A stretch of 64,000 nucleotides of DNA from Thainema sp. (lineage in GTDB: Bacteria > Cyanobacteriota > Cyanobacteriia > Phormidesmidales > Phormidesmidaceae): assembly GCA_052168235.1 (NCBI GenBank), contig JBQLZK010000010.1, positions 1-64,000 on the forward strand, read 5' to 3'. The translations under genes were made by a program, and so were the position numbers. Numbering within the stretch: the first letter of the stretch is position 1; each line of letters opens with the position of its first letter. Below the pieces are notes generated by a model. It was not told the DNA's origin, did no database searches, and saw nothing but the letters and a program-made list of their open reading frames with translations. Positions 1-64,000 of the stretch are shown here, piece after piece.

Positions 1-80
1 ACCTGAACAACCAGCTCAGCCTTAATTCTCTTGCCAGCGGATGACGTGCTCCCAACCTCTAAACCTTACAAGATGCATTT

Positions 81-845
81 TTAAAGTTGACATCCCCAAT
101 CCTTCACTTTATAAATTGCTTCAGCTCTATTGTTTTCCTGCTCAGCTTCAGATCCGTCTCTTAATTTTCCGCTGATGCTATACGCCACAAGAGCGGCGTA
201 TTCTCTTAAAACTAATTTAGAACGTCTAATAGATAAAAGCTTTTCTGGTTCTATCTGAATAGCATGAGGTGTAGCATCAAAACCAAAATTTTGAAAGACA
301 AGAAGCGCCCTTATCATATGCGGGCTATCAGTTACTAATAGAACATGTTTATGTGATTGTGAATTCAGCAAAATCTCAGAGAACAAGCCGTTTTCCCATG
401 TTGATTGAGAGCACCGTTCTCCTTCAATCTTTTCTTCAGGAACTCCCATTTCTTTGAGAGTTTCTATAATAGGAGGCGCATCGGTCATACCGCTGACAAA
501 AACTATAGCTGCTTGATTTTCTTTCCATAGCTGCGATGCAACAAGAGCTCTTTCTGCTTGGCTACTAGGTCCTCTTCCTAACACAATAATTGATTGCGTG
601 GCTTTATTATCGTTGTCTTTTAGAAGAAAACTACTTAAAAGCCACTGCATAGATAAATCTAGGAGCAGTGGAGACAGCATTGCTATTACTCCTAGAGTGA
701 TTAACCAGATAGTTAGCCGGCTAAAATGCTTTTGTCGTGAATTATTGAAACTTCGATGACAGGATAAACATACAAAACTCTTAGGAGATTTCGTGCAAGA
801 GCTTTGCCGAACAATTGATCGGGATTCACAAAAAGGGCATTGCAT
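81..845 (-). CDS. YdcF/DUF218 (ElyC/SanA-like) protein with N-terminal CxxC..CxxC zinc ribbon and one TM segment
   Basis: IIVLGRG, VFVSG, SQSTWENG and LLVTDSPHMIRA are typical DUF218 motifs; N-terminus MQCPFC...FVCLSCHRSF is followed by a hydrophobic segment. Confidence 0.8.
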   Translation of the reverse strand: MQCPFCESRSIVRQSSCTKSPKSFVCLSCHRSFNNSRQKHFSRLTIWLITLGVIAMLSPLLLDLSMQWLLSSFLLKDNDNKATQSIIVLGRGPSSQAERALVASQLWKENQAAIVFVSGMTDAPPIIETLKEMGVPEEKIEGERCSQSTWENGLFSEILLNSQSHKHVLLVTDSPHMIRALLVFQNFGFDATPHAIQIEPEKLLSIRRSKLVLREYAALVAYSISGKLRDGSEAEQENNRAEAIYKVKDWGCQL

Positions 846-966
846 TCTGTCGTCTTCTTAACAAAGGTATTATTAAGACAAAAAGTGCTGAAATGAAGTA
901 AATTATTAAAAATAATAAAAGCCGCTTTCATTCAGCGCGGTAAACACTTTCAAAATTCATCAATCT

Positions 967-3264
967 TTAACTTTTCTTATTAAAATACTTTGTAAATCTA
1001 CTTATTTTTTTAGTTAACGGATTTAATGTTGAGCTTTTCAAATCGCGTTTTTCATCTATTTTTAGTTTATGATATTCATCCTCTAAAGGTAAATAAATAT
1101 CTTCAATAGATTGTTGATAATACTGATAATAACCATAAGAATGAATTTTATCTTGCTTGGCTCCATTCGCCACCATTCCTATAAGAGGAACATTTGCTAT
1201 TCTTAACTCATCTAAAGCAGCCTCAATTTGCGAAAACTTTACTTGTCCTAGCTTGAATGCTAATAACATCCCTTGAGTTTTTGCCGTAATCATATAGGAA
1301 TCGGCAAAGCCTAGGAGGGGAGGAGTATCAAATATAACTAAATCAAACCATTCATAAATATGCTGGAATAAATTTTCTATTTTCCGAGCAGACAGAATTT
1401 TAAGTGAGTCTGGAGGTACTGGACCAGACGGCAACAAAAACAAGTTTTCATGTATCGGGAGATCAACAATAGTATCTTCTAGCGTATAATCGCCTGTTAC
1501 ATAATTAGAAATTCCTTTTGAATTGGGAATATTACATAGTCGATGAAGTGTGGGTCGTCTCAGATCCGCATCCACTAATAATACTCGCTGACCCATAGCT
1601 GCTGCCGCATGAGCTAGGTGAAAACTAATCGTACTCTTACCCGCATTTGGGATTGCCGAACTGATTGTGAATGCTTTGATTGGATTATCTGGATTGCTGA
1701 GCCGAATATTGGTAGACAATATTCTGAATGCTTCAAAGAAAGGTGAGGAAGTATGTTCTTGTTGTTGATAATCATGAGAATGAGCTGCTGACGGAAATAC
1801 ATCTAAGTCAAGTCCAATCGAAGCAAATTGATTCATCGATATCGAAAGAGACTGCTCGTTTTGAAGCAACTTGTTGTATGGAATCGTTGCAAGCAGAGGA
1901 AGATGAGCAGTCTCCTTGAGTTCCTCAACTGTATAAACCTTTCCACTTTTGCGATCAACTAAAATCGCAGCTCCTGAGCCTAGTAGTAAACCCAAGACGG
2001 TGCCAAGGACTAAATTTCGTTTTGCACTAGCAGAAGAGGCTTGTGGATCTGCAGGTGGAGTGAGCAACTCCCATGGGGTTTGACGCTGTGCAGCATCGAT
2101 CCGCAGCGCTTCCCGTTTAGTTAATAACTGATTCAGATTTGTGGTTGCAATTTCTAATTCTCTCTGGATACTGTTGTACTCTCGGGCTACGGTTGAGAGT
2201 TGCTTAGTACGCTGATTCAGTGTGCTGATTGTCTTGCTTAAAGCTTGATCCCGATCCAGCAACTCACGAATTTGGCTGGCAACTTGCTCTTGAACACGAA
2301 TACCTTCTCGTTCAAGCAGAGGTTGAAGATTTTCCCTGCGCTCTTCTAAGACTTCAATTTCGGGACTATCTTCTAAATAGAGAGTCAATTCCTGAGCCAA
2401 CTGGCTATCAATTTCTAGAAGTTGGTTGAGCAAAGCTTGATAGCGATCATTTTCAAGCAAAGCTGAGGATGCAGCGAGTTCCCCACCGCTTGCAAGTTCT
2501 TGCTGTAAACTTTGATAAAGTTCCTGAAACTGCTCAATTTGCACTCTTAAATCAAGTTGTTCAGCGACAAATTTAGCTGTCTGTTCTGATAACTGTTCTC
2601 CCTGTAATAAAGGATCAATTAAATTGGCCTGCTGACGCAAAACCTCTAGCTCTTCCTCAAGCTCCTCAACTCTTTGTCTAGCAATAGGCAGCTGTTCATC
2701 TACGAAATCAATCCCTCGATAAATGTCATTTTGCCGATCCTCTAAGCTATAGCGAAGATAAGTCTCTGAAACGATCTCTAATACATCCGTTACTTGTTCT
2801 GAATTAATACTCTTATATTGAACAGTTAGTGTATTACCTGTTGAGTCTGGAGTAATTTTTAGATTGCCAACTAAATTCTTATAGGTAATATTCGGATATT
2901 TTTTTTGGAGTTCCTCAACGATAGGCTCCATGACTCGAGGACTTGTTAGGATTTTTAGCTTTGTCTCATCTACAGCAACACCGACTAAATCTGTCTGGTT
3001 ACTAAGCGCGTCCGGATTTAGAGTAGAAATAATTTGTGTTTCTAAAGTTACCGGAGGAGTCAATAATTCAAAACCAGATTGATAGACTGGCGTATCAGTT
3101 ACAGCTTCAAATACAGCAGCTGAAGCTGTTAAAGTCGTGATTCCAGCGATTAGAAGTACGTGACGTTTTAAAGCTGCAACAAATCGGCCTAATCGGAGCC
3201 CTCCTTCCTGATCCTGCTCTTGAGGAAGTGCGCTCATTGGAGGTAGCTGGAATTCAGATGCCAT
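967..3264 (-). CDS. wzc: Polysaccharide co-polymerase / BY-kinase (Wzc/GumC family)
   Basis: Two TM segments flank a coiled-coil region; Walker A SAIPNAGKST, A' VDADLRRP, B VIFDTPP; C-terminal Tyr cluster SYGYYQYYQ. Confidence 0.92.
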   Translation of the reverse strand: MASEFQLPPMSALPQEQDQEGGLRLGRFVAALKRHVLLIAGITTLTASAAVFEAVTDTPVYQSGFELLTPPVTLETQIISTLNPDALSNQTDLVGVAVDETKLKILTSPRVMEPIVEELQKKYPNITYKNLVGNLKITPDSTGNTLTVQYKSINSEQVTDVLEIVSETYLRYSLEDRQNDIYRGIDFVDEQLPIARQRVEELEEELEVLRQQANLIDPLLQGEQLSEQTAKFVAEQLDLRVQIEQFQELYQSLQQELASGGELAASSALLENDRYQALLNQLLEIDSQLAQELTLYLEDSPEIEVLEERRENLQPLLEREGIRVQEQVASQIRELLDRDQALSKTISTLNQRTKQLSTVAREYNSIQRELEIATTNLNQLLTKREALRIDAAQRQTPWELLTPPADPQASSASAKRNLVLGTVLGLLLGSGAAILVDRKSGKVYTVEELKETAHLPLLATIPYNKLLQNEQSLSISMNQFASIGLDLDVFPSAAHSHDYQQQEHTSSPFFEAFRILSTNIRLSNPDNPIKAFTISSAIPNAGKSTISFHLAHAAAAMGQRVLLVDADLRRPTLHRLCNIPNSKGISNYVTGDYTLEDTIVDLPIHENLFLLPSGPVPPDSLKILSARKIENLFQHIYEWFDLVIFDTPPLLGFADSYMITAKTQGMLLAFKLGQVKFSQIEAALDELRIANVPLIGMVANGAKQDKIHSYGYYQYYQQSIEDIYLPLEDEYHKLKIDEKRDLKSSTLNPLTKKISRFTKYFNKKS

Positions 3265-3344
3265 CTTAGAGATTCTTCCTTAATTTCCATGAGACTGCTA
3301 CAAACCCAAAAAATCTTAAAACCCTTTATCTATCTTGGTTTGGG

Positions 3345-4826
3345 TTAATCAAAAATGCCAAATAGTCTAGCTGGAATGGAGAAGATAGACAACACCCTAC
3401 TTAGAGGAGCAACAACTGTATCTAATGTATCTGCGATACTAGCTGATGTAGATCGCTTCACAATGATAATGTCGTTGTTGCGTAACAACGGATTCATTTC
3501 TTCATCAATTCCTTCTGAGAAGTCTATCGGAACAGAACTGCGAGAGGCGGTACCGTCTGGATTCAACCGGACTAACTCAACAACGCCTCTACTAGCTCGG
3601 TTATTAAATCCTCCTGCCGCCAGTATACCCTGACTAAGCGGCGTGTTAGGGGACACTTCAACTACGCCAGGGCTCTCGACTTCTCCAACAACATTAATTC
3701 TGATCGTATCTGGCGAGAAGCTAGCTGCAGCAATTTCAGTAATTTCTTCAGGTAAAAAGGTTTCGGCTTTAGGAACAGAAACTGTGTCTCCTTCTTGTAA
3801 AGCAATGTCTTCTGTAATATTTCCGTCTTTTAATAATTGCCAGAGATTGACATTGATAATCTGTTCTTCGCCGTTACGGGTTCTGCGGTGTACCTGAATT
3901 TCACGAATATTGGCTTCAGGTTTAATTCCACCAGCAACTTGGATTGCTCGAGTTACGGTCGGTGGAGTGACAGAACCACCACTTCCACCTGGAACACCTG
4001 CCTCTCCAGTGCGTGCTGTACCCGTGACGGTGTAAGGTCCAGGCCGAAAGACTGCTCCAACAACCGCAATATTCAGCGGACGGCTTTCATCTGCTGCAAA
4101 GCTAGCGGCCGCTAATTGGAAAGACTCTTGAGGATCGAAGTTTTCTCGTGTAGGGATAAGTATCGTGTCTCCATCCCTCAAAGACATGTTGTATTGAAGA
4201 TTACCAGTTTCCAAAAACTGCCACAAATTAGACGTGATTGTTTGTTGAGTTCCCAGTCCTGTCTGCCTCTGGATAATAACCTGACGCAAATCAGCTGATT
4301 GTGTGACTCCTCCAGCAGCTTCTAAAGCGCTTACTAAGGAAGGAAACTGCGTTCCTTCCCGTTGTAAGGTGTAAGCTCCTGGATGAGCAACTTCACCTGC
4401 TATACCAATTCTTAAGGGACGAGGACTAACTAAAAGCAGATTAATAATAGGTCTACGAAGTCTTGTGGAGTACGCTTGAGAAATAGCTTCTTCTGCTTGC
4501 ACCAATGTTAATCCCGCTACAGAAACTTGGCCAACCATTGGGAGGCTTAACGTGCCATTGACCAAAACTTCATAGTCTCCACTATACTCAGGAATACGAA
4601 AAACATCTACTTGTACCTGATCACCAGCACCCAGAACATAGTCATCGGTAAATAGCTGACTAGGCAGAGGCTGATTGCTTTGTACAGACTCACTTGTTAT
4701 GGGCAATTGAAGAGGAGTTTGAGCTGTTGCCGCAGAAGATACATTAGATACTAGGAGCATCACAAATAGGCAGCCAAGAGTTTGAGGTAGCATCTGCAAG
4801 CGAAGGGAGGCACTTGGTGAAGTCAT
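3345..4826 (-). CDS. wza: Polysaccharide export protein (Wza/OPX, SLBB repeats)
   Basis: Poly_export motif DYVLGAGDQVQVDV...GTLSLPMVGQV; three SLBB-like repeats (GEV..PG.Y, AAGG); signal-like N-terminus; adjacent to wzc. Confidence 0.92.
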   Translation of the reverse strand: MTSPSASLRLQMLPQTLGCLFVMLLVSNVSSAATAQTPLQLPITSESVQSNQPLPSQLFTDDYVLGAGDQVQVDVFRIPEYSGDYEVLVNGTLSLPMVGQVSVAGLTLVQAEEAISQAYSTRLRRPIINLLLVSPRPLRIGIAGEVAHPGAYTLQREGTQFPSLVSALEAAGGVTQSADLRQVIIQRQTGLGTQQTITSNLWQFLETGNLQYNMSLRDGDTILIPTRENFDPQESFQLAAASFAADESRPLNIAVVGAVFRPGPYTVTGTARTGEAGVPGGSGGSVTPPTVTRAIQVAGGIKPEANIREIQVHRRTRNGEEQIINVNLWQLLKDGNITEDIALQEGDTVSVPKAETFLPEEITEIAAASFSPDTIRINVVGEVESPGVVEVSPNTPLSQGILAAGGFNNRASRGVVELVRLNPDGTASRSSVPIDFSEGIDEEMNPLLRNNDIIIVKRSTSASIADTLDTVVAPLSRVLSIFSIPARLFGIFD

Positions 4827-5281
4827 GACTATAACGTAGTGATCTCGGTAGATCTGTCGTAAATTTAATGAATCCAGAAATAAAGAAGCTACTTCAGCAT
4901 GAGTAACACTAACGCTAGACCTGCTGTAAAGCCTTGAAAGCGATCATCTTTGCTTATGTTAGCCAAAAAACTATGCCGTAAAAAACTAATCAACGTAAAA
5001 GCTATATCAATGCCATGTAATGTCGTTACTGTATGAAGTTTTTGTGAATGCTTCCCGAATCAATAAAATAGTCAGATTATTCACGGTTTCAGCTTAAGGA
5101 TAAGCCCTATAATTGACCCAGCCGAAATGAAGATCAATTAATAACAACAGAGAACAGCGAAGAGGCGTCCTGTCAGCTATCTTATAGATTTGTCATAGCC
5201 AGAATAAACTGACAGCTCGAGAATTCGATAGTTCAGGAATACTACTAATATTTTATTCTAAAGATTTATTCCAGTAGAGTT

Positions 5282-7045
5282 ATGAACAATCTTTTGAATT
5301 TCTCTAAATATGGATACCACATAGAGAAGGAACTAGGTGCTAATAGAGCTGGTGGGCGAGTAACTTATTTAGCAACGGATATTAGCACTAATCAAAAGGT
5401 TGTTATCAAACAGTTTCAGTTTGCGCAGTTTGGTTCTGATTGGTCTGACTATGATGCTCATAAGCGCGAAGTGGAGGTACTACATAATTTAAATCATCCT
5501 GGTATTCCACGCTACCTAAATTCTTTTCAAACTGCTGATGGATTTTGTATTGTTCAGGAATACAAGGCTGCTGAATCGTTAGTAGCGAGTCGTAGTTTTC
5601 ATCCTGAGGAGCTGAAAACGATTGCTATCAAGATACTTGAAATCTTAGCCTACTTGCAGAATCGCATACCACCCATTGTTCATAGAGATCTCAAGCCTGA
5701 CAATGTTTTAGTGGATGAAAATCTTAATGTTTTTCTAGTTGATTTTGGCTTTGCTCGCATTGGTGATGGAGAAGTTGGCGTTAGCAGCGTAGTTAAAGGA
5801 ACATTAGGGTTTATGCCTCCAGAACAGTTGTTTAATCGACAACTAACAGAAGCATCTGATCTGTATGGATTAGGAATGACTCTAATCTGTTTGCTGACAC
5901 ATACGAAAACAGATGATATTGGGACGTTAGTGGACATTAGCTACAGGGTAAAGTTTAAGCACTTAGTGCCTAAGCTAAGTTTCCCTTGGGTGAAATGGTT
6001 GGAAAAAATGGTGGAACCCCGAGTTGCAGATCGCTTTTTGAATGCTCGAGAGGCACTCAAAGCACTACCAAATTCACCTTTACATCCACCCGAAGTACGG
6101 CTGAGCCATTCTGAACTTCATTTACACGCAACGCGAATCAATCAGATCCTGACTCATTCTATAGAAATTAGAAACTTTGTGCCGGAAGTAATTTTAACTG
6201 GAGCATGGAAAGTCCAAAAGCACCCTAATGATCCACTAAATACTGATGGAAGTCATGTTTGGATTCATATTGATCCACAGAAGTTTGAAGAGAATCGGGC
6301 ACAATGCTGCATTGAAGTTGACACGAGCAAGCTTATGGCTGGCGAGATATATAGTCGAACATTGATACTGGATACCAATGCTTTTCCACAAACCTATTCA
6401 GTTCGCCTTCAAGTCCATACTGCCCGTATTCCTATTCGGTCAATGCAAAATTTTCTTCTACCGTTATGTAAGTTGTTTGTTTCTGTCTTGGTTGGAGGAC
6501 ATTTGCTGTTATGGATTGCTCTGTCTGAGACTCTGACGTATAGCCAACTTGGAGTTATTAATGCAGGGCTGTCTTTAGGAGCAATTGTTGGTCTTCAAGG
6601 AGCGGCTTGGACTCTCAAAAGCGCAGGAGCCATAAATGGCTCGAATTTGACAACTGTTACAACCGCTTGTTTAGGATTTTCCAGCTTGATCGGTATATGG
6701 CTGTTTATGGATAAATTATTTGGCTCTTGGGATATTATTTTCTATGGACTAACAGTTGGGATATTTGGTGGTTGGTTACTAGGTTTAGTTACAGGATTAA
6801 CTGTAGAACGCCTGTTGAAAGAACAAATACTCAAAACAACTGCGATCGCACTTGTTTTATTAACAAGTTTTTTGTCTATTAGCTTAGCAATAGGGCTAGT
6901 TACTGGATTTAGTCATCCGTTAGTTCTTCTCACAACAGCTATTTTGCTGATTGCATTGGGCTCTCTTCTCGTCAATGCATCTCTTGATCATACAAAGCGG
7001 ATTGCTTATTACCGAAGACTAGAGCGAAACCGAATTCGCCCTTAG
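5282..7045 (+). CDS. Hanks-type Ser/Thr protein kinase with C-terminal multi-TM region
   Basis: VVIKQF, HRDLKPDN, DFGFA and GTLGFMPPEQ kinase motifs; several hydrophobic helices in the last ~190 aa. Confidence 0.9.
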   Translation: MNNLLNFSKYGYHIEKELGANRAGGRVTYLATDISTNQKVVIKQFQFAQFGSDWSDYDAHKREVEVLHNLNHPGIPRYLNSFQTADGFCIVQEYKAAESLVASRSFHPEELKTIAIKILEILAYLQNRIPPIVHRDLKPDNVLVDENLNVFLVDFGFARIGDGEVGVSSVVKGTLGFMPPEQLFNRQLTEASDLYGLGMTLICLLTHTKTDDIGTLVDISYRVKFKHLVPKLSFPWVKWLEKMVEPRVADRFLNAREALKALPNSPLHPPEVRLSHSELHLHATRINQILTHSIEIRNFVPEVILTGAWKVQKHPNDPLNTDGSHVWIHIDPQKFEENRAQCCIEVDTSKLMAGEIYSRTLILDTNAFPQTYSVRLQVHTARIPIRSMQNFLLPLCKLFVSVLVGGHLLLWIALSETLTYSQLGVINAGLSLGAIVGLQGAAWTLKSAGAINGSNLTTVTTACLGFSSLIGIWLFMDKLFGSWDIIFYGLTVGIFGGWLLGLVTGLTVERLLKEQILKTTAIALVLLTSFLSISLAIGLVTGFSHPLVLLTTAILLIALGSLLVNASLDHTKRIAYYRRLERNRIRP

Positions 7046-7113
7046 CCAACAACTAGTCAAGGATTCAGCCACTATATGAAGCGCTAACATTGCTAGGATA
7101 ACCTTTATAAGAA

Positions 7114-7143
7114 GCAGGAAGCAGACAATGCTCTGCTTCCTGC
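7114..7143. terminator. Hairpin between convergent kinase and fcl, probably a terminator
   Basis: Perfect 12-bp stem GCAGGAAGCAGA / TCTGCTTCCTGC with a 6-nt loop. Confidence 0.6.
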
Positions 7144-7214
7144 AAAAGACGGAATAGAGTTGGTATTCTCCTACCTTTAATTCTAGTTTGAGTTGTTGGC
7201 AAGGCTACAGTCTG

Positions 7215-8168
<954 letters not shown>

Positions 8169-8620
8169 AACACCTAGTCTCTTCGTTTGGTTCAGCCGTT
8201 GGTAGTAGTATTCAGGTAAGGATTTGTGGATGTGTGAGCGGTGCCCACACATCCACAAATCCTTACCCTTTGAGGACTACCCAGGCGTTTACATTAAATC
8301 AGGAGCCTCCTCAAAAGAGCACACCCTCCATACAAAATACCCATCAAGAGATTGCAACACTACATGGCCGCCAACTTGATGCATATCACCTTACATTTTG
8401 TACTTTAAAATTAGAAAATCAAGATAATTAGTTTATAAAGCTTCCCACGCTGATAGGTACGAGAGCGTTTCTCTGCCAGAGGTAGAAAAACGCTCTCATA
8501 CACCTCATTAGGTCGGAATATGCCGTATCAACATACTGCCGATTAAATACTCTTTTTCGCTCTCATACACGATAAAGTTGAGCCAGTTTGAATTTCGAGA
8601 ACATTTGATAGCTCAAACTT

Positions 8621-9703
8621 CTATCCAATACTAATACCACCCTCGCTCGGCACTCGTAAGGTCGCTTTATCCAGCACCGTTTGGGCTACATGACCATTCA
8701 ACGGTACAAGCCCTAAAGCCTTTAGATCAGCATCTACCATCAAATACACCAGTTCTTCAAACGTTACAGAAGGCTGCCAACCTAGCTGTTCCTTAGCTTT
8801 AGTCGGATCTCCGATTAACAAATCAACCTCAGCAGGACGCAAATACCGTTCGTCAAAAGCTACATAGTCTTCCCACTTGAGATTGACATAATCAAAAGCA
8901 ATATCTAAAAACTCCCGTACAGAGTGTGTCTCACCTGTAGCAACGACATAATCATCCGGTTTGTCTTGCTGTAGCATCAGCCACATTGCTTGCACATAGT
9001 CTTTAGCGTAGCCCCAATCACGTTTAGCATCCAGATTGCCCATGTACAACGTTTTTTGCCGTCCGGCCACAATTCGAGCAACAGCCCGCGTGATTTTACG
9101 AGTTACAAACGTTTCGCCTCGCCGAGGAGACTCATGATTAAACAAAATACCGTTACAGGCAAACATTCCATAGGACTCACGATAATTCAACGTTTGCCAG
9201 TGGGCATATACCTTAGCACAGGCATAAGGACTGCGAGGGTAAAAAGGCGTCGTCTCTTTTTGAGGCACCTCCTGAACTTTACCAAACATTTCAGAAGAGC
9301 CTGCTTGATAGTATCGAACTTCAATACCGGTTCGATGTTGATAATCCCGAATCGCTTCTAACAAACGCAGAGTTCCCATACCCACGGTGTCAACTGTATA
9401 TTCAGGAGCATCAAAACTGACTCGAACATGAGACTGTGCTCCAAGATTGTAGATTTCAACTGGCTGTATTTCTTCTAAAATTCGGCGTAGAGTTGTACCA
9501 TCAGTCAAATCTCCATAGTGCAAAAACAGTTGAGCATCTGGACTATGTGGATCCTCATACAAATGATCAATTCGATCAGTATTAAAAGTAGAAGTTCGGC
9601 GGATCAAACCATGAACTTCATATCCTTTCTCTAATAAAAGCTCACTTAAATAGGATCCATCTTGACCAGTGATACCTGTAATTAAAGCTTTCTTAGTTGA
9701 CAT
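8621..9703 (-). CDS. gmd: GDP-mannose 4,6-dehydratase
   Basis: [46 protein letters not shown]. Confidence 0.97.
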
Positions 9704-10101
9704 AGCGAACCTTTGGTAAATTCAACTCATTAACAATGAGAAATCTCAGGTTAATTAGCTCAAGTAGGTCAGGCAAAAAACTCGAAAAATGTCTTGCAGA
9801 AATTTTCAGCCCTTGTCCAGCCCCTAAATTCTTGATTTAATTTGTTACACTTGATCAATCAATAAAGAGGTAAGAGATATGACTATTTATGATTTCTATT
9901 TAGCAAAACACTTCAATTATTCCATAATAAAATTAAAATTGTATTGTTAAAACTAATACTTATTTAAAACTTTATAAGGCTATAAATCAATGGCGCAAAC
10001 CGCTCATCCGAGTCCACCATCTTTTATTTATTACGCTCTGATCACAATAGATAGAACAGTATTTAAATATTATAAGTAGTCAGCAATCATTTGCTCAGTG
10101 A

Positions 10102-10896
10102 CTACAGTCTAAATAAACGTTGCTGCAGCTTACTCTGGCTAGTAATTTGCTGAAATGCCAACCAGATAAAGGGCGGAATAGTCGTGAAGTAACGCTTAAA
10201 TAGGCGCCGAGGTTCCTGAACCAACCGATACAACCACTCTAATCCATTGTTACGAATCCATTTTGGTGCATGCTTTTGCACTCCAGCATACACAGGAAAG
10301 ACACCACCAACGCCAATCATAACGGATTGAACTCTAGACCGGTGGGCAGCCATCCAGTGTTCCTGTTTTGGGCATCCTAAAGACACAAAAGTAAATCCAG
10401 CACCACTCTTGTTGATCCGCTCAATAAGTTCAACATCTTCAGCCGCTGTTAATGGGCGAAACGGTGGTGATTCTACTCCTGCTAATTGAAGCGTTGGAAA
10501 ATCTCTTTTAAGTCTTTCTTGCATCCTGTCCAAAACAACTTGCGTAGAACCCAAAAGATAAATTGGAATACTGTGAACCACCGCTTGCTGACAAGTTGCC
10601 AAAAAGATATCCATACCAGCAACCCGATCTTGGGTTTTAAATCCAAGCGCTCTCATAACCCAAACCAACGGCATACCATCTGGTGTGACTATGTCTGCTT
10701 CCATTAAAATTTTTTGCAGGGCGTTGTCCCAACGAGATTCCATCAACATGTGAACATTAGCCACACAGATTACTCGGCTTGCGCGACATTTTGCCCAATT
10801 CGTCATCACAGCTATCTGATCCTTGAATGGAAGCGCTGTAACAGGCGAACCTGTAACTTCAGCCTTTGGTAATTGTTCAACTTCAGACAAATACAT
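10102..10896 (-). CDS. WecB/TagA/CpsF family glycosyltransferase (GT26)
   Basis: ANVHM, TPDGMPLVW, RVAGMD, VSLGCPKQE, GLEWLYRLVQEPRRL. Confidence 0.93.
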   Translation of the reverse strand: MYLSEVEQLPKAEVTGSPVTALPFKDQIAVMTNWAKCRASRVICVANVHMLMESRWDNALQKILMEADIVTPDGMPLVWVMRALGFKTQDRVAGMDIFLATCQQAVVHSIPIYLLGSTQVVLDRMQERLKRDFPTLQLAGVESPPFRPLTAAEDVELIERINKSGAGFTFVSLGCPKQEHWMAAHRSRVQSVMIGVGGVFPVYAGVQKHAPKWIRNNGLEWLYRLVQEPRRLFKRYFTTIPPFIWLAFQQITSQSKLQQRLFRL

Positions 10897-12044
10897 GGTG
10901 TGTGATCCTATCTACTAACGACTTCACTAACCCTACTATTGATCGCTATTAGCTACTGCCAGCCTAAAATGCAGAGTTTAAGATCGCGTTTTGTAAAACA
11001 AAATGCACTTAGCTTACGGCTTAAGTCTCATGCAGCATTGGCTCTATGCAAGTTTCATACGCCACTTCCACTTCTAAACAACACTCCAAATTGTTTTTGG
11101 TAACAAAGCAGATGCATTACATTGCGTAAGATGACAAAGGGTTCAGCCTTTTTTATTTGACGACTGAGTCAGCGAAAAATCAAGGGATTCAGCGCTTGTG
11201 CAAAATTGACCGACCTATTGCCAAAAGCCATCAAATCAATCCTGTTTTGCTCCAATTCGACTGTCCTACAGGAGTTGAAAATTCCATTTAAAGTCTGGAA
11301 TACCTAAAGGAATACTTTCCCTGGAGCAAAACCCTCCCTGTAGATATGCCTGATGGCATAGGAATAGGGCAATCGCCAAGCAAATCCTTTATTGAAATTT
11401 AATAGAGTAGTTGCGGATTTTACGTAACTTATATAACAAAACACGTATACGTATCCATTTTGGCTTGTATCCATAGTAGAGCCCGCTGCACAAGCTATGT
11501 CTTGTTTGCAGAAGGTTACAATCCAAACCGCATCCAGTTAATACAGTTCGGCAGCCCAGCCTTACAACAGTCGCCAAACCTAGCTCTGCGCTTAAGTTTG
11601 GCAGAAAGTTGAAAATACTTAACAAAGTTTTCTTTTGGATTTTTAGAGCTTTGCATTTCTTTCATATACGCATAAGGGGAATATATCATGTTTTCATTTT
11701 TTTGAAGCTTAAATGAAGTTTACTGCCTAGAAGGGCTTTTTGCTGCATATTCTCTGTTAGATCCAAATAGGATATGGTCAGTAGAAACAACTATGCCTTC
11801 TGGAAGATATTCATACGCAATGTAATGCATCTGCTCGCGACTTCAATCATATTTGCTCCATCAACATACTCTGCTAAGGGCTGAAGAGCCGTTGTAATAG
11901 CAGCCAATATTGATGGATTTACACTAAGAACCTACTTATCCAGTTAGGCATTACATCTTCAGAATCGATTCAGCTAAAGCCCGTATAGTTTATGCACACT
12001 ATACATTTCATACATACTCACCTAATTTATATGAGTCGTTAAAG

Positions 12045-15000
12045 ATGCAACACTCTCAGTTTGAAAGCAAGCAGCTTCGGTCATTGACTGGTATGACCAA
12101 TCTGGAATTAGATGGCAATTGTTTGACGGCATGTTTACTTGTTCCTAAGATTGCCCAAACTAACCTTGTTTTTATAGATACGAATATAGAGGATTATGAG
12201 ATTCTCTTAACAGGCTTGTTATCAGGTTATCAAGCGTTTCTGTTAACGCCTGAACAAAATGGAGTTGAGCAGATTCACAGCATTATTTCTGAGTTCTCAA
12301 CCCTTCAAAGTATTCATATTATTTCTCATGGTAGTCCAGGATATTTGAAGCTTGGCTCAAGTTCTTTAACTTTAGAGAATTTAGATGTCTACGCTGATCT
12401 AATTAGTAGTTGGTCAAAGTTTCTTTCATCAGATGGACAGATTCTTCTTTATGGATGTCGAGTGGCAGGGGGCGATCGTGGCTCGGCCTTTATCGAAAAA
12501 CTTTACCAATCCACAGGTATCAGTGTGGCGGCCTCTAGTACCCCTATAGGCTCTGCCCAGCAGGGCGGTAACTGGGAACTGGATCGGGTGATGGGCAATG
12601 GAAATCAGCCTCTAGCCTTTTCTCCAAAAGGGATTGCGGCATACCCAGGTATTCTGGCTGCAGAAGCTTACTTCAAAGTAGATTCTCCCAAAGACTTGCT
12701 AAAAAGCAGTACCTTTGGGAGCGGGTCTTTTCAGCTTTCTAACACCTCAACCACTGGTCAAAAAATTGTCAAGATTACCATTGATGTCAGTTCAGCTATC
12801 TTTCCTGATATCGTCTTCGACCCCTTTGGCACCGCAGGAGACACAGGCAGCAAGGGCTTTACTGTCGATAGCGACTCTGGGGTTGGGCTGCTAGGGTTTG
12901 CTTACCTGAATGAACGGGATGGGGGTTACGACGTTTTAGAGCTAACGTTTAATGATTTTGCTCCGGGCAATCTATTAACGTTTTCTATAGATATGGATCC
13001 GACGAGTACCAAGGGCACCCAGGGGCCTGGACCTAACCATGCAGCTAGTGTGTCAGGGTTTGAATTGACGGGAGCCCTTATCACCATTGAGTTTGATGAT
13101 GGGACTATTCTGCAAGGACAGAACTATCGCGTTCCCGGAGATAATACGGCTTCTCAAGCCACGCTTAAATCATCTCTTCCTGCGGCTCCAACGATTGAAG
13201 TGTTGGGCGTAACTGGCAATCAAGCAGCCGTTTCAGACGCTAGTCAAACGATCCGAGTCACGGGGCCAGCCGGGGCTTCTATTGCCTTGCTACGGGTTGA
13301 AGGCGCGTTCTATGTAGATCCCACCATTGGGGCTTTTGATCCCGATCCCTTTGAAGCGAATACCGCGATCGCGGTTCAAGAAATTTTCACCACCATTGGT
13401 TCTGGGGGTTTTGTTGATATTCCCGTCACTTTAACGGAGTCGGACGCGGCAGGAGGCTTAAACCACTTTGTCGCAGTGATCCGCAATCCCGATGGAACCA
13501 CGGGCTACACCTCCTCAGTAATTGTCCTGGACTTGGCCCCTGTAGATACGGCTCCCCCCACGGCTACGCTGAGTGCCTCGGACATTACCACTGCGGGAGC
13601 GACAGAATATAGCTTCACCATCAACTATACCGATACCTCTGGTATTGATGAAGCCACCACCGATATTAATGATGTCACGGTGGTAGGCGCGACTGGAGCC
13701 CTTACTGTCACCAACGCGGTAGACAACGGCAATGGTTCGGTCACCTACACCGTTGCGGCTCCCAGTGAGGATTGGGATAGCGCCGACAATGGGACTTATA
13801 CCGTCACCCTGCAAGCAGGTCAGGTCGCCGATACTCTGGGCAACACTGTTTCTACGCAAGCCTTGGGTAGCTTTGCTGTCAACATCCCCGGTCCCGATGT
13901 TGCTCCCCCAACCGCCACGCTGAATGCCGCCGATGTGACGGTTGCTGGCGGTACTGAATATAGCTTCACCGTCAACTATGCCGATGCCTCTGGCGTTGAT
14001 GAAGCCACCACCGATATCAATGATGTGACAGTTGTCGGTGCGGCTGGAGCCTTGACTGTGACGAATGCTGTGGACAATGGCAATGGCTCGGTCACCTACA
14101 CCGTTGCTGTTCCCGGTGGCGATTGGGATGAAACGGATAACGGCACTTACACCGTCACCCTACAGGCGGGTGAAGTCGCCGATACCCTGGGCAACACCGT
14201 TTCGGAACAATCCCTGGGTAGCTTTGCCGTCAACATTACCCCACCCCCGCCCCCCGGTTCTGCTCTGCGGATTGAGGCCGAAAGTTACCTCCCTGGCACC
14301 AATGGGGTGGAGTACTTCGACAGTGCTGCTGGGAATGGAGGCAACGCCTCTCAGTTCACAGATGATGTGGATGTAGATGTGACTGATGATGTCACTGGCG
14401 ATTTCCATATCACCAAAATCAATGGTGGCGAGTACCTCACTTACAACATCAACGTCCCTGCCGCAGGGGAGTACACCCTGGTAGCGCGGGTGAAGAGTGG
14501 CAAAACTGGACGCACCATGGATGTCATCATCGGGGGGCAAACCTATAGCTTCAGCTTCGACAGTACTGGGGGGGCTTGGAGCAATATCGAGATTCCTGGA
14601 GTACTCTTGAGCGCCGGGGCTCAACCCGTGCGGGTTAACTTTACCAAGGGTGCCTTTGAGTTCAACTACCTGGAACTCCAACCCGTCGGGGAAACGCCAG
14701 ACACGGCTCCCCCCACGGCTACGCTGAGTGCCTCGGACATTACCACTGCAGGAGCGACAGAATATAGCTTCACCATCAACTATACCGATACCTCTGGTAT
14801 TGATGAAGCCACCACCGATATTAATGATGTCACGGTGGTAGGCGCGACTGGAGCCCTTACTGTCACCAACGCGGTAGACAACGGCAATGGTTCGGTCACC
14901 TACACCGTTGCGGCTCCCAGTGAGGATTGGGATAGCGCCGACAATGGGACTTATACCGTCACCCTGCAAGCAGGTCAGGTCGCCGATACTCTGGGCAACA

Positions 15001-18000
15001 CTGTTTCTACGCAAGCCTTGGGTAGCTTTGCTGTCAACATCCCCGGTCCCGATGTTGCTCCCCCAACCGCCACGCTGAATGCCGCCGATGTGACGGTTGC
15101 TGGCGGTACTGAATATAGCTTCACCGTCAACTATGCCGATGCCTCTGGCGTTGATGAAGCCACCACCGATATCAATGATGTGACAGTTGTCGGTGCGGCT
15201 GGAGCCTTGACTGTGACGAATGCTGTGGACAATGGCAATGGCTCGGTCACCTACACCGTTGCTGTTCCCGGTGGCGATTGGGATGAAACGGATAACGGCA
15301 CTTACACCGTCACCCTACAGGCGGGTGAAGTCGCCGATACCCTGGGCAACACCGTTTCGGAACAATCCCTGGGTAGCTTTGCCGTCAACATTACCCCACC
15401 CCCGCCCCCCGGTTCTGCTCTGCGGATTGAGGCCGAAAGTTACCTCCCTGGCACCAATGGGGTGGAGTACTTCGACAGTGCTGCTGGGAATGGAGGCAAC
15501 GCCTCTCAGTTCACAGATGATGTGGATGTAGATGTGACTGATGATGTCACTGGCGATTTCCATATCACCAAAATCAATGGTGGCGAGTACCTCACTTACA
15601 ACATCAACGTCCCTGCCGCAGGGGAGTACACCCTGGTAGCGCGGGTGAAGAGTGGCAAAACTGGACGCACCATGGATGTCATCATCGGGGGGCAAACCTA
15701 TAGCTTCAGCTTCGACAGTACTGGGGGGGCTTGGAGCAATATCGAGATTCCTGGAGTACTCTTGAGCGCCGGGGCTCAACCCGTGCGGGTTAACTTTACC
15801 AAGGGTGCCTTTGAGTTCAACTACCTGGAACTCCAACCCGTCGGGCCTGACGAAATTCCACCTAGTGCCACCCTGGCATCTACGTCGCTTGAGTTACCTA
15901 TAGATAGCACGGCAGCGGCACTGTTCACCATTGAGTACAGTGATAATGTTGCCATTGAGTCCACAACCTTAGATAGCCAAGATATCCAAGTCACTGATCC
16001 CAATGGCAATACTCTAACGGTCAGTTTTGTCAGTGCATCGCCTACGGGTGATGGGACGCCGCTCATTGCTACTTACGCGATCGCGGCTCCTCCAGGGGGT
16101 TGGCAATTTGCCAATACTGGCACCTATACAGTCAACCTGCTGGCTAATCAGGTGACGGATACCAACAGCAACCCCGTTTCCGCTCAAGCGTTCAACCTAG
16201 CGATCGTGGTTAACGACCCACCAATGACAGAGGGCATTCCTGATCTGGTGGTTGTAGAAGGCGCAGACAATAGCACCGTGGATTTGTTTGCCGCCTTTGA
16301 AGATGCCCAAGACCCTGACAGCAGCTTGACCTTTACAATTCTGGGTAACACTAACGCCGGACTGGTGAGCCCCAGCATTCTAGATGGAGTACTGACCCTT
16401 GACTATGCGGCTACAGGCACAGGCACAGGCACAGCCAGTATCACCGTAGAAGCAACTGATACGGATGGAGGCTCTGAAACGGCTACCTTCACAACTACGG
16501 TTGTGACTCCCCAAGCAGAGGATGGCATCATTCGCATAAATGCTGGCGGCGGCAATGTTTACGACAGTCAAGGCTACTTATTCCTGGCTGATACCTACTT
16601 TACAGGTGGGCAGGCAACCAGCGTCCCGATTACTGAGGCAGTTGCCAATACTAAATCGGATGCCCTTTACCAAACGCTGCGACAAGGGAGCAATTTCTCG
16701 TACAGCATTCCGGTTGCTAATGGCAACTACATCATCAACGCCCATATCGTGGAATGGGAGGTCACTGACTTTAATCAGCGTGTCTTCGACGTTACAGTAG
16801 AAGGCCAACCCTATTACGATGACCTCGATATCTATGGAGAGATCAAAAACGCTTTCCTGGAAGGAACCGAAACCGCCAAGGTAATTCAAGGGCCAGACAA
16901 AAACACTGTGATTGTCGCGAATGTGACCGATGGTGTGCTGGATCTTAATTTCTTGGCCAGTATCAACAATGCAGCGATTGCGGCCCTGGAAATTGCCCCG
17001 CTTGATAACCCTGGGGTGTTAATTCAACAGACTAATGGCACGACACAGGCCACAGAAGGTGCATCAGTTGATTCTTACACCGTTGTGCTGACGACTCCGC
17101 CGATTGGTGACGTCATTATCAACCTGCAATTCGACAGTAACCAGCTCACTGTTGACACCCCCAGTCTCACCTTTAACGCCAGCAACTGGAATCAACCCCA
17201 AGCCGTTGTTGTTAACCCCGTTGATGACACCTTAGTCGAAGGCCCCCATACTTCGTTTATTACCCACACGGTCAGCTCAACCGATCCGGATTACAACAAC
17301 ATCGCGATCGACAGTATCCTCGTCAACATCTTGGATAACGATACGGCTTCCGGAGACATTAGTTTCACTCAGCAACTCATTGCATCCCCGGTTAAACCCA
17401 CTTCGGCAGCCTTCGGTCCCGATGGCAAGCTGTATGTAGCATCGGTTATTGGCCTGATTACGGTTTATACCCTGAATGATGACTATTCAGTGGCCTCTAC
17501 AGAAGTCATTGATGTTATCGGTAACCTCTCTAATTCCAATATCCTGGGTATCGCTTTCAATCCCTTTGATACAGTTCCCAAAATCTATGTGGGGCACAAC
17601 CAGTTGTATGCCAACGGTGGAGGGGCTTTTTCAGCCTATGAATTTTCACCTTACAGTGGCCAAGTGTCGATTCTTGAAAAGGTCAACGGTACTTGGGAAC
17701 TGACACCACTGGTTACAGGGATTGGTGTTTCCAACCATGACCATGGGGTGAATGGATTGGAGTTTGACAACAATGGTGACCTTTACATCACCTCGGGGAG
17801 TAACACCAATGCTGGGATTGCTGATACCAATATCGGGGGGATTGATGAATCTCCCTTTACGGCAGCAATTCTGAAGGCTGAAATTACCAAACCTAATTTC
17901 AATGGCAACATTCAATACTCGCTGATCAATATTCCTGAGGATCTGATTCAACCAGTTCCCCAGTCTTTCTTAGACAGCCTGCCACCTGAGATTTTGAATC

Positions 18001-18956
18001 CGCCGAGTGACCTGCCGTTTGATCCGGCGGATAGCCAGTTCTGGGGTGGCTACGTTGATGTTGTGCCTGGGGTCGATGTCTCGATTTATGCCAGTGGCCT
18101 GCGTAACCCATACGACCTGGTGTTAACCACTGAAGGATTGTTGTATGCCACAGAAAACAATGCCAACGGCAACTTTGGCGATGAGTCCACTGGGCCTTAC
18201 ACCCAACAACCCTTTGGCAAAGAAACGCCCGAAGAACTCAACCTGATTGTCGAAGGGGCCTACTTTGGGCATCCCAACCGTAGTCGTGGTCGGCTAGATC
18301 CCCGTCAAAACATTTATTATGACGGCCCAGTTGACTTACCTGCGGAGGGATACACAGCCCCCATTGGTACCTTCAAAGGATCTACAAACGGAATTGCGGA
18401 GTATCGAGCCACCACCTTCGGTAGCCAATTGCGCGGCAATCTGCTCGCGCAAAAATGGAAGAATGAGCTGTACAGCATCAATCTTTCCCCGGATGGCACT
18501 TCGGTGACAGATATCATCAACCTAAATGATATTGCCACGGTGACAGGGGGCACGACCAATGGCCGAGTCGCCCAGGGCTTAGATGTTCTGACTGGCCCAG
18601 GGGGAGCCATTATCGGAGTGGACTACACACGCGACGAGTTAACGGTTGCGATTCCCAACGATCCCAGTGTCACTAATCCCACTGCTTATGATGTTTATCC
18701 CTGGCGAGCCCCAGTTACAGGCGGCCAGGCATTCATTATCGGGGGGGTAAATTTTGATACGGATCCAGGGGATACCAGGGTCTTTGTTGGCACCCAAGAG
18801 ATCTTTAATCTCGATATCTCAGCCACCCGGATCAGGGGTACTCTGCCCGATCTGTCCTCGCAACCGAATCAGCTGTTAGACATTACCATTGCCGATGCAA
18901 ATGGCAATGCTGTCTCTGTTATTAGTGAAGCTTTCCAACCACTGCTGGTGGTCTAA
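12045..18956 (+). CDS. Giant modular extracellular protein: DUF4347, Ig-like repeats, two CBM6-like modules, cadherin-like, malectin, Calx-beta-like, sugar-dehydrogenase-type beta-propeller, IPT/TIG
   Basis: DUF4347 motifs (LVFID, IHIISHGSPG, LLYGCRVA, GGNWELD); RIEAESY CBM6-like; IRINAGG malectin; PTSAAFGPDGKLY and YASGLRNPY of glucose/sorbosone dehydrogenase propellers. Confidence 0.8.
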   Translation: MQHSQFESKQLRSLTGMTNLELDGNCLTACLLVPKIAQTNLVFIDTNIEDYEILLTGLLSGYQAFLLTPEQNGVEQIHSIISEFSTLQSIHIISHGSPGYLKLGSSSLTLENLDVYADLISSWSKFLSSDGQILLYGCRVAGGDRGSAFIEKLYQSTGISVAASSTPIGSAQQGGNWELDRVMGNGNQPLAFSPKGIAAYPGILAAEAYFKVDSPKDLLKSSTFGSGSFQLSNTSTTGQKIVKITIDVSSAIFPDIVFDPFGTAGDTGSKGFTVDSDSGVGLLGFAYLNERDGGYDVLELTFNDFAPGNLLTFSIDMDPTSTKGTQGPGPNHAASVSGFELTGALITIEFDDGTILQGQNYRVPGDNTASQATLKSSLPAAPTIEVLGVTGNQAAVSDASQTIRVTGPAGASIALLRVEGAFYVDPTIGAFDPDPFEANTAIAVQEIFTTIGSGGFVDIPVTLTESDAAGGLNHFVAVIRNPDGTTGYTSSVIVLDLAPVDTAPPTATLSASDITTAGATEYSFTINYTDTSGIDEATTDINDVTVVGATGALTVTNAVDNGNGSVTYTVAAPSEDWDSADNGTYTVTLQAGQVADTLGNTVSTQALGSFAVNIPGPDVAPPTATLNAADVTVAGGTEYSFTVNYADASGVDEATTDINDVTVVGAAGALTVTNAVDNGNGSVTYTVAVPGGDWDETDNGTYTVTLQAGEVADTLGNTVSEQSLGSFAVNITPPPPPGSALRIEAESYLPGTNGVEYFDSAAGNGGNASQFTDDVDVDVTDDVTGDFHITKINGGEYLTYNINVPAAGEYTLVARVKSGKTGRTMDVIIGGQTYSFSFDSTGGAWSNIEIPGVLLSAGAQPVRVNFTKGAFEFNYLELQPVGETPDTAPPTATLSASDITTAGATEYSFTINYTDTSGIDEATTDINDVTVVGATGALTVTNAVDNGNGSVTYTVAAPSEDWDSADNGTYTVTLQAGQVADTLGNTVSTQALGSFAVNIPGPDVAPPTATLNAADVTVAGGTEYSFTVNYADASGVDEATTDINDVTVVGAAGALTVTNAVDNGNGSVTYTVAVPGGDWDETDNGTYTVTLQAGEVADTLGNTVSEQSLGSFAVNITPPPPPGSALRIEAESYLPGTNGVEYFDSAAGNGGNASQFTDDVDVDVTDDVTGDFHITKINGGEYLTYNINVPAAGEYTLVARVKSGKTGRTMDVIIGGQTYSFSFDSTGGAWSNIEIPGVLLSAGAQPVRVNFTKGAFEFNYLELQPVGPDEIPPSATLASTSLELPIDSTAAALFTIEYSDNVAIESTTLDSQDIQVTDPNGNTLTVSFVSASPTGDGTPLIATYAIAAPPGGWQFANTGTYTVNLLANQVTDTNSNPVSAQAFNLAIVVNDPPMTEGIPDLVVVEGADNSTVDLFAAFEDAQDPDSSLTFTILGNTNAGLVSPSILDGVLTLDYAATGTGTGTASITVEATDTDGGSETATFTTTVVTPQAEDGIIRINAGGGNVYDSQGYLFLADTYFTGGQATSVPITEAVANTKSDALYQTLRQGSNFSYSIPVANGNYIINAHIVEWEVTDFNQRVFDVTVEGQPYYDDLDIYGEIKNAFLEGTETAKVIQGPDKNTVIVANVTDGVLDLNFLASINNAAIAALEIAPLDNPGVLIQQTNGTTQATEGASVDSYTVVLTTPPIGDVIINLQFDSNQLTVDTPSLTFNASNWNQPQAVVVNPVDDTLVEGPHTSFITHTVSSTDPDYNNIAIDSILVNILDNDTASGDISFTQQLIASPVKPTSAAFGPDGKLYVASVIGLITVYTLNDDYSVASTEVIDVIGNLSNSNILGIAFNPFDTVPKIYVGHNQLYANGGGAFSAYEFSPYSGQVSILEKVNGTWELTPLVTGIGVSNHDHGVNGLEFDNNGDLYITSGSNTNAGIADTNIGGIDESPFTAAILKAEITKPNFNGNIQYSLINIPEDLIQPVPQSFLDSLPPEILNPPSDLPFDPADSQFWGGYVDVVPGVDVSIYASGLRNPYDLVLTTEGLLYATENNANGNFGDESTGPYTQQPFGKETPEELNLIVEGAYFGHPNRSRGRLDPRQNIYYDGPVDLPAEGYTAPIGTFKGSTNGIAEYRATTFGSQLRGNLLAQKWKNELYSINLSPDGTSVTDIINLNDIATVTGGTTNGRVAQGLDVLTGPGGAIIGVDYTRDELTVAIPNDPSVTNPTAYDVYPWRAPVTGGQAFIIGGVNFDTDPGDTRVFVGTQEIFNLDISATRIRGTLPDLSSQPNQLLDITIADANGNAVSVISEAFQPLLVV
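13548..15845 (+). repeat. Near-identical intragenic tandem duplication, period 1155 bp (13548-14690 and 14703-15845)
   Basis: Protein repeats are identical and shadow ORFs recur at +1155; the one internal difference I found is 13595 G vs 14750 A (synonymous). Confidence 0.95.
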
Positions 18957-19061
18957 GTCGTAGCTCTAAACCATCTCCTAGGTCGATGGGATTCGGAAAT
19001 CAAGCCTAAATTAACCTCAGCGTAAGAGATGCAGCCTTGACAAGCTGAATAGTCCTGATTG

Positions 19062-19094
19062 AAGAGACGCGATCCTACTTGCGTCTCTTTGTTT
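19062..19094 (+). terminator. Probable intrinsic terminator after the giant gene
   Basis: AAGAGACGC / GCGTCTCTT stem followed by TGTTT. Confidence 0.55.
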
Positions 19095-19726
19095 GGGCCA
19101 GATGATCAACGATCGCTCTCCCTAAAATTGAGCAGCACCTTTCCAAATGCTTAAAATTGAAGCGAATAAACAATGCCAACTTATTATCCAAGCCAAGGTT
19201 TTGAGCGTTCATTCAAAAAACATTTGTGTTTCGCAGACAGGTATCTAACAGACAACCTTAGTTCTCTATAGGGTGACTTCATGAACCATTAATCATGCAG
19301 ATATTTGTTAGCTTCTCCCAAAAGCCAAACTTGCGTTTCTACATTGCAACCATGAATACTATTTATTTGAGTTTATCTATTCATCTAGAAATTCAACGAC
19401 TAAATAGCGGCAACGAACTTAGGATCGCAAGGTTTATTTTAAGAGAATGAAGCAGGAACTATTTAGAGGCTAATTTCTATTTTTCACCTGAGTGTCAATC
19501 TTTCTTCAAGCTTGCAAAATAGATAACTAATCTTAGTAGAATCGAGTATAAACTTAAGTGGTATAGGTTTTCAAATAGAGATTAAGTGCATATTGAAAGT
19601 AAGCCTGAGCAGCCTACTTCCAATCTAGCTGTAAAAACCACCGAATCTTCTAACTGATGATCGTAGGTTTACCCCTAAGGCTAAATGCACACAAAGGCCT
19701 AAATTAAAAAAAATCGAGGTTGTGCC

Positions 19727-20707
19727 ATGAAAGCAAGTAAGATTGTACAAAAGGCTACAAAAAGAGTTTTAAGAGTGCCTCTAGCTTCCTTGAATTACCA
19801 CTTAGGCAACTATGAAGATGTGATTTGGGTAGTAGGAGACGGCAGAAGTGGTACAACTTGGCTGGCAGACCTAATTAACTGGCATGGTCGTTACCGTGAA
19901 CTCTTTGAACCCTTCCACCCTGAAATTGTTCAAAATGCAAAACACTTTAATTTTTTTGAGTATCTGAGACCCGAACAACGTAATTCTGATGTTGCTGATT
20001 TTTTGAATTTGGTTTTTTCTGGAAAGTTCAAGAATTTCCGAGCAGACGTCAGTCAGCTTCGCTGGTTTTATGAGGGATTGCTAGTTAAGGATATTTTCGC
20101 CAACCTTTTGCTGCCGTGGGTTAATCAGAACCTCCCTTCTGTTAAAAAAGTTTTAGTTGTCAGGAATCCTTTTGCAACTGCTGTATCTAAGCAAAAGAAA
20201 AAGGGATGGACCTGGATGGAAGATCCCCAGGACTTTCTCAAGCAAAAAGAGCTCTATGAAGATTATCTTGCTCCGTTTGAAAATGTAATCTATGCTACCG
20301 GGGAAGACTTTATTGAAAAGCAGGTCTTAATTTGGGCAATCATTCACTATATTCCTCTACACTCTCTTAAGAAGAATGATGCTTATATTCTCTTTTATGA
20401 AGATCTTGTGAATGATCCAGAAAAAGAGATTGAAAAGCTCTTTAGATACTTGTATGGAGAAAGCAAATTCTTGTATATTGATAATGCTTCCCTGAAAAAC
20501 AAACTCTTGAGCAAAGCTGCAAAACCATCACGAACTTCTCGAAAGAAGAATGGTCAAAAAACTATTGAAAACTCGCTAGACTCTTGGAAAGCTGAATTAT
20601 CTACCAGGCAAATAGAACAAGGAATCAAAATTTTGAGTCGCTTTGGCTTAGACAAGCTTTATGGAGTTGATTCAGTTCCAAGCAAGGATGCACTGCTAGC
20701 TATGTAG
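19727..20707 (+). CDS. Sulfotransferase (PAPS-dependent)
   Basis: 5'-PSB loop VVGDGRSGTTWL; FEPF; 3'-PB motif VRNPFATAVS; FYEDLV. Confidence 0.85.
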   Translation: MKASKIVQKATKRVLRVPLASLNYHLGNYEDVIWVVGDGRSGTTWLADLINWHGRYRELFEPFHPEIVQNAKHFNFFEYLRPEQRNSDVADFLNLVFSGKFKNFRADVSQLRWFYEGLLVKDIFANLLLPWVNQNLPSVKKVLVVRNPFATAVSKQKKKGWTWMEDPQDFLKQKELYEDYLAPFENVIYATGEDFIEKQVLIWAIIHYIPLHSLKKNDAYILFYEDLVNDPEKEIEKLFRYLYGESKFLYIDNASLKNKLLSKAAKPSRTSRKKNGQKTIENSLDSWKAELSTRQIEQGIKILSRFGLDKLYGVDSVPSKDALLAM

Positions 20708-20861
20708 ACTAAAGTTCACAGTGAACTTCGTGGTAAAAATCAAGAAATATTTGATCACTTAAATATCTCTTAGCTTGTCAAGTCTAGAAAGCTTTATTCT
20801 AAGACTTATTCGTCTGCTGGTTAAGGTGTTGCATAAACGCCTACTTTTATGGATGGAATAT

Positions 20862-22718
20862 ATGTTTGATACGCTTAAAAAGCTTCTATACATACTTCCC
20901 GCAAGAAATACAGTGCTTCTAGGAATGATGTTGCTTTTTATTGGAGCTTCAAGCCTAGAGGTTTTTGGTATTGGTATCATTGGCCCATTTATTGCACTGG
21001 CAAACGATTTTGATGGCATTCACCAGAACGAAACTTTAAGCTGGGTATTTAAGAATTCAGGAATTAGTAGCGAGGCCCATTTTGTTGGGCTGTTTGGCCT
21101 TTTTGTAATGGCAATTTTTCTATTCAAAACGTTTGTCGCCTGGTTCACACAAGCCTCAATCGTTAAGTTTAGCGATCGCCAACAGTTTCATCTGATTTCT
21201 AGGTTGGTCAAAGCCTATTTAGATGCACCCTACATTTATCACACGCAAAAAAATAGCGCTTCAATTATTGATAACATTCTTGAAATTGCCAACAAGTTCA
21301 CCTTAACTATTCTTACGCCCCTATTAACGACTGTTTCTAATATCTTTGTCTCTTGTGCTTTGTTCGTTCTTCTCTACAAGACAAGCAGTATTACGATGAC
21401 TGTGCTGCTGTTTGTCTTGTTACCTGTTTTTGTATTCTTTAATTCCTTCAGGATTAAGATACAGGATTGGGGAAAGCAGGTTCGTACTAGCAAGGAGGAG
21501 ATTATTCAAACGCTCAATCATGCGTTTGGTGGTATCAAGGAAACCAAAGTCATTGGTTGTGAATCCTTTTTTGAAGCTGAAATTCTGGAAAAAGCTGAAA
21601 AGATGGAAGCAGCGCATGTCAACTTTGCGATCTTCAAAATTCTGCCTCGCTACGTGATGGAAACCGTTATGGTGGCCTGTGTCGTAGGGCTGGTTTCCCT
21701 TTCCTTGCTATTTACTCAAGGGGTTGAAAATCTAACCTCTGTCTTGGGAATTTTTGCTCTAGCATCTATTCGGATGATTCCTGCTGTCAGCAATTCCATT
21801 AATGGTATTAGTCTGCTCAGAAATTCCGACTTTACGATCAAAAGCTTATATGCGGAGATCAAAGATTTGGAGAAGTTAGAGCAAGTCAGTTCTCTTCAGA
21901 AAAAGAGTTTGATATATGGCGTAGACCCGAAGACATTAAATGGCTCTGCCTCTTTCCATAGCGCATCCAAAGTCAACTTGCCTGAAACTTCAAGCTTGAG
22001 CTTTTCTCGTGAAATCATCCTTGATAAAGTCACCTACCAGTATCCAGGTGCGGCTAATTATTCCTTGAAAGATATCTCCCTATCCATTAGTAAAGGGGAA
22101 TCTATTGCGTTTATCGGCAAGTCTGGCGCAGGTAAGACAACTCTAGTAGATGTGATATTAGGTTTGTTATTACCTCAAGAGGGCGATATTAAGGTTGATG
22201 GTTTTTCCATTTATAGCTGTCTGGATGGCTGGAAAGGTTTGATTGGGTATATTCCTCAGTCAATTTTCTTGATTGATGGCACAATTAGACAAAATATTGC
22301 TTTCGGGGTTCCTGACCATCTAGTTGATGAGCAGCGGGTCTTTGATGCGATTCGTTCTGCTCAGCTCGAAGAAGTCATTCAAAGACTGCCAGATGGAATT
22401 CATACGAAAGTGGGAGAACGAGGCATTCTTCTATCAGGAGGGCAAAGGCAGCGCATTGGAATTGCTCGGGCTCTATATCATGAGTGCGAAATTCTGGTGC
22501 TGGATGAAGCAACTGCAGCTCTCGACAATGAAACTGAGCGCCTAGTGACTGAATCTATTCAATCTCTGGGTGGTCAGAAAACGATTATTACGATCGCCCA
22601 TCGCCTAAGTACTATTGAGCACTGCGATCGTATTTATCAACTAGAGCAAGGCAGAATTGTTAAGTCTGGTAGTTATGCAGAAGTTGTCCTCAACAATATT
22701 GAGAATGTTGAGGCTTGA
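20862..22718 (+). CDS. Fused ABC exporter (TMD+NBD), HepA/PglK-like glycan flippase candidate
   Basis: N-terminal TM domain; GKSGAGKTT, LSGGQRQRIGIARA, ILVLDEATAALD, IAHRL; ATG at 20862 preferred over TTG at 20775. Confidence 0.88.
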   Translation: MFDTLKKLLYILPARNTVLLGMMLLFIGASSLEVFGIGIIGPFIALANDFDGIHQNETLSWVFKNSGISSEAHFVGLFGLFVMAIFLFKTFVAWFTQASIVKFSDRQQFHLISRLVKAYLDAPYIYHTQKNSASIIDNILEIANKFTLTILTPLLTTVSNIFVSCALFVLLYKTSSITMTVLLFVLLPVFVFFNSFRIKIQDWGKQVRTSKEEIIQTLNHAFGGIKETKVIGCESFFEAEILEKAEKMEAAHVNFAIFKILPRYVMETVMVACVVGLVSLSLLFTQGVENLTSVLGIFALASIRMIPAVSNSINGISLLRNSDFTIKSLYAEIKDLEKLEQVSSLQKKSLIYGVDPKTLNGSASFHSASKVNLPETSSLSFSREIILDKVTYQYPGAANYSLKDISLSISKGESIAFIGKSGAGKTTLVDVILGLLLPQEGDIKVDGFSIYSCLDGWKGLIGYIPQSIFLIDGTIRQNIAFGVPDHLVDEQRVFDAIRSAQLEEVIQRLPDGIHTKVGERGILLSGGQRQRIGIARALYHECEILVLDEATAALDNETERLVTESIQSLGGQKTIITIAHRLSTIEHCDRIYQLEQGRIVKSGSYAEVVLNNIENVEA

Positions 22719-22737
22719 AACTATTATTGAGGACTTT

Positions 22738-23625
22738 ATGGCACTACCTAATTTTTTGATTATTGGGACGGCAAAAGGCGGAACTACATCCCTTTATTAC
22801 TATTTAAATCAGCATCCTCAGATCTTCATGAGTCCTGTTAAGGAACCTCGCTTTTTCGCACTAGAAGGTGAAGACCTTAACTTTTGCAGTCCTGACGAAC
22901 TCTTTACTGAAAACTCTGTAGTCACCTTTAGCGAGTATTGCAACTTATTTAGCGGTGTCACCAATGAATTAGCCATTGGTGAAGCATCTCCTCTATACCT
23001 GTATAGCCACAAAGCACCTGCTCGTATCAAACACTATATTCCTGACGTTAAGTTAATTGCAATTATCCGTGATCCTGTAGAAAGGGCCTATGCGAGCTAC
23101 ATGCATTATGTCCGTGAAGGGTATGAAAAACTTTCCTTTTCAGAAGCCCTGGCTGAGGAAGAAAAACGGATTCATGAGAATTGGGTTTACATGTGGTATT
23201 ACAAGCGCTGCGGATACTATTATGAGCAGGTCAAGCGATATTTAGAAACTTTCGAGTCTTCACAAGTAAAAATACTTTTATATGATGATTTGAAGCGAGA
23301 TACTTTATCTGTACTCAAAGAAATTTATGATTTCATAGGGGTTGATAATAGCTTTGTCCCTGATCTTTCGGTTTTGAATGCATCAGGCGTTCCTAAGTTT
23401 CGTTTCTTATATAATCTGCTTGATCGAGGTAATCCTCTGCGAGGCATGCTTAAGATACTGCCCCAAGATTTACGCAGATCAGTTGCTAATCCTCTGAGAA
23501 AATGGAATTTAGATAAACCTCCTATGCCAGTAGAAGCAAAGGACGATTTGAGACAGCTTTACCAAGATGACATTCTAAAACTTCAAGATCTAATTCAGCG
23601 TGACCTTTCAGCTTGGTTAGCTTAA
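22738..23625 (+). CDS. Sulfotransferase (Sulfotransfer_1, heparan-sulfotransferase-like motif set)
   Basis: LPNFLIIGTAKGGTTSL, KEPRFF, GEASPLY, IRDPVERAYASY; ATG at 22738 follows GAGGA. Confidence 0.9.
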   Translation: MALPNFLIIGTAKGGTTSLYYYLNQHPQIFMSPVKEPRFFALEGEDLNFCSPDELFTENSVVTFSEYCNLFSGVTNELAIGEASPLYLYSHKAPARIKHYIPDVKLIAIIRDPVERAYASYMHYVREGYEKLSFSEALAEEEKRIHENWVYMWYYKRCGYYYEQVKRYLETFESSQVKILLYDDLKRDTLSVLKEIYDFIGVDNSFVPDLSVLNASGVPKFRFLYNLLDRGNPLRGMLKILPQDLRRSVANPLRKWNLDKPPMPVEAKDDLRQLYQDDILKLQDLIQRDLSAWLA

Positions 23626-23733
23626 AGCGCTTACCTTGTATTTCACATACTTGGCTATCTTTTTTTGGCTTCCAGTACTTGTTGAATCAACTCTCACATG
23701 ACCTGATCTTACGCGTATCGCTTATTAATCCTT

Positions 23734-24825
23734 ATGAGTTATCAACCTCTAGTTAGCATTATCGTCAATAACTATAACTATCAACGTTTTTTGTCCGAGG
23801 CGATTGATAGTGCTTTGGCTCAAACCTATTCAAACCTTGAGGTGATTATTGTTGATGATGGATCGATCGACAATTCTCAAGATCTAATCAATAGCTACGG
23901 CACTCGAGTGAAGGCGATCTTTAAGGAGAATGGAGGTCAGGCTTCAGCCTTTAATGCTGGATTTGAGGCAAGCCGAGGCGAAATTATTTTGTTTTTAGAC
24001 GCTGATGATTTATTACTGGCTGAGGCTGTCGAAAAAATCGTATCAGTGTGGAAACCCGGTGTATCTAAAATTCACTTTTTACTGAATGGAATTGATGCAC
24101 AGGGTGAACCTCTTGGATATACTTATCCATCACGTGGAGAATATTTAGGTCGAGGTAATGTAGTTCCTGTTCTACTGGAACGAGGAGTTTATGGCGTTGC
24201 TCCAACCAGTGGAAATGCCCTGTCTCGTAGTGCGCTTGATGCTATTTTCCCCATTCCAGCAGACAAATATAAAATTTCTGCAGACGGCTATCTTGCTACC
24301 TCGATTGTATTTTACGGAGAGGTTGTTGCCATTGAGAATGCACTGGGTGCTTATCGCGTCCATGGCAGCAATAACTGGGGAACTTCAATGGATGGTAAAA
24401 AATTTCGATCATTCATTGAACATGATTTGAGAAAGATGGAACTCATCACAGATAAGGCAAATGAATTTGGGTATAGTGTTCCATCGGACCTTCTGCTTCA
24501 CACAAATACGCATTTATGGGCAAGATTAGCATCCTTACGTCTTGATCCCTCTAATCATCCAGTCGCCTCAGATACAGTTTGGAATCTTACTTACTACGGC
24601 ATCCAGTCGGCTTGCCGGTATTCCAGCTTAAATCCTAAAAAGCGAGTCATTATTTCCCTGTGGTTTTTGATGGTAAGTTTTCTACCATTATCTTTAGCTA
24701 AACCTTTAATTAGTTGGTTATTTGCTCAAGAAAGTCGTCCTAAGTTCGTTGAGCAAATTTTAGGTTTACTGCGTCCATTGCTAAATCGTCCTAAAAGTGC
24801 CCAGCCTAAAGGGGAACTTGCATGA
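23734..24825 (+). CDS. GT2 family glycosyltransferase
   Basis: LVSIIVNNYNY, VDDGSID, ENGGQASAFNAG, FLDADD. Confidence 0.92.
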   Translation: MSYQPLVSIIVNNYNYQRFLSEAIDSALAQTYSNLEVIIVDDGSIDNSQDLINSYGTRVKAIFKENGGQASAFNAGFEASRGEIILFLDADDLLLAEAVEKIVSVWKPGVSKIHFLLNGIDAQGEPLGYTYPSRGEYLGRGNVVPVLLERGVYGVAPTSGNALSRSALDAIFPIPADKYKISADGYLATSIVFYGEVVAIENALGAYRVHGSNNWGTSMDGKKFRSFIEHDLRKMELITDKANEFGYSVPSDLLLHTNTHLWARLASLRLDPSNHPVASDTVWNLTYYGIQSACRYSSLNPKKRVIISLWFLMVSFLPLSLAKPLISWLFAQESRPKFVEQILGLLRPLLNRPKSAQPKGELA

Positions 24826-25892
24826 ATGCTCAACCGTTAGTAAGCGTCATCATTAATAACTACAACTATGCTCAGTTTGTTGCTCAAGCAATTAATAGTG
24901 TTTTAGAGCAAACATACTCAAACTGTGAAATCCTAGTTGTAGATGATGGCTCAACGGATAGTTCTCGGCAAGTTATAGAATCATTTGGGAAAAAGGTGTG
25001 TTCTATTTTCCAGAAAAATGGAAAACAGGCAGCAGCTCTTAATACAGGTTTTGAAAATAGTCGCGGAGATATCATCATCTTTTTGGACTCAGATGATTAT
25101 TTACTACCCGATGCCATTGAGAAGGTAGTTACAGCCTTTCAGGAAGGGGTGGGGAAAGTGCATTATCGGCTACAGGTCGTTGATGGAAATAACCAGTCTT
25201 TAGGTTACTTTATTCCCTCGGTGGGCATGAAGCTAGCAACAGGAGAGGTTTGGCATCAGCTTTTGAAGACCAGTAGCTATGTAAGTTCTCCAATGAGCGG
25301 CAATGCGTATTTACGGAAAACTTTAATTCCGATTTTTCCAATTCCAGATGCTTACAAAACTACTGCAGATGACTACTTAATGATTTCAACTCCCTTTTAC
25401 GCACAATCCTTAGCGTCTCTTGATGAGCCCATTGGAGCCTATCGCGTCCATGAGAGTAATCAGTGGGCTCTTAGCAGTGTTTCTGGTAGCCGTTTTCGAC
25501 GTTTTGTTCAGCATGACTTGCAAAACTTTGCTCTGTTGAAACAGCGATCGCAAGAAGCAGGGATTGAATTTACAGAGGATCTTGAACACAGATCTCTTGG
25601 TCGAGTATGGTCTCGGCTAGCTTCCCTACGGCTAGAGCCTGAAGAACATCCTGTCAAGTCTGATAATGTGTTGCAGCTATTATCGTGGGGATTGCAAGCT
25701 CTCTGGCTTTTTTCAAGCCACAATATTCCTAAAAAAATAATTTATAGTCTCTTATTTTTATGGGTTAGTTTTATGCCAGTTCCTTTGGCAAAGCAAGGAT
25801 TAACTTGGTTATATGCTCCCCATTTAAGACCTAAGGTCATAGACCAGGTTATTACTAAAGTGAGAACTTTAGTAACACAGAGCTATGTATAA
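24822..25892 (+). CDS. GT2 family glycosyltransferase (paralog of upstream gene, ATGA overlap)
   Basis: LVSVIINNYNY, VDDGSTD, FLDSDD; shares W.RLASLRL.P..HPV.SD with the upstream GT2. Confidence 0.92.
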   Translation: MNAQPLVSVIINNYNYAQFVAQAINSVLEQTYSNCEILVVDDGSTDSSRQVIESFGKKVCSIFQKNGKQAAALNTGFENSRGDIIIFLDSDDYLLPDAIEKVVTAFQEGVGKVHYRLQVVDGNNQSLGYFIPSVGMKLATGEVWHQLLKTSSYVSSPMSGNAYLRKTLIPIFPIPDAYKTTADDYLMISTPFYAQSLASLDEPIGAYRVHESNQWALSSVSGSRFRRFVQHDLQNFALLKQRSQEAGIEFTEDLEHRSLGRVWSRLASLRLEPEEHPVKSDNVLQLLSWGLQALWLFSSHNIPKKIIYSLLFLWVSFMPVPLAKQGLTWLYAPHLRPKVIDQVITKVRTLVTQSYV

Positions 25893-25926
25893 GTTGGTTA
25901 TCATCCTAGGTCAGGTGTAATTTCAA

Positions 25927-26610
25927 ATGATTATCTCTCACAAACATAAATTTATTTTTATTAAGACAGAGAAGACCGCTGGGACAAGTATCGAAATTGC
26001 ACTTTCCAAAGTTTGTGGGGATGATGATATCATCACACCTCTCATCCTGGAAGATGAACAGGCTAGACAGAAAGTTGCTAATAGAGGAGCACAAAATTAT
26101 TGGGTTGATTTTGGAAAGTATACTCTTAAAGATTGGGCAAAACTTTTGATTAAAGGCAAACGGAGGTCTTTTTATCACCACATTGGAGCGCAGGAAGTCA
26201 AGCAGCTAATTGCACCAGAAGTTTGGAATTCCTACTATAAGTTTGCATTTGAGAGAAATCCCTGGGATAAAACAATTTCGTGGTACTACTGGACTTATAA
26301 GTCTGAACCAAGGCCCTCCCTCAAAGAATTCATTCAATCTGGCCGTGCAGGGCAAGTGAAAGGATGGAGCCTTTATACAATTGATGACAAGATTGTGGTT
26401 GATAAAGTTGCTTACTTCGAGAACTTAGACCAGGAGATAGAAGAAATTTCCACAGTCCTAAATTTACCGGAAAAACTAGAAATACCACGGAGTAAAAGTG
26501 GCTTTCGAAAAGCCAAAAAAAGCTACAAAGAATTATTAGACGAGGAAGATAAAAAGCAACTCGATCAAATTTTTGAAAAAGAAATTGGACACTTTGGTTA
26601 TACATTCTAG
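25927..26610 (+). CDS. Sulfotransferase (Sulfotransfer_2 / chondroitin-4-O-sulfotransferase-like)
   Basis: MIISHKHKFIFIKTEKTAGTSIE and FERNPWDKTISWYY are characteristic of this family. Confidence 0.85.
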   Translation: MIISHKHKFIFIKTEKTAGTSIEIALSKVCGDDDIITPLILEDEQARQKVANRGAQNYWVDFGKYTLKDWAKLLIKGKRRSFYHHIGAQEVKQLIAPEVWNSYYKFAFERNPWDKTISWYYWTYKSEPRPSLKEFIQSGRAGQVKGWSLYTIDDKIVVDKVAYFENLDQEIEEISTVLNLPEKLEIPRSKSGFRKAKKSYKELLDEEDKKQLDQIFEKEIGHFGYTF

Positions 26611-26808
26611 TGTGTCACATGCTACGGTCTGCATAATGTGTACTTACAGGTTCTTGTGTTGAGGGTTCAGCGCCATGACTCTTGAATTCTTTAAGTCTCA
26701 GACAGCACAGGAACGAGCGATCGCTAGTAATCTTTTTTCCCAAGCATTCTCCTCGAAAAGAATCTAACTGTAAAATACTGCAGTTGTTTAAAATCATATG
26801 TAAGGCTT

Positions 26809-27756
26809 ATGAATATTAAAAAAGTAGAATATTTAGTTCGTAGATCAAGAGAAAAACTGTGGGATATTGTTGACGATACTGTCAGGCTTTGGTCATCTAA
26901 AGATGCTTTTGGTAATCATTTTGTTAATCAGAAAGAAATTCGAGTACTGGGGTTAAGGCGCTCTGGTAATCATGGAATTGTTAACTGGATATGTAAACAG
27001 TCCCCTGAGAATCATGTTTTTATTAATCATTGCAGAGTAAAGGATAACCCCTATCGCAATGTTTACAGAGATCAAATTTTTCTCCAAAAAAATTCAGGCT
27101 TAAAGGGTTGGAGATGTGAAAATATTAATTGGTGGAAGCAGGAATCCCAGGGAAATTTCTCTCCTAAAGATTGCTTGATTTATAGCTATGAAGATCAAGA
27201 AATTTCTCGTGTTTCTCATCCGTCTTTCGAGTATAAGCATGATTTGTATCTAGGCAAGAGCAAAGTAAGATTTGATGTTATTATTATTCGCGATCCCTTC
27301 AATTTAATTGCCAGCAGAATTAAAGGCAACATTGTCAGAGAGAATGCCCGAAATTTTGATCTTTTAAAAGTGTATTCTAAGACTATAAATTTGCCTGAGA
27401 TGTGGCTTGCTTACGCGAAAGAATGTTTAGGAGAAACCAATTATTTGAATAACCATAAAGTGATTATCCGATACAATTCCTGGTTTTCTGATGAGTCATA
27501 TCGTCAATCTATTGCCGAACAAATGGGACTTGATTTTTCTGATGCTGGCTTTGATGAAGTCGTTCGTGCTGGTGGTATTGGAAGTTCTTTTGACGGTACT
27601 GACTTCAGTGGTAAGGCTTCTGAAATGGAGGTGCTCACCAGGTGGAAACATTTAGTGGACAATTCTTTGTTTAGAGAAATGATTAGCACACCGGGATTGA
27701 TAGACTACTCGGAAAAGCTATTTGGCTATATTCCTGGTACTGAAATTTTAAAGTAA
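26809..27756 (+). CDS. Sulfotransferase-like P-loop protein (variant PSB loop)
   Basis: VLGLRRSGNHGIVNWI and IIRDPFNLIASR resemble the 5'-PSB and 3'-PB motifs. Confidence 0.65.
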   Translation: MNIKKVEYLVRRSREKLWDIVDDTVRLWSSKDAFGNHFVNQKEIRVLGLRRSGNHGIVNWICKQSPENHVFINHCRVKDNPYRNVYRDQIFLQKNSGLKGWRCENINWWKQESQGNFSPKDCLIYSYEDQEISRVSHPSFEYKHDLYLGKSKVRFDVIIIRDPFNLIASRIKGNIVRENARNFDLLKVYSKTINLPEMWLAYAKECLGETNYLNNHKVIIRYNSWFSDESYRQSIAEQMGLDFSDAGFDEVVRAGGIGSSFDGTDFSGKASEMEVLTRWKHLVDNSLFREMISTPGLIDYSEKLFGYIPGTEILK

Positions 27757-27793
27757 AAGTTGCGATTGTTTGATTCCTGTATGCTAAACCCCT

Positions 27794-28969
27794 ATGAAAG
27801 TAGCCATTTTGCGAAGATTTCCCAAAGCCTCTGTCAGTATGGATGTCTATACTGCGGGCTTAATGCGTGGTTTAATGGCGGTTCGCCCAGATTGGGAATT
27901 TATTGAGCTTTATCCATCTCTATCTACAAAAAGTTCAACGAGCTTTAGCTTCATAGATGGAATTCAGAAATACTATGAACGATATTGGCGTTTTCCTAAC
28001 AATTTGAAGCACATTGAGGCTGATATCTTCCATATTATTGACCACAGCGATGGCTACCTGAGTCGCTGGTTGCAGAATTATCGATATCCTAATATTGTTA
28101 CTTGCCACGACCTTATCAATTTAATTAATCCCGAGACTTTTCAGGGACGGGCTCGCTTGCCCTTAGTCAGTATGACGGCTTGGCGTTGGGGAGTAGAAGG
28201 AATGCGCCATGCCGACCATGTCATCACTGTATCTTCTTATACCAAGCAAGATGTGGTTCAACATTTAGGGATTACATCTTCAACCATCACTGTAATTCCT
28301 AACGCTGTTGATACTGTATTTCGGTGTTTGCCAGCAGAGGAAATCCAATCTGTTCGTAATCATTATGGCTTAACTTCTGATACGCTATGCCTGTTAAATG
28401 TAGGTTCTAATAATTCACGCAAAAATATTTCAGGTATTTTAGCTGCTATTGTCAAGCTTAATGACCAAGAAATTCCTGTTCATTTCTGGAAAGTCGGAGC
28501 AGATTTCAATGCTGAACAAAAACAGTTTATTCAGGATCATGCCTTGAGTTCTTGTGTTTCATATCTAGGCCAACCTGACGAGCCGCATTTGGTACAGCTC
28601 TATAATGCTGCTGACTGTTTGATGGCTCCTTCTTTTTATGAAGGCTTTGGGCTGACTATTCTTGAGGGTATGGCTTGTGGAACACCGGTAGTCACAGCAA
28701 ATATTTCAGCAATGCCAGAGGTTGCAGGAGATTCAGCAATTTTAGTAGATCCCTTTGATGTAAGCGCGATCGCCCAAGCAGTCCATAACCTTTATCGTAA
28801 TCCAAGCTTATGCCAAGAACTGGTCCATAAAGGACTTGAGCATGTGAAACGTTTTACCTGGGAAGGAACTGGCGAGCAAGTCGCTAAAGTTTATGAGAAA
28901 GTATTAGAAAGTTCAAGTATTTCAAAGCCAAAGTCTGTTTTTCTTGAGTCTACAAATTGGCCCTTATAA
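27794..28969 (+). CDS. GT4 family glycosyltransferase (MtfB-like)
   Basis: TCHDLI, ITVS, RKN, PSFYEGFGLTILEGMACGTPVV. Confidence 0.92.
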   Translation: MKVAILRRFPKASVSMDVYTAGLMRGLMAVRPDWEFIELYPSLSTKSSTSFSFIDGIQKYYERYWRFPNNLKHIEADIFHIIDHSDGYLSRWLQNYRYPNIVTCHDLINLINPETFQGRARLPLVSMTAWRWGVEGMRHADHVITVSSYTKQDVVQHLGITSSTITVIPNAVDTVFRCLPAEEIQSVRNHYGLTSDTLCLLNVGSNNSRKNISGILAAIVKLNDQEIPVHFWKVGADFNAEQKQFIQDHALSSCVSYLGQPDEPHLVQLYNAADCLMAPSFYEGFGLTILEGMACGTPVVTANISAMPEVAGDSAILVDPFDVSAIAQAVHNLYRNPSLCQELVHKGLEHVKRFTWEGTGEQVAKVYEKVLESSSISKPKSVFLESTNWPL

Positions 28970-29007
28970 TCAGTTCTATTCTACTAAATATACTCAGGTG
29001 ATAGAGC

Positions 29008-29898
29008 ATGAGCTATCAACTTCAAGATATTGTTCGACTACATGGTCGTGATACGATCTTTGCCACGAAATATTGGCGCGATAAATTAGTAAATCAGTTA
29101 CAAAATAAAGGTCCTAAAAGATTTGTAATTTGCAACTCTTACCCTAAAAGTGGCACTCATTTACTTTATCAAATTCTATATTCTATTCCTAGCTTGTATA
29201 AATGGGACGACATTGTCTCTGTACAAGCACTTTGTGGCGTAATGAATACAGCTTCCCATGTCCGATGGAAAGTGGGATCTGCTCCTGACGGTTCGATTGT
29301 TAGAAGCCATTTGATGTATTGCAATGAAGTATTAGAGATATTTCAGGAGTTCAATTGCAAAATTTTCTTCATCTATCGTGACTTACGAGATGTGGCTGTT
29401 TCTCACGCTCGCTGGATTACCAAAGAAGAGCGTATTTTCTTACATAAGATTTATGAAACATATCCTGATTTTGATGCTCAGCTAATGAGCTCTATTAAAG
29501 GCGTTCCTTTAGGTAGCCCTTTTGGATCAAATCTATCGCAGCCAGATGTGGGAACTGATTTTTCTCGCTGGCGAGGATGGGTCACTGATCCTAATACATA
29601 TGCGGTTAAATTTGAGGACTTAGTAGGTGAACGGGGCGGGGGTTCTGAAGAAAAGCGCCTTTATATTGTGGAGCAAATTTTAGCCCATTTAGAGATCAAC
29701 CTATCTCTGGAGCAGATCAAATCTCAGTTTGCATCCTATGTGCTTAACCCTGAAGAGTCTCATACCTTTAAAAAAGGAGGAAAAGGAAGTATTGGTGGTT
29801 GGCAAGCCTTTTTTAAGGAAGAGCATAAGCAGGCCTTTAAGGAGGTCGCAGGAAAAGTATTGATAGAGCTGGGATATGAGCAAGATTTAAGTTGGTAG
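29008..29898 (+). CDS. Sulfotransferase (cytosolic-SULT-like motif set)
   Basis: CNSYPKSGTHLL, YRDLRDVAVS, VKFEDL, C-terminal KGSIGGW. Confidence 0.87.
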   Translation: MSYQLQDIVRLHGRDTIFATKYWRDKLVNQLQNKGPKRFVICNSYPKSGTHLLYQILYSIPSLYKWDDIVSVQALCGVMNTASHVRWKVGSAPDGSIVRSHLMYCNEVLEIFQEFNCKIFFIYRDLRDVAVSHARWITKEERIFLHKIYETYPDFDAQLMSSIKGVPLGSPFGSNLSQPDVGTDFSRWRGWVTDPNTYAVKFEDLVGERGGGSEEKRLYIVEQILAHLEINLSLEQIKSQFASYVLNPEESHTFKKGGKGSIGGWQAFFKEEHKQAFKEVAGKVLIELGYEQDLSW

Positions 29899-29987
29899 CC
29901 AGGATTACATTTCTCCTGTTCTAGATTCATGTACGTTGGGAATATACCCACCAAAGGAGATAAAAAAGTCGTTTATTCAGCAGAACA

Positions 29988-31010
29988 ATGAAGTCGAAAA
30001 CTCAGTTCAAACTTCCAAATCTTTTTATGGTAAGTTCAGGTCGCTCAGGGACTACTTTGCTGGCTTCAATGCTGAATGCCAGTGATCAGTTGTATATTCC
30101 TTATGAGAGTGACTTTATCGCCAGAGCATATCCTTACCTTAAGGATAAAGATTCTTTAGATATTCATGATTACAAGCTGATTGCCAAGTTGTTCAAAATC
30201 ACAGCTAAACAGAATGGCTGGGGGATGTCTGAGAAATATCTTATTGACTACCTAAAGCAGAAAAAACCTCGGGATTTTGCAGAAGTTAACTCAGCCATCT
30301 ATGAAGCATTTCACGTCCAAGAGGGTACAGATCAGTTGAAGTGGGGCATTAAAGCTCCTGTCTTAATTGCCAGCCTGGATAGAATTAATGATGTTTGTCC
30401 TACTTCAAAGATTACTCACATTGTTCGGGATGGCCGAGATGTTTATCTATCTTATAAGAAGATTCATGAAACTAGTGAAGTGAAATTTGGCCCTAAGGGG
30501 GTGATTGCTAATGCTTTGTACTGGGTTGATGGACTGAGGAGAGTTGAGGAACTGTCTAATTCCTATGCTAATGTTCGTATTTTTGAACTGCGTTATAAAG
30601 ATCTTCTAGCGGAACCTGGCAAGAAACTGCACCAACTTTGTGACTTTCTTGCAATTAAATACAAGCCTGATATGCATGAGAAGTTTAATCAAAATCATCG
30701 AAATAAAAAGGTAGCTCCTGATCAGTTTCAGCAAAGTATCCATAAAAAGCTACACGGTGGCTTGGATCCAAAAAACACAGGCAAATATCATGCCAAAATG
30801 TCCAGGTATGATATTTTTACCTTTGAACTGATTGCTGCTCCTTATTTAGCAAAGTACTGTTACCAGCTTCAGTACCCTATCCTCAATTCCTTCTGGTTTA
30901 CGCCCATTAGAGCTTTTTTATACTTTTTAGCTCGCCTATTTAATGATTGGCGCTATTCTCAGCGCGATCGCAAGATGTATCGTATCGCCAGCAAAGCTTT
31001 ACAGAATTAA
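29988..31010 (+). CDS. Sulfotransferase (Sulfotransfer_3-like)
   Basis: VSSGRSGTTLLASML, WGIKAP, IVRDGRDVYLS, LRYKDLLAEP. Confidence 0.88.
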   Translation: MKSKTQFKLPNLFMVSSGRSGTTLLASMLNASDQLYIPYESDFIARAYPYLKDKDSLDIHDYKLIAKLFKITAKQNGWGMSEKYLIDYLKQKKPRDFAEVNSAIYEAFHVQEGTDQLKWGIKAPVLIASLDRINDVCPTSKITHIVRDGRDVYLSYKKIHETSEVKFGPKGVIANALYWVDGLRRVEELSNSYANVRIFELRYKDLLAEPGKKLHQLCDFLAIKYKPDMHEKFNQNHRNKKVAPDQFQQSIHKKLHGGLDPKNTGKYHAKMSRYDIFTFELIAAPYLAKYCYQLQYPILNSFWFTPIRAFLYFLARLFNDWRYSQRDRKMYRIASKALQN

Positions 31011-31099
31011 TAAACCCTTTGCTGCAAAAACATATTATGTTTGTCTTGGTCACTTAAGTGCCGGACTATTACGACTTATTTGTAAAGCTGGAAAAACCT

Positions 31100-32380
31100 A
31101 TGAATAATGACTTATTTCGGTTAGGGGTTGTTTTTACTCACCCAACACAGCATCACGGCCCCTTGTGGAGAAAACTAAGTGAACAGCCGGGAGTATCGCT
31201 CCAGGTTTTATATCTATCCAGTGAAAATCAATCTGCTGGGGATAGCTTTTTGGGGAATCAGGCAAGACCCTGGGACGTGGATCTTTTAGGGGGATACTCC
31301 TATGAGTATTTAAAGGATCTATCAGGTAAGGTTCCGACTCAGCGAAAAAAGTCGGTGATTAGTCCAGCCCTTTTAAATCGTCTAACCCCCGGTAATTTTG
31401 ATGCTATTTTTATGCAGAGTTTCGTCAACTACTCTTATCGGTTGACCGCAGTTATCTGCAAACTTCGGGGCATTCCCCTCATCATGCAAAACGACGCCAG
31501 TATGATGTCTGATGCTCGTTATGGGCGACTACGGCTGATTGCCATGGCTGTGCTTTATCCCTGGATGAATAATCTAGCGAACTATTGGCTATCCTGCGGG
31601 AACCATAACGAAATTCATCTGCGGCACTATGGCGTATCGGATGACAAGATCGTGCGGGGCTGCCATCCCGTAGATGGCGATCGCTTTCAGCAAACTATTG
31701 CCGCTCAGCCAGAGGAAGTACAGCGTATCCGTCAGGAACTGGCATGGGATGAAAATACCATCCTGTACGGGTTTATGGGTAAATATATTGAGCGGAAGAA
31801 CCCCTTTGAATTTATTGACGCAATCGCCAAAGCTCACCAACGTGATCCACGGGTTCGAGGAGTTTTGTTTGGGGGGGGCGATCTTGATTCTGCCATCAAT
31901 CAACGGATTGCAGAACTCAATGGCGAAGTAATTAACTACGGCTTCGTCAACCAGTCTCAGATTCCCCTTTACTTTGCAGCCCTGGACGTTTTCATTTCAA
32001 CATCTTGGATTGATCCGCATCCTCTAGTTGTTTCAGAGGCGATGGTATCTGGAACACCCCCTATTTTGAGCGATCGCTGCGGTAACTGGGGCTATAGCGA
32101 TACGGTACGCCATAAATACAATGGCCTGGTTTACCAGTGCGGTAAGGTAGACAGCTTGGTGGCAGCCATTCTTGAAATGACCGACACCGACACTCGCCAG
32201 CGGTATAGCGATCGCTCCCAAGAAGTCTTCGGAGAACAAGATCTCTACTGTGAAGTCAACGCTTTTCTAGAAGTGATTGAACGCATTAAAGCCCAAAAGG
32301 GACTGTTGTCAGTGCCCACGCTTACTACTAGCCCTTTGCCAGAGACCGTCACTCAGCAGATGCCTGCTGAAATGCCCTAG
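31100..32380 (+). CDS. GT4 family glycosyltransferase
   Basis: THPTQH, GKYIERKNP, DPHPLVVSEAMVSGTPPILSD; ATG at 31100 preferred over GTG at 31058. Confidence 0.88.
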   Translation: MNNDLFRLGVVFTHPTQHHGPLWRKLSEQPGVSLQVLYLSSENQSAGDSFLGNQARPWDVDLLGGYSYEYLKDLSGKVPTQRKKSVISPALLNRLTPGNFDAIFMQSFVNYSYRLTAVICKLRGIPLIMQNDASMMSDARYGRLRLIAMAVLYPWMNNLANYWLSCGNHNEIHLRHYGVSDDKIVRGCHPVDGDRFQQTIAAQPEEVQRIRQELAWDENTILYGFMGKYIERKNPFEFIDAIAKAHQRDPRVRGVLFGGGDLDSAINQRIAELNGEVINYGFVNQSQIPLYFAALDVFISTSWIDPHPLVVSEAMVSGTPPILSDRCGNWGYSDTVRHKYNGLVYQCGKVDSLVAAILEMTDTDTRQRYSDRSQEVFGEQDLYCEVNAFLEVIERIKAQKGLLSVPTLTTSPLPETVTQQMPAEMP

Positions 32381-32408
32381 GCCCTGCTCGTACTGAGGTT
32401 AACAAATC

Positions 32409-33641
32409 ATGAAAGTACTGATATCGGCCTATTCCTGCGAGCCCGGCAGGGGATCAGAACGGGGGGTAGGTTGGAACGTTGCTTATGAAGTGGCCAAACG
32501 TAATGAGGTGTGGGTCTTAACCCGTCCTGATGAAAGTCAAGAGGCGATCGAAGCAGAGTTGGCGGCTAACCCTATGCCGAATCTGCACTTCGTCTATTTT
32601 ACCCTACCTTTTTGGCAAGACAGTATGCGGCTAGGGCAGTCAGGGGCGATGCAGATTCACTACTATCTCTGGCAGATTCAAGCCTACTTTGTGGCACGTA
32701 AGCTCCATCAAGAAATTGGCTTCGACATCGCCCATCATGTCACCTTTGTGAAATATTCAGCCCCTAGTCTCCTGTCTTTATTGCCGATTCCCTTTATTTG
32801 GGGACCCGTCGGAGGTGGAGAGTCAGCCCCTCCCAAGTTTTGGAAAGACTTTAGCTTGCGGGCGCGGCTATACGAATGGGCACGTGACATTACCCGCAAT
32901 ATCGGACAGCGTGATCCCTTAGTGGGGCTCACCATCCGTAACACTGCTGTAGTACGCGCCACGACGGACGATACGGCAAAACGCCTCTACCGGATGGGCG
33001 CAATAGATGTCCAAATTGTGCCAGAAGTAGGGCTGCTAGATGAAGAAATTGCAGCCTTGTACCAATTTCCATTGCCTGATTCGCAACCTGTGCGCTTTAT
33101 CAGCATGGGGCGATTGCTTCACTGGAAGGGGTTCCACTTGGGAATCCAGGCATTTGCCAGAGCTAGTTTGCCTGATGCGGAATACTGGCTCGTCGGGGAT
33201 GGCCCAGAATTGGCCAAGTTACAGCTGTTAGCTCAGGAACTTGGCGTGTCCTATCAGGTGAAATTTTGGGGACGGCTCCCCCGCGAAGAGACCCTGAAGC
33301 GCTTAGGAGAAAGCCATGTTTTAGTGCATCCTAGCCTGCATGATTCTGGAGGATGGGTTTGTATTGAAGCTATGGCATCCGGTCGTCCTGTGATTTGTTT
33401 AAATCTTGGTGGACCTGCTATCCAAGTCACTGAAAAAACAGGCTTTAAGGTGCCTGCTCAAGAGCCGGAGCAAGCGACCCAAGAGATGGCAACGGCAATG
33501 CAAAAGCTAGCGTACGATCCTGATTTACGGGTACAAATGGGACAGGCGGGCCGTCAACTAGTTGCAGACAACTTTAGCTGGAAAGTTGTTGGCAATCGCC
33601 TTAATTTACTGTACGAGGAAACTGTTAAATCAGAGCCCTAG
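32409..33641 (+). CDS. GT4 family glycosyltransferase
   Basis: MKVLISAYSCEPGRGSE, GRLLHWKG, HPSLHDSGGWVCIEAMASGRPV. Confidence 0.92.
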   Translation: MKVLISAYSCEPGRGSERGVGWNVAYEVAKRNEVWVLTRPDESQEAIEAELAANPMPNLHFVYFTLPFWQDSMRLGQSGAMQIHYYLWQIQAYFVARKLHQEIGFDIAHHVTFVKYSAPSLLSLLPIPFIWGPVGGGESAPPKFWKDFSLRARLYEWARDITRNIGQRDPLVGLTIRNTAVVRATTDDTAKRLYRMGAIDVQIVPEVGLLDEEIAALYQFPLPDSQPVRFISMGRLLHWKGFHLGIQAFARASLPDAEYWLVGDGPELAKLQLLAQELGVSYQVKFWGRLPREETLKRLGESHVLVHPSLHDSGGWVCIEAMASGRPVICLNLGGPAIQVTEKTGFKVPAQEPEQATQEMATAMQKLAYDPDLRVQMGQAGRQLVADNFSWKVVGNRLNLLYEETVKSEP

Positions 33642-33791
33642 TGTGCTTAAGCAATAGTGCTATAAGAACCTTCCTAAAAACTGAAAGAACTTAATTTGTT
33701 ATCTTTAAGCTTACATGTAGAGCCTGAGCTTAATTATCCAATATCAGTCACGGCGAAGCACTATATTTTATGGCCCTGAGAGTTATTTACT

Positions 33792-34925
33792 ATGCGTGTG
33801 TTGATTCCTGCCCTGCATCGACCGACTAAACCCACAGGGGTTTGTAGGCACGCGGTTAATCTGGCTCAATGCTTAGCATCTACTCATCAGGTTAGCCAGG
33901 TTACGCTTTTAATCGGACAATGGCAACATGACTATTTTGAGCAAGCTTTCAACCTAACGTCTCCTAAAATTCACATTCAAAGCGTTGATATTCAGAATAC
34001 TTCCCTGGCTAGAAATCGTTGGTTTATGTTTGGATTGCCCAAAATAGCAAGTCAACTAAAACCTGATTTAATTCATATGTCCTTTCCCTTTCCCTTTATA
34101 CGGGCATGGCTTAAGGTTCCAGTAATATCCACTATTCATGATTTATACCCTTACGAATGTCCAGAGAACTTTGGATATCCCCAAGTTTGGTTCAACCAAC
34201 TCTTTCTCCAACAATGCGTTCAAGAAAGTGATGGTTTAGTATGCGTGTCTAAATGCACACTAGAAGTGCTAAAGTCCTACTTCCCGCAGGTTAAAGATGT
34301 TAAATCTACAGCGGTGATTTATAACATTGTAGATTTTGAGGGAATCGCTTCGAAAAGACCTGCAGCATTAGAGGATACTTTTGATATCCACTTTCTCCTT
34401 TCCGTAGCCCAGCACCGAAAAAATAAAAATTTGGACTTGCTCATTCAAGTCTACAGTCAACTTCTTCAGAATGGTCGGTTAAAACCTAATACTCAACTAT
34501 TGCTCGTTGGTAGTTCAGGACCGGAAACAGAGTATTTGCAGGCGTTAGTGCAGACTTTAAAACTGGTTGAACAAGTTAAATTTTTGTCCGGCCTTGAAGA
34601 CGGAGAATTACGCTGGCTATATGAGTTTGCAGATCTGTTTGTCATTCCTTCCTCAACAGAGGGATTCTGTTTACCTTTGGTGGAAGCTTTAACCTTAGCC
34701 TGTCCAGCAGTCTGTTCAGATATTCCTATTTTTCAAGAAGTAGGTGCTTTAAGATGTCGTTACTTTCAGCTAGAGGGGGATCGCAGCCATAATTTAGCAG
34801 AAGCAATTCTTGCTGGGCTTAATATTAGCAACCGCCGAGACATGCCGACAGATTTGAGATTTTCCAGGACTGAGGTTGCTCAGCAGCTAATTAATTTTTA
34901 TCAATCTCATCTAAATTGTGGTTGA
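33792..34925 (+). CDS. GT4 family glycosyltransferase
   Basis: TIHDLYP, RKNKN, PSSTEGFCLPLVEAL...SDIP. Confidence 0.9.
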   Translation: MRVLIPALHRPTKPTGVCRHAVNLAQCLASTHQVSQVTLLIGQWQHDYFEQAFNLTSPKIHIQSVDIQNTSLARNRWFMFGLPKIASQLKPDLIHMSFPFPFIRAWLKVPVISTIHDLYPYECPENFGYPQVWFNQLFLQQCVQESDGLVCVSKCTLEVLKSYFPQVKDVKSTAVIYNIVDFEGIASKRPAALEDTFDIHFLLSVAQHRKNKNLDLLIQVYSQLLQNGRLKPNTQLLLVGSSGPETEYLQALVQTLKLVEQVKFLSGLEDGELRWLYEFADLFVIPSSTEGFCLPLVEALTLACPAVCSDIPIFQEVGALRCRYFQLEGDRSHNLAEAILAGLNISNRRDMPTDLRFSRTEVAQQLINFYQSHLNCG

Positions 34926-35007
34926 GTGACTTTCATAAATCCCCTTTAAAGCATGGAACTATGATTTGAAGTTATTTATGTATCTGAGAGAGTAGTCATT
35001 AACTATC

Positions 35008-36408
35008 ATGCAACGCCATCTTGAGACAAATTCATATATTAGAAAGCGTAAAAGGGTCAATCAAATCAACAATTCAGCGCTTATTCTGATGGCGTTTGCA
35101 ACCGCTTTTTTCCCTCGATTTTTGTCTTCATTGGGAGCACCTTCAATTATTAATTTTGTTCATTTTGGAACAATTCCAGGTGCTTTTTTTGTAGCCTTGC
35201 TGACCACACAAACACGCAATCAGCAGAGAGTCAAGGTCATTTGGGAATTATTGGGAGGGATCTTAATATTTCTTGTTTGTCTCATATTTAGCGGATTGCT
35301 CAATAACGCGGGAATAGTCAATATCTTTTTACAATTTATGTTTCAGGCCGAGCCTTTTATGCTCTTAGTGGCCATCATCGCAGTTCCCTTACATGGAGAA
35401 AAATTTAAGCGATTTCAGTATTGGCTTTTGGGCTTTGCCGCATCTAACCTCTTGTTAGCGATCGCACAAGCAGTCTTGATGCCAACTGGAATTTATCCTA
35501 AACCTAAAGGAGGCACCCTAGCAGATAACATTGTCGGTGTTTTTGGCGGCGGCGGTGGCAGTGCTGCCAACTATGTTTCTTGTACAGTATCCATTTTCTT
35601 TGGCCTTTACTTCTTTAATAGATTTAAAGACTTACCTTTATGGGCAAGAGCTTTACCGCTATTAGGTGCCCTCTATCAAACTCAAGCCTCCGATTCAAAG
35701 CAAGTGTTTTTGGCATTAGTTTTAGGTTGGATGGTCTTAAGCATTACCCAGTTTGAAAAACCTGGCCGATTATTTGCATATGTCTCCATCGGATTAATAG
35801 GAATCTTAGTCTTTTCCTGGGCTTTATTTAATGTAGAAGCAGAATTTTTGGCCCCTTACCAAAATTGGGTAAATCGGCCTATTTGGGGTTGGGATGGACT
35901 CGCTGCTCAAACCAAATTTGCTGCTTTTTATCTTGTCCCTCCTCACTTTGAAAGTCCCCTCAATTGGCTTTTTGGTCTAGGTCCAGGCCATACAGTGACT
36001 CGTCTAGGTGGATGGTTTTTAAATCGAGACAAAGCTTTGCAAAGCCTTCTAATGCCTTTAGGTGCAACCATTCATCCAGTGTCGTTAGAAGTCTGGGGTA
36101 TTGTTGACACTAGTTTCCTACCCCAAGAGTCCACTGTGTACTTCCCCTTGTTTACCTGGGCTGGTATGTGGGGAGATATTGGCTTTGCTGGGATAGGCGC
36201 TTACTTATATTTATGCTCAATTGTTTGGAGAAAAATTTGTGTGGATGACTTCGGCAAATTTCTCATGTTATCTACCTTTAGTTTTGGCTGGATTCTCACT
36301 CAAATGGAAGAACCAGGCCATATGCTGACAGTAGCTTGCTTACTTGCATCGAGATGGCAGGAACACCAGGCAGAGCGTTCTTCTAATAGCTTGCTTTTGA
36401 AAGATTAA
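35008..36408 (+). CDS. Polytopic membrane protein, probable Wzy polymerase / O-antigen-ligase-like
   Basis: About 10-12 hydrophobic segments; large loop with WLFGLGPGH; last gene of the GT/sulfotransferase run. Confidence 0.55.
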   Translation: MQRHLETNSYIRKRKRVNQINNSALILMAFATAFFPRFLSSLGAPSIINFVHFGTIPGAFFVALLTTQTRNQQRVKVIWELLGGILIFLVCLIFSGLLNNAGIVNIFLQFMFQAEPFMLLVAIIAVPLHGEKFKRFQYWLLGFAASNLLLAIAQAVLMPTGIYPKPKGGTLADNIVGVFGGGGGSAANYVSCTVSIFFGLYFFNRFKDLPLWARALPLLGALYQTQASDSKQVFLALVLGWMVLSITQFEKPGRLFAYVSIGLIGILVFSWALFNVEAEFLAPYQNWVNRPIWGWDGLAAQTKFAAFYLVPPHFESPLNWLFGLGPGHTVTRLGGWFLNRDKALQSLLMPLGATIHPVSLEVWGIVDTSFLPQESTVYFPLFTWAGMWGDIGFAGIGAYLYLCSIVWRKICVDDFGKFLMLSTFSFGWILTQMEEPGHMLTVACLLASRWQEHQAERSSNSLLLKD

Positions 36409-36797
36409 CTCCTTAAAAAAATGCTCAGAACGCTGGTTCAGCATAGCTAGAGTCTTGTATTTTTAATGGTAAGCCTATAAAACTTGTTGATTATAATGTC
36501 ACTTATATCCATTTTTTAAAGTAAGACTACAAAACTCATATTTTCAAAGCCTCTCTCAGAGTAGAAGAGGAGTTTTAGGACGAGGATAAAATATAGCGAC
36601 TTAAACAAGAATTAAGATAGCTTTTCTAGAGAGAGTTAGGACGTTGGTTATGTATGGGGATATAGGGCCACGGTCTCAGTCAGGAGTGAAATGTCTATAC
36701 CTCATGTTCTGACTAACTCTTCTAATGCTATATAATTCCAAATTTCTCAGTTAAAGCTATAGACACTCTCTTCAACTTCACTTAGCTAGTGTCTAAA

Positions 36798-36952
36798 CTA
36801 AGGTGTTCTCTAGAAATAAATTTCCCATTATAGGTTGGTGCCAAGAAACGAGACCCAACAGGCTCAAATCCTTATGTTGCTGGGTTTCCTAACGTCAACC
36901 GCAATTTACGCTACACATTTTTTGGGTAATTTCTTTTTCAGAGATGTCCTAG
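36798..36952. mobile_element. Degenerate MITE/REP-like element with nested inverted repeats
   Basis: Imperfect outer IRs CTAAGGTGTTCTCTAGAAATAAATTTCCCA / TGGGTAATTTCTTTTTCAGAGATGTCCTAG enclose an inverted pair resembling the cyanobacterial GTAGGTTGGG...AACGAAACCCAAC repeat. Confidence 0.45.
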
Positions 36953-37123
36953 CTATAAGTTAAGCCTACTTAAAATCAAGGATTAAAAGAAGTTCAAGGC
37001 AACTATTGCATTAAATTTAGATTTCTTAGAGCTTTAGCCAAAGAAATCGCGGTAGGGTAGGGTAGGGTTACAGTTTTTAGGATTGATTAGAAAAGCCCCT
37101 GCTTTGAAATTTCTAAAGGTACT

Positions 37124-40100
37124 ATGACAACTTATTATGTTTCAGTAACAGGCATTGATGCCCCAGATCGCGATGGTTTATCTTGGGAAACTGCTTGGAA
37201 CTCTTTGGCTTATGCTAGCGATCGCGTATCTGCCGGCAATCACACCATTCAATTAGGGTCTGGAACCTTCATTGCAACAGAAACCGCACGTCCTCAAAGT
37301 GGCATTACGATCGCTGGGATGAGACGGGACGGAGAAACCAGAACAGAAATTCTCGCTACGTCTGACTGGAGCCTATCGTCCGATCCGAGAGACGGAACGG
37401 TTGCGCTGAATGAGTATTTAATTACCTTACAAAATGTTCAAGATATTACTATTCGAGATTTAACTCTGGCTTCCCACCCAGAACAGCGGATTACAGGGGG
37501 AGTTTATGGCGCAGCGGTAGATAACGTTGCAGTTGAGAGAACGGCAATTAAGGATTTTCGTTGGGCCGGGTTACAATTTGAGCTTTCAGAGAACCTAAAT
37601 ATTCGTAATAACTATATTGAAAATGCAAGTACTGAGAAATTTGGGTATACCAATGGTTTAATAAGTACCCGTTATATTAAAAACTCAGAGATTAGCCATA
37701 ACACTATTATTTCTACAGTTGAGCGAGGTTATGGCTATAAAGGGGCAGGCCATGAAAATGTTCGGATTGTCAATAATATTTTTAATCTAGAGCGTGGTTT
37801 TGCCATTGAATCTGCTCATGACAATGAATTTGGCGTAGAAATTGCATATAACTTTGCCAACCAAACCATTTCAATTCCAAAAGGTGGACAAGGAGCTGAT
37901 CCTGCCAATCGAGGATATGAATACTCATTTTGGATTCATCATAATCTTTTGACAGATAGTTATACCTTTGAAGGCCCCCGGAATCATCTACGGATTAGCC
38001 ATAACTATGTTCGTACTGATAGCACTGGAGGGAATTTTTATACTCACCATGGAGGAATTAATAATGGCCCTATTTGGATTCACAAAAATGTAATAGAAAA
38101 CGTTGATCGCGGTCTCATTTGGATGAATCAGGGACTTGCTGAAAATATTTATGTTTATCACAATACTGTTACTCTGGCAGATGCTGGCGATCGCGCTGGT
38201 GCAATTTTAACGGCCCCAAATCGGGAAGGTTTGGGTGAAAGCCTCAATAACTGGGTTGCACACAACAACATCTTTATTGCTCCTGAGAGTCAGCCTAGAG
38301 CCTTATTTCCTGATAATGGAGTGGGGAGCAAAATTACTGCAACCAATAATATCTTTCTAAATGTGACTGATATCCCAGAAGGGAATTATGTTGATGCTGA
38401 TCCAGGTTTTCTAAACACAGGCGATCGCCCCTGGCCCTTTTATACACCATCAACCTTAGAGAGCCTCATGGTTGATTCAGGTATAGATGTAGGGTTACCT
38501 TTCTCAGGGAGTGCCCCTGATATTGGCGCTTATGAATTAGGGGACGACAGTCCTTTTCCTATCCACGTCGACTTGCTCGATATCGAAACATTAATCAATG
38601 GCAATAAAGCTGATTTGCCTAATCTAGCCGTTCCAGTAGCTGCTGGCGAAGTCCTAACCTGGACCTATCAAATCACCAACTTAGGAACCACCATTTTTAG
38701 GGCTGCAGATCTGACTATTCTGGATGAGCAAGGATTAGTCCCCTTATTAGATGAGACTAGTGATGCCAACAATGATGGCTTGCTCCTGCCTGGTGAAACC
38801 TGGATTTATACAGCTAGTGATACGGCAAAAGATCTAACTACTATGGGAGACGGTAGCGCCACCTATCGCAAGGTTGGTAGCGTCATAGCAACTCGTAATC
38901 TCGAAGGCTTAATCGGTGCCGACACAAATGGTCACTTAGTGGCAACAGATGCTGGTTACTATCGAAACCCCTTTGAAGTTGGCTTACTTTTTAGCCTCAG
39001 TACCGACACCACTTTACAAGGACTTACGATTGCTGACGAAGATATTGTGCAGTATGACGGTAATCAGTTGTCTAAGTTTTTCGATGGGTCTGATGTTGGT
39101 TTAGAAACTGTAGAAATCAGTGCTTTTGATGTCATTAGTGAAAATGAAATTTTGCTGTCCTTTATGGAAACCATCACTCTAACAGGGGTAGGGACAGTTG
39201 AAGCAACCGACATTGTGAAGTTTACGGCATCTAGCCTGGGCGAGGTTACAGCAGGGACGTTTAGTTTGTATCTAGATGGTAGCGATGTTGGCTTAACGAG
39301 AAGTGGAGAGAATATTGATGCCTTAACTCAATTGCCAAACGGTTCTCTCCTAATTTCTACAAAAGGAGGGATAAAGGTTGCAGGAATGAGTGGTGCAGAT
39401 GAGGATGTTTTTCAATTTATTCCAACTTCATTGGGGGCAGATACTAAAGGTAGCTGGGTCTTTTTTTTTGATGGCAGTGATCTGGGGCTGGCAGACACTA
39501 ATGGTGAAGATATTGATGCAATAGGGATAACTGAAACAGGCCAATTTCTCCTCTCAACTACTGGCTCGTTTCAGGTACAGGGTCTATCCGGTGAAGATGA
39601 GGATGTTGCTGTTTTAACTATGTCCTCAATGGGCAATAATTCAGTTGGCAGCTTTGATCCAGCTCTATTTTTAGAGGGTAGCGAATTAGATATTCTAGGG
39701 GATATTTCAGGGCTGGATTATCTCAACCTGTCAGCAGGGCCGAACAGTAACACGATTCCCGATGCTCAAGATGATATTGCCGCAACAACTGAGGCGGCCC
39801 AACTTTTAATCGATGTGTTATCAAACGACGAAGATGCAGACGCTGACCTGCTCACAGTTAGCGCCATTAATGGGTCATCCACGGTGCCTAATACGACTCT
39901 GGCATTGGCCTCTGGTGCTTTAGTGACGGTTAATGCGGACGGCACCTTACTGTATAACCCTAATGCTCAATTTGCTCCTCTGGAGGAAGGGCAGACTGCT
40001 AGCGATACGTTTAGCTATACCGCCAATGATGGTAAAGGGGGGGAGAGTACAGCGACTGTCCTGGTCACTATTCTCGGAGTCGGCAATACGGCTAACCGCA

Positions 40101-40885
40101 GTCCTCTGGCAATAATGGATAGCGTGACAACGGATGAAGATAGAGTTCTGAATGGCAATGTTCTGTTGGACAACGGGAGTGGTTCGGATAGCGATCCAGA
40201 TGGAGATTTTTTGACGGTAGTTGCGATGAATGGAGATGAGACCGCGATCGCCCTGCCAACCCTGTTACCATCGGGAGCGTTGTTGATCCTGAATGTAGAC
40301 GGCACCTTTAACTATGATCCTCAGGGGGTGTACGAGGCTTTAGAAACTGGTGAAGTCGCCATAGACCGTTTTGATTACACCCTCAGTGATGGTCGTGGTG
40401 GCTTCAGTACGGCTACTGTAACGGTTGAAATAGTGGGGTTAGACGAGGCGATCGCCCCGATACGGTGGGAAGCGGAAGCCAGCCCTGACATTGTGAATTA
40501 TCGAACAGAAAATATTAGCGTGGCCTCTGGAGGACAAGTCCTGAGCTTATTTAAGCAGGGGAGTGATGAAGTAGGGCGTGCCTCGTTCGCATTTAATGCC
40601 CTGGCTGGTACCTACGACATCAAGATAGGCGCTTTTGATGAAGAGGATGGGTTAGCCCAATTCCAACTGCAGTTCTGGGATGCGGAAACCAATATTTCAA
40701 CTGATTTAGGGACGTTAACCCTCTCTAGTCAATTAGGGAGTAATGTACCCAATACCCAGACCTTGGTCGAGATCCTGGGAGCTAGCGCTATAAACTTCAC
40801 CCTGGGCGATCGCTTACTCATTACGGCCTTTGAACAAGGAAGCGAACACGCTCGGTTGGATTACATCGAACTCATTCCTGTGTAG
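37124..40885 (+). CDS. Large extracellular protein: N-terminal right-handed beta-helix (pectate-lyase-like fold), DGSD-type repeats, two cadherin/VCBS-like Ig domains, C-terminal CBM-like domain
   Basis: TYYVSVTG start, Asn-ladder I.NN.I repeats, APDIGAYE cap; DGSDVGL x3; DVLSNDEDAD...DTFSYT..DG.GG; IRWEAEAS...RLDYIELIPV. Confidence 0.72.
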   Translation: MTTYYVSVTGIDAPDRDGLSWETAWNSLAYASDRVSAGNHTIQLGSGTFIATETARPQSGITIAGMRRDGETRTEILATSDWSLSSDPRDGTVALNEYLITLQNVQDITIRDLTLASHPEQRITGGVYGAAVDNVAVERTAIKDFRWAGLQFELSENLNIRNNYIENASTEKFGYTNGLISTRYIKNSEISHNTIISTVERGYGYKGAGHENVRIVNNIFNLERGFAIESAHDNEFGVEIAYNFANQTISIPKGGQGADPANRGYEYSFWIHHNLLTDSYTFEGPRNHLRISHNYVRTDSTGGNFYTHHGGINNGPIWIHKNVIENVDRGLIWMNQGLAENIYVYHNTVTLADAGDRAGAILTAPNREGLGESLNNWVAHNNIFIAPESQPRALFPDNGVGSKITATNNIFLNVTDIPEGNYVDADPGFLNTGDRPWPFYTPSTLESLMVDSGIDVGLPFSGSAPDIGAYELGDDSPFPIHVDLLDIETLINGNKADLPNLAVPVAAGEVLTWTYQITNLGTTIFRAADLTILDEQGLVPLLDETSDANNDGLLLPGETWIYTASDTAKDLTTMGDGSATYRKVGSVIATRNLEGLIGADTNGHLVATDAGYYRNPFEVGLLFSLSTDTTLQGLTIADEDIVQYDGNQLSKFFDGSDVGLETVEISAFDVISENEILLSFMETITLTGVGTVEATDIVKFTASSLGEVTAGTFSLYLDGSDVGLTRSGENIDALTQLPNGSLLISTKGGIKVAGMSGADEDVFQFIPTSLGADTKGSWVFFFDGSDLGLADTNGEDIDAIGITETGQFLLSTTGSFQVQGLSGEDEDVAVLTMSSMGNNSVGSFDPALFLEGSELDILGDISGLDYLNLSAGPNSNTIPDAQDDIAATTEAAQLLIDVLSNDEDADADLLTVSAINGSSTVPNTTLALASGALVTVNADGTLLYNPNAQFAPLEEGQTASDTFSYTANDGKGGESTATVLVTILGVGNTANRSPLAIMDSVTTDEDRVLNGNVLLDNGSGSDSDPDGDFLTVVAMNGDETAIALPTLLPSGALLILNVDGTFNYDPQGVYEALETGEVAIDRFDYTLSDGRGGFSTATVTVEIVGLDEAIAPIRWEAEASPDIVNYRTENISVASGGQVLSLFKQGSDEVGRASFAFNALAGTYDIKIGAFDEEDGLAQFQLQFWDAETNISTDLGTLTLSSQLGSNVPNTQTLVEILGASAINFTLGDRLLITAFEQGSEHARLDYIELIPV

Positions 40886-40934
40886 GCACTTGCCCAGGTA
40901 GAGAACATTCTCTTGCTGTCCACCTACTGACAAC

Positions 40935-40969
40935 AAAAAAATAGCGGTACCTAAATCAGCACCGCTATT
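40935..40969 (-). terminator. Intrinsic terminator of the RTX gene
   Basis: AATAGCGGT / ACCGCTATT stem preceded on + by an A-run (U-tract on the minus strand), just past the stop at 41001. Confidence 0.6.
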
Positions 40970-41000
40970 GCCTATTGTCTGGAAACCAAAGTATGAGGAA

Positions 41001-43835
41001 CTAGCCCACAAACTCTACTGCACTGCTGTTTAAGTCCACACTAGCGTTGTTCTCAAAAACAGCCACTAAATCGAGCTTCGTGAACCATCCAAACCCTGAC
41101 TTGTTGTACAAGTAAGTATTGCCCTGAGAACTTATAGTTCGATATTCCTCGGCACTCCCATGCAATTGCAAAGTATCTTCTTGGGCATTGAAATCTTTGA
41201 CGATCGCATAATCCCAACCTAAGAACCCTTTGTAATAAGTTCCATGGGCATTCCCTAGAACAAACTTGTCTGAACCTTCACCACCAATCAACACATCTCT
41301 CTCAAGCAAGCCTCTGGTAAAACCGCTCACCCCATCCAGATAGTCATTGCCAGTACCGCCATTTAGATGGTCAGAACCGCCACTACCCAATAGCGTATCG
41401 TCACCCTCATTACCCAATAAGATGTCACGGCCAAGTTCACCATTCAGGTAATCATTCCCGGCTCCTCCAGTTAAATGATTGCTGAAGGGAGTTGCGTTCA
41501 GAACACTCACCTCAAAGGCAGTATCAATCGATGCGCCATCCGTATCTGTAGCCCGAATAGTTAACGCTGAAGCGCCTTGACTGCCGTGGGCATAGTCCAA
41601 CGTCAAGGTACCCGCAACGTTATCGATCGCCACACTGGTAAACATACTGCTGTTGGTATTTTCAACCACTTCAAACGTTAAGTCAGTGCTGGCATCTTCA
41701 ATATCACTAAAGACACTCAAGAGATCAATGACAGTATTGGGAGCATTGTCAGTCACAGTAAAGCCTGCAATGCCAGTAGTTGTAGGAGCATCATTCACGG
41801 CATTCACCAGGACAGACACCGTTGCTGTACTGGTTTCGCTACCGTCACTAATGACATACTCAAAACTCGCTTCCCCACTGAAATTAGCATCAGGGGTAAA
41901 CACCACGTTCCCATCAATGTCCAGGCTGACGGTACCGTTGCTGGCATTGCCTACTTCAACAATCTCCAGGGTTTCCAGACCCTCTGGATCAATATCATTG
42001 CTGAGCAAATCAATTGCACTGAGCGTGATTACCATATCCTCATCGGTCACAAACCCATCGTTCACAGCCGTCGGTGGAGTATTGGGAACTTCGCCAACAT
42101 ACTGAAAGTAAGTACCATTCAGGTCAAGGTCAGCCGCAATGGTTTGTGTCAGAACAGCAATGCGTTCGCCATTTTTCAGGAGATGGGTATCAGCATCCAC
42201 CTGAACCAAGCTGTATTCAGCCGACGTACCATTCAGTTGAATCTGATCCTGGAAGGATTTGAAATCTTCAAGGATGGCATAGTCTGCATCGCCTGCAGCC
42301 ACATAATAAGCTTGGTTCTCATCACCTAAGACGAAAATATCACTGGTAGAACCGCCATTCAGCGTATCAATTTCACCAGCCCCAGCAACAATACTGTCAG
42401 TGCCGTTCAGCACATCACCGCCACCAAAACCAAGCAGGGTATCATTACCTGCTCCCCCAATCATGGTATCAGCGCCGCCGCCGCCATCGATGAAATCATC
42501 TCCTGCGCCACCAGTCAGAATATCGTCACCGTTGCCTCCACTAATGAAGTCTTTAGCTGCGTCTCCATTAATGATGTCGTTCCCGTCTTCACCCAGGAGA
42601 GTATCGATACCGTCTCCCCCAGAGATCGTGTCGTTACCGCCACCACCACTGATGTTGTCAAATCCATCGGTACCGTTGAGTTCCTCATCAGCAGCAGTGC
42701 CTACCAAATTAACGCCAGAGCCAAGGTAGGAAAAGTAACTGGCCGTGAGGTCAAGGTCAGCCGCTATGGTGTTGCTTAGAATCGCGACTAATTCGCTGCC
42801 CCTTAGCAAGTGAGTGTTTGCGCCTACCTGCACCAAACTATAGTCACTGGGCAAACCATTGAGCTGGATAGAATCCTGGAAGGATTTGAAATCTTCAATC
42901 AGGGCATAGTCATTCTCGCCTGCAGCAACGTAATAGGCCTGGTTCTCATCCCCAAGGATAAAGAGATCACTGCTGGAACCGCTGTTAAGGGTATCAATCT
43001 CTCCGGCCCCAGCAGCATTGCTGTCAGAACCATTCAAGACATCACTGCCGCCAAAAGCCAGAACAGTATCATTACCCTCGCCACCAATCAGGGTGTCATT
43101 ACCACCACCACCATCAAGCAGGTCATCACCAGCACCGCCCTTCAGGCTGTCATTACCATTTCCGCCATTAACCAGGTCGTTGTCATCACCACCATCAATA
43201 TTGTCATCGCCGTCTTCACCCAGCAGGGTATCAACCCCTGCGCCTCCGGTGATGGTATCGTTACCGCCACCGCCGGCAATATTGTCAAATCCATCGGTAC
43301 CCGTCAACTCCTCGGCGGCGGCTGTCCCAACTAAGCTGACACCAGAGCCGAGATAAGTGAAGTAACTGGCATTCAGATCAAGATCGGTGGCAGTCACTCC
43401 CACCAAAACAGCTACCAAATCTCCAGCATTAAGGAGATGGGTATCCGCTCCTTCCTGGGTCAAGCTGTAGTCACTGGGAAGTCCATGCAACTGAATGGTG
43501 TCCTGAAAGAACTTAAAATCGTCAATCAGAACATAATCCGCAGCTCCCGCTGCAATATAGTAGGCTTGGGCTTTGTCGCCCAGAATAAAGGTGTCGCTAC
43601 TTGAACCACCTTTGAGAAGGTCAATCTCCCCGGCCCCAGCAGCGGTGGCATCCGTGCCATTAAGGACATCCCCTCCGCCAAAACCTTGCAGCTCATCATT
43701 ACCGGAACCTCCGATTAGTGTATCGGCTCCGGATCCTCCATCCAGGTAGTCATCGCCTGCACCTCCATTAATGAGGTCATTGCCAGTAGTCCCGACCAGA
43801 TTGTCGTTACCGCCAGTTCCATTAATCTCACTCAT
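41001..43835 (-). CDS. RTX (hemolysin-type Ca-binding repeat) surface protein with cadherin-like domains
   Basis: Many GGxGxDxLx nonamers; three homologous internal units (627-nt period between units 2 and 3); PTAVNDGFVTDED and VNDAP Ig/cadherin domains. Confidence 0.88.
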   Translation of the reverse strand: MSEINGTGGNDNLVGTTGNDLINGGAGDDYLDGGSGADTLIGGSGNDELQGFGGGDVLNGTDATAAGAGEIDLLKGGSSSDTFILGDKAQAYYIAAGAADYVLIDDFKFFQDTIQLHGLPSDYSLTQEGADTHLLNAGDLVAVLVGVTATDLDLNASYFTYLGSGVSLVGTAAAEELTGTDGFDNIAGGGGNDTITGGAGVDTLLGEDGDDNIDGGDDNDLVNGGNGNDSLKGGAGDDLLDGGGGNDTLIGGEGNDTVLAFGGSDVLNGSDSNAAGAGEIDTLNSGSSSDLFILGDENQAYYVAAGENDYALIEDFKSFQDSIQLNGLPSDYSLVQVGANTHLLRGSELVAILSNTIAADLDLTASYFSYLGSGVNLVGTAADEELNGTDGFDNISGGGGNDTISGGDGIDTLLGEDGNDIINGDAAKDFISGGNGDDILTGGAGDDFIDGGGGADTMIGGAGNDTLLGFGGGDVLNGTDSIVAGAGEIDTLNGGSTSDIFVLGDENQAYYVAAGDADYAILEDFKSFQDQIQLNGTSAEYSLVQVDADTHLLKNGERIAVLTQTIAADLDLNGTYFQYVGEVPNTPPTAVNDGFVTDEDMVITLSAIDLLSNDIDPEGLETLEIVEVGNASNGTVSLDIDGNVVFTPDANFSGEASFEYVISDGSETSTATVSVLVNAVNDAPTTTGIAGFTVTDNAPNTVIDLLSVFSDIEDASTDLTFEVVENTNSSMFTSVAIDNVAGTLTLDYAHGSQGASALTIRATDTDGASIDTAFEVSVLNATPFSNHLTGGAGNDYLNGELGRDILLGNEGDDTLLGSGGSDHLNGGTGNDYLDGVSGFTRGLLERDVLIGGEGSDKFVLGNAHGTYYKGFLGWDYAIVKDFNAQEDTLQLHGSAEEYRTISSQGNTYLYNKSGFGWFTKLDLVAVFENNASVDLNSSAVEFVG

Positions 43836-44489
43836 CTCAAAAGCTCCAATCTGTAAGGTTTACTGGTTCATCGGTCGTCGAGCTAAAGGCAGGCACGGCA
43901 AATTACCTAAGTAAATACACTTAGATTTTGAGCGGGTCAATGTTTTAGTTGTGATCGCGGATCAAAGTACAGGATCCTGACACAAGTTAGTACTAAAATG
44001 ACATTAGTTAAATTGCAATAGTCTCAACTAAGTAAGATTAAGTATCTGCCTTTAGGGACACCTAAAAATTAAGCTTTCAAAAATAGCATTCATAAGGTTT
44101 TCGCGATAGAGAGATCGCTTTTCTCCGCTAGCCATTGCACTGGCAGCAGAGGCTTCAGGTACTGTATCCTGAGCTGATGTCAAATTAGCAACACTGACAT
44201 CCTAGTCCAGCATCTCTGTATAAACAACTACTTAGCTTGAAGGTTTGGTGAAGCTTCCATGTATTTATCTTTAAAGACTATAAGTTCTGGGCCAAATATT
44301 CCTTAGCGATAGAAAGGGATGTCAGGTCTGTGGATGGTTCTCGTCTGACGGCGTGAACCATGGTTGTGCAGGATTTCCGGTTGACTTACGCAGCATACCG
44401 ATATGCTGCATCTTGAATGCTGCAAAGCTGCAGACTTCAGTCAACAATTTTACGTAGCGCTTGCAGGATGTATTAAACCTTATCGAAAT

Positions 44490-45058
44490 AGGGCAAACGC
44501 ATACTCAAGCAGCCGAGAGAAGATGTGCTAGGAATCATTGTCCCAGCCCGCTTTGAGACGTTTGCCCTTAATGCCAACTTTAGCCGACGTATCCTGGCGC
44601 AGCAGGTTGAGGGCAATATGGCGGATCAAGGCCATATTTTCAGGAGTATAGTCTTTGCGAATGCGAGAGTCATCTTCATTGAAAGCCACATCCAGCACCC
44701 AGTGGAGCTGATTTTCAATCCCCCAATGACTGCGAACCGACTGGGCAAAGCGTTCAACATCGCCATCAAGGCTGACCAGATAGTACCGCTGCTCAAGGGT
44801 GGGGGCTTGCCCTGGCACCTGTCGTTCGGCTTCTACCAAGCCAACCCGCTTGAGTCCACTCCAGAGGTGGGCATCTATCAGGTGTTCCACCTCCCCAAGT
44901 AGCCAATGTCGGCGGATCTCAATGCGTCCATGTCCACCCTCTAGAGTCTGATGAAACTCATGGGCAACATCCTTGAACTCCATCTAATGCACCCACTCAA
45001 ATAGTTGCTGCACATCCTGGTGCAGATTGCCCTGATTGCCCTTGAGACTCAGAACATA
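44490..45058 (-). pseudogene. ISAs1-family transposase remnant (3' half) with terminal IR
   Basis: YVLSLKGNQ...VH*MEF..GHGRIE.R...RSHWGIENQLHWVLDVAFNED; in-frame TAG at 44984-44986; frameshift near 44530 (WDND.LAHLLSAA*); IR-like AGGGCAAACGCAT at 44490-44502. Confidence 0.88.
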
Positions 45059-45196
45059 TCCCTCTTTTATCACTCTGGCTGGAGGAAAGCCGAACCCTGC
45101 ATTCGCTCGTCCTGCATGGCTGATGAATCCATCATGTCAGCGACGGAATTTGGACCCCTCAGATTACCACCTCTGCTTAGAGTGATAAAAGAGGGG
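45059..45196. mobile_element. MITE / internally deleted element with 17-bp perfect terminal IRs flanked by TA
   Basis: CCCTCTTTTATCACTCT (45060-45076) and AGAGTGATAAAAGAGGG (45179-45195); TA at 45057-45058 and 45197-45198. Confidence 0.75.
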
Positions 45197-45290
45197 TAGA
45201 GTACTTGCCGATATCGGATTTCCTGCTCGGTCAGCACAGACTGATCTCAGCTTTTGGTAGAATCTCGGCAAGGGTAAACCGATGATGCTC
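45197..45290 (-). pseudogene. Frameshifted N-terminal fragment resembling cyanobacterial IS4-family transposases
   Basis: Across frameshifts it reads SIIGLP-AEILPKAEI-SVLTEQEIRYRQVLY, which resembles, from memory, the GLPFxEILP...YRxxLYTP N-terminus of these transposases. Confidence 0.45.
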
Positions 45291-45295
45291 GGATA

Positions 45296-45488
45296 GGCGT
45301 TGCATAATGAAGGTATGAATTGAGGATGTTTAAGGATGCAGTGTCCAAAGTGCGGAGCGACTCATAACCGTAAGAACGGGAAAAAGAGAGGTAAACAGAA
45401 TCACATCTGTGTCACCTGTGGCCGGCAGTTTATCGACTCGTACGAGGTGCTTCGACACTTTGATTTTGACAAATCAGGCGCTGCTTGA
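45296..45488 (+). mobile_element. IS1-family remnant: left end plus truncated InsA-like ORF (45336-45488)
   Basis: End GGCGTTGCATAATGAAGGTATGAA; ORF MQCPKCGATHNRKNGKKRGKQNHICVTCGRQFIDSY (InsA zinc ribbon), 50 aa, below the ORF-track cutoff. Confidence 0.82.
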
Positions 45489-45519
45489 AGCCTTTTTTGC
45501 TCTCTTATGTCAGTGCCAT

Positions 45520-46992
45520 TCATCTAACCGTTGCTTCTGAGCGATTTGATTCGTTAGCAGAGTTGGCATTTGTCGTTGTGCTGTTGCTGTCATCAGTCAA
45601 GGTTTTATCCGTACTATCTGCTGTGTTTAAATTTGCTGTCGCTTTAGAAGTGTCTGAAGCTAAAGATTTAGTGTTGTTTTGAGCAGCTTGGGCAGCGACA
45701 TCTTCAACTCGCTGCATGAGGGCTGCGGCAATCAGCATGAAACCGCCCCCCAGAACAACAGCCGTTAATCGGTTATTGCCAAGTACATTCTCCATGAACC
45801 AGCCTAGTCCTAGCGACGCTAAAACCTCTGGCAGGACAATGAAGAAGTTGAAAATGCCCATGTAAATGCCGCTTTTCTTGGGGGGCAGCGAACCGACCAG
45901 AATGGCGTAGGGCATCGACAGCAAGCTAGCCCAGGCAATGCCTAGTCCCACCATCGGCAAAAGGACGAGGTACTGGTTATGAATGAACTGTAGCGAAATT
46001 AGGCCGATGCCGCCGCAGATGAGGCACAGCGTATGGGCAATCTTGCGGCTAGTGGCTCTGGCGAGTTTGGGTAAAACAAACGAAAACAAGAAGCAGACGG
46101 CATTATACATGGCGATGCACAGCCCAGCCCATTCAATACCGTCGGTATAGAGGGCTGTGCGTTCATCAATTGCGCCGACAATATTGCGGGCCACGGCGGG
46201 CGGGAAATAGAGAAAGACACAGTACATACCGAGCCAGCTAAAACATTGTGCCCAGGCGAGCTGGCGCATGGTCAGTGGCATGTCTCGCAGTGCTACGAAG
46301 GTTTCACGAACAGTGCCAACGATGCCGCTCCGTTCTTCCTTCTGCTGCTCAAAGGCTGCCATATCCTTGGGCGGATATTCATCAGTGGTAAAAACCGTCC
46401 AGGCAACAGTGCCGATAAATGCGATCGCACCTACATAGAACGACCACTTAACCGCCTGCGGAATCGTGTTCGGCTGTCCGGCTCCGGCTGTGATATGAAA
46501 GATATGAGATAAAATCCACGGCAGAGCTGAGGCAATTACCGCACCAATACCGATGAAGAAGCTCTGCATGGCATAACCACGGGTGCGCTGACTGGCAGGC
46601 AGGATATCGCCAACAAAGGCCCGAAAGGGTTCCATGCTGACATTGGCAGAGGTATCCAAAATCCAGAGCAGCCCTGCTGCCACCCAAAGATTTGACGAAT
46701 TGGGCATCAGCACCAGCGCAATAGAGCTGAAAATGGCTCCCACTAAGAAGTAGGGACGCCGTCGGCCCAGTCGTCCCCAGGTGTTGTCGCTCATGTTGCC
46801 AATGATCGGCTGAATGATTAACCCAGTCAGGGGAGCGGCCAGCCAGAGAATCGGAATCTGATGGGCATGGGCACCCAAATGTTCAAAAATCGCGCTGGTG
46901 TTTGCCATCTGTAAGGCCCAGCCAAACTGGATGCCAAACAGGCCAAAGCTCATATTCCACAGTTGCCAAAAATTTAGGCGTTCTTTTTCCAT
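45520..46992 (-). CDS. MFS sugar transporter (SLC45/SUT/MalT-type sucrose-maltose symporter family)
   Basis: LWNMSFGLFGIQFGWALQ, QPIIGNMSD..WGRLGRRRPY, EPFRAFVGD, GIYMGIFNFFIVLP; ~12 TM; S/T/N-rich C-terminal tail. Confidence 0.88.
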   Translation of the reverse strand: MEKERLNFWQLWNMSFGLFGIQFGWALQMANTSAIFEHLGAHAHQIPILWLAAPLTGLIIQPIIGNMSDNTWGRLGRRRPYFLVGAIFSSIALVLMPNSSNLWVAAGLLWILDTSANVSMEPFRAFVGDILPASQRTRGYAMQSFFIGIGAVIASALPWILSHIFHITAGAGQPNTIPQAVKWSFYVGAIAFIGTVAWTVFTTDEYPPKDMAAFEQQKEERSGIVGTVRETFVALRDMPLTMRQLAWAQCFSWLGMYCVFLYFPPAVARNIVGAIDERTALYTDGIEWAGLCIAMYNAVCFLFSFVLPKLARATSRKIAHTLCLICGGIGLISLQFIHNQYLVLLPMVGLGIAWASLLSMPYAILVGSLPPKKSGIYMGIFNFFIVLPEVLASLGLGWFMENVLGNNRLTAVVLGGGFMLIAAALMQRVEDVAAQAAQNNTKSLASDTSKATANLNTADSTDKTLTDDSNSTTTNANSANESNRSEATVR

Positions 46993-47133
46993 GAAGTCGT
47001 TATGCGATGCTGCGTTACCGTATCTTCTCCTTTGAGATGCTGATGAAATACTGAAACATCATTAAGCCTAGGGGCGACTATCGCTCACCGAAACGGCGTT
47101 GGATGTCTAGAAGCGTGATGCTGGAAACCTAAA

Positions 47134-47153
47134 GTGGGCAGTGCCCACCCTAC
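47134..47153 (-). repeat. GTAG-type REP-like palindrome
   Basis: Minus strand reads GTAGGGTGGGCACTGCCCAC. Confidence 0.65.
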
Positions 47154-47164
47154 GGAGACTGTAG

Positions 47165-48178
47165 CTAGAGGATGCAAGCTTCCGGTTTTAGATCTCGCTC
47201 CATGAGAGCCAGAACGGCTTCCTCTGGGGTGATCTTGCCGTTGAGCAAGCGGTAAACCTGCCGCGATATGGGCACGGGAATGGTTTCTCGATTGGCGATT
47301 TGGATCAGCACGTTGGTTGTATTCACGCCTTCAGCCGTACTTTGTAGCTCTTCCAAAATCTGGTCCAGCGTTTTACCTTGGGCGAGACCATAGCCAACGC
47401 GATAGTTCCGGCTGAGCGGACTGCTACAGGTGGCCAGCATATCGCCCAGTCCCGATAGACCAAAGAAAGTTTCGGCCTGTCCGCCTAAATGGGTGCCAAT
47501 CCGAATCACTTCCGTCAGCGCCCGCGTAATCAGGGCTGATTTCGCGTTGGTGCCCAGGTTCAGACCATCACAAACACCAACTGCGATCGCAATTACGTTC
47601 TTCAAGGTGCCGCCCAGCTCGGTGCCGATGGGGTCAGTATTGGTATAGACCCGGAAGCAATCGGAGGAAAATACCTGCTGAACGGCTTCGGCAGCGGGTT
47701 CATGTTCACTGGCAACGACGGTAGCGGCAGGCAAACCCTGCTCAATTTCCTTGGATAAGTTAGGGCCAGACAGTACGACGACGGGATGATTCGGAAAAGC
47801 CGCCTGCCAAATTTGGGACGGAGTGCGCGTCGTTTCCGGGTCAAGTCCCTTGGTTGCCGTAGCAAAAATCGTATCGCCATGCAGGGGAGCAGCCTCTAGC
47901 TGTTTGACCATTTCGTTGACCCCTTTCATCGAAATCGCCGATAGCACCAAGTGACTGCCTTCGAGGGCGTCTTCTAGCGACAAATCCCCGCGACGTGACC
48001 AGAGCTTGACCTGATGGCCGTTGTACTCGGCAATTTTAGCCAGCGCTGAACCCCAGGCTCCAGCACCCAAGACGGTGATGATCGCGGTATCGACTTGGGT
48101 AATTTGCTGGATTGCGGCTTGAGCCTCTGCGGCAAGAGAAGCATCAGTCATAGAGCTTTGTTTAACTTGGCTAACCAT
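47165..48178 (-). CDS. gpsA: NAD(P)H-dependent glycerol-3-phosphate dehydrogenase
   Basis: VLGAGAWGSALA, ATKGL, LSGPNLSKE, GGTLKNVIAIA, GLGDMLATC, SRNYRVG, AEGV. Confidence 0.95.
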   Translation of the reverse strand: MVSQVKQSSMTDASLAAEAQAAIQQITQVDTAIITVLGAGAWGSALAKIAEYNGHQVKLWSRRGDLSLEDALEGSHLVLSAISMKGVNEMVKQLEAAPLHGDTIFATATKGLDPETTRTPSQIWQAAFPNHPVVVLSGPNLSKEIEQGLPAATVVASEHEPAAEAVQQVFSSDCFRVYTNTDPIGTELGGTLKNVIAIAVGVCDGLNLGTNAKSALITRALTEVIRIGTHLGGQAETFFGLSGLGDMLATCSSPLSRNYRVGYGLAQGKTLDQILEELQSTAEGVNTTNVLIQIANRETIPVPISRQVYRLLNGKITPEEAVLALMERDLKPEACIL

Positions 48179-48242
48179 ATGTCTATTTTTCTATTGTGAA
48201 GGTGATGTATTAAAAAAACAAATCGAGATGAATCCGGATGGT

Positions 48243-48309
48243 GTAGGGGCGGGTTTAGTCATAAATCGATCGACTCTGACCCAAACTAGTCAGCGAAACC
48301 CGCCCTTAC
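48243..48309 (+). repeat. 67-bp REP-doublet element
   Basis: GTAGGGGCGGGTTT - 39 nt - AAACCCGCCCTTAC. Confidence 0.75.
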
Positions 48310-48340
48310 GCGCATGTTCAGGGTAATGAGTTCAGATTGG

Positions 48341-50038
48341 CTAAGGCAAAATCTGGAGTTCGCGCTGCGCCATGTCGGACTGCAGTAGGTAATCGGGCAG
48401 GCAGTTGTCGCGGATATAGATCCAGTACTGCTCAATGTTGCGATCGCAATCGGTCTGACTCCAACCACAGTGCTGCTTCAGGGTTTCTTCAAGAACGGAC
48501 AGCAAGTCTAAACCATAGTTGGCCTGCATAGCCAGCGTCGTGCGTCGCCGCAAAATATCCACGTAGGTATGGGCTAATTCGTGCTGAACCGCGTACACAA
48601 TTTGGGCGCGAATGTCAGGGAAACCCTCAGCGATTGGCTGGAGTAAGTCAGGATGCTGATCGGTCAGCGCTAAGACATCTGGAGCCTTAGAGCCATACAG
48701 CTTAAACAGATGAGCCACGGTAGTAACCGACAGGCGATCTGCGTACTGCTGCGTTACCTGCTCGATCTGCGGATCGTCCGGCCAGATTGCGCCGGGGAAG
48801 GAGCATTGGCGGGTCGGACAGGGCGGCGGGGTGCGGCCCTGCTTGCGATACACTGCGTCAACCAGCTCTTCGCCCACCTGTCGGAAAGTGGTCAGCTTGC
48901 CGCCAATTAGGGAAATCAGGTTAGATACCCCTGCCTGCTCATGATCATGCAGAATGTGCTTGCGGGTAATGCTGCCCGTATCCTGCCCTTCGGTATAGGG
49001 CAAGGGGCGCACACCGGAGTAGGTAAACCGGACATCGCTGCGGGTAAGCTGCGCGACGGGGAAAATCCGGTTGGTTTCGTACAGCAAATAGTCGATTTCG
49101 TCGTTGTTTGCCTTAATACGCTCCAAATCACCCTCAAAGCGGATATCTGTCGTGCCGATCAGATACATGTCCAACCACGGCACGATAAAGAACGGACGAT
49201 TATCGGACTTTGCTTCCACGTAAAATGCCGTATCCGGTGCGCCAGGGAACGGACTAACAACAATGTGACTGCCTTTGGTGCCACCCATCAGCCGCTTGGC
49301 TTCTAGAGAGATTGGCGTGTGATCCTCTTGCCCCAGTTGACAAACCTGATCGACCCAAGGGCCAGCGGTGTTGATGACAACAGCGTTATTTGTCCCTCGC
49401 ACCGTGAATTCCTTACCCGTTAGCTCATCCACACAGGTTAAGTGAGTGATCCGGTTGCGATCGCGGTGCAGCGCTGTCACCGTCACGTAGTTGAGCACGG
49501 TCGCACCCGCCGTTTGTGCCCCCAAAATATTCTCTAAACACAGCCGCTCGGCATATTCTGCTTGCCCATCGTAATACTGCGCGGCTCCTTTTAATCCCTC
49601 ATCGTCAACGGCGCGGAAAAGCTGCTGAAACTTCTTCGCAGTTAGCATTCGATGAGCTGGCACCGTTTTGTCATAGCTCAGCACATCATAGAGCAGCATC
49701 CCAGCCTGAATTTCCCAGTAGCTGCGTGCCCCCCGCCGATAAATCGGAATCGTTAACTGTACGGGATGCACCAGATGCGGCGCATGTTCGAGCAGTAATT
49801 CTCGCTCGCGGAGAGATTCTCGAACTAACCTAAATTCAAAATATTCTAGATATCGCAGCCCGCCGTGAATCAGGCGTGTTGACCAGCTACTCGTTCCGCT
49901 GGCGAAGTCATTTTTTTCTAGCAAAATGGGCTTCAGACCCCGCAGAGCGGCATCTCGCGCTGTTGCCGCTCCATTAATTCCCCCACCGATAATCAATACG
50001 TCGTACCGACTATCCGAAATGGTTTGAAAATCTCGCAT
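48341..50038 (-). CDS. glpD: FAD-dependent glycerol-3-phosphate dehydrogenase
   Basis: DVLIIGGGINGA, ASGTSSWSTRLIHGGLRYLE, GTKGSHIV, SGVRPL, GGKLTTFR; ATG at 50038 preferred. Confidence 0.95.
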   Translation of the reverse strand: MRDFQTISDSRYDVLIIGGGINGAATARDAALRGLKPILLEKNDFASGTSSWSTRLIHGGLRYLEYFEFRLVRESLRERELLLEHAPHLVHPVQLTIPIYRRGARSYWEIQAGMLLYDVLSYDKTVPAHRMLTAKKFQQLFRAVDDEGLKGAAQYYDGQAEYAERLCLENILGAQTAGATVLNYVTVTALHRDRNRITHLTCVDELTGKEFTVRGTNNAVVINTAGPWVDQVCQLGQEDHTPISLEAKRLMGGTKGSHIVVSPFPGAPDTAFYVEAKSDNRPFFIVPWLDMYLIGTTDIRFEGDLERIKANNDEIDYLLYETNRIFPVAQLTRSDVRFTYSGVRPLPYTEGQDTGSITRKHILHDHEQAGVSNLISLIGGKLTTFRQVGEELVDAVYRKQGRTPPPCPTRQCSFPGAIWPDDPQIEQVTQQYADRLSVTTVAHLFKLYGSKAPDVLALTDQHPDLLQPIAEGFPDIRAQIVYAVQHELAHTYVDILRRRTTLAMQANYGLDLLSVLEETLKQHCGWSQTDCDRNIEQYWIYIRDNCLPDYLLQSDMAQRELQILP

Positions 50039-50169
50039 GTTAACTGTTGTTGAATGTAACAAGCAGGCCGTTAACTCTATTGCAGCCGATTTCGTTTCAC
50101 AAAAAATCCAATCTTAGAAAGATTTTGGATTCAATTCTGGCAATCCTAATCGAAATGAACTCTAGTGAT

Positions 50170-50233
50170 GGGGCAGGTTTTACTGCTCAGCCTCGGTTCA
50201 ACGGCAAAATTCGTTGACTAAACCTGCCCCTAC
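50170..50233 (-). repeat. Second copy of the REP-doublet element, inverted relative to 48243-48309
   Basis: Minus strand GTAGGGGCAGGTTTAGTCA...CAGTAAAACCTGCCCC with the same 39-nt spacer. Confidence 0.75.
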
Positions 50234-50245
50234 AGCCGACTGGTG

Positions 50246-50273
50246 AAAAAGGGCGATGTGCGATCGCCCTTTT
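50246..50273 (-). terminator. Terminator-like hairpin downstream of ggpS
   Basis: AAAAGGGCGAT-GTGCG-ATCGCCCTTTT; U-tracts on both strands; contains a HIP1 site. Confidence 0.65.
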
Positions 50274-50288
50274 CTGTTCTATGGAACG

Positions 50289-51797
50289 CTAGACCAGTAC
50301 AGGCTCACTTTGTTGCGCTCGGTCTGATGCAGCCTGAGCTTCCCGGAATAAGTGGTTAGCCCACTGCTGCACGTCATAGCGCTGAATTGCGTGCAGTAGC
50401 TTGCCATTCCGCTCCTGCTGCTCTTCACTAGACATGTCGAGCGCCTGATCAATTGACTCATCCATCCGCGTGGAAGAATACGGATTCGTCAAAACGGCAT
50501 CCGGTAGTTCAACCGCAGCTCCAGTGAATTCGGACAGAATCAAAACGCCGTCCTTGCCCTTGTGCGCGACAACGTATTCTTTGGCAACCAGGTTTAAGCC
50601 ATCCCGCAGCGGTGTAATCCAGGCGATATCCGCCGCCGCATAGCAGGCCATCAGTTCATCAAACGGCAGTGGCTTAGTAAATAGCAGAATCGGCGTCCAG
50701 TTCAGCTTGGCAAAGCGACCGTTAATCTTACCAACTAGCTGCTCAATTTGAGCTTGGGCATTGCGATAGACGCGCATTCCTTCTGCGGGCTTGGCTGCTG
50801 TAACCAGCAGATTGATCTTACCCTGCACCTCTGGTCTGCGCTCCAGCAACCGCTCGTAGCACAGCAGCATTTCACGGGTTCCCTTCACATAGTCAACCCG
50901 GCCAGCGGAGATGATCAGCTTGTTGCCGTTCAACTCTTCCCGAATCTCTGTCACCCGCTTTTGCACTTCAGGGCGCTCAACAATAGAGCGAATCAGCTCC
51001 GGATTGGTACCTACAGGAAACGCATCTAGATTGACGATCCGACCGTTATGTTCAATCTGAGTCGTCAATTCAGGCTCAGCCAGTGCGGTTCCAAATGGCG
51101 TAAATGCTTTGTCTACAGGCTTTTGGGTGATCGTCTTGGTTCCTCGAAGACTGCGAGCTACATCAACAAAGTTCTGCACGTAGCGCGGAATATGGAATCC
51201 AACTAGATCACAGCACAACAGACTGTCCACAATCGCCTCACGCCACGGCAGGATGTTGAAAATATCCGACGAGGGGAACGGCGTGTGATGGAAAAAGGCG
51301 ATTTTCACATTCGGCATCCGCTGCCGGATGAAGTAAGGCGCTAGCCACAGGTTATAGTCATGCACCCAGATCAGCGCATCGTCTGCCGCGTCTTCGCAAG
51401 CTGCTTCGGCAAACATCTCATTGATGTGCTTGAAGTTTTCCCAGTCAGACGAATCGTAGGTGAACTGCCAGGGGAAGGAGTGCAGAATCGGCCAGAATGC
51501 TTCTTTTGAAGTGATGTGGTAGAAGTTCTTGACCTGGTCAGCACTCAGCGGAATGCGGCGCACAATACAGCCATCGTTACCACCTTCAACCTGTACGCGC
51601 TCTTGGAAGTTCGTCTGCTGTTTGGCGTTGACCTGTTTCCAGGCGACCCAAGTGCCTTGGTCGGAGTTTAAGAAAAAGCTTTTGAGTGTTGGGACAATTC
51701 CATTCGGGCTTTTTTTATCAACGTAGCGAACTTTGCCATCGATCTTAACCTCATCATAGGGTTCTCGATGGTAAAGGATGACAAGTGATGATTTCAT
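50289..51797 (-). CDS. ggpS: Glucosylglycerol-phosphate synthase (GT20)
   Basis: MKSSLVILYHREPYDE, SPNGIVPTL, WVHDYNLWL, FFHHTPFP, RVDYVKG, PLRDGLNLVAKEY; next to glpD and divergent from gghA, as in Synechocystis. Confidence 0.95.
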   Translation of the reverse strand: MKSSLVILYHREPYDEVKIDGKVRYVDKKSPNGIVPTLKSFFLNSDQGTWVAWKQVNAKQQTNFQERVQVEGGNDGCIVRRIPLSADQVKNFYHITSKEAFWPILHSFPWQFTYDSSDWENFKHINEMFAEAACEDAADDALIWVHDYNLWLAPYFIRQRMPNVKIAFFHHTPFPSSDIFNILPWREAIVDSLLCCDLVGFHIPRYVQNFVDVARSLRGTKTITQKPVDKAFTPFGTALAEPELTTQIEHNGRIVNLDAFPVGTNPELIRSIVERPEVQKRVTEIREELNGNKLIISAGRVDYVKGTREMLLCYERLLERRPEVQGKINLLVTAAKPAEGMRVYRNAQAQIEQLVGKINGRFAKLNWTPILLFTKPLPFDELMACYAAADIAWITPLRDGLNLVAKEYVVAHKGKDGVLILSEFTGAAVELPDAVLTNPYSSTRMDESIDQALDMSSEEQQERNGKLLHAIQRYDVQQWANHLFREAQAASDRAQQSEPVLV

Positions 51798-52010
51798 GCA
51801 ATTTGCTCCTATGCACTGCTAGTAAACAACCGTAAATCGGTTTAAAACGGGGTTCTAGATTGCATTGGATGAATGCCGAAACATGCCTAAGCGCTCGGAA
51901 CGGAATAATGCATTCGGCTCAGACGCTAACCGTAAAAGTCAGCCTGCAGCAAATATTGCGAGCGATTGAGCATGGCGCTGAGCGGGAAACTCATCTGGCA
52001 TCAAACCAAT

Positions 52011-52081
52011 GACTGTCTTCTTTGGCGAATTTAATTTTGGCGAATTTAACGGCTAAAACCAGAATAAAACTCGACTGTCTT
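52011..52081. promoter_or_regulatory. Direct repeats in the ggpS-gghA divergent promoter region (candidate operator)
   Basis: TTTGGCGAATTTAA at 52021 and 52036, bracketed by GACTGTCTT at 52011 and 52073. Confidence 0.35.
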
Positions 52082-52731
52082 TACACACCCAATCTTAACC
52101 TTGCTCAATCAACGGATCCATTTTATGGAGATGATGAAGCGTTTGGTTGCAAGCTAGATTTATTTTGCTCAAACCCAGATCAAGGTTGGTACGACAAGAC
52201 ACTTTTCGAGAAATTCTGAATCGTTTTTCGCTTTACTTACAATTTTCTTTTACAACGATCAGTCTTCAACCTGGGACATGCCGAGCCTCGACATCAGTAT
52301 TATCAACATGTGATTCTAAAGACCTCCAAAGGCTTTCCTGGTCAACTCCCCAGCCAATCGATACCCAACCAGATTGCGATCGCAAATTCGCATCCATGCT
52401 GTGCAATCAACTTAGCAGAAGAGCAGTATTAACCACAGCCAATATAAAAAAATGCTAAAACGCGCCAATAAAATATTAGCGCAAACCGCCAAATCAAAAA
52501 TCATTCATGCGGCTGATGCTTGATAGGCCAAAGGGTAGGTTTACTGCTGATCGGTACTCATTTTTACAAATTAAATCACCCAAAAAACTGGCTTTTCTGT
52601 ACGCATCTGAGACAGAATAGGGGTTCGGGTCTTTGAACTGACCTTGGATGCCAAGCGTTAGGCTGACTGAGCGTTGTCCTAAGCTGGCAGCAGAATTTTG
52701 TGTAGCATTCAAAAATTTTTTGGCGTTTGCT

Positions 52732-55374
52732 GTGACTCAGACTACTTCTCTCTCCGTCGCTCTTGTTGAAAAAGAAACTCAACAACTCCTTGATTGGGCA
52801 GCTCGCATTACAGATGCATCAGAACTCACATATCTACAGCGATCGCAGATTTTAGCCCGCCGATTGGGTGCTCATTGGCAAGAAGAGACCGGACTGACCG
52901 AAATTGGGTTTTGGACACCAGAGTTAGCCGGGGAGGTTATCCAGTCTGATCGGCAAATTTATTTGGAGGTGCTTACCCCGCTCACTCCAATTGATTTCCG
53001 CCAGAAAGAACAAACGCTTAAGTTCCAGCGCGACTGCATTCGGCTACCGCTCCAGGGGGAATTTATCTGGGGCGTTGTCGAAGGAATGAAACCTGGACGA
53101 CGGGATCAAGCAGGTTCGTTCTATTGGCTGCGGTTTGTAGATATCGAGAACCGCATGCATACCATCCGCGATCCCCTAGCTTATTCGGTGCCCTACGGTG
53201 TGTTTGGCCCCGCTGAACTCTACGACATGGATCGCCTACAGCAGGAACGCCCAGAGTTGGATTACTTCCGCCAAACCGGGCTGTCAACGATGGTAGAAGA
53301 CGCTGTTGAAAAAGCCATTGCTGGCAGCGCTGCCGACACCGCCACTGGAAATGGTGCAGCCGTTGTGGATCATCTAGAATCGGTCATGACCGAGGAGGAG
53401 ATTCAGCAGCTGCCTCGGGTTCCGTCTCCGACCAACATCCTGCAAATTCACGTCAATACCGCCTCTGAAGCTGGCACGTTAGAAGGTTTGACCGCCATCT
53501 ATCAAGAAATCTCGGACAAACTCGCGGCAGGCAAAGAATTGACGGCTGATGAGATTCACTACGTCGGCTATGATGCAGTGCAGTTTTTGCCGCTGGAACC
53601 AACGATTGAATATCGCTTAGAGGACGTGAGCAACATTGCTCACGAGTTCTTTGCCATCGATGATCCCGATGGGCATGTTCAAGCGGGGATGGCCGAAGAA
53701 TCAGAGGTTATGGATGTTACGCTGCGGAAGTCCAAGACGCAGAACTGGGGCTATGATGTGCCCATTTTGGCTTCATCGGCTACTAATCCTGCCATTATGG
53801 GCAGCTTGCGTCCGGATGAGCTAATTGATTTAACGGCGACGCTGCACAATTTTTCCCAAGGCCCAATTCAGGTCATTTACGACCTTGTCTATGGACACGC
53901 GGACAATCAATGTCTGGAACTGCTGGGTCGCCAATATCTCAAAGGCCCCAATATGTATGGGCAGGATCTCAACCACCAGCTGCCGGGTGTGCGAGCCATT
54001 TTGCTGGAAATGCAGCGGCGTAAAATCAACACCGGGGCCGATGGTATTCGCGTCGATGGCGGGCAAGATTTTCGCTACTTTAATCCGATGTCGGGCCGAG
54101 TCGAGCAGGATGATGCCTACCTGCTGGCCATGAGCGATGTCGTGCAGGACATCAACGGCTATCAGCGACTGCTCTTTACCATTTTTGAAGATGGCCGGCC
54201 TTGGCCAGAAGAAGGCTGGGAAGAAAAATCTACCTATCGCGATCTGATTGAACTTAGACCAGAGTCCTATCAATGGGGCCCATTAATTTTTGCCCACAAT
54301 ACGCCCACACTCAGAGGATTTTGGGATCGCAAGTGGCGACGCGTTTGTGAAGTGATGTACCAAGGCGATCGCTGGATCACTGGCTGCGCCAACCACGACA
54401 CGGTTCGACGCGGCAACCAAGTTGACACGGACAGTCCAGTCAACTGGAATTTAGGCTGCACCTTGCCGGATGTTTTGCGCAATGCCTATCAAAATCCGGC
54501 AACCTTGCTGTGGATCTATGGATTCAGTCCCGGTTTGCCGATGGATTTTCTCAACGCCAGCTTTCGTGCTCCCTGGGGATTCTTCCGTAACACCGACGAT
54601 CGCTACGGGGTCAAGGTCGTTTCTGAAGAAGTCGGCTTCTTAGACTGGCAGGTTGAACCGGAGGTCTATCAGCGCCCCGAAACCTTTTCCCGAATTAAAC
54701 AGCTTGGATTCAACAAGCTGGATGAGCTGAAGCAGTTTGCCAAAGCACTGCGCATTGCCATGATTGAAACGGATTATGATTTGGAAGCCGTCGCTGAAAT
54801 GTGCCAACACTGCATTGGCGATGATCCCAGTAGCTGTGAGATGCCATCACTGGAAGAACTGGGTGATGATCCAGATCGGCCTGAGTTTTTGAGAAATCTG
54901 GATGTGCATCAGCTTAAGGAGTTTGCCATGGCCTTTATGGAAGATGGGCATGAACTCTGTAAGGTGTCTCATTATCGTCACGACGTAAACCCTCAGCACA
55001 GTGAATATGCACTGAGCCTGCGCCGCTACCGCCAAGCAAATCCGTGGCTAGGAGATAATCTTACGGGCCTGGATCGGTTTAATCGAATTAGTGACGATCA
55101 GCGTACAATCTTCTACGGTATGCGCACCGCTCCCCATCACAGCCATGATGAACAACCACAGAAGCAGGTGGTGTTTGTTGCACATATGGGCGGCGATCCA
55201 ACTCCCGTTGCCCTGGCGGATTGGCTCCAGCTTGATCTGAGCGATTGGCAAGTGGCCCTGACGACGCCCAAGGTTGATGTTGATGACGCCTTAGCGACTC
55301 ATCCAGAACATCCGGTATTTGAGCTGTGTGACGGTCAAGGTGTCTTGTTTGAACGAAACTTGGAGCCGAGTTAG
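52732..55374 (+). CDS. gghA: Glucosylglycerol hydrolase (Slr1670-like, GH13-type motifs)
   Basis: RLGAH, EIGFWTPEL, NWGYD, YDLVYGH, DGIRVDGGQDF, FEDGRPW, ANHDT; divergent from ggpS; start uncertain (GTG 52732 vs ATG 52648). Confidence 0.88.
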   Translation: MTQTTSLSVALVEKETQQLLDWAARITDASELTYLQRSQILARRLGAHWQEETGLTEIGFWTPELAGEVIQSDRQIYLEVLTPLTPIDFRQKEQTLKFQRDCIRLPLQGEFIWGVVEGMKPGRRDQAGSFYWLRFVDIENRMHTIRDPLAYSVPYGVFGPAELYDMDRLQQERPELDYFRQTGLSTMVEDAVEKAIAGSAADTATGNGAAVVDHLESVMTEEEIQQLPRVPSPTNILQIHVNTASEAGTLEGLTAIYQEISDKLAAGKELTADEIHYVGYDAVQFLPLEPTIEYRLEDVSNIAHEFFAIDDPDGHVQAGMAEESEVMDVTLRKSKTQNWGYDVPILASSATNPAIMGSLRPDELIDLTATLHNFSQGPIQVIYDLVYGHADNQCLELLGRQYLKGPNMYGQDLNHQLPGVRAILLEMQRRKINTGADGIRVDGGQDFRYFNPMSGRVEQDDAYLLAMSDVVQDINGYQRLLFTIFEDGRPWPEEGWEEKSTYRDLIELRPESYQWGPLIFAHNTPTLRGFWDRKWRRVCEVMYQGDRWITGCANHDTVRRGNQVDTDSPVNWNLGCTLPDVLRNAYQNPATLLWIYGFSPGLPMDFLNASFRAPWGFFRNTDDRYGVKVVSEEVGFLDWQVEPEVYQRPETFSRIKQLGFNKLDELKQFAKALRIAMIETDYDLEAVAEMCQHCIGDDPSSCEMPSLEELGDDPDRPEFLRNLDVHQLKEFAMAFMEDGHELCKVSHYRHDVNPQHSEYALSLRRYRQANPWLGDNLTGLDRFNRISDDQRTIFYGMRTAPHHSHDEQPQKQVVFVAHMGGDPTPVALADWLQLDLSDWQVALTTPKVDVDDALATHPEHPVFELCDGQGVLFERNLEPS

Positions 55375-55444
55375 TCGTCTCTAAAACAGACTCAAAACAG
55401 ATCTAAAGCAGACACTCATCCCCAATTGGACAGATGCAACGGGG

Positions 55445-55467
55445 TTTGCAGCGAATTTGGCTGCAAA
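55445..55467 (+). terminator. Hairpin downstream of gghA
   Basis: TTTGCAGC / GCTGCAAA stem; no clear U-tract. Confidence 0.35.
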
Positions 55468-55583
55468 GTCCCGGAGTAGCAGGGATAGCGACTTGTTAAA
55501 AAGCAGCGTCAATATCTACCCAATTTAGGGTGAGTGAGCTACCCTAATTGAGTTCTCAGAAATGTGAAATGTGAGGCAGTTGT

Positions 55584-56243
55584 TTGCGGGTGATGGGTTC
55601 GAAATTGCGTTCTAGCCAACGACGGTTAAGCCGATATGCTGGTCGAAAGCAGGTGCGATCGCGGCGACGATTGTGGCTGTCGTACTTGTTCATCGGAGTT
55701 GCGATCGCACTGTTAGGTTTTGGGATTAGACAAGCATCCGGTTTCAATATGCAGTCGCCGCAGGCCATTTTTGTCCTGGGAGGAGCCCCCGAACGAGAAA
55801 ACTTTGCCGCACAGCTAGCTCAGCAGTATCCTGAGCTGGACGTTTGGGTTTCATCTGGCAGTAATCCAGAATATGCCGAATGGGTTTTTAGCGAAGCCCA
55901 GGTTGACCCAGAGCGCGTTCATCTTGATTACAGAGCCGTTGATACGGTCACAAATTTTACAACGCTGGTGGATACGTTTGAAGCACAAGACATCCAGCAG
56001 GTTTACTTGGTAACATCGGACTACCATATGCGTCGTGCTCGGATTATCGGTCAAATTGTATTTGGCAGCCGAGGGATTCAGTTTGAGCCTGTTCCCATCC
56101 CGACGGGTGAACCATCTGAGAGCTTGGATGTGGCTGCGCGGGACGGGGCACGAGCACTGATGTGGGTGATGACAGGGAAAACGGGTTCGACCCTTCATCC
56201 GGCGCAGCGCTATTCGGCGCTAACGAAGGGCATATTTGATTGA
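55584..56243 (+). CDS. YdcF/DUF218 family protein
   Basis: One TM segment, then AIFVLGG, WVSSG, AVDTVTNFT, LVTSDYHMRRA; start uncertain. Confidence 0.88.
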   Translation: MRVMGSKLRSSQRRLSRYAGRKQVRSRRRLWLSYLFIGVAIALLGFGIRQASGFNMQSPQAIFVLGGAPERENFAAQLAQQYPELDVWVSSGSNPEYAEWVFSEAQVDPERVHLDYRAVDTVTNFTTLVDTFEAQDIQQVYLVTSDYHMRRARIIGQIVFGSRGIQFEPVPIPTGEPSESLDVAARDGARALMWVMTGKTGSTLHPAQRYSALTKGIFD

Positions 56244-56285
56244 TCCTAGTAGATAATCCCAGTAGATAGAGGCCCGTAAGGTCAG

Positions 56286-57521
56286 ATGTCGAAGGAAATC
56301 CTGCATTTAGGTGAACTGGTCGAGCAATGCCAAGCAAAAATTGTTGAACAATGGACAGAATCCGTTCAGCAGCATCGAGACATTGAAGCCGCTGATGAGT
56401 TGCCACCAATGGCAATTCGGGATCATGTGCCGTCCGTTTTAAGCGCGATCGCAGATTGCCTCAAGCAGTATGACTACAGTAATGCGGTTGAAGCTGTAGC
56501 CAGTGCCAGCCTAAGTCATGGCGTTTTAAGAGCCAAACAGGGATTTGATCCCACAGAGGTTGTACAGGAATATCGGCTGCTGCGCCAAGCCGTGATTCGA
56601 AACCTAGAGCCGTATTTGGAGAGCTTAACACCGTCCCAGATTTTTTCGGGCATGAACGTGGTCAATGAAGTCGTTGATTTAGCGTTAACGAAATGCTTTG
56701 AGAGCTATGTTGAATCGCGTCTCCAAGAGCTAGAGCAGCTTAAGGAGCAGGTCAAACTGACGACTGGGGAACTCTCGCAGCTGGTTCACACCAGCCAAGA
56801 ACAGGTTGCGTTCCTGGCGCATGAACTCAAGACTCCGCTGAACTCGATCATCGGCTACTCTGAGCTGCTACTGCGTCAGCAGCAGGGAGCACTGAGCCAA
56901 TCCGTTGCGCTGGATAACCTTGATAGTTTGGAGCGGGTACTGCGGAATGGGCAGCGGTTACTGAAGCTGGTGAATCAGGTTTTAGAGTTTTCCTACTACG
57001 AAAACCAATCGGTTCAGTTAGACATTCAGTTGGTTCAGCCGCGCCAGCTGCTGCAAACGGTGGTTGAGACGTTAGAACCACTGGCCAGCAAGAAAGGACT
57101 GGACATTATCATAGACTGCGATCGCGCTCCCGAAACGGTGGAGACCGACCCGCTGAAGCTAGAGCAGGTGCTGATCAATCTCGGCAGCAACGCCATTCGC
57201 TATACCGAAAAGGGCCATGTGCAGCTGACGGCAGTCGCCGTTGCGGATCAGCAGTGGCAACTTGCGATCGCGGATACGGGAATCGGCATGGATACTGAAA
57301 CGCAGAAAAAAATCTTTGAGCCGTTTTTCCGCGCCCAGTCGCCAGACGCACAGAAGAATTTGCTCTGGAAAGGCACGGGTTTAGGACTGGCAATCACGGC
57401 CAAGATTGTGGTTTTGCTCAAGGGAGAACTTGAAGTTGTCTCTAAACTGAATGACGGTTCCACATTTACCGTTCAGCTACCGACCGCCTATGGTTCGCTA
57501 GATAAAGCTGATATTGATTGA
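56286..57521 (+). CDS. Soluble sensor histidine kinase with RsbRD-N-like N-terminal domain
   Basis: H-box LAHELKTPLNSI, N-box NLGSNAIRYT, DTGIG, FEPF, GTGLGL; N-terminal HGVLRAKQGFD..EVVQEY. Confidence 0.9.
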   Translation: MSKEILHLGELVEQCQAKIVEQWTESVQQHRDIEAADELPPMAIRDHVPSVLSAIADCLKQYDYSNAVEAVASASLSHGVLRAKQGFDPTEVVQEYRLLRQAVIRNLEPYLESLTPSQIFSGMNVVNEVVDLALTKCFESYVESRLQELEQLKEQVKLTTGELSQLVHTSQEQVAFLAHELKTPLNSIIGYSELLLRQQQGALSQSVALDNLDSLERVLRNGQRLLKLVNQVLEFSYYENQSVQLDIQLVQPRQLLQTVVETLEPLASKKGLDIIIDCDRAPETVETDPLKLEQVLINLGSNAIRYTEKGHVQLTAVAVADQQWQLAIADTGIGMDTETQKKIFEPFFRAQSPDAQKNLLWKGTGLGLAITAKIVVLLKGELEVVSKLNDGSTFTVQLPTAYGSLDKADID

Positions 57522-57545
57522 GACGCTCGCTGAGCAAGCATTTCA

Positions 57546-59906
57546 TCAAATTTCAGTCTCTGGTTCTTCAAGGCACACCGCCACGCGGGCAAATTTCAGG
57601 CCAGTTACTCCTTGCAATGGCTCAACAGCACCTTGAGTGATCTTCTCGCCCACCCAGCCTTCCCGCTGCAGATAGCGCACGTATTGACGGTACTCTTCCC
57701 ACTCCTCTGGCGTAGAGTAAACGATGGTCAACATGCCGGGTTGGGTAATGCGAGTGCGGGTTTCGGCATCCACCGCTTTATCGATGCGCTTCTTAACGAT
57801 TTCATAACGCGTATCGCGCGTGCCGCGCACGTCGAACAGCCGCTCAGTCGTTTCGTCATGGATAATATCGACCGTACTCACCTGCACCAGCACTAAATGA
57901 GTAATTTCAAGCTGGGTTTGAAACCGCTGCTTCAACGTAAACGACACCCGCGCGCAGTCACAGACGGCCCGCAACTGCTCATAGCGCAAGCTGCGTAGAT
58001 GAAAGGGCTTGAAGGTCGGATCAATCGATTCCCCGACATAAATCATGTGGTCAATACCGTCGGTCGTCTCAATATCACAGTAGTGCTTGACCACCTGCTG
58101 CATTTTCTCCTGCCAAGCCATCCAGGTATCGCGCAGCAGGCCGTTGATTTGCTGGATGATTTGGTCGTAGGCTTGGCGAGCCTGATAGACGCAGCCGTGG
58201 TCATTGTCACAAGCCGCTTCGTAGGCTTCCACTGCCGCCAATGCCTGGGGGCTACACTGCCGGAAGTAGGCAAAATGCTTTTCTAAATGTTGTTCTAGAT
58301 AGCGAGTCAGCGTCACCTCAGCATCAACGGTGACCCCCTCGTGTAGCTGCGCGATATGCTCGTCTAAATCCTGCTTGAGCTGCTGTCCTAAAGCAGTTTC
58401 CGTACTGTCACAAACCGCATTGATGATGTCAATGCCCAGCTGAAACTGGTGCAGCAAGTCGGTTTGAATCGCTCGATTGCGCTCATTAGACGATCCCCGA
58501 ATATCCGAAATGCCGTAGAGAGGGTAGACATCATTGAACACTATTGTTTCCGGCGGCAGTCCCCAACTGCGGCGTTCCGCTTCTTGGACAAACCGCCACT
58601 CGACAGCGGGGTGAATTTTGGTAAACCGCCGCTGGATAGCGTGACGCAGAGCTGCTGTCAGTGCCGGAATGAGCGTCGCCGCATTGCGGCAGTCCACGCT
58701 GTCAAAATGGTACGCCTGCTGACTGGTTAATCCCACAACGCCGATCAGCTTACTCTGTGCTGCTGATGTTTCGAGCATGGATTGAACTACTAAGGGAATG
58801 ATCAACAGCGATCGCACTCCCTTATCCTGGATAAACTGTTCGCATCGGGTCGGACAATCAGCCTGCAAATTGGGAATATTCAGCACCTGTGCCGCTTCTG
58901 CCGCTGTAAAGAAGTGAGATCCTTGCAGTTCCGCCATTGGAAATGCAGTGGCATCGTCTTGGAGATTTTCTAGCCCAATGATCAGACGGGCCTGATCATT
59001 TTCGGCACTGAGGATGAAGCTGTTATCGGCCCGGAAAAGGGTGCGTACAAACTTATTAACCCGATGCATTTTGCGCGGTTGCAGCACCGACTCTCGATCA
59101 ATCAAAAGCTGAATCAGGCTATGAATCGTTTGCCGCTCGGTGACTTCCACTCCTTCCAGCAGCAGCACGCCCTCCACCTGATAGCGCTCTAGATCGAGCC
59201 GATCTACCAGAGCTTGAACCTGTTCCGGGGCCAGCAGTTGGCCAATCAGCTCTGAGCGGCTGGACTGGGGGGTAACGCCTAAATCATTAAACTCGTCTGA
59301 TAGCGGATCAGAGAGCTTGACTCGCATGCGATCGCTGCGTAGACGCAGCTCTAACTGCACCGTCTGCTCTTTGGTGGGGGACAGATTAACCAGCAGCGTG
59401 TCATTCAACAAACGCTCAAATTCGGGCGATTGAATATGGTAGTACTGCTGTAAAACAGCATAGAGAACATGGCGACGATACAGTTGCTGGAAAGCTTCCC
59501 GTTCAGCGGTTGAGAGCAGTTCCAGCAAGTTCCAAGCCGAAGTCGTCGAATCCGCAGTCGAATCTGGATCAGCTTGCTTAGCCAGTAACGGCGCAATGAT
59601 TTGCTGGAGATGATTATTAACGGAGCGAACTTGAAAGGTTTTCAGATCAATCACAGCCATCAGCAAATGGCTATGATCGTTAAAATGAGACAGCCAGCCT
59701 AGATTTTGATAATACTCGTCGAGTGCCGCTAAATCAGCCGTCGTTTGTTCATCTAGCGCTCCTTGATGGGTGAGCTTGCCCCGCAGGCGTTCCAAGATCG
59801 CGTCAATGGCAATATCATAGGCAGCATCCCGCTCGGATCCACTGAACGTGTGGGCCTGAGCCACCTGTGACAACCGATTCGATGACAGAAACGATGACGT
59901 GGACAT
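57546..59906 (-). CDS. GAF-domain protein with a C-terminal domain resembling a divergent class III nucleotide cyclase
   Basis: GAF: GVRSLLIIPL...LIGVVGLTS...F; C-terminal SDIRGSS, TTDG, FDVRG, KKRIDKA, PGMLTIVYS, LQGVTGLK; ATG at 59906 (MSTSS) preferred over 60185. Confidence 0.7.
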   Translation of the reverse strand: MSTSSFLSSNRLSQVAQAHTFSGSERDAAYDIAIDAILERLRGKLTHQGALDEQTTADLAALDEYYQNLGWLSHFNDHSHLLMAVIDLKTFQVRSVNNHLQQIIAPLLAKQADPDSTADSTTSAWNLLELLSTAEREAFQQLYRRHVLYAVLQQYYHIQSPEFERLLNDTLLVNLSPTKEQTVQLELRLRSDRMRVKLSDPLSDEFNDLGVTPQSSRSELIGQLLAPEQVQALVDRLDLERYQVEGVLLLEGVEVTERQTIHSLIQLLIDRESVLQPRKMHRVNKFVRTLFRADNSFILSAENDQARLIIGLENLQDDATAFPMAELQGSHFFTAAEAAQVLNIPNLQADCPTRCEQFIQDKGVRSLLIIPLVVQSMLETSAAQSKLIGVVGLTSQQAYHFDSVDCRNAATLIPALTAALRHAIQRRFTKIHPAVEWRFVQEAERRSWGLPPETIVFNDVYPLYGISDIRGSSNERNRAIQTDLLHQFQLGIDIINAVCDSTETALGQQLKQDLDEHIAQLHEGVTVDAEVTLTRYLEQHLEKHFAYFRQCSPQALAAVEAYEAACDNDHGCVYQARQAYDQIIQQINGLLRDTWMAWQEKMQQVVKHYCDIETTDGIDHMIYVGESIDPTFKPFHLRSLRYEQLRAVCDCARVSFTLKQRFQTQLEITHLVLVQVSTVDIIHDETTERLFDVRGTRDTRYEIVKKRIDKAVDAETRTRITQPGMLTIVYSTPEEWEEYRQYVRYLQREGWVGEKITQGAVEPLQGVTGLKFARVAVCLEEPETEI

Positions 59907-60307
59907 GGGTTGAACCCCTTGAAGCGTGCGTTGGCATGGAACTCCTGCGCTAGTCTGTACCCTAGAGGGCTGTAGGGAACGAAGAAACGGTATTTTGTAT
60001 AGCTTAACCAAACCCTTTAGAATAAATGAAGAAGTCATATAAATTCCTTGACAATGGCTGCCGTTGATATCAAGCCAATCCAAGCTCGCTGATATTAAGC
60101 TTTCATTGTGGAATACCTGCGCTGACTGAAATCTTTGTTCTTCATGCAAATCCGTGGCAAGGGCGTTGTAAATGCGATCGCACACGGATCTGCAACCACG
60201 TCAGTTATCCAGACGTGACAATTTCTCCGCGTGAGCTACGGAGCAAATTACAGGGCAGTTAGCGGCAGGTTTTGTTGTCTTAGAGTTAACGCGTTTGGCC
60301 TATATCC

Positions 60308-61786
60308 ATGTTTGATGCGCTTGCTGATCGGTTAGAAGACGCCTGGAAAAAGTTACGAGGTCAAGACAAGATCTCGGAGTCGAATATTCAAGAAGCACTG
60401 AGGGAAGTGCGGCGAGCACTGCTAGAAGCGGATGCCAACTTCCAGGTTGTCAAAGAATTTGTTGCAGAAGTTCAGGAGAAGGCCAAAGGCGCAGAAGTCA
60501 TTTCGGGCGTGCGGCCTGACCAACAGTTCATCAAGATTGTCCATGAAGAACTGGTTGAGGTGATGGGGGAAACCAACGTTCCCCTGGCTCATGCCCATAC
60601 AGCGCCCACGATTGTGCTAATGGCGGGTCTGCAAGGTACAGGCAAAACCACCGCTTCCGCCAAGCTGGCCCTGCACCTGCGCAAGCAAGACCGCAATGCG
60701 CTGCTGGTGGCGACAGACGTTTATCGACCCGCCGCGATCGATCAGCTGATTACCCTCGGTAAACAAATCGATACGCCCGTGTTTGAACTGGGTTCAGACG
60801 CCAACCCGGTTGAGATTGCCAAGCAGGGTGTTGCCTACGCCAAAGAACAGGGAATTGACACCGTCATCATTGACACCGCTGGTCGTCTGCAAATTGACCA
60901 GGACATGATGGCCGAACTGGCCGAAGTTAAAAAAGCGGTGCAGCCGGATGAAGTGCTGCTAGTGGTAGACGCGATGACGGGTCAGGAAGCGGCAAACCTC
61001 ACCCGCACGTTCCATGAAGAAATTGGCATTACGGGTGCCATCCTAACTAAGTTAGACGGTGACTCGCGCGGTGGTGCGGCGTTATCGGTACGGCGGATTT
61101 CGGGACAGCCGATCAAGTTTGTCGGCATGGGCGAAAAGGTGGAAGCGCTCCAGCCGTTCTATCCCGACCGGATGGCCTCCCGCATCTTGGGGATGGGTGA
61201 CGTTCTCACCCTGGTGGAAAAGGCGCAGGAAGAAGTTGATCTGGCCGATGCCGAACAGATGCAGGAAAAAATCCTGTCGGCTCAGTTTGACTTTACCGAC
61301 TTCCTGAAGCAGATGCGCCTGCTGAAAAATATGGGTTCTCTGGGCGGCATCATGAAGATGATTCCCGGTATGAACAAGATTTCTAGCGATCAGCTAGAGC
61401 AGGGTGAATCGCAGCTCAAGCGGGCTGAAGCGATGATCAACTCTATGACGATGGAAGAGCGGCGCAATCCCGATTTGCTGTCCAACTCTCCCAGTCGCCG
61501 CCGTCGGATTGCCAAAGGTGCAGGCTTCAAAGATAACGATGTCGGCAAGCTGGTCAGTGATTTTCAAAGAATGCGATCGCTGATGCAGCAAATGGGCCAA
61601 GGTCGCATGGGCTTCCCTGGCATGGGTGGTTTTCCCGGCATGGGTGGCGGCGGAATGCCTGGTATGGGCATGCCCGGTATGGGCGGTGGTGGTGGCCCCC
61701 AACCCGGCTGGCGGGATTACGGTGGTGGCGGTCAGTCCAAAAAGAAAAAGAAGGGCAAGAAAAAGAAAGGGTTTGGTCAGTTATAA
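60308..61786 (+). CDS. ffh: Signal recognition particle protein Ffh
   Basis: GLQGTGKTT, DVYRPAA, DTAGR, TKLDGDSRGG, Met-rich M domain, Gly/Met-rich tail. Confidence 0.97.
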   Translation: MFDALADRLEDAWKKLRGQDKISESNIQEALREVRRALLEADANFQVVKEFVAEVQEKAKGAEVISGVRPDQQFIKIVHEELVEVMGETNVPLAHAHTAPTIVLMAGLQGTGKTTASAKLALHLRKQDRNALLVATDVYRPAAIDQLITLGKQIDTPVFELGSDANPVEIAKQGVAYAKEQGIDTVIIDTAGRLQIDQDMMAELAEVKKAVQPDEVLLVVDAMTGQEAANLTRTFHEEIGITGAILTKLDGDSRGGAALSVRRISGQPIKFVGMGEKVEALQPFYPDRMASRILGMGDVLTLVEKAQEEVDLADAEQMQEKILSAQFDFTDFLKQMRLLKNMGSLGGIMKMIPGMNKISSDQLEQGESQLKRAEAMINSMTMEERRNPDLLSNSPSRRRRIAKGAGFKDNDVGKLVSDFQRMRSLMQQMGQGRMGFPGMGGFPGMGGGGMPGMGMPGMGGGGGPQPGWRDYGGGGQSKKKKKGKKKKGFGQL

Positions 61787-62014
61787 GTAGCTGCCTGTGA
61801 AGTCCAGTTGTGTAAGGCGCTATAAATGACGGCTCACGATTTTAGCTAGCGTAAATCACCCGAATATCACCCTCAGGTGGCCATGTAAAAAACTGGCACA
61901 CCTGCAATGATTAACAGTGTCAAGGTGTTGGAGATCACAAATTATTTGTGGTTTATGACACTTTGAGGAGGTGATGAGACGTCGTAATCACTACTCCTGA
62001 AACCCGATGCGTTT

Positions 62015-62047
62015 CCCCGGTTTCCTTTGGAATCGGGGTTTTTCTTT
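62015..62047 (+). terminator. Intrinsic terminator
   Basis: CCCCGGTTTC-CTTT-GGAATCGGGG followed by TTTTTCTTT. Confidence 0.7.
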
Positions 62048-62211
62048 CGTTTTCTAGTCTTGATAGACGAAGTCCAGCGCTACGCGCTGAAGTAAAACCA
62101 ATATTTTTGTGAAAGCCGTGCAGAGCACAGCTTTCACAAAATATTGGTTCTAACCGATAGGCGTAGTGCCATAAAATAGCAGTCTGAAGCGAATCGCAGG
62201 CAAACCAGCAT

Positions 62212-63078
62212 ATGGTCACTTGGCAAGCTGACTTCTATCGTCGTCCGTTGCAGACAGCAGACAATCAGCCCATCTGGGAGTTGTTCATCTGTGATGCGGC
62301 AGGACAAATCATTCATCAAGCGCAATGTCCCCAGTCGCAGGCCAGTGGTGCCTGGTTGGAGGGCGAGATTAAAGCTGCGATCGCAACTCACGCTGCACCG
62401 GACGGCATCCAAGTTTTTCGGCCTCAAAGCGTATCGCTGCTAAAAACCGCCTGTGCGCCCTTGGGTATTGAAGTAGATGCCACCCGCCGCACTCCCGCCC
62501 TTAAACGCTTGCTTGTCCAACAGGCCGCTGTCTATCAGCCCCAAACAAAAACCAACGGCTACGTCTATCTGCCCCTCGCGCTCGACCGTCCCCCACCGAC
62601 TCCCCTTCCGGAAAATCTCTGGGGTGACCAGTGGCGCTTTGCTGCGATCGCGGCTCAAGATTTAGAGCAGTCGTTTGATCATGAGCCAATCCCGTTTCTG
62701 CACTTGCCAGCAGAGATTAAACCCATCCAACTGGGACTGCCCAGCACCAGCCTAATTCCGGGCATCATCGTCTACGGCGGTCGGCAATCCTGGCGCTTGG
62801 CTGAATGGCTCCAGCGAGCCAAGCCTGTGGAACTGCACTATATTCCTGGCGAACCGGATGGCTTGATTCTGGAAGCGGGTCTCGTCGAGCGCTGGATTTT
62901 AGCCACTTTTGACGATGCCGATGTCAAAGCCGCCGCTCGCACCTTTGCCCAACGCCAGCCAGCCGCTCAAGGACTCCACTTCTTACTCATCCAACCCGAC
63001 GACTCCGGCATGACCTACACCGGATTGTGGCTGCTGCAACAGCAAAACGACACCGAAATTAGCCAGGATAATAGATAG
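62212..63078 (+). CDS. Tab2/Atab2 (DUF1092) family RNA-binding protein
   Basis: WQADFYRRP, WELFICD, FRPQ, PP.PLPENLWGDQWRF, GLILEAGLVERW, GLHFLLIQPDDSG.TYTGLWLL. Confidence 0.88.
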   Translation: MVTWQADFYRRPLQTADNQPIWELFICDAAGQIIHQAQCPQSQASGAWLEGEIKAAIATHAAPDGIQVFRPQSVSLLKTACAPLGIEVDATRRTPALKRLLVQQAAVYQPQTKTNGYVYLPLALDRPPPTPLPENLWGDQWRFAAIAAQDLEQSFDHEPIPFLHLPAEIKPIQLGLPSTSLIPGIIVYGGRQSWRLAEWLQRAKPVELHYIPGEPDGLILEAGLVERWILATFDDADVKAAARTFAQRQPAAQGLHFLLIQPDDSGMTYTGLWLLQQQNDTEISQDNR

Positions 63079-63177
63079 AAGCCACAGCTTTCTACACCAG
63101 GTATCGACTCCTCAACCTAGCGCGTTACGATTACTCCCCCTGCCCCCTTTTTGCCCAAGCCCTCGACTCCCCAATTC

Positions 63178-63329
63178 GGTGCATTACGCTTCGCTTTAGC
63201 GTAGCCATACCCGAAGGGTTATACACACCCTACTGACTCCCTTGACTCCCTTTACAGCTTTACCGCCTTACCTTCCTACCCCCTACCCATCCACCCATCT
63301 ACCCCAAACTCCCATCCACCCCCAAACCC
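63178..63329. repeat. REP-like element followed by C-rich short degenerate tandem repeats
   Basis: GGTGCATTACGCTTCGCT...ACACACCCTAC, then GACTCC(T/C)T x2 and CCCATCCA/CCCCAAA units up to the VOC start. Confidence 0.5.
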
Positions 63330-63758
63330 ATGTCCCACCCCATCTTCCACCTCGCCTTCCCCGTCACCAACTTAGACGACACCCGCAAATTCTATATAGA
63401 CGGCCTCGGCTGTGAACCTGGGCGCGAAGGGCCAGGTTCACTCATCCTTAATCTGCAAGGCCACCAGCTTGTCGCTCACGTGGCCCATGAACCGCTAGAG
63501 CCGCAGAGAGGCATTTATCCCCGGCATTTTGGCCTCGTCTTTCCTGAAGAAGCGGATTGGGAAGCGCTGCTCGAACGGGCTCAGAAGCATGAACTTACGT
63601 TCTATCAGCAGCCAAAACTGCGGTTTCCCGCCTTACCGCTGGAGCACCGCACGTTTTTCCTAGTTGACCCTTTTCATAACCTGCTGGAGTTCAAGTTCTA
63701 CCGTCACGCCAGCGCTATCTTTGGTGAAGTGGCCTATGCGCAGGTCGGTGATACGTAG
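63330..63758 (+). CDS. VOC/glyoxalase family protein
   Basis: FHLAFPV, FY..GLGC..GR, GHQLVAH, PRHFGLVF, FFLVDPFHNLLEFK. Confidence 0.9.
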   Translation: MSHPIFHLAFPVTNLDDTRKFYIDGLGCEPGREGPGSLILNLQGHQLVAHVAHEPLEPQRGIYPRHFGLVFPEEADWEALLERAQKHELTFYQQPKLRFPALPLEHRTFFLVDPFHNLLEFKFYRHASAIFGEVAYAQVGDT

Positions 63759-64000
63759 CGCAATGGTTCGTCGAGTAAAGTTGCGATCGCATCCAAGCAG
63801 CGGGGATCGCGAATCATCCAGGAATGCAGCAGCACGGGAAAGGTCAGTTCTTGTCCCACCGGCAGTTGCGAACTATGGGCCGGCACAATCATCAGGTCAA
63901 ACGGCGTCCACAGGGACGTGAAGTTGAGCCGATGTAGCCGACTTAAATCCTGATTCAGGGCTTGCAGAAAAGGACTGCCGGGACGCATCTGATAGCAGCC
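63734..64000 (-). CDS. 3' end of an alpha/beta-hydrolase (small cyanobacterial lipase/esterase), truncated by the window edge
   Basis: GCYQMRPGSPFLQALN...FTSLWTPFDLMIVPAHSS...HSWM; reading frame is open to the edge; overlaps the VOC 3' end by 25 bp. Confidence 0.72.
   Translation of the reverse strand, partial: GCYQMRPGSPFLQALNQDLSRLHRLNFTSLWTPFDLMIVPAHSSQLPVGQELTFPVLLHSWMIRDPRCLDAIATLLDEPLRYVSPTCA

Follow-up and report, generated by a model that had tools for sequence, protein, structure and literature searches.

The C-terminal output domain of a GAF protein encoded by Thainema sp. is supported, at the level of its predicted fold, as a very divergent class III nucleotide cyclase homology domain. 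This reading is supported because a confident, template-free structural model has almost exclusively cyclases as its structural neighbours and because a pair of Asp residues is nearly invariant across the family. On balance, we favour a soluble nucleotide cyclase regulated by a PAS-like/GAF module, whose divergent class III output domain carries an inserted four-helix bundle, and the protein probably makes a nucleotide signal. In the proposed mechanism, a ligand or signal would be sensed by the PAS-like/GAF module and would pass through a connecting helix to a dimeric catalytic domain, where two-metal chemistry would turn an NTP into a nucleotide messenger that is cyclic or in some other way non-canonical.

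The gene lies within the window, meaning the whole 64,000-nucleotide stretch of DNA that was analysed, and its features are collected in Table 1. An in-frame GTG at position 60185 is a possible earlier start that would add 93 residues. Among 387 stored proteins this extension was matched only in P0002, a 97%-identical relative, so the start of the gene is uncertain. In a model of the full-length protein, pLDDT falls below 50 over residues 1-28.

Table 1. Features of the GAF protein gene and its predicted domains, with positions in the window
Feature	Residues	Nucleotides	Strand	Basis
Whole gene	786 aa + stop	57546..59906	-	Stop-free translation
PAS-like alpha/beta sensor domain	~80-270	59097..59669	-	Secondary structure of the full-length model; no Pfam match
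GAF domain with long exit helix (403-428)	~277-428	58623..59078	-	Pfam and full-length model
Conserved pre-cyclase helix (family consensus IHPxVEWRF)	433-447	58566..58610	-	Family alignment and model
Cyclase fold, part 1: beta1 ending SDIRGSS, then alpha1		58404..58544	-	Model: strand 30-45, helix 47-76 (fragment numbering)
Motif PLYGISDIRGSS	462-473	58488-58523	-	
Four-helix insertion between alpha1 and beta2 (~104 aa)	502-605	58092..58403	-	Model
Cyclase fold, part 2: beta2-beta3 hairpin TDGID to terminal hairpin LQGVTGLKFARV		57573..58091	-	Model
Motif DIETTDG	611-617	58056-58076	-	
Motif LFDVRG	690-695	57822-57839	-	
Helix TRDTRYEIVKKRIDKA	696-711	57774-57821	-	
Motif QPGMLTIVYS	722-731	57714-57743	-	
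Motif EPLQGVTGLK	762-771	57594-57623	-	

Domain architecture and predicted fold

PF01590 (GAF) was the single Pfam domain found in the protein (residues 287-409, 25.9 bits against a cut-off of 22.4), and a search of the PDB with the family profile retrieved solved GAF structures only, with E values down to 7.5e-6. Together, the PAS-like and GAF domains match the PAS-GAF bidomains of phytochromes (Foldseek E 1e-7 to 1e-8). A bilin photosensor of the phytochrome or cyanobacteriochrome type was considered and rejected: the PAS-GAF fold is similar, but the GAF residues C351 and C355 are kept in only 15 and 11 of 76 relatives, respectively, so bilin binding is unsupported. The sensor module is followed by the pre-cyclase helix, in which 90% or more of family members share H432, V435 and W437 and all have F439. 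This helix is included in the VIA alignments to 6fht, 6r3q and 6pas, which begin at residue 1 of the C-terminal model, and it occupies the position of a cyclase 'transducer element'. The best match of the full-length model was the phytochrome-linked adenylate/guanylate cyclase 6fht (Foldseek E 5.7e-11), which has the same order of PAS-GAF, connecting helix and cyclase and whose VIA alignment covers model residues 1-356; it differs in its PHY domain, which is missing in the GAF protein.

A template-free AlphaFold2 model of the last 361 residues (426-786) was obtained with a pLDDT of 94.6 and a pTM of 0.90. All elements of the cyclase palm are present in this model (beta1-alpha1-beta2-beta3-alpha2-beta4, the arm, alpha4, beta7, alpha5 and the C-terminal hairpin). 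Part 2 of the fold runs from the TDGID hairpin through alpha2, the beta4-beta5 arm, the FDVRG strand, alpha4 (RYEIVKKRIDKA), the QPG strand and alpha5 to LQGVTGLKFARV. The four helices of the insertion span residues 80-97, 102-126, 128-140 and 151-178 in fragment numbering, and this region resembles generic helical bundles only (rows 15 and 26-50 of the VIA-align matches). Every match listed in a Foldseek search of the PDB was a class III cyclase, nine of them with E <= 1e-3, and the best was the guanylyl cyclase Cya2 (2w01, E 6.5e-5). VIA-align compared the model with 48,161 chains, and of the best 50 listed, 24 of the top 25 were cyclase-homology domains of the adenylyl, guanylyl or pyrimidine type (Z 8.4-11.6), including 2w01_A (Z 11.6; rmsd 3.5 over 186 of 201 residues), 3r5g (Z 11.5), 8jsz (Z 11.2) and 1wc1 (Z 11.2). 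When two copies of the C-terminal domain were submitted to complex prediction with ATP and Mg, the scores were 0.40, 0.00 and 0.01, relative to a mark of 0.42, which speaks neither for nor against dimerisation.

It is very improbable that this model is misleading and that the likeness goes no further than a generic ferredoxin-like beta-alpha-beta-beta-alpha-beta arrangement, unconnected with cyclases in evolution or function. The insignificant sequence-profile comparisons and the modest Foldseek E values, 6.5e-5 at best, would be compatible with such a generic likeness. However, the alignments extend over 180-210 residues, which is nearly the whole cyclase domain and includes the arm, alpha4, beta7 and the C-terminal hairpin, and the Z score of 11.6 exceeds the 7-8 that is stated as the usual best for models lacking a true match. 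Furthermore, the unrelated matches rank after the cyclases and cover the helical insert only, while the motifs lie on matching elements in the same order.

Sequence statistics on their own would not have shown this kinship with cyclases. PF00211 had no match in the protein at E <= 1 or E <= 10, sub-fragments included, and a genome-wide PF00211 scan matched 18 other cyclase domains, with the C-terminal domain of the GAF protein not among them. An NCBIfam search of the protein returned no cyclase family, and phmmer and profile searches against PDB sequences returned GAF matches only and no cyclase. When the family profile was compared by hhalign with 12 canonical cyclase domains from the same genome, E was 0.2 for the whole domain, 0.03-0.04 without the insert and 0.017 for the first motif alone. 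A search of the ESM Atlas gave only clusters labelled PF27174 'YeeD' (score 0.91) and none once PF27174 was skipped. PF27174.1 is a precomputed Pfam label carried by many short non-cyanobacterial homologues, and a full-text literature search found no paper naming PF27174.

An earlier, sequence-only reading had proposed an unrecognised sensor-linked family with a cyclase palm fold, its signature motifs in order downstream of the GAF domain and interrupted by a helical insertion of ~110 residues. Translation of the 786-residue ORF confirmed that all of the quoted motifs occur downstream of GAF in the claimed order and places, and the by-eye assignment of these motifs agrees element by element with the predicted secondary structure. 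The AlphaFold and Foldseek check found the palm fold with class III cyclases as its neighbours, and the insertion appeared in the model as four helices of slightly shorter total length (~104 residues). PF00211 is blind to the domain, in line with the proposal of an unrecognised family.

Conserved residues and the putative active site

Conservation was counted over 81 family members aligned across phyla. Conservation in the family peaks at the motifs, which sit on the corresponding secondary-structure elements of cyclases, and the match therefore exceeds chance. D468 (nt 58503-58505), the proposed first metal-binding Asp at the end of beta1, is kept in 80 of the 81 members, as is D616 (nt 58059-58061), the proposed metal-binding Asp in the turn that joins strands 184-188 and 192-199; the prediction from sequence that two putative metal Asp residues would be conserved in homologues is thus borne out. 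The same beta2-beta3 hairpin carries a further acidic position, D/E619 (D619 in this protein, nt 58050-58052), which is also kept in 80/81. Both D616 and D619 are candidates for the second metal ligand. The only member that lacks D468, P0134, lacks D616 as well, as expected if both Asp residues act together. D468 was aligned weakly to the metal-binding Asp of canonical cyclases by hhalign (E 0.017). In the VIA alignment to CyaC, model residue 30 corresponds to chain residue 1004, and a gapless beta1 would place D43 of the model (D468) on Asp1017, the metal-binding Asp in the numbering of CyaC.

The DIRGSS loop resembles the phosphate-binding DIxGF/ST loop. In part 1 of the fold, R470 is kept in 74, S472 in 80 and both R476 and D483 in all of the 81 members. 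Similarly high counts were obtained in part 2 for G617, G695, K705 and R774 (81/81 each), R700 and R707 (80/81 each), P723 (78/81) and K/R771 (71/81). An invariant basic cluster comprises R476, R700, K705, R707, K710, R719 and R774.

Canonical class III cyclases are head-to-tail dimers with active sites at the interface. Two positions in them specify the base: one lies four residues N-terminal to the second Asp and is Lys or Glu, and the other lies three residues N-terminal to the conserved Gly and is Asp, Thr or Cys. The first of these specificity positions is Ile612 in the Thainema protein, with Lys in 44/81 and Arg in 9/81 members, and the second, position 692, has Asp in this protein and in 54/81 members. 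The transition-state Asn/Arg pair, expected at positions +4 and +8 from the conserved Gly (G695), is absent from the family alignment, with T699 and I703 found instead; position 699 is variable (Ile in 40, Thr in 12, Val in 12 and Ala in 11 of 81), while position 703 is Ile in 78/81. Polar residues are kept near alpha4 at other spacings (N/D698 in 79/81, R700 in 80/81 and K705 in 81/81), where the register of alpha4 was set by sequence and secondary structure, without superposition. With both the specificity and the transition-state residues of canonical cyclases replaced, base specificity is unreadable from sequence. A weak hint at GTP had been drawn from a Glu before the second Asp, but this does not hold, since the true position is Ile612 and the neighbouring Glu613 is variable in the family. 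The Arg that was thought to be kept in VKKRIDKA likewise does not have canonical spacing from the conserved Gly.

The missing Asn/Arg pair and specificity residues, along with the absent PF00211 signal, would also fit a pseudo-cyclase, in which the fold is kept by a non-catalytic scaffold or nucleotide-binding regulator and the conserved surface binds a partner protein or ligand without turnover. A precedent is the Acinetobacter baumannii division protein AdvA (7sua), an essential, non-catalytic cyclase-like domain that is a structural neighbour of the model at Z 9.4, and both AdvA and the family are highly divergent cyclase-like folds that are missed by sequence searches. In the AdvA preprint (bioRxiv 10.64898/2026.04.03.716176), AdvA is described as having an extra C-terminal helix and lacking both the catalytic residues and the dimerisation arm, whereas in the present family both acidic positions are retained by 80/81 members, and the DIRGSS loop and the beta4-beta5 arm are present. 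The loss of both Asp residues together in P0134 also argues against a pseudo-cyclase, which we consider unlikely.

It is distinctly unlikely that the domain is an active palm enzyme with a different chemistry, which could yield a linear or cyclic oligonucleotide or a 2',3'-cyclic or modified nucleotide, or could hydrolyse nucleotides, with the insert reshaping the acceptor site. The retention of the metal site when none of the canonical substrate and transition-state residues is left in place is consistent with such an enzyme, as is the conservation of the polar insert residues E530, Y562, Y574, R577 and Q603, which are kept in 76-81 of the 81 members. However, it is specifically mononucleotide cyclases that the domain resembles in structure: the 50 VIA-align matches listed include neither a GGDEF nor a Cas10-type palm, and there was no GGDEF in the listed Foldseek matches. 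A GGDEF diguanylate cyclase is not supported by sequence either, as the hairpin reads ETTDGID with no GG(D/E)EF motif and the protein has no GGDEF Pfam match.

Distribution of the family and its genomic context

The family comprises 926 clusters of 50% identity at E <= 1e-3, or 518 at E <= 1e-30, and the same order of N-terminal domain, GAF and C-terminal domain recurs in its proteins of ~790 residues. Its carriers include Cyanobacteria, Bacteroidota, Ignavibacteria, Gemmatimonadota and Verrucomicrobia, among others. Members are annotated only as 'GAF domain-containing protein', and a literature search, with subscription journals outside its coverage, found no paper on the family. Only some cyanobacterial lineages have the family: named relatives are mostly filamentous, non-heterocystous organisms (such as Microcoleus, Leptolyngbya-like forms, Nodosilinea, Spirulina and Coleofasciculus), and none of the 37 family f7 genomes in the phylum sample yielded a member. 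Pocket substitutions particular to the cyanobacterial branch are K612 to I/V/L, Y697 to R/K, N698 to D and D694 to R/K. The 347 matches shorter than 432 residues are mostly on contigs of 1-3 kb and are likely to be fragments, and so do not point to free-standing forms of the domain.

Analysis of 80 loci revealed no neighbouring gene that was common across phyla. Synteny with ffh recurs in 17 of 55 cyanobacterial loci, which also feature TPR, RTX-repeat, Uma2 and kinase genes, while the neighbours at 24 non-cyanobacterial loci are heterogeneous. The ORFs next to the gene in the window encode a histidine kinase and Ffh. These neighbours, the lack of PF18967 in the genome and a PADLOC search in which the protein matched no defence family speak against a Pycsar anti-phage system.

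In Bacteroidota, where the family gene encodes a conserved single-copy sensor protein, a gene with a PycTM domain is present in all 38 genomes that carry the family, versus 67 of 213 genomes without it. The PycTM domain is encoded within 15 kb of the family gene in 25 of the 38 genomes and within 1 kb in 17, convergently in 15. The partner protein consists of an HD phosphohydrolase domain and PycTM, and no cNMP-binding domain was found in it. Such a link fits a small molecule that is made and sensed better than it fits a scaffold, which argues further against a pseudo-cyclase, while the presence of an HD phosphohydrolase domain in place of a classical cNMP-binding domain is a point in favour of an enzyme with other chemistry. 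At one Cytophagaceae locus, a cNMP-binding histidine kinase is encoded directly downstream of the family gene.

The Thainema genome (99.99% complete) features no PycTM gene (PF18967) and no homologue of the HD-PycTM protein, and none of five other cyanobacterial carriers had a PycTM match above the cut-off. The argument from PycTM context therefore comes from another phylum. Given the pocket substitutions of the cyanobacterial branch and its lack of a PycTM-type partner, the receptor, and possibly the product, may differ between Cyanobacteria and Bacteroidota. A fuller picture that builds on the favoured GAF-regulated cyclase can be offered only tentatively and is possible rather than probable. 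In this picture, the family would be an undescribed cyclase-fold clade that makes a messenger other than cAMP or cGMP for everyday, non-defence signalling, the HD-PycTM membrane protein of Bacteroidota would read or degrade that messenger, and the cyanobacterial product or receptor would be different.

Relationship to known cyclases and significance

The bacterial class III cyclases Cya2 (Synechocystis, 2w01), CyaC (1wc1), Pseudomonas aeruginosa CyaB (3r5g) and Rv1900c (1ybt) share the predicted fold of the family (Z 10.2-11.6 over 164-186 residues, rmsd 3.0-3.5). These enzymes and the family also have in common a D-I-x-G-S/F-S/T loop, a P-G before beta7 and acidic residues at two places, where beta1 ends and within the beta2-beta3 hairpin. 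In contrast, the family has only 6-16% identity to them, lacks a PF00211 match and carries the four-helix insert of ~104 residues after alpha1, and the Asn/Arg pair and specificity residues (Lys/Glu and Asp/Thr/Cys) of canonical cyclases are not at their canonical positions. By a hand count against L001, a cyclase of the same genome, alpha2 and the link between alpha4 and beta7 are each ~11 residues longer in the family.

In Anabaena CyaB1 and CyaB2, too, a class III-fold output follows sensor GAF domains within a single soluble protein (PMC4411481 for CyaB2). The GAF domains of CyaB1 and CyaB2 form a cAMP-binding tandem and their PF00211 domain is canonical, whereas the Thainema protein has one GAF after a PAS-like domain and a divergent catalytic domain. 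The Pycsar enzymes PycC (8jsz, 8jsf and 7r65) have a class III fold with unusual base specificity and match the model at Z 9.5-11.2; EaPycC has two catalytic Asp residues, D102 and D146 (PMC11224242). Unlike PycC, members of the family are sensor-fused, single-copy, conserved within lineages and without a PADLOC match, with an HD+PycTM partner in Bacteroidota. The pairing with a PycTM-type membrane protein in Bacteroidota suggests that this type of module, known from phage defence, also has a role in routine signalling or originated there.

Few signalling enzymes have been studied as thoroughly as class III cyclases, which genome surveys tally with the PF00211 profile. A family with their fold and a putative metal site escapes this profile, and, if it is active, the second-messenger inventories of the phyla that carry it would be incomplete. 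It would also be plausible that an active family has a new product or specificity code, given that other residues stand where specificity is usually set and that a helical insert, itself conserved, lies beside the predicted active site.

Predicted fold of the C-terminal domain

Sequence searches assigned little to the 786-aa protein. Pfam recognised GAF alone (residues 287-409, 25.9 bits against a cut-off of 22.4), NCBIfam gave no match, and the C-terminal 360 residues matched nothing among PDB sequences. A scan of the whole Thainema genome with PF00211, the Pfam class III nucleotidyl cyclase domain, found 18 cyclase domains, the studied domain not among them, and Pfam at E ≤ 10 gave no cyclase match to the C-terminal domain or two sub-fragments. 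The family profile was also compared by hhalign with 12 cyclase domains from the same genome. The E-value was 0.2 over the full domain and 0.03-0.04 once the insert columns were taken out; the C-terminal part scored 0.16, and the first motif region, where D468 paired with the metal Asp, scored 0.017.

The sequence-only reading had proposed a divergent class III cyclase from motifs aligned by eye. A template-free model of the last 361 residues, built with 80 relatives of 33-66% identity, supports this fold (mean pLDDT 94.6, pTM 0.90, every segment ≥50): minus the four helices inserted between alpha1 and beta2, the predicted topology is that of a cyclase homology domain. Foldseek searches of the PDB returned only class III cyclases among the matches listed, the best being the Cya2 guanylyl cyclase 2w01 (E 6.5e-5), with nine rows at E ≤ 1e-3 and target-normalised TM-scores of 0.42-0.57 for single-domain chains. 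VIA-align, which is independent of Foldseek, compared the model with 48,161 representative chains and retrieved 2w01_A (Z 11.6, 186/201 residues, rmsd 3.5), 6fht_B (Z 11.6), 3r5g_B (Z 11.5), the cUMP synthase 8jsz_B (Z 11.2), 1wc1_A (Z 11.2) and 1cs4_A (Z 10.8); by the tool's benchmark, the best Z is typically 7-8 when a model has no true match. Cyclase-type domains made up 24 of the 25 best rows, and the remaining one, like the listed rows from 26 onwards, was a helical protein covering only ~46-150 (alpha1 and the insert).

Coordinates of the gene, its neighbours, motifs and predicted structural elements (fragment numbering + 425 = protein numbering)
Feature	Position	Strand	Basis or remark
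GAF-cyclase gene	57546..59906	-	single long open frame, 786 aa from ATG
Histidine kinase, RsbRD_N-HisKA-HATPase	56286..57521	+	convergent neighbour
ffh	60308..61786	+	divergent neighbour
PLYGISDIRGSS	aa 462-473 = nt 58488-58523	-	motif in translation
DIETTDG	aa 611-617 = nt 58056-58076	-	motif in translation
LFDVRG	aa 690-695	-	motif in translation
Helix TRDTRYEIVKKRIDKA	aa 696-711	-	motif in translation
QPGMLTIVYS	aa 722-731	-	motif in translation
EPLQGVTGLK	aa 762-771	-	motif in translation
PAS-like alpha/beta domain	aa ~80-270		full-length model
GAF domain	aa 277-428		full-length model; long exit helix 403-428
Short conserved helix	aa 433-447		full-length model; family consensus IHPxVEWRF
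Cyclase fold	after helix 433-447		full-length model
Helix	fragment 8-22		C-terminal model
Strand (beta1)	fragment 30-45		C-terminal model
Helix (alpha1)	fragment 47-76		C-terminal model
Insert, four helices	fragment 80-97, 102-126, 128-140, 151-178		C-terminal model
beta2-beta3 hairpin	fragment 184-188 / 192-199		C-terminal model
Helix	fragment 209-237		C-terminal model
Strands	fragment 242-248, 254-259, 264-268		C-terminal model
Helix	fragment 274-280		C-terminal model; aa 696-710 in full-length model
Strand	fragment 300-305		C-terminal model
Helix	fragment 308-323		C-terminal model
Strands	fragment 327-336, 346-352		C-terminal model

Putative active-site residues

Each motif was relocated in the 786-aa translation at its claimed position, and every by-eye assignment falls on the corresponding element of the predicted structure. 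D468 stands two residues before the end of beta1, and I-R-G-S-S follows it as alpha1 begins; at this site the genome's canonical cyclases read SDIRGYT, SDLRGFT or CDIRGFT. The turn between beta2 and beta3 holds D616 and, three positions further, another acidic residue, D/E619; either may be the second metal ligand. LFDVRG forms a strand ending in an invariant Gly, RYEIVKKRIDKA is alpha4, QPG and the following hydrophobic strand are beta7, and LQGVTGLKFARV is the terminal hairpin. When the model was aligned to CyaC (1wc1) by VIA-align, its residue 30 paired with chain residue 1004 at the alignment start; provided that beta1 is ungapped, D468 (fragment D43) falls on residue 1017, which we take to be the first metal Asp, a consistency check and not a measurement.

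Both proposed metal-binding Asp are conserved in homologues, as had been expected: among 81 sequences, D468 and D616 are each kept in 80. Around beta1 and alpha1, the counts are 74 for R470, 80 for S472, 73 for S473 and 81 for R476 and D483; further on, Q603, G617 and Y623 are kept in all 81, H608 in 79 and D/E619 in 80. The alpha4 region keeps G695 and K705 (81), R700, R707 and K710 (80) and D709 (79), and the C-terminal end keeps R719 (80), P723 (78), K/R771 (71) and R774 (81). The sole member without D468, the relative P0134, also has Asn at 616, plus other changes. This 717-aa protein from the representative library is a cyanobacteria-like member (47% identity) in which ALRMGDF replaces the SDIRGSS loop and ENG the TDG hairpin; having lost both proposed metal Asp together, it is likely an inactive paralogue.

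This conservation bears on the main rival explanation, in which the domain would be cyclase-like but non-catalytic. AdvA (7sua) offers a precedent, but its authors describe it as having lost its catalytic residues and arm (bioRxiv 10.64898/2026.04.03.716176), whereas the GAF-cyclase family keeps both, and we regard a non-catalytic role as unlikely. Other positions depart from canonical cyclases. In the 81-sequence alignment, the transition-state Asn and Arg, expected at Gly+4 and Gly+8, are replaced by T699 (variable) and I703, while at the site of the base-specifying Lys/Glu, expected four positions ahead of the second Asp, this protein has I612 and 44/81 sequences have Lys. These replacements, together with the conserved insert, would suit a palm-fold enzyme with different chemistry, a second rival that we consider rather unlikely. 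The proposal that a Glu before the second Asp hints at GTP fails, because Glu613 varies across the family. The putative pocket also differs between cyanobacterial and other members (FDVRGTRDTRYE versus FDVDGAYNxRYE, and HYCD[IVL]E versus HYFEKxx).

Family distribution and gene neighbourhood

Searching 1.84 billion cluster representatives with the C-terminal domain (phmmer) gave 926 proteins with E ≤ 1e-3, of which 701 reach ≤ 1e-10 and 518 reach ≤ 1e-30. Among the 150 listed, almost every one is 700-880 aa long and carries the domain at its C-terminus. A word-indexed search placed 4043 family proteins among 8000 scored candidates, and all named relatives were 'GAF domain-containing protein' or 'hypothetical protein'. 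Pfam scanning of 24 relatives gave GAF or nothing, one with an additional N-terminal ACR_tran match, and a cyclase domain in none. A newer Pfam entry, PF27174.1 (Atlas label 'YeeD'), is assigned to some of the non-cyanobacterial homologues, and the domain may therefore already be catalogued. A literature search, with most subscription journals outside its coverage, found no paper on the family.

Relatives are encoded in 541 stretches of GTDB species genomes, 80 of which were kept. The 55 cyanobacterial loci (58-70% identity) come, where the genus is named, mostly from Microcoleus, Nodosilinea, Oscillatoria, Spirulina, Coleofasciculus, Stenomitos, Phormidium, Lyngbya, Tychonema and Leptolyngbyaceae; the other 25 (34-39% identity) belong to Bacteroidota, Ignavibacteria, Gemmatimonadota, Verrucomicrobia, Rokubacteria, Poribacteria, Entotheonella and Hyphomicrobiales. 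Within the window's phylum, the family occurs in 23/301 sampled genomes (13/132 genera) and in 0/37 genomes of one large family. In a Hyphomicrobiales MAG, two paralogues of 844 and 839 aa stand in tandem (L086:2093-4627 and 4684-7200), a Bacteroidota genome has the domain inside a 1383-aa open frame that may be a fusion with extra domains (G340:C1:3519663-3520763), and a complete cyanobacterial genome has an in-frame TAA within the domain, possibly a pseudogene or sequencing error (G029:C1:6064675-6065751).

The Thainema genome holds one copy. With a start at the in-frame GTG at 60185, the protein would be 93 residues longer; since this extension matched only the 97%-identical relative P0002 among 387 stored proteins, and residues 1-28 are disordered in the full-length model, the start codon is uncertain, which leaves the cyclase-fold finding unaffected. 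Further neighbours encode a GHL5 glycoside hydrolase, a DUF218 protein and a Tab2-like protein. The RsbRD_N histidine kinase gene ends 24 nt from the GAF-cyclase stop codon; kinase-type genes lie close by in 26/80 loci, which looks generic. Upstream of the studied region are two very long ORFs at 37124-40885 (+, 1253 aa) and 41001-43835 (-, 944 aa), and the window's uneven G+C (~0.38-0.43 at 1-12 and 20-31 kb versus 0.48-0.55 at 12-18 and 40-64 kb) may stem from a mosaic origin or from extensive non-coding or repetitive stretches.

Among the 80 loci, no neighbour was shared between phyla, and in cyanobacteria ffh synteny alone recurs (17/55). In a single case elsewhere, the gene directly 3' on the same strand encodes a histidine-kinase ATPase joined to a cNMP-binding domain (L085:7213-8610 (+), Cytophagaceae MAG). 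In Marinifilum (L088:7276-9483) and Ancylomarina (L091:7127-9376) a fusion of patatin phospholipase and Omp85-type barrel lies downstream on the same strand.

PycTM association and predicted function

An HD-PycTM gene adjoins the family gene in 2/25 non-cyanobacterial loci (L090 and L092, both Flavobacteriales). Among 251 genomes of Bacteroidota, the phylum of Moheibacter, the family occurs in 38 and the PycTM domain PF18967 in 105, comprising 38/38 family-positive and 67/213 family-negative genomes (Fisher p 4e-17, overstated because related genomes are non-independent). With the gene span approximated as matched domain + 1300 nt, a PycTM domain lies ≤1 kb away in 17/38 genomes (15 convergent) and at 1-15 kb in 8; in 5 others the two share a contig at a greater distance, and in the last 8 they are on separate contigs. 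PF18967 open frames in this sample fall into two sizes (~190-230 and ~380-470 aa); every copy adjoining the family gene measures 391-428 aa, and a Pfam scan of one of them, from L090, placed an HD domain at its N-terminus. In Pycsar, cyclic pyrimidines activate PycTM, which acts as a membrane receptor/effector (PMC11224242), and the link thus hints, independently, at production of a nucleotide signal by the family. The frequency of PF18967 in Bacteroidota and this pattern of sizes suggest that a module familiar from phage defence also has housekeeping roles. The hint cannot simply be extended to the window's protein, since the Thainema genome (99.99% complete) has neither a PF18967 match nor a homologue of the L090 protein; PF18967 was above cut-off in 0/5 other cyanobacterial carriers.

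The full-length model (76-sequence alignment, pLDDT 87.4) best matches the phytochrome-linked adenylate/guanylate cyclase 6fht (E 5.7e-11), followed by phytochrome PAS-GAF bidomains (E 1e-7 to 1e-8). A bilin sensor is unsupported, as the two Cys of the GAF domain (CPTRC, 58842-58856, aa 351-355) persist in no more than 15/76 and 11/76 relatives, respectively.

The reading we favour is that this protein is probably a sensor-regulated two-metal nucleotidyl cyclase. Of this reading, the analysis shows the fold, the domain architecture, the retention of acidic and basic residues and, within a single phylum, the genomic link. Regulation would run through the GAF exit helix to a domain that would dimerise, bind an NTP and cyclise it, and the predicted class III cyclase fold is set apart by its large insert and altered catalytic helix.
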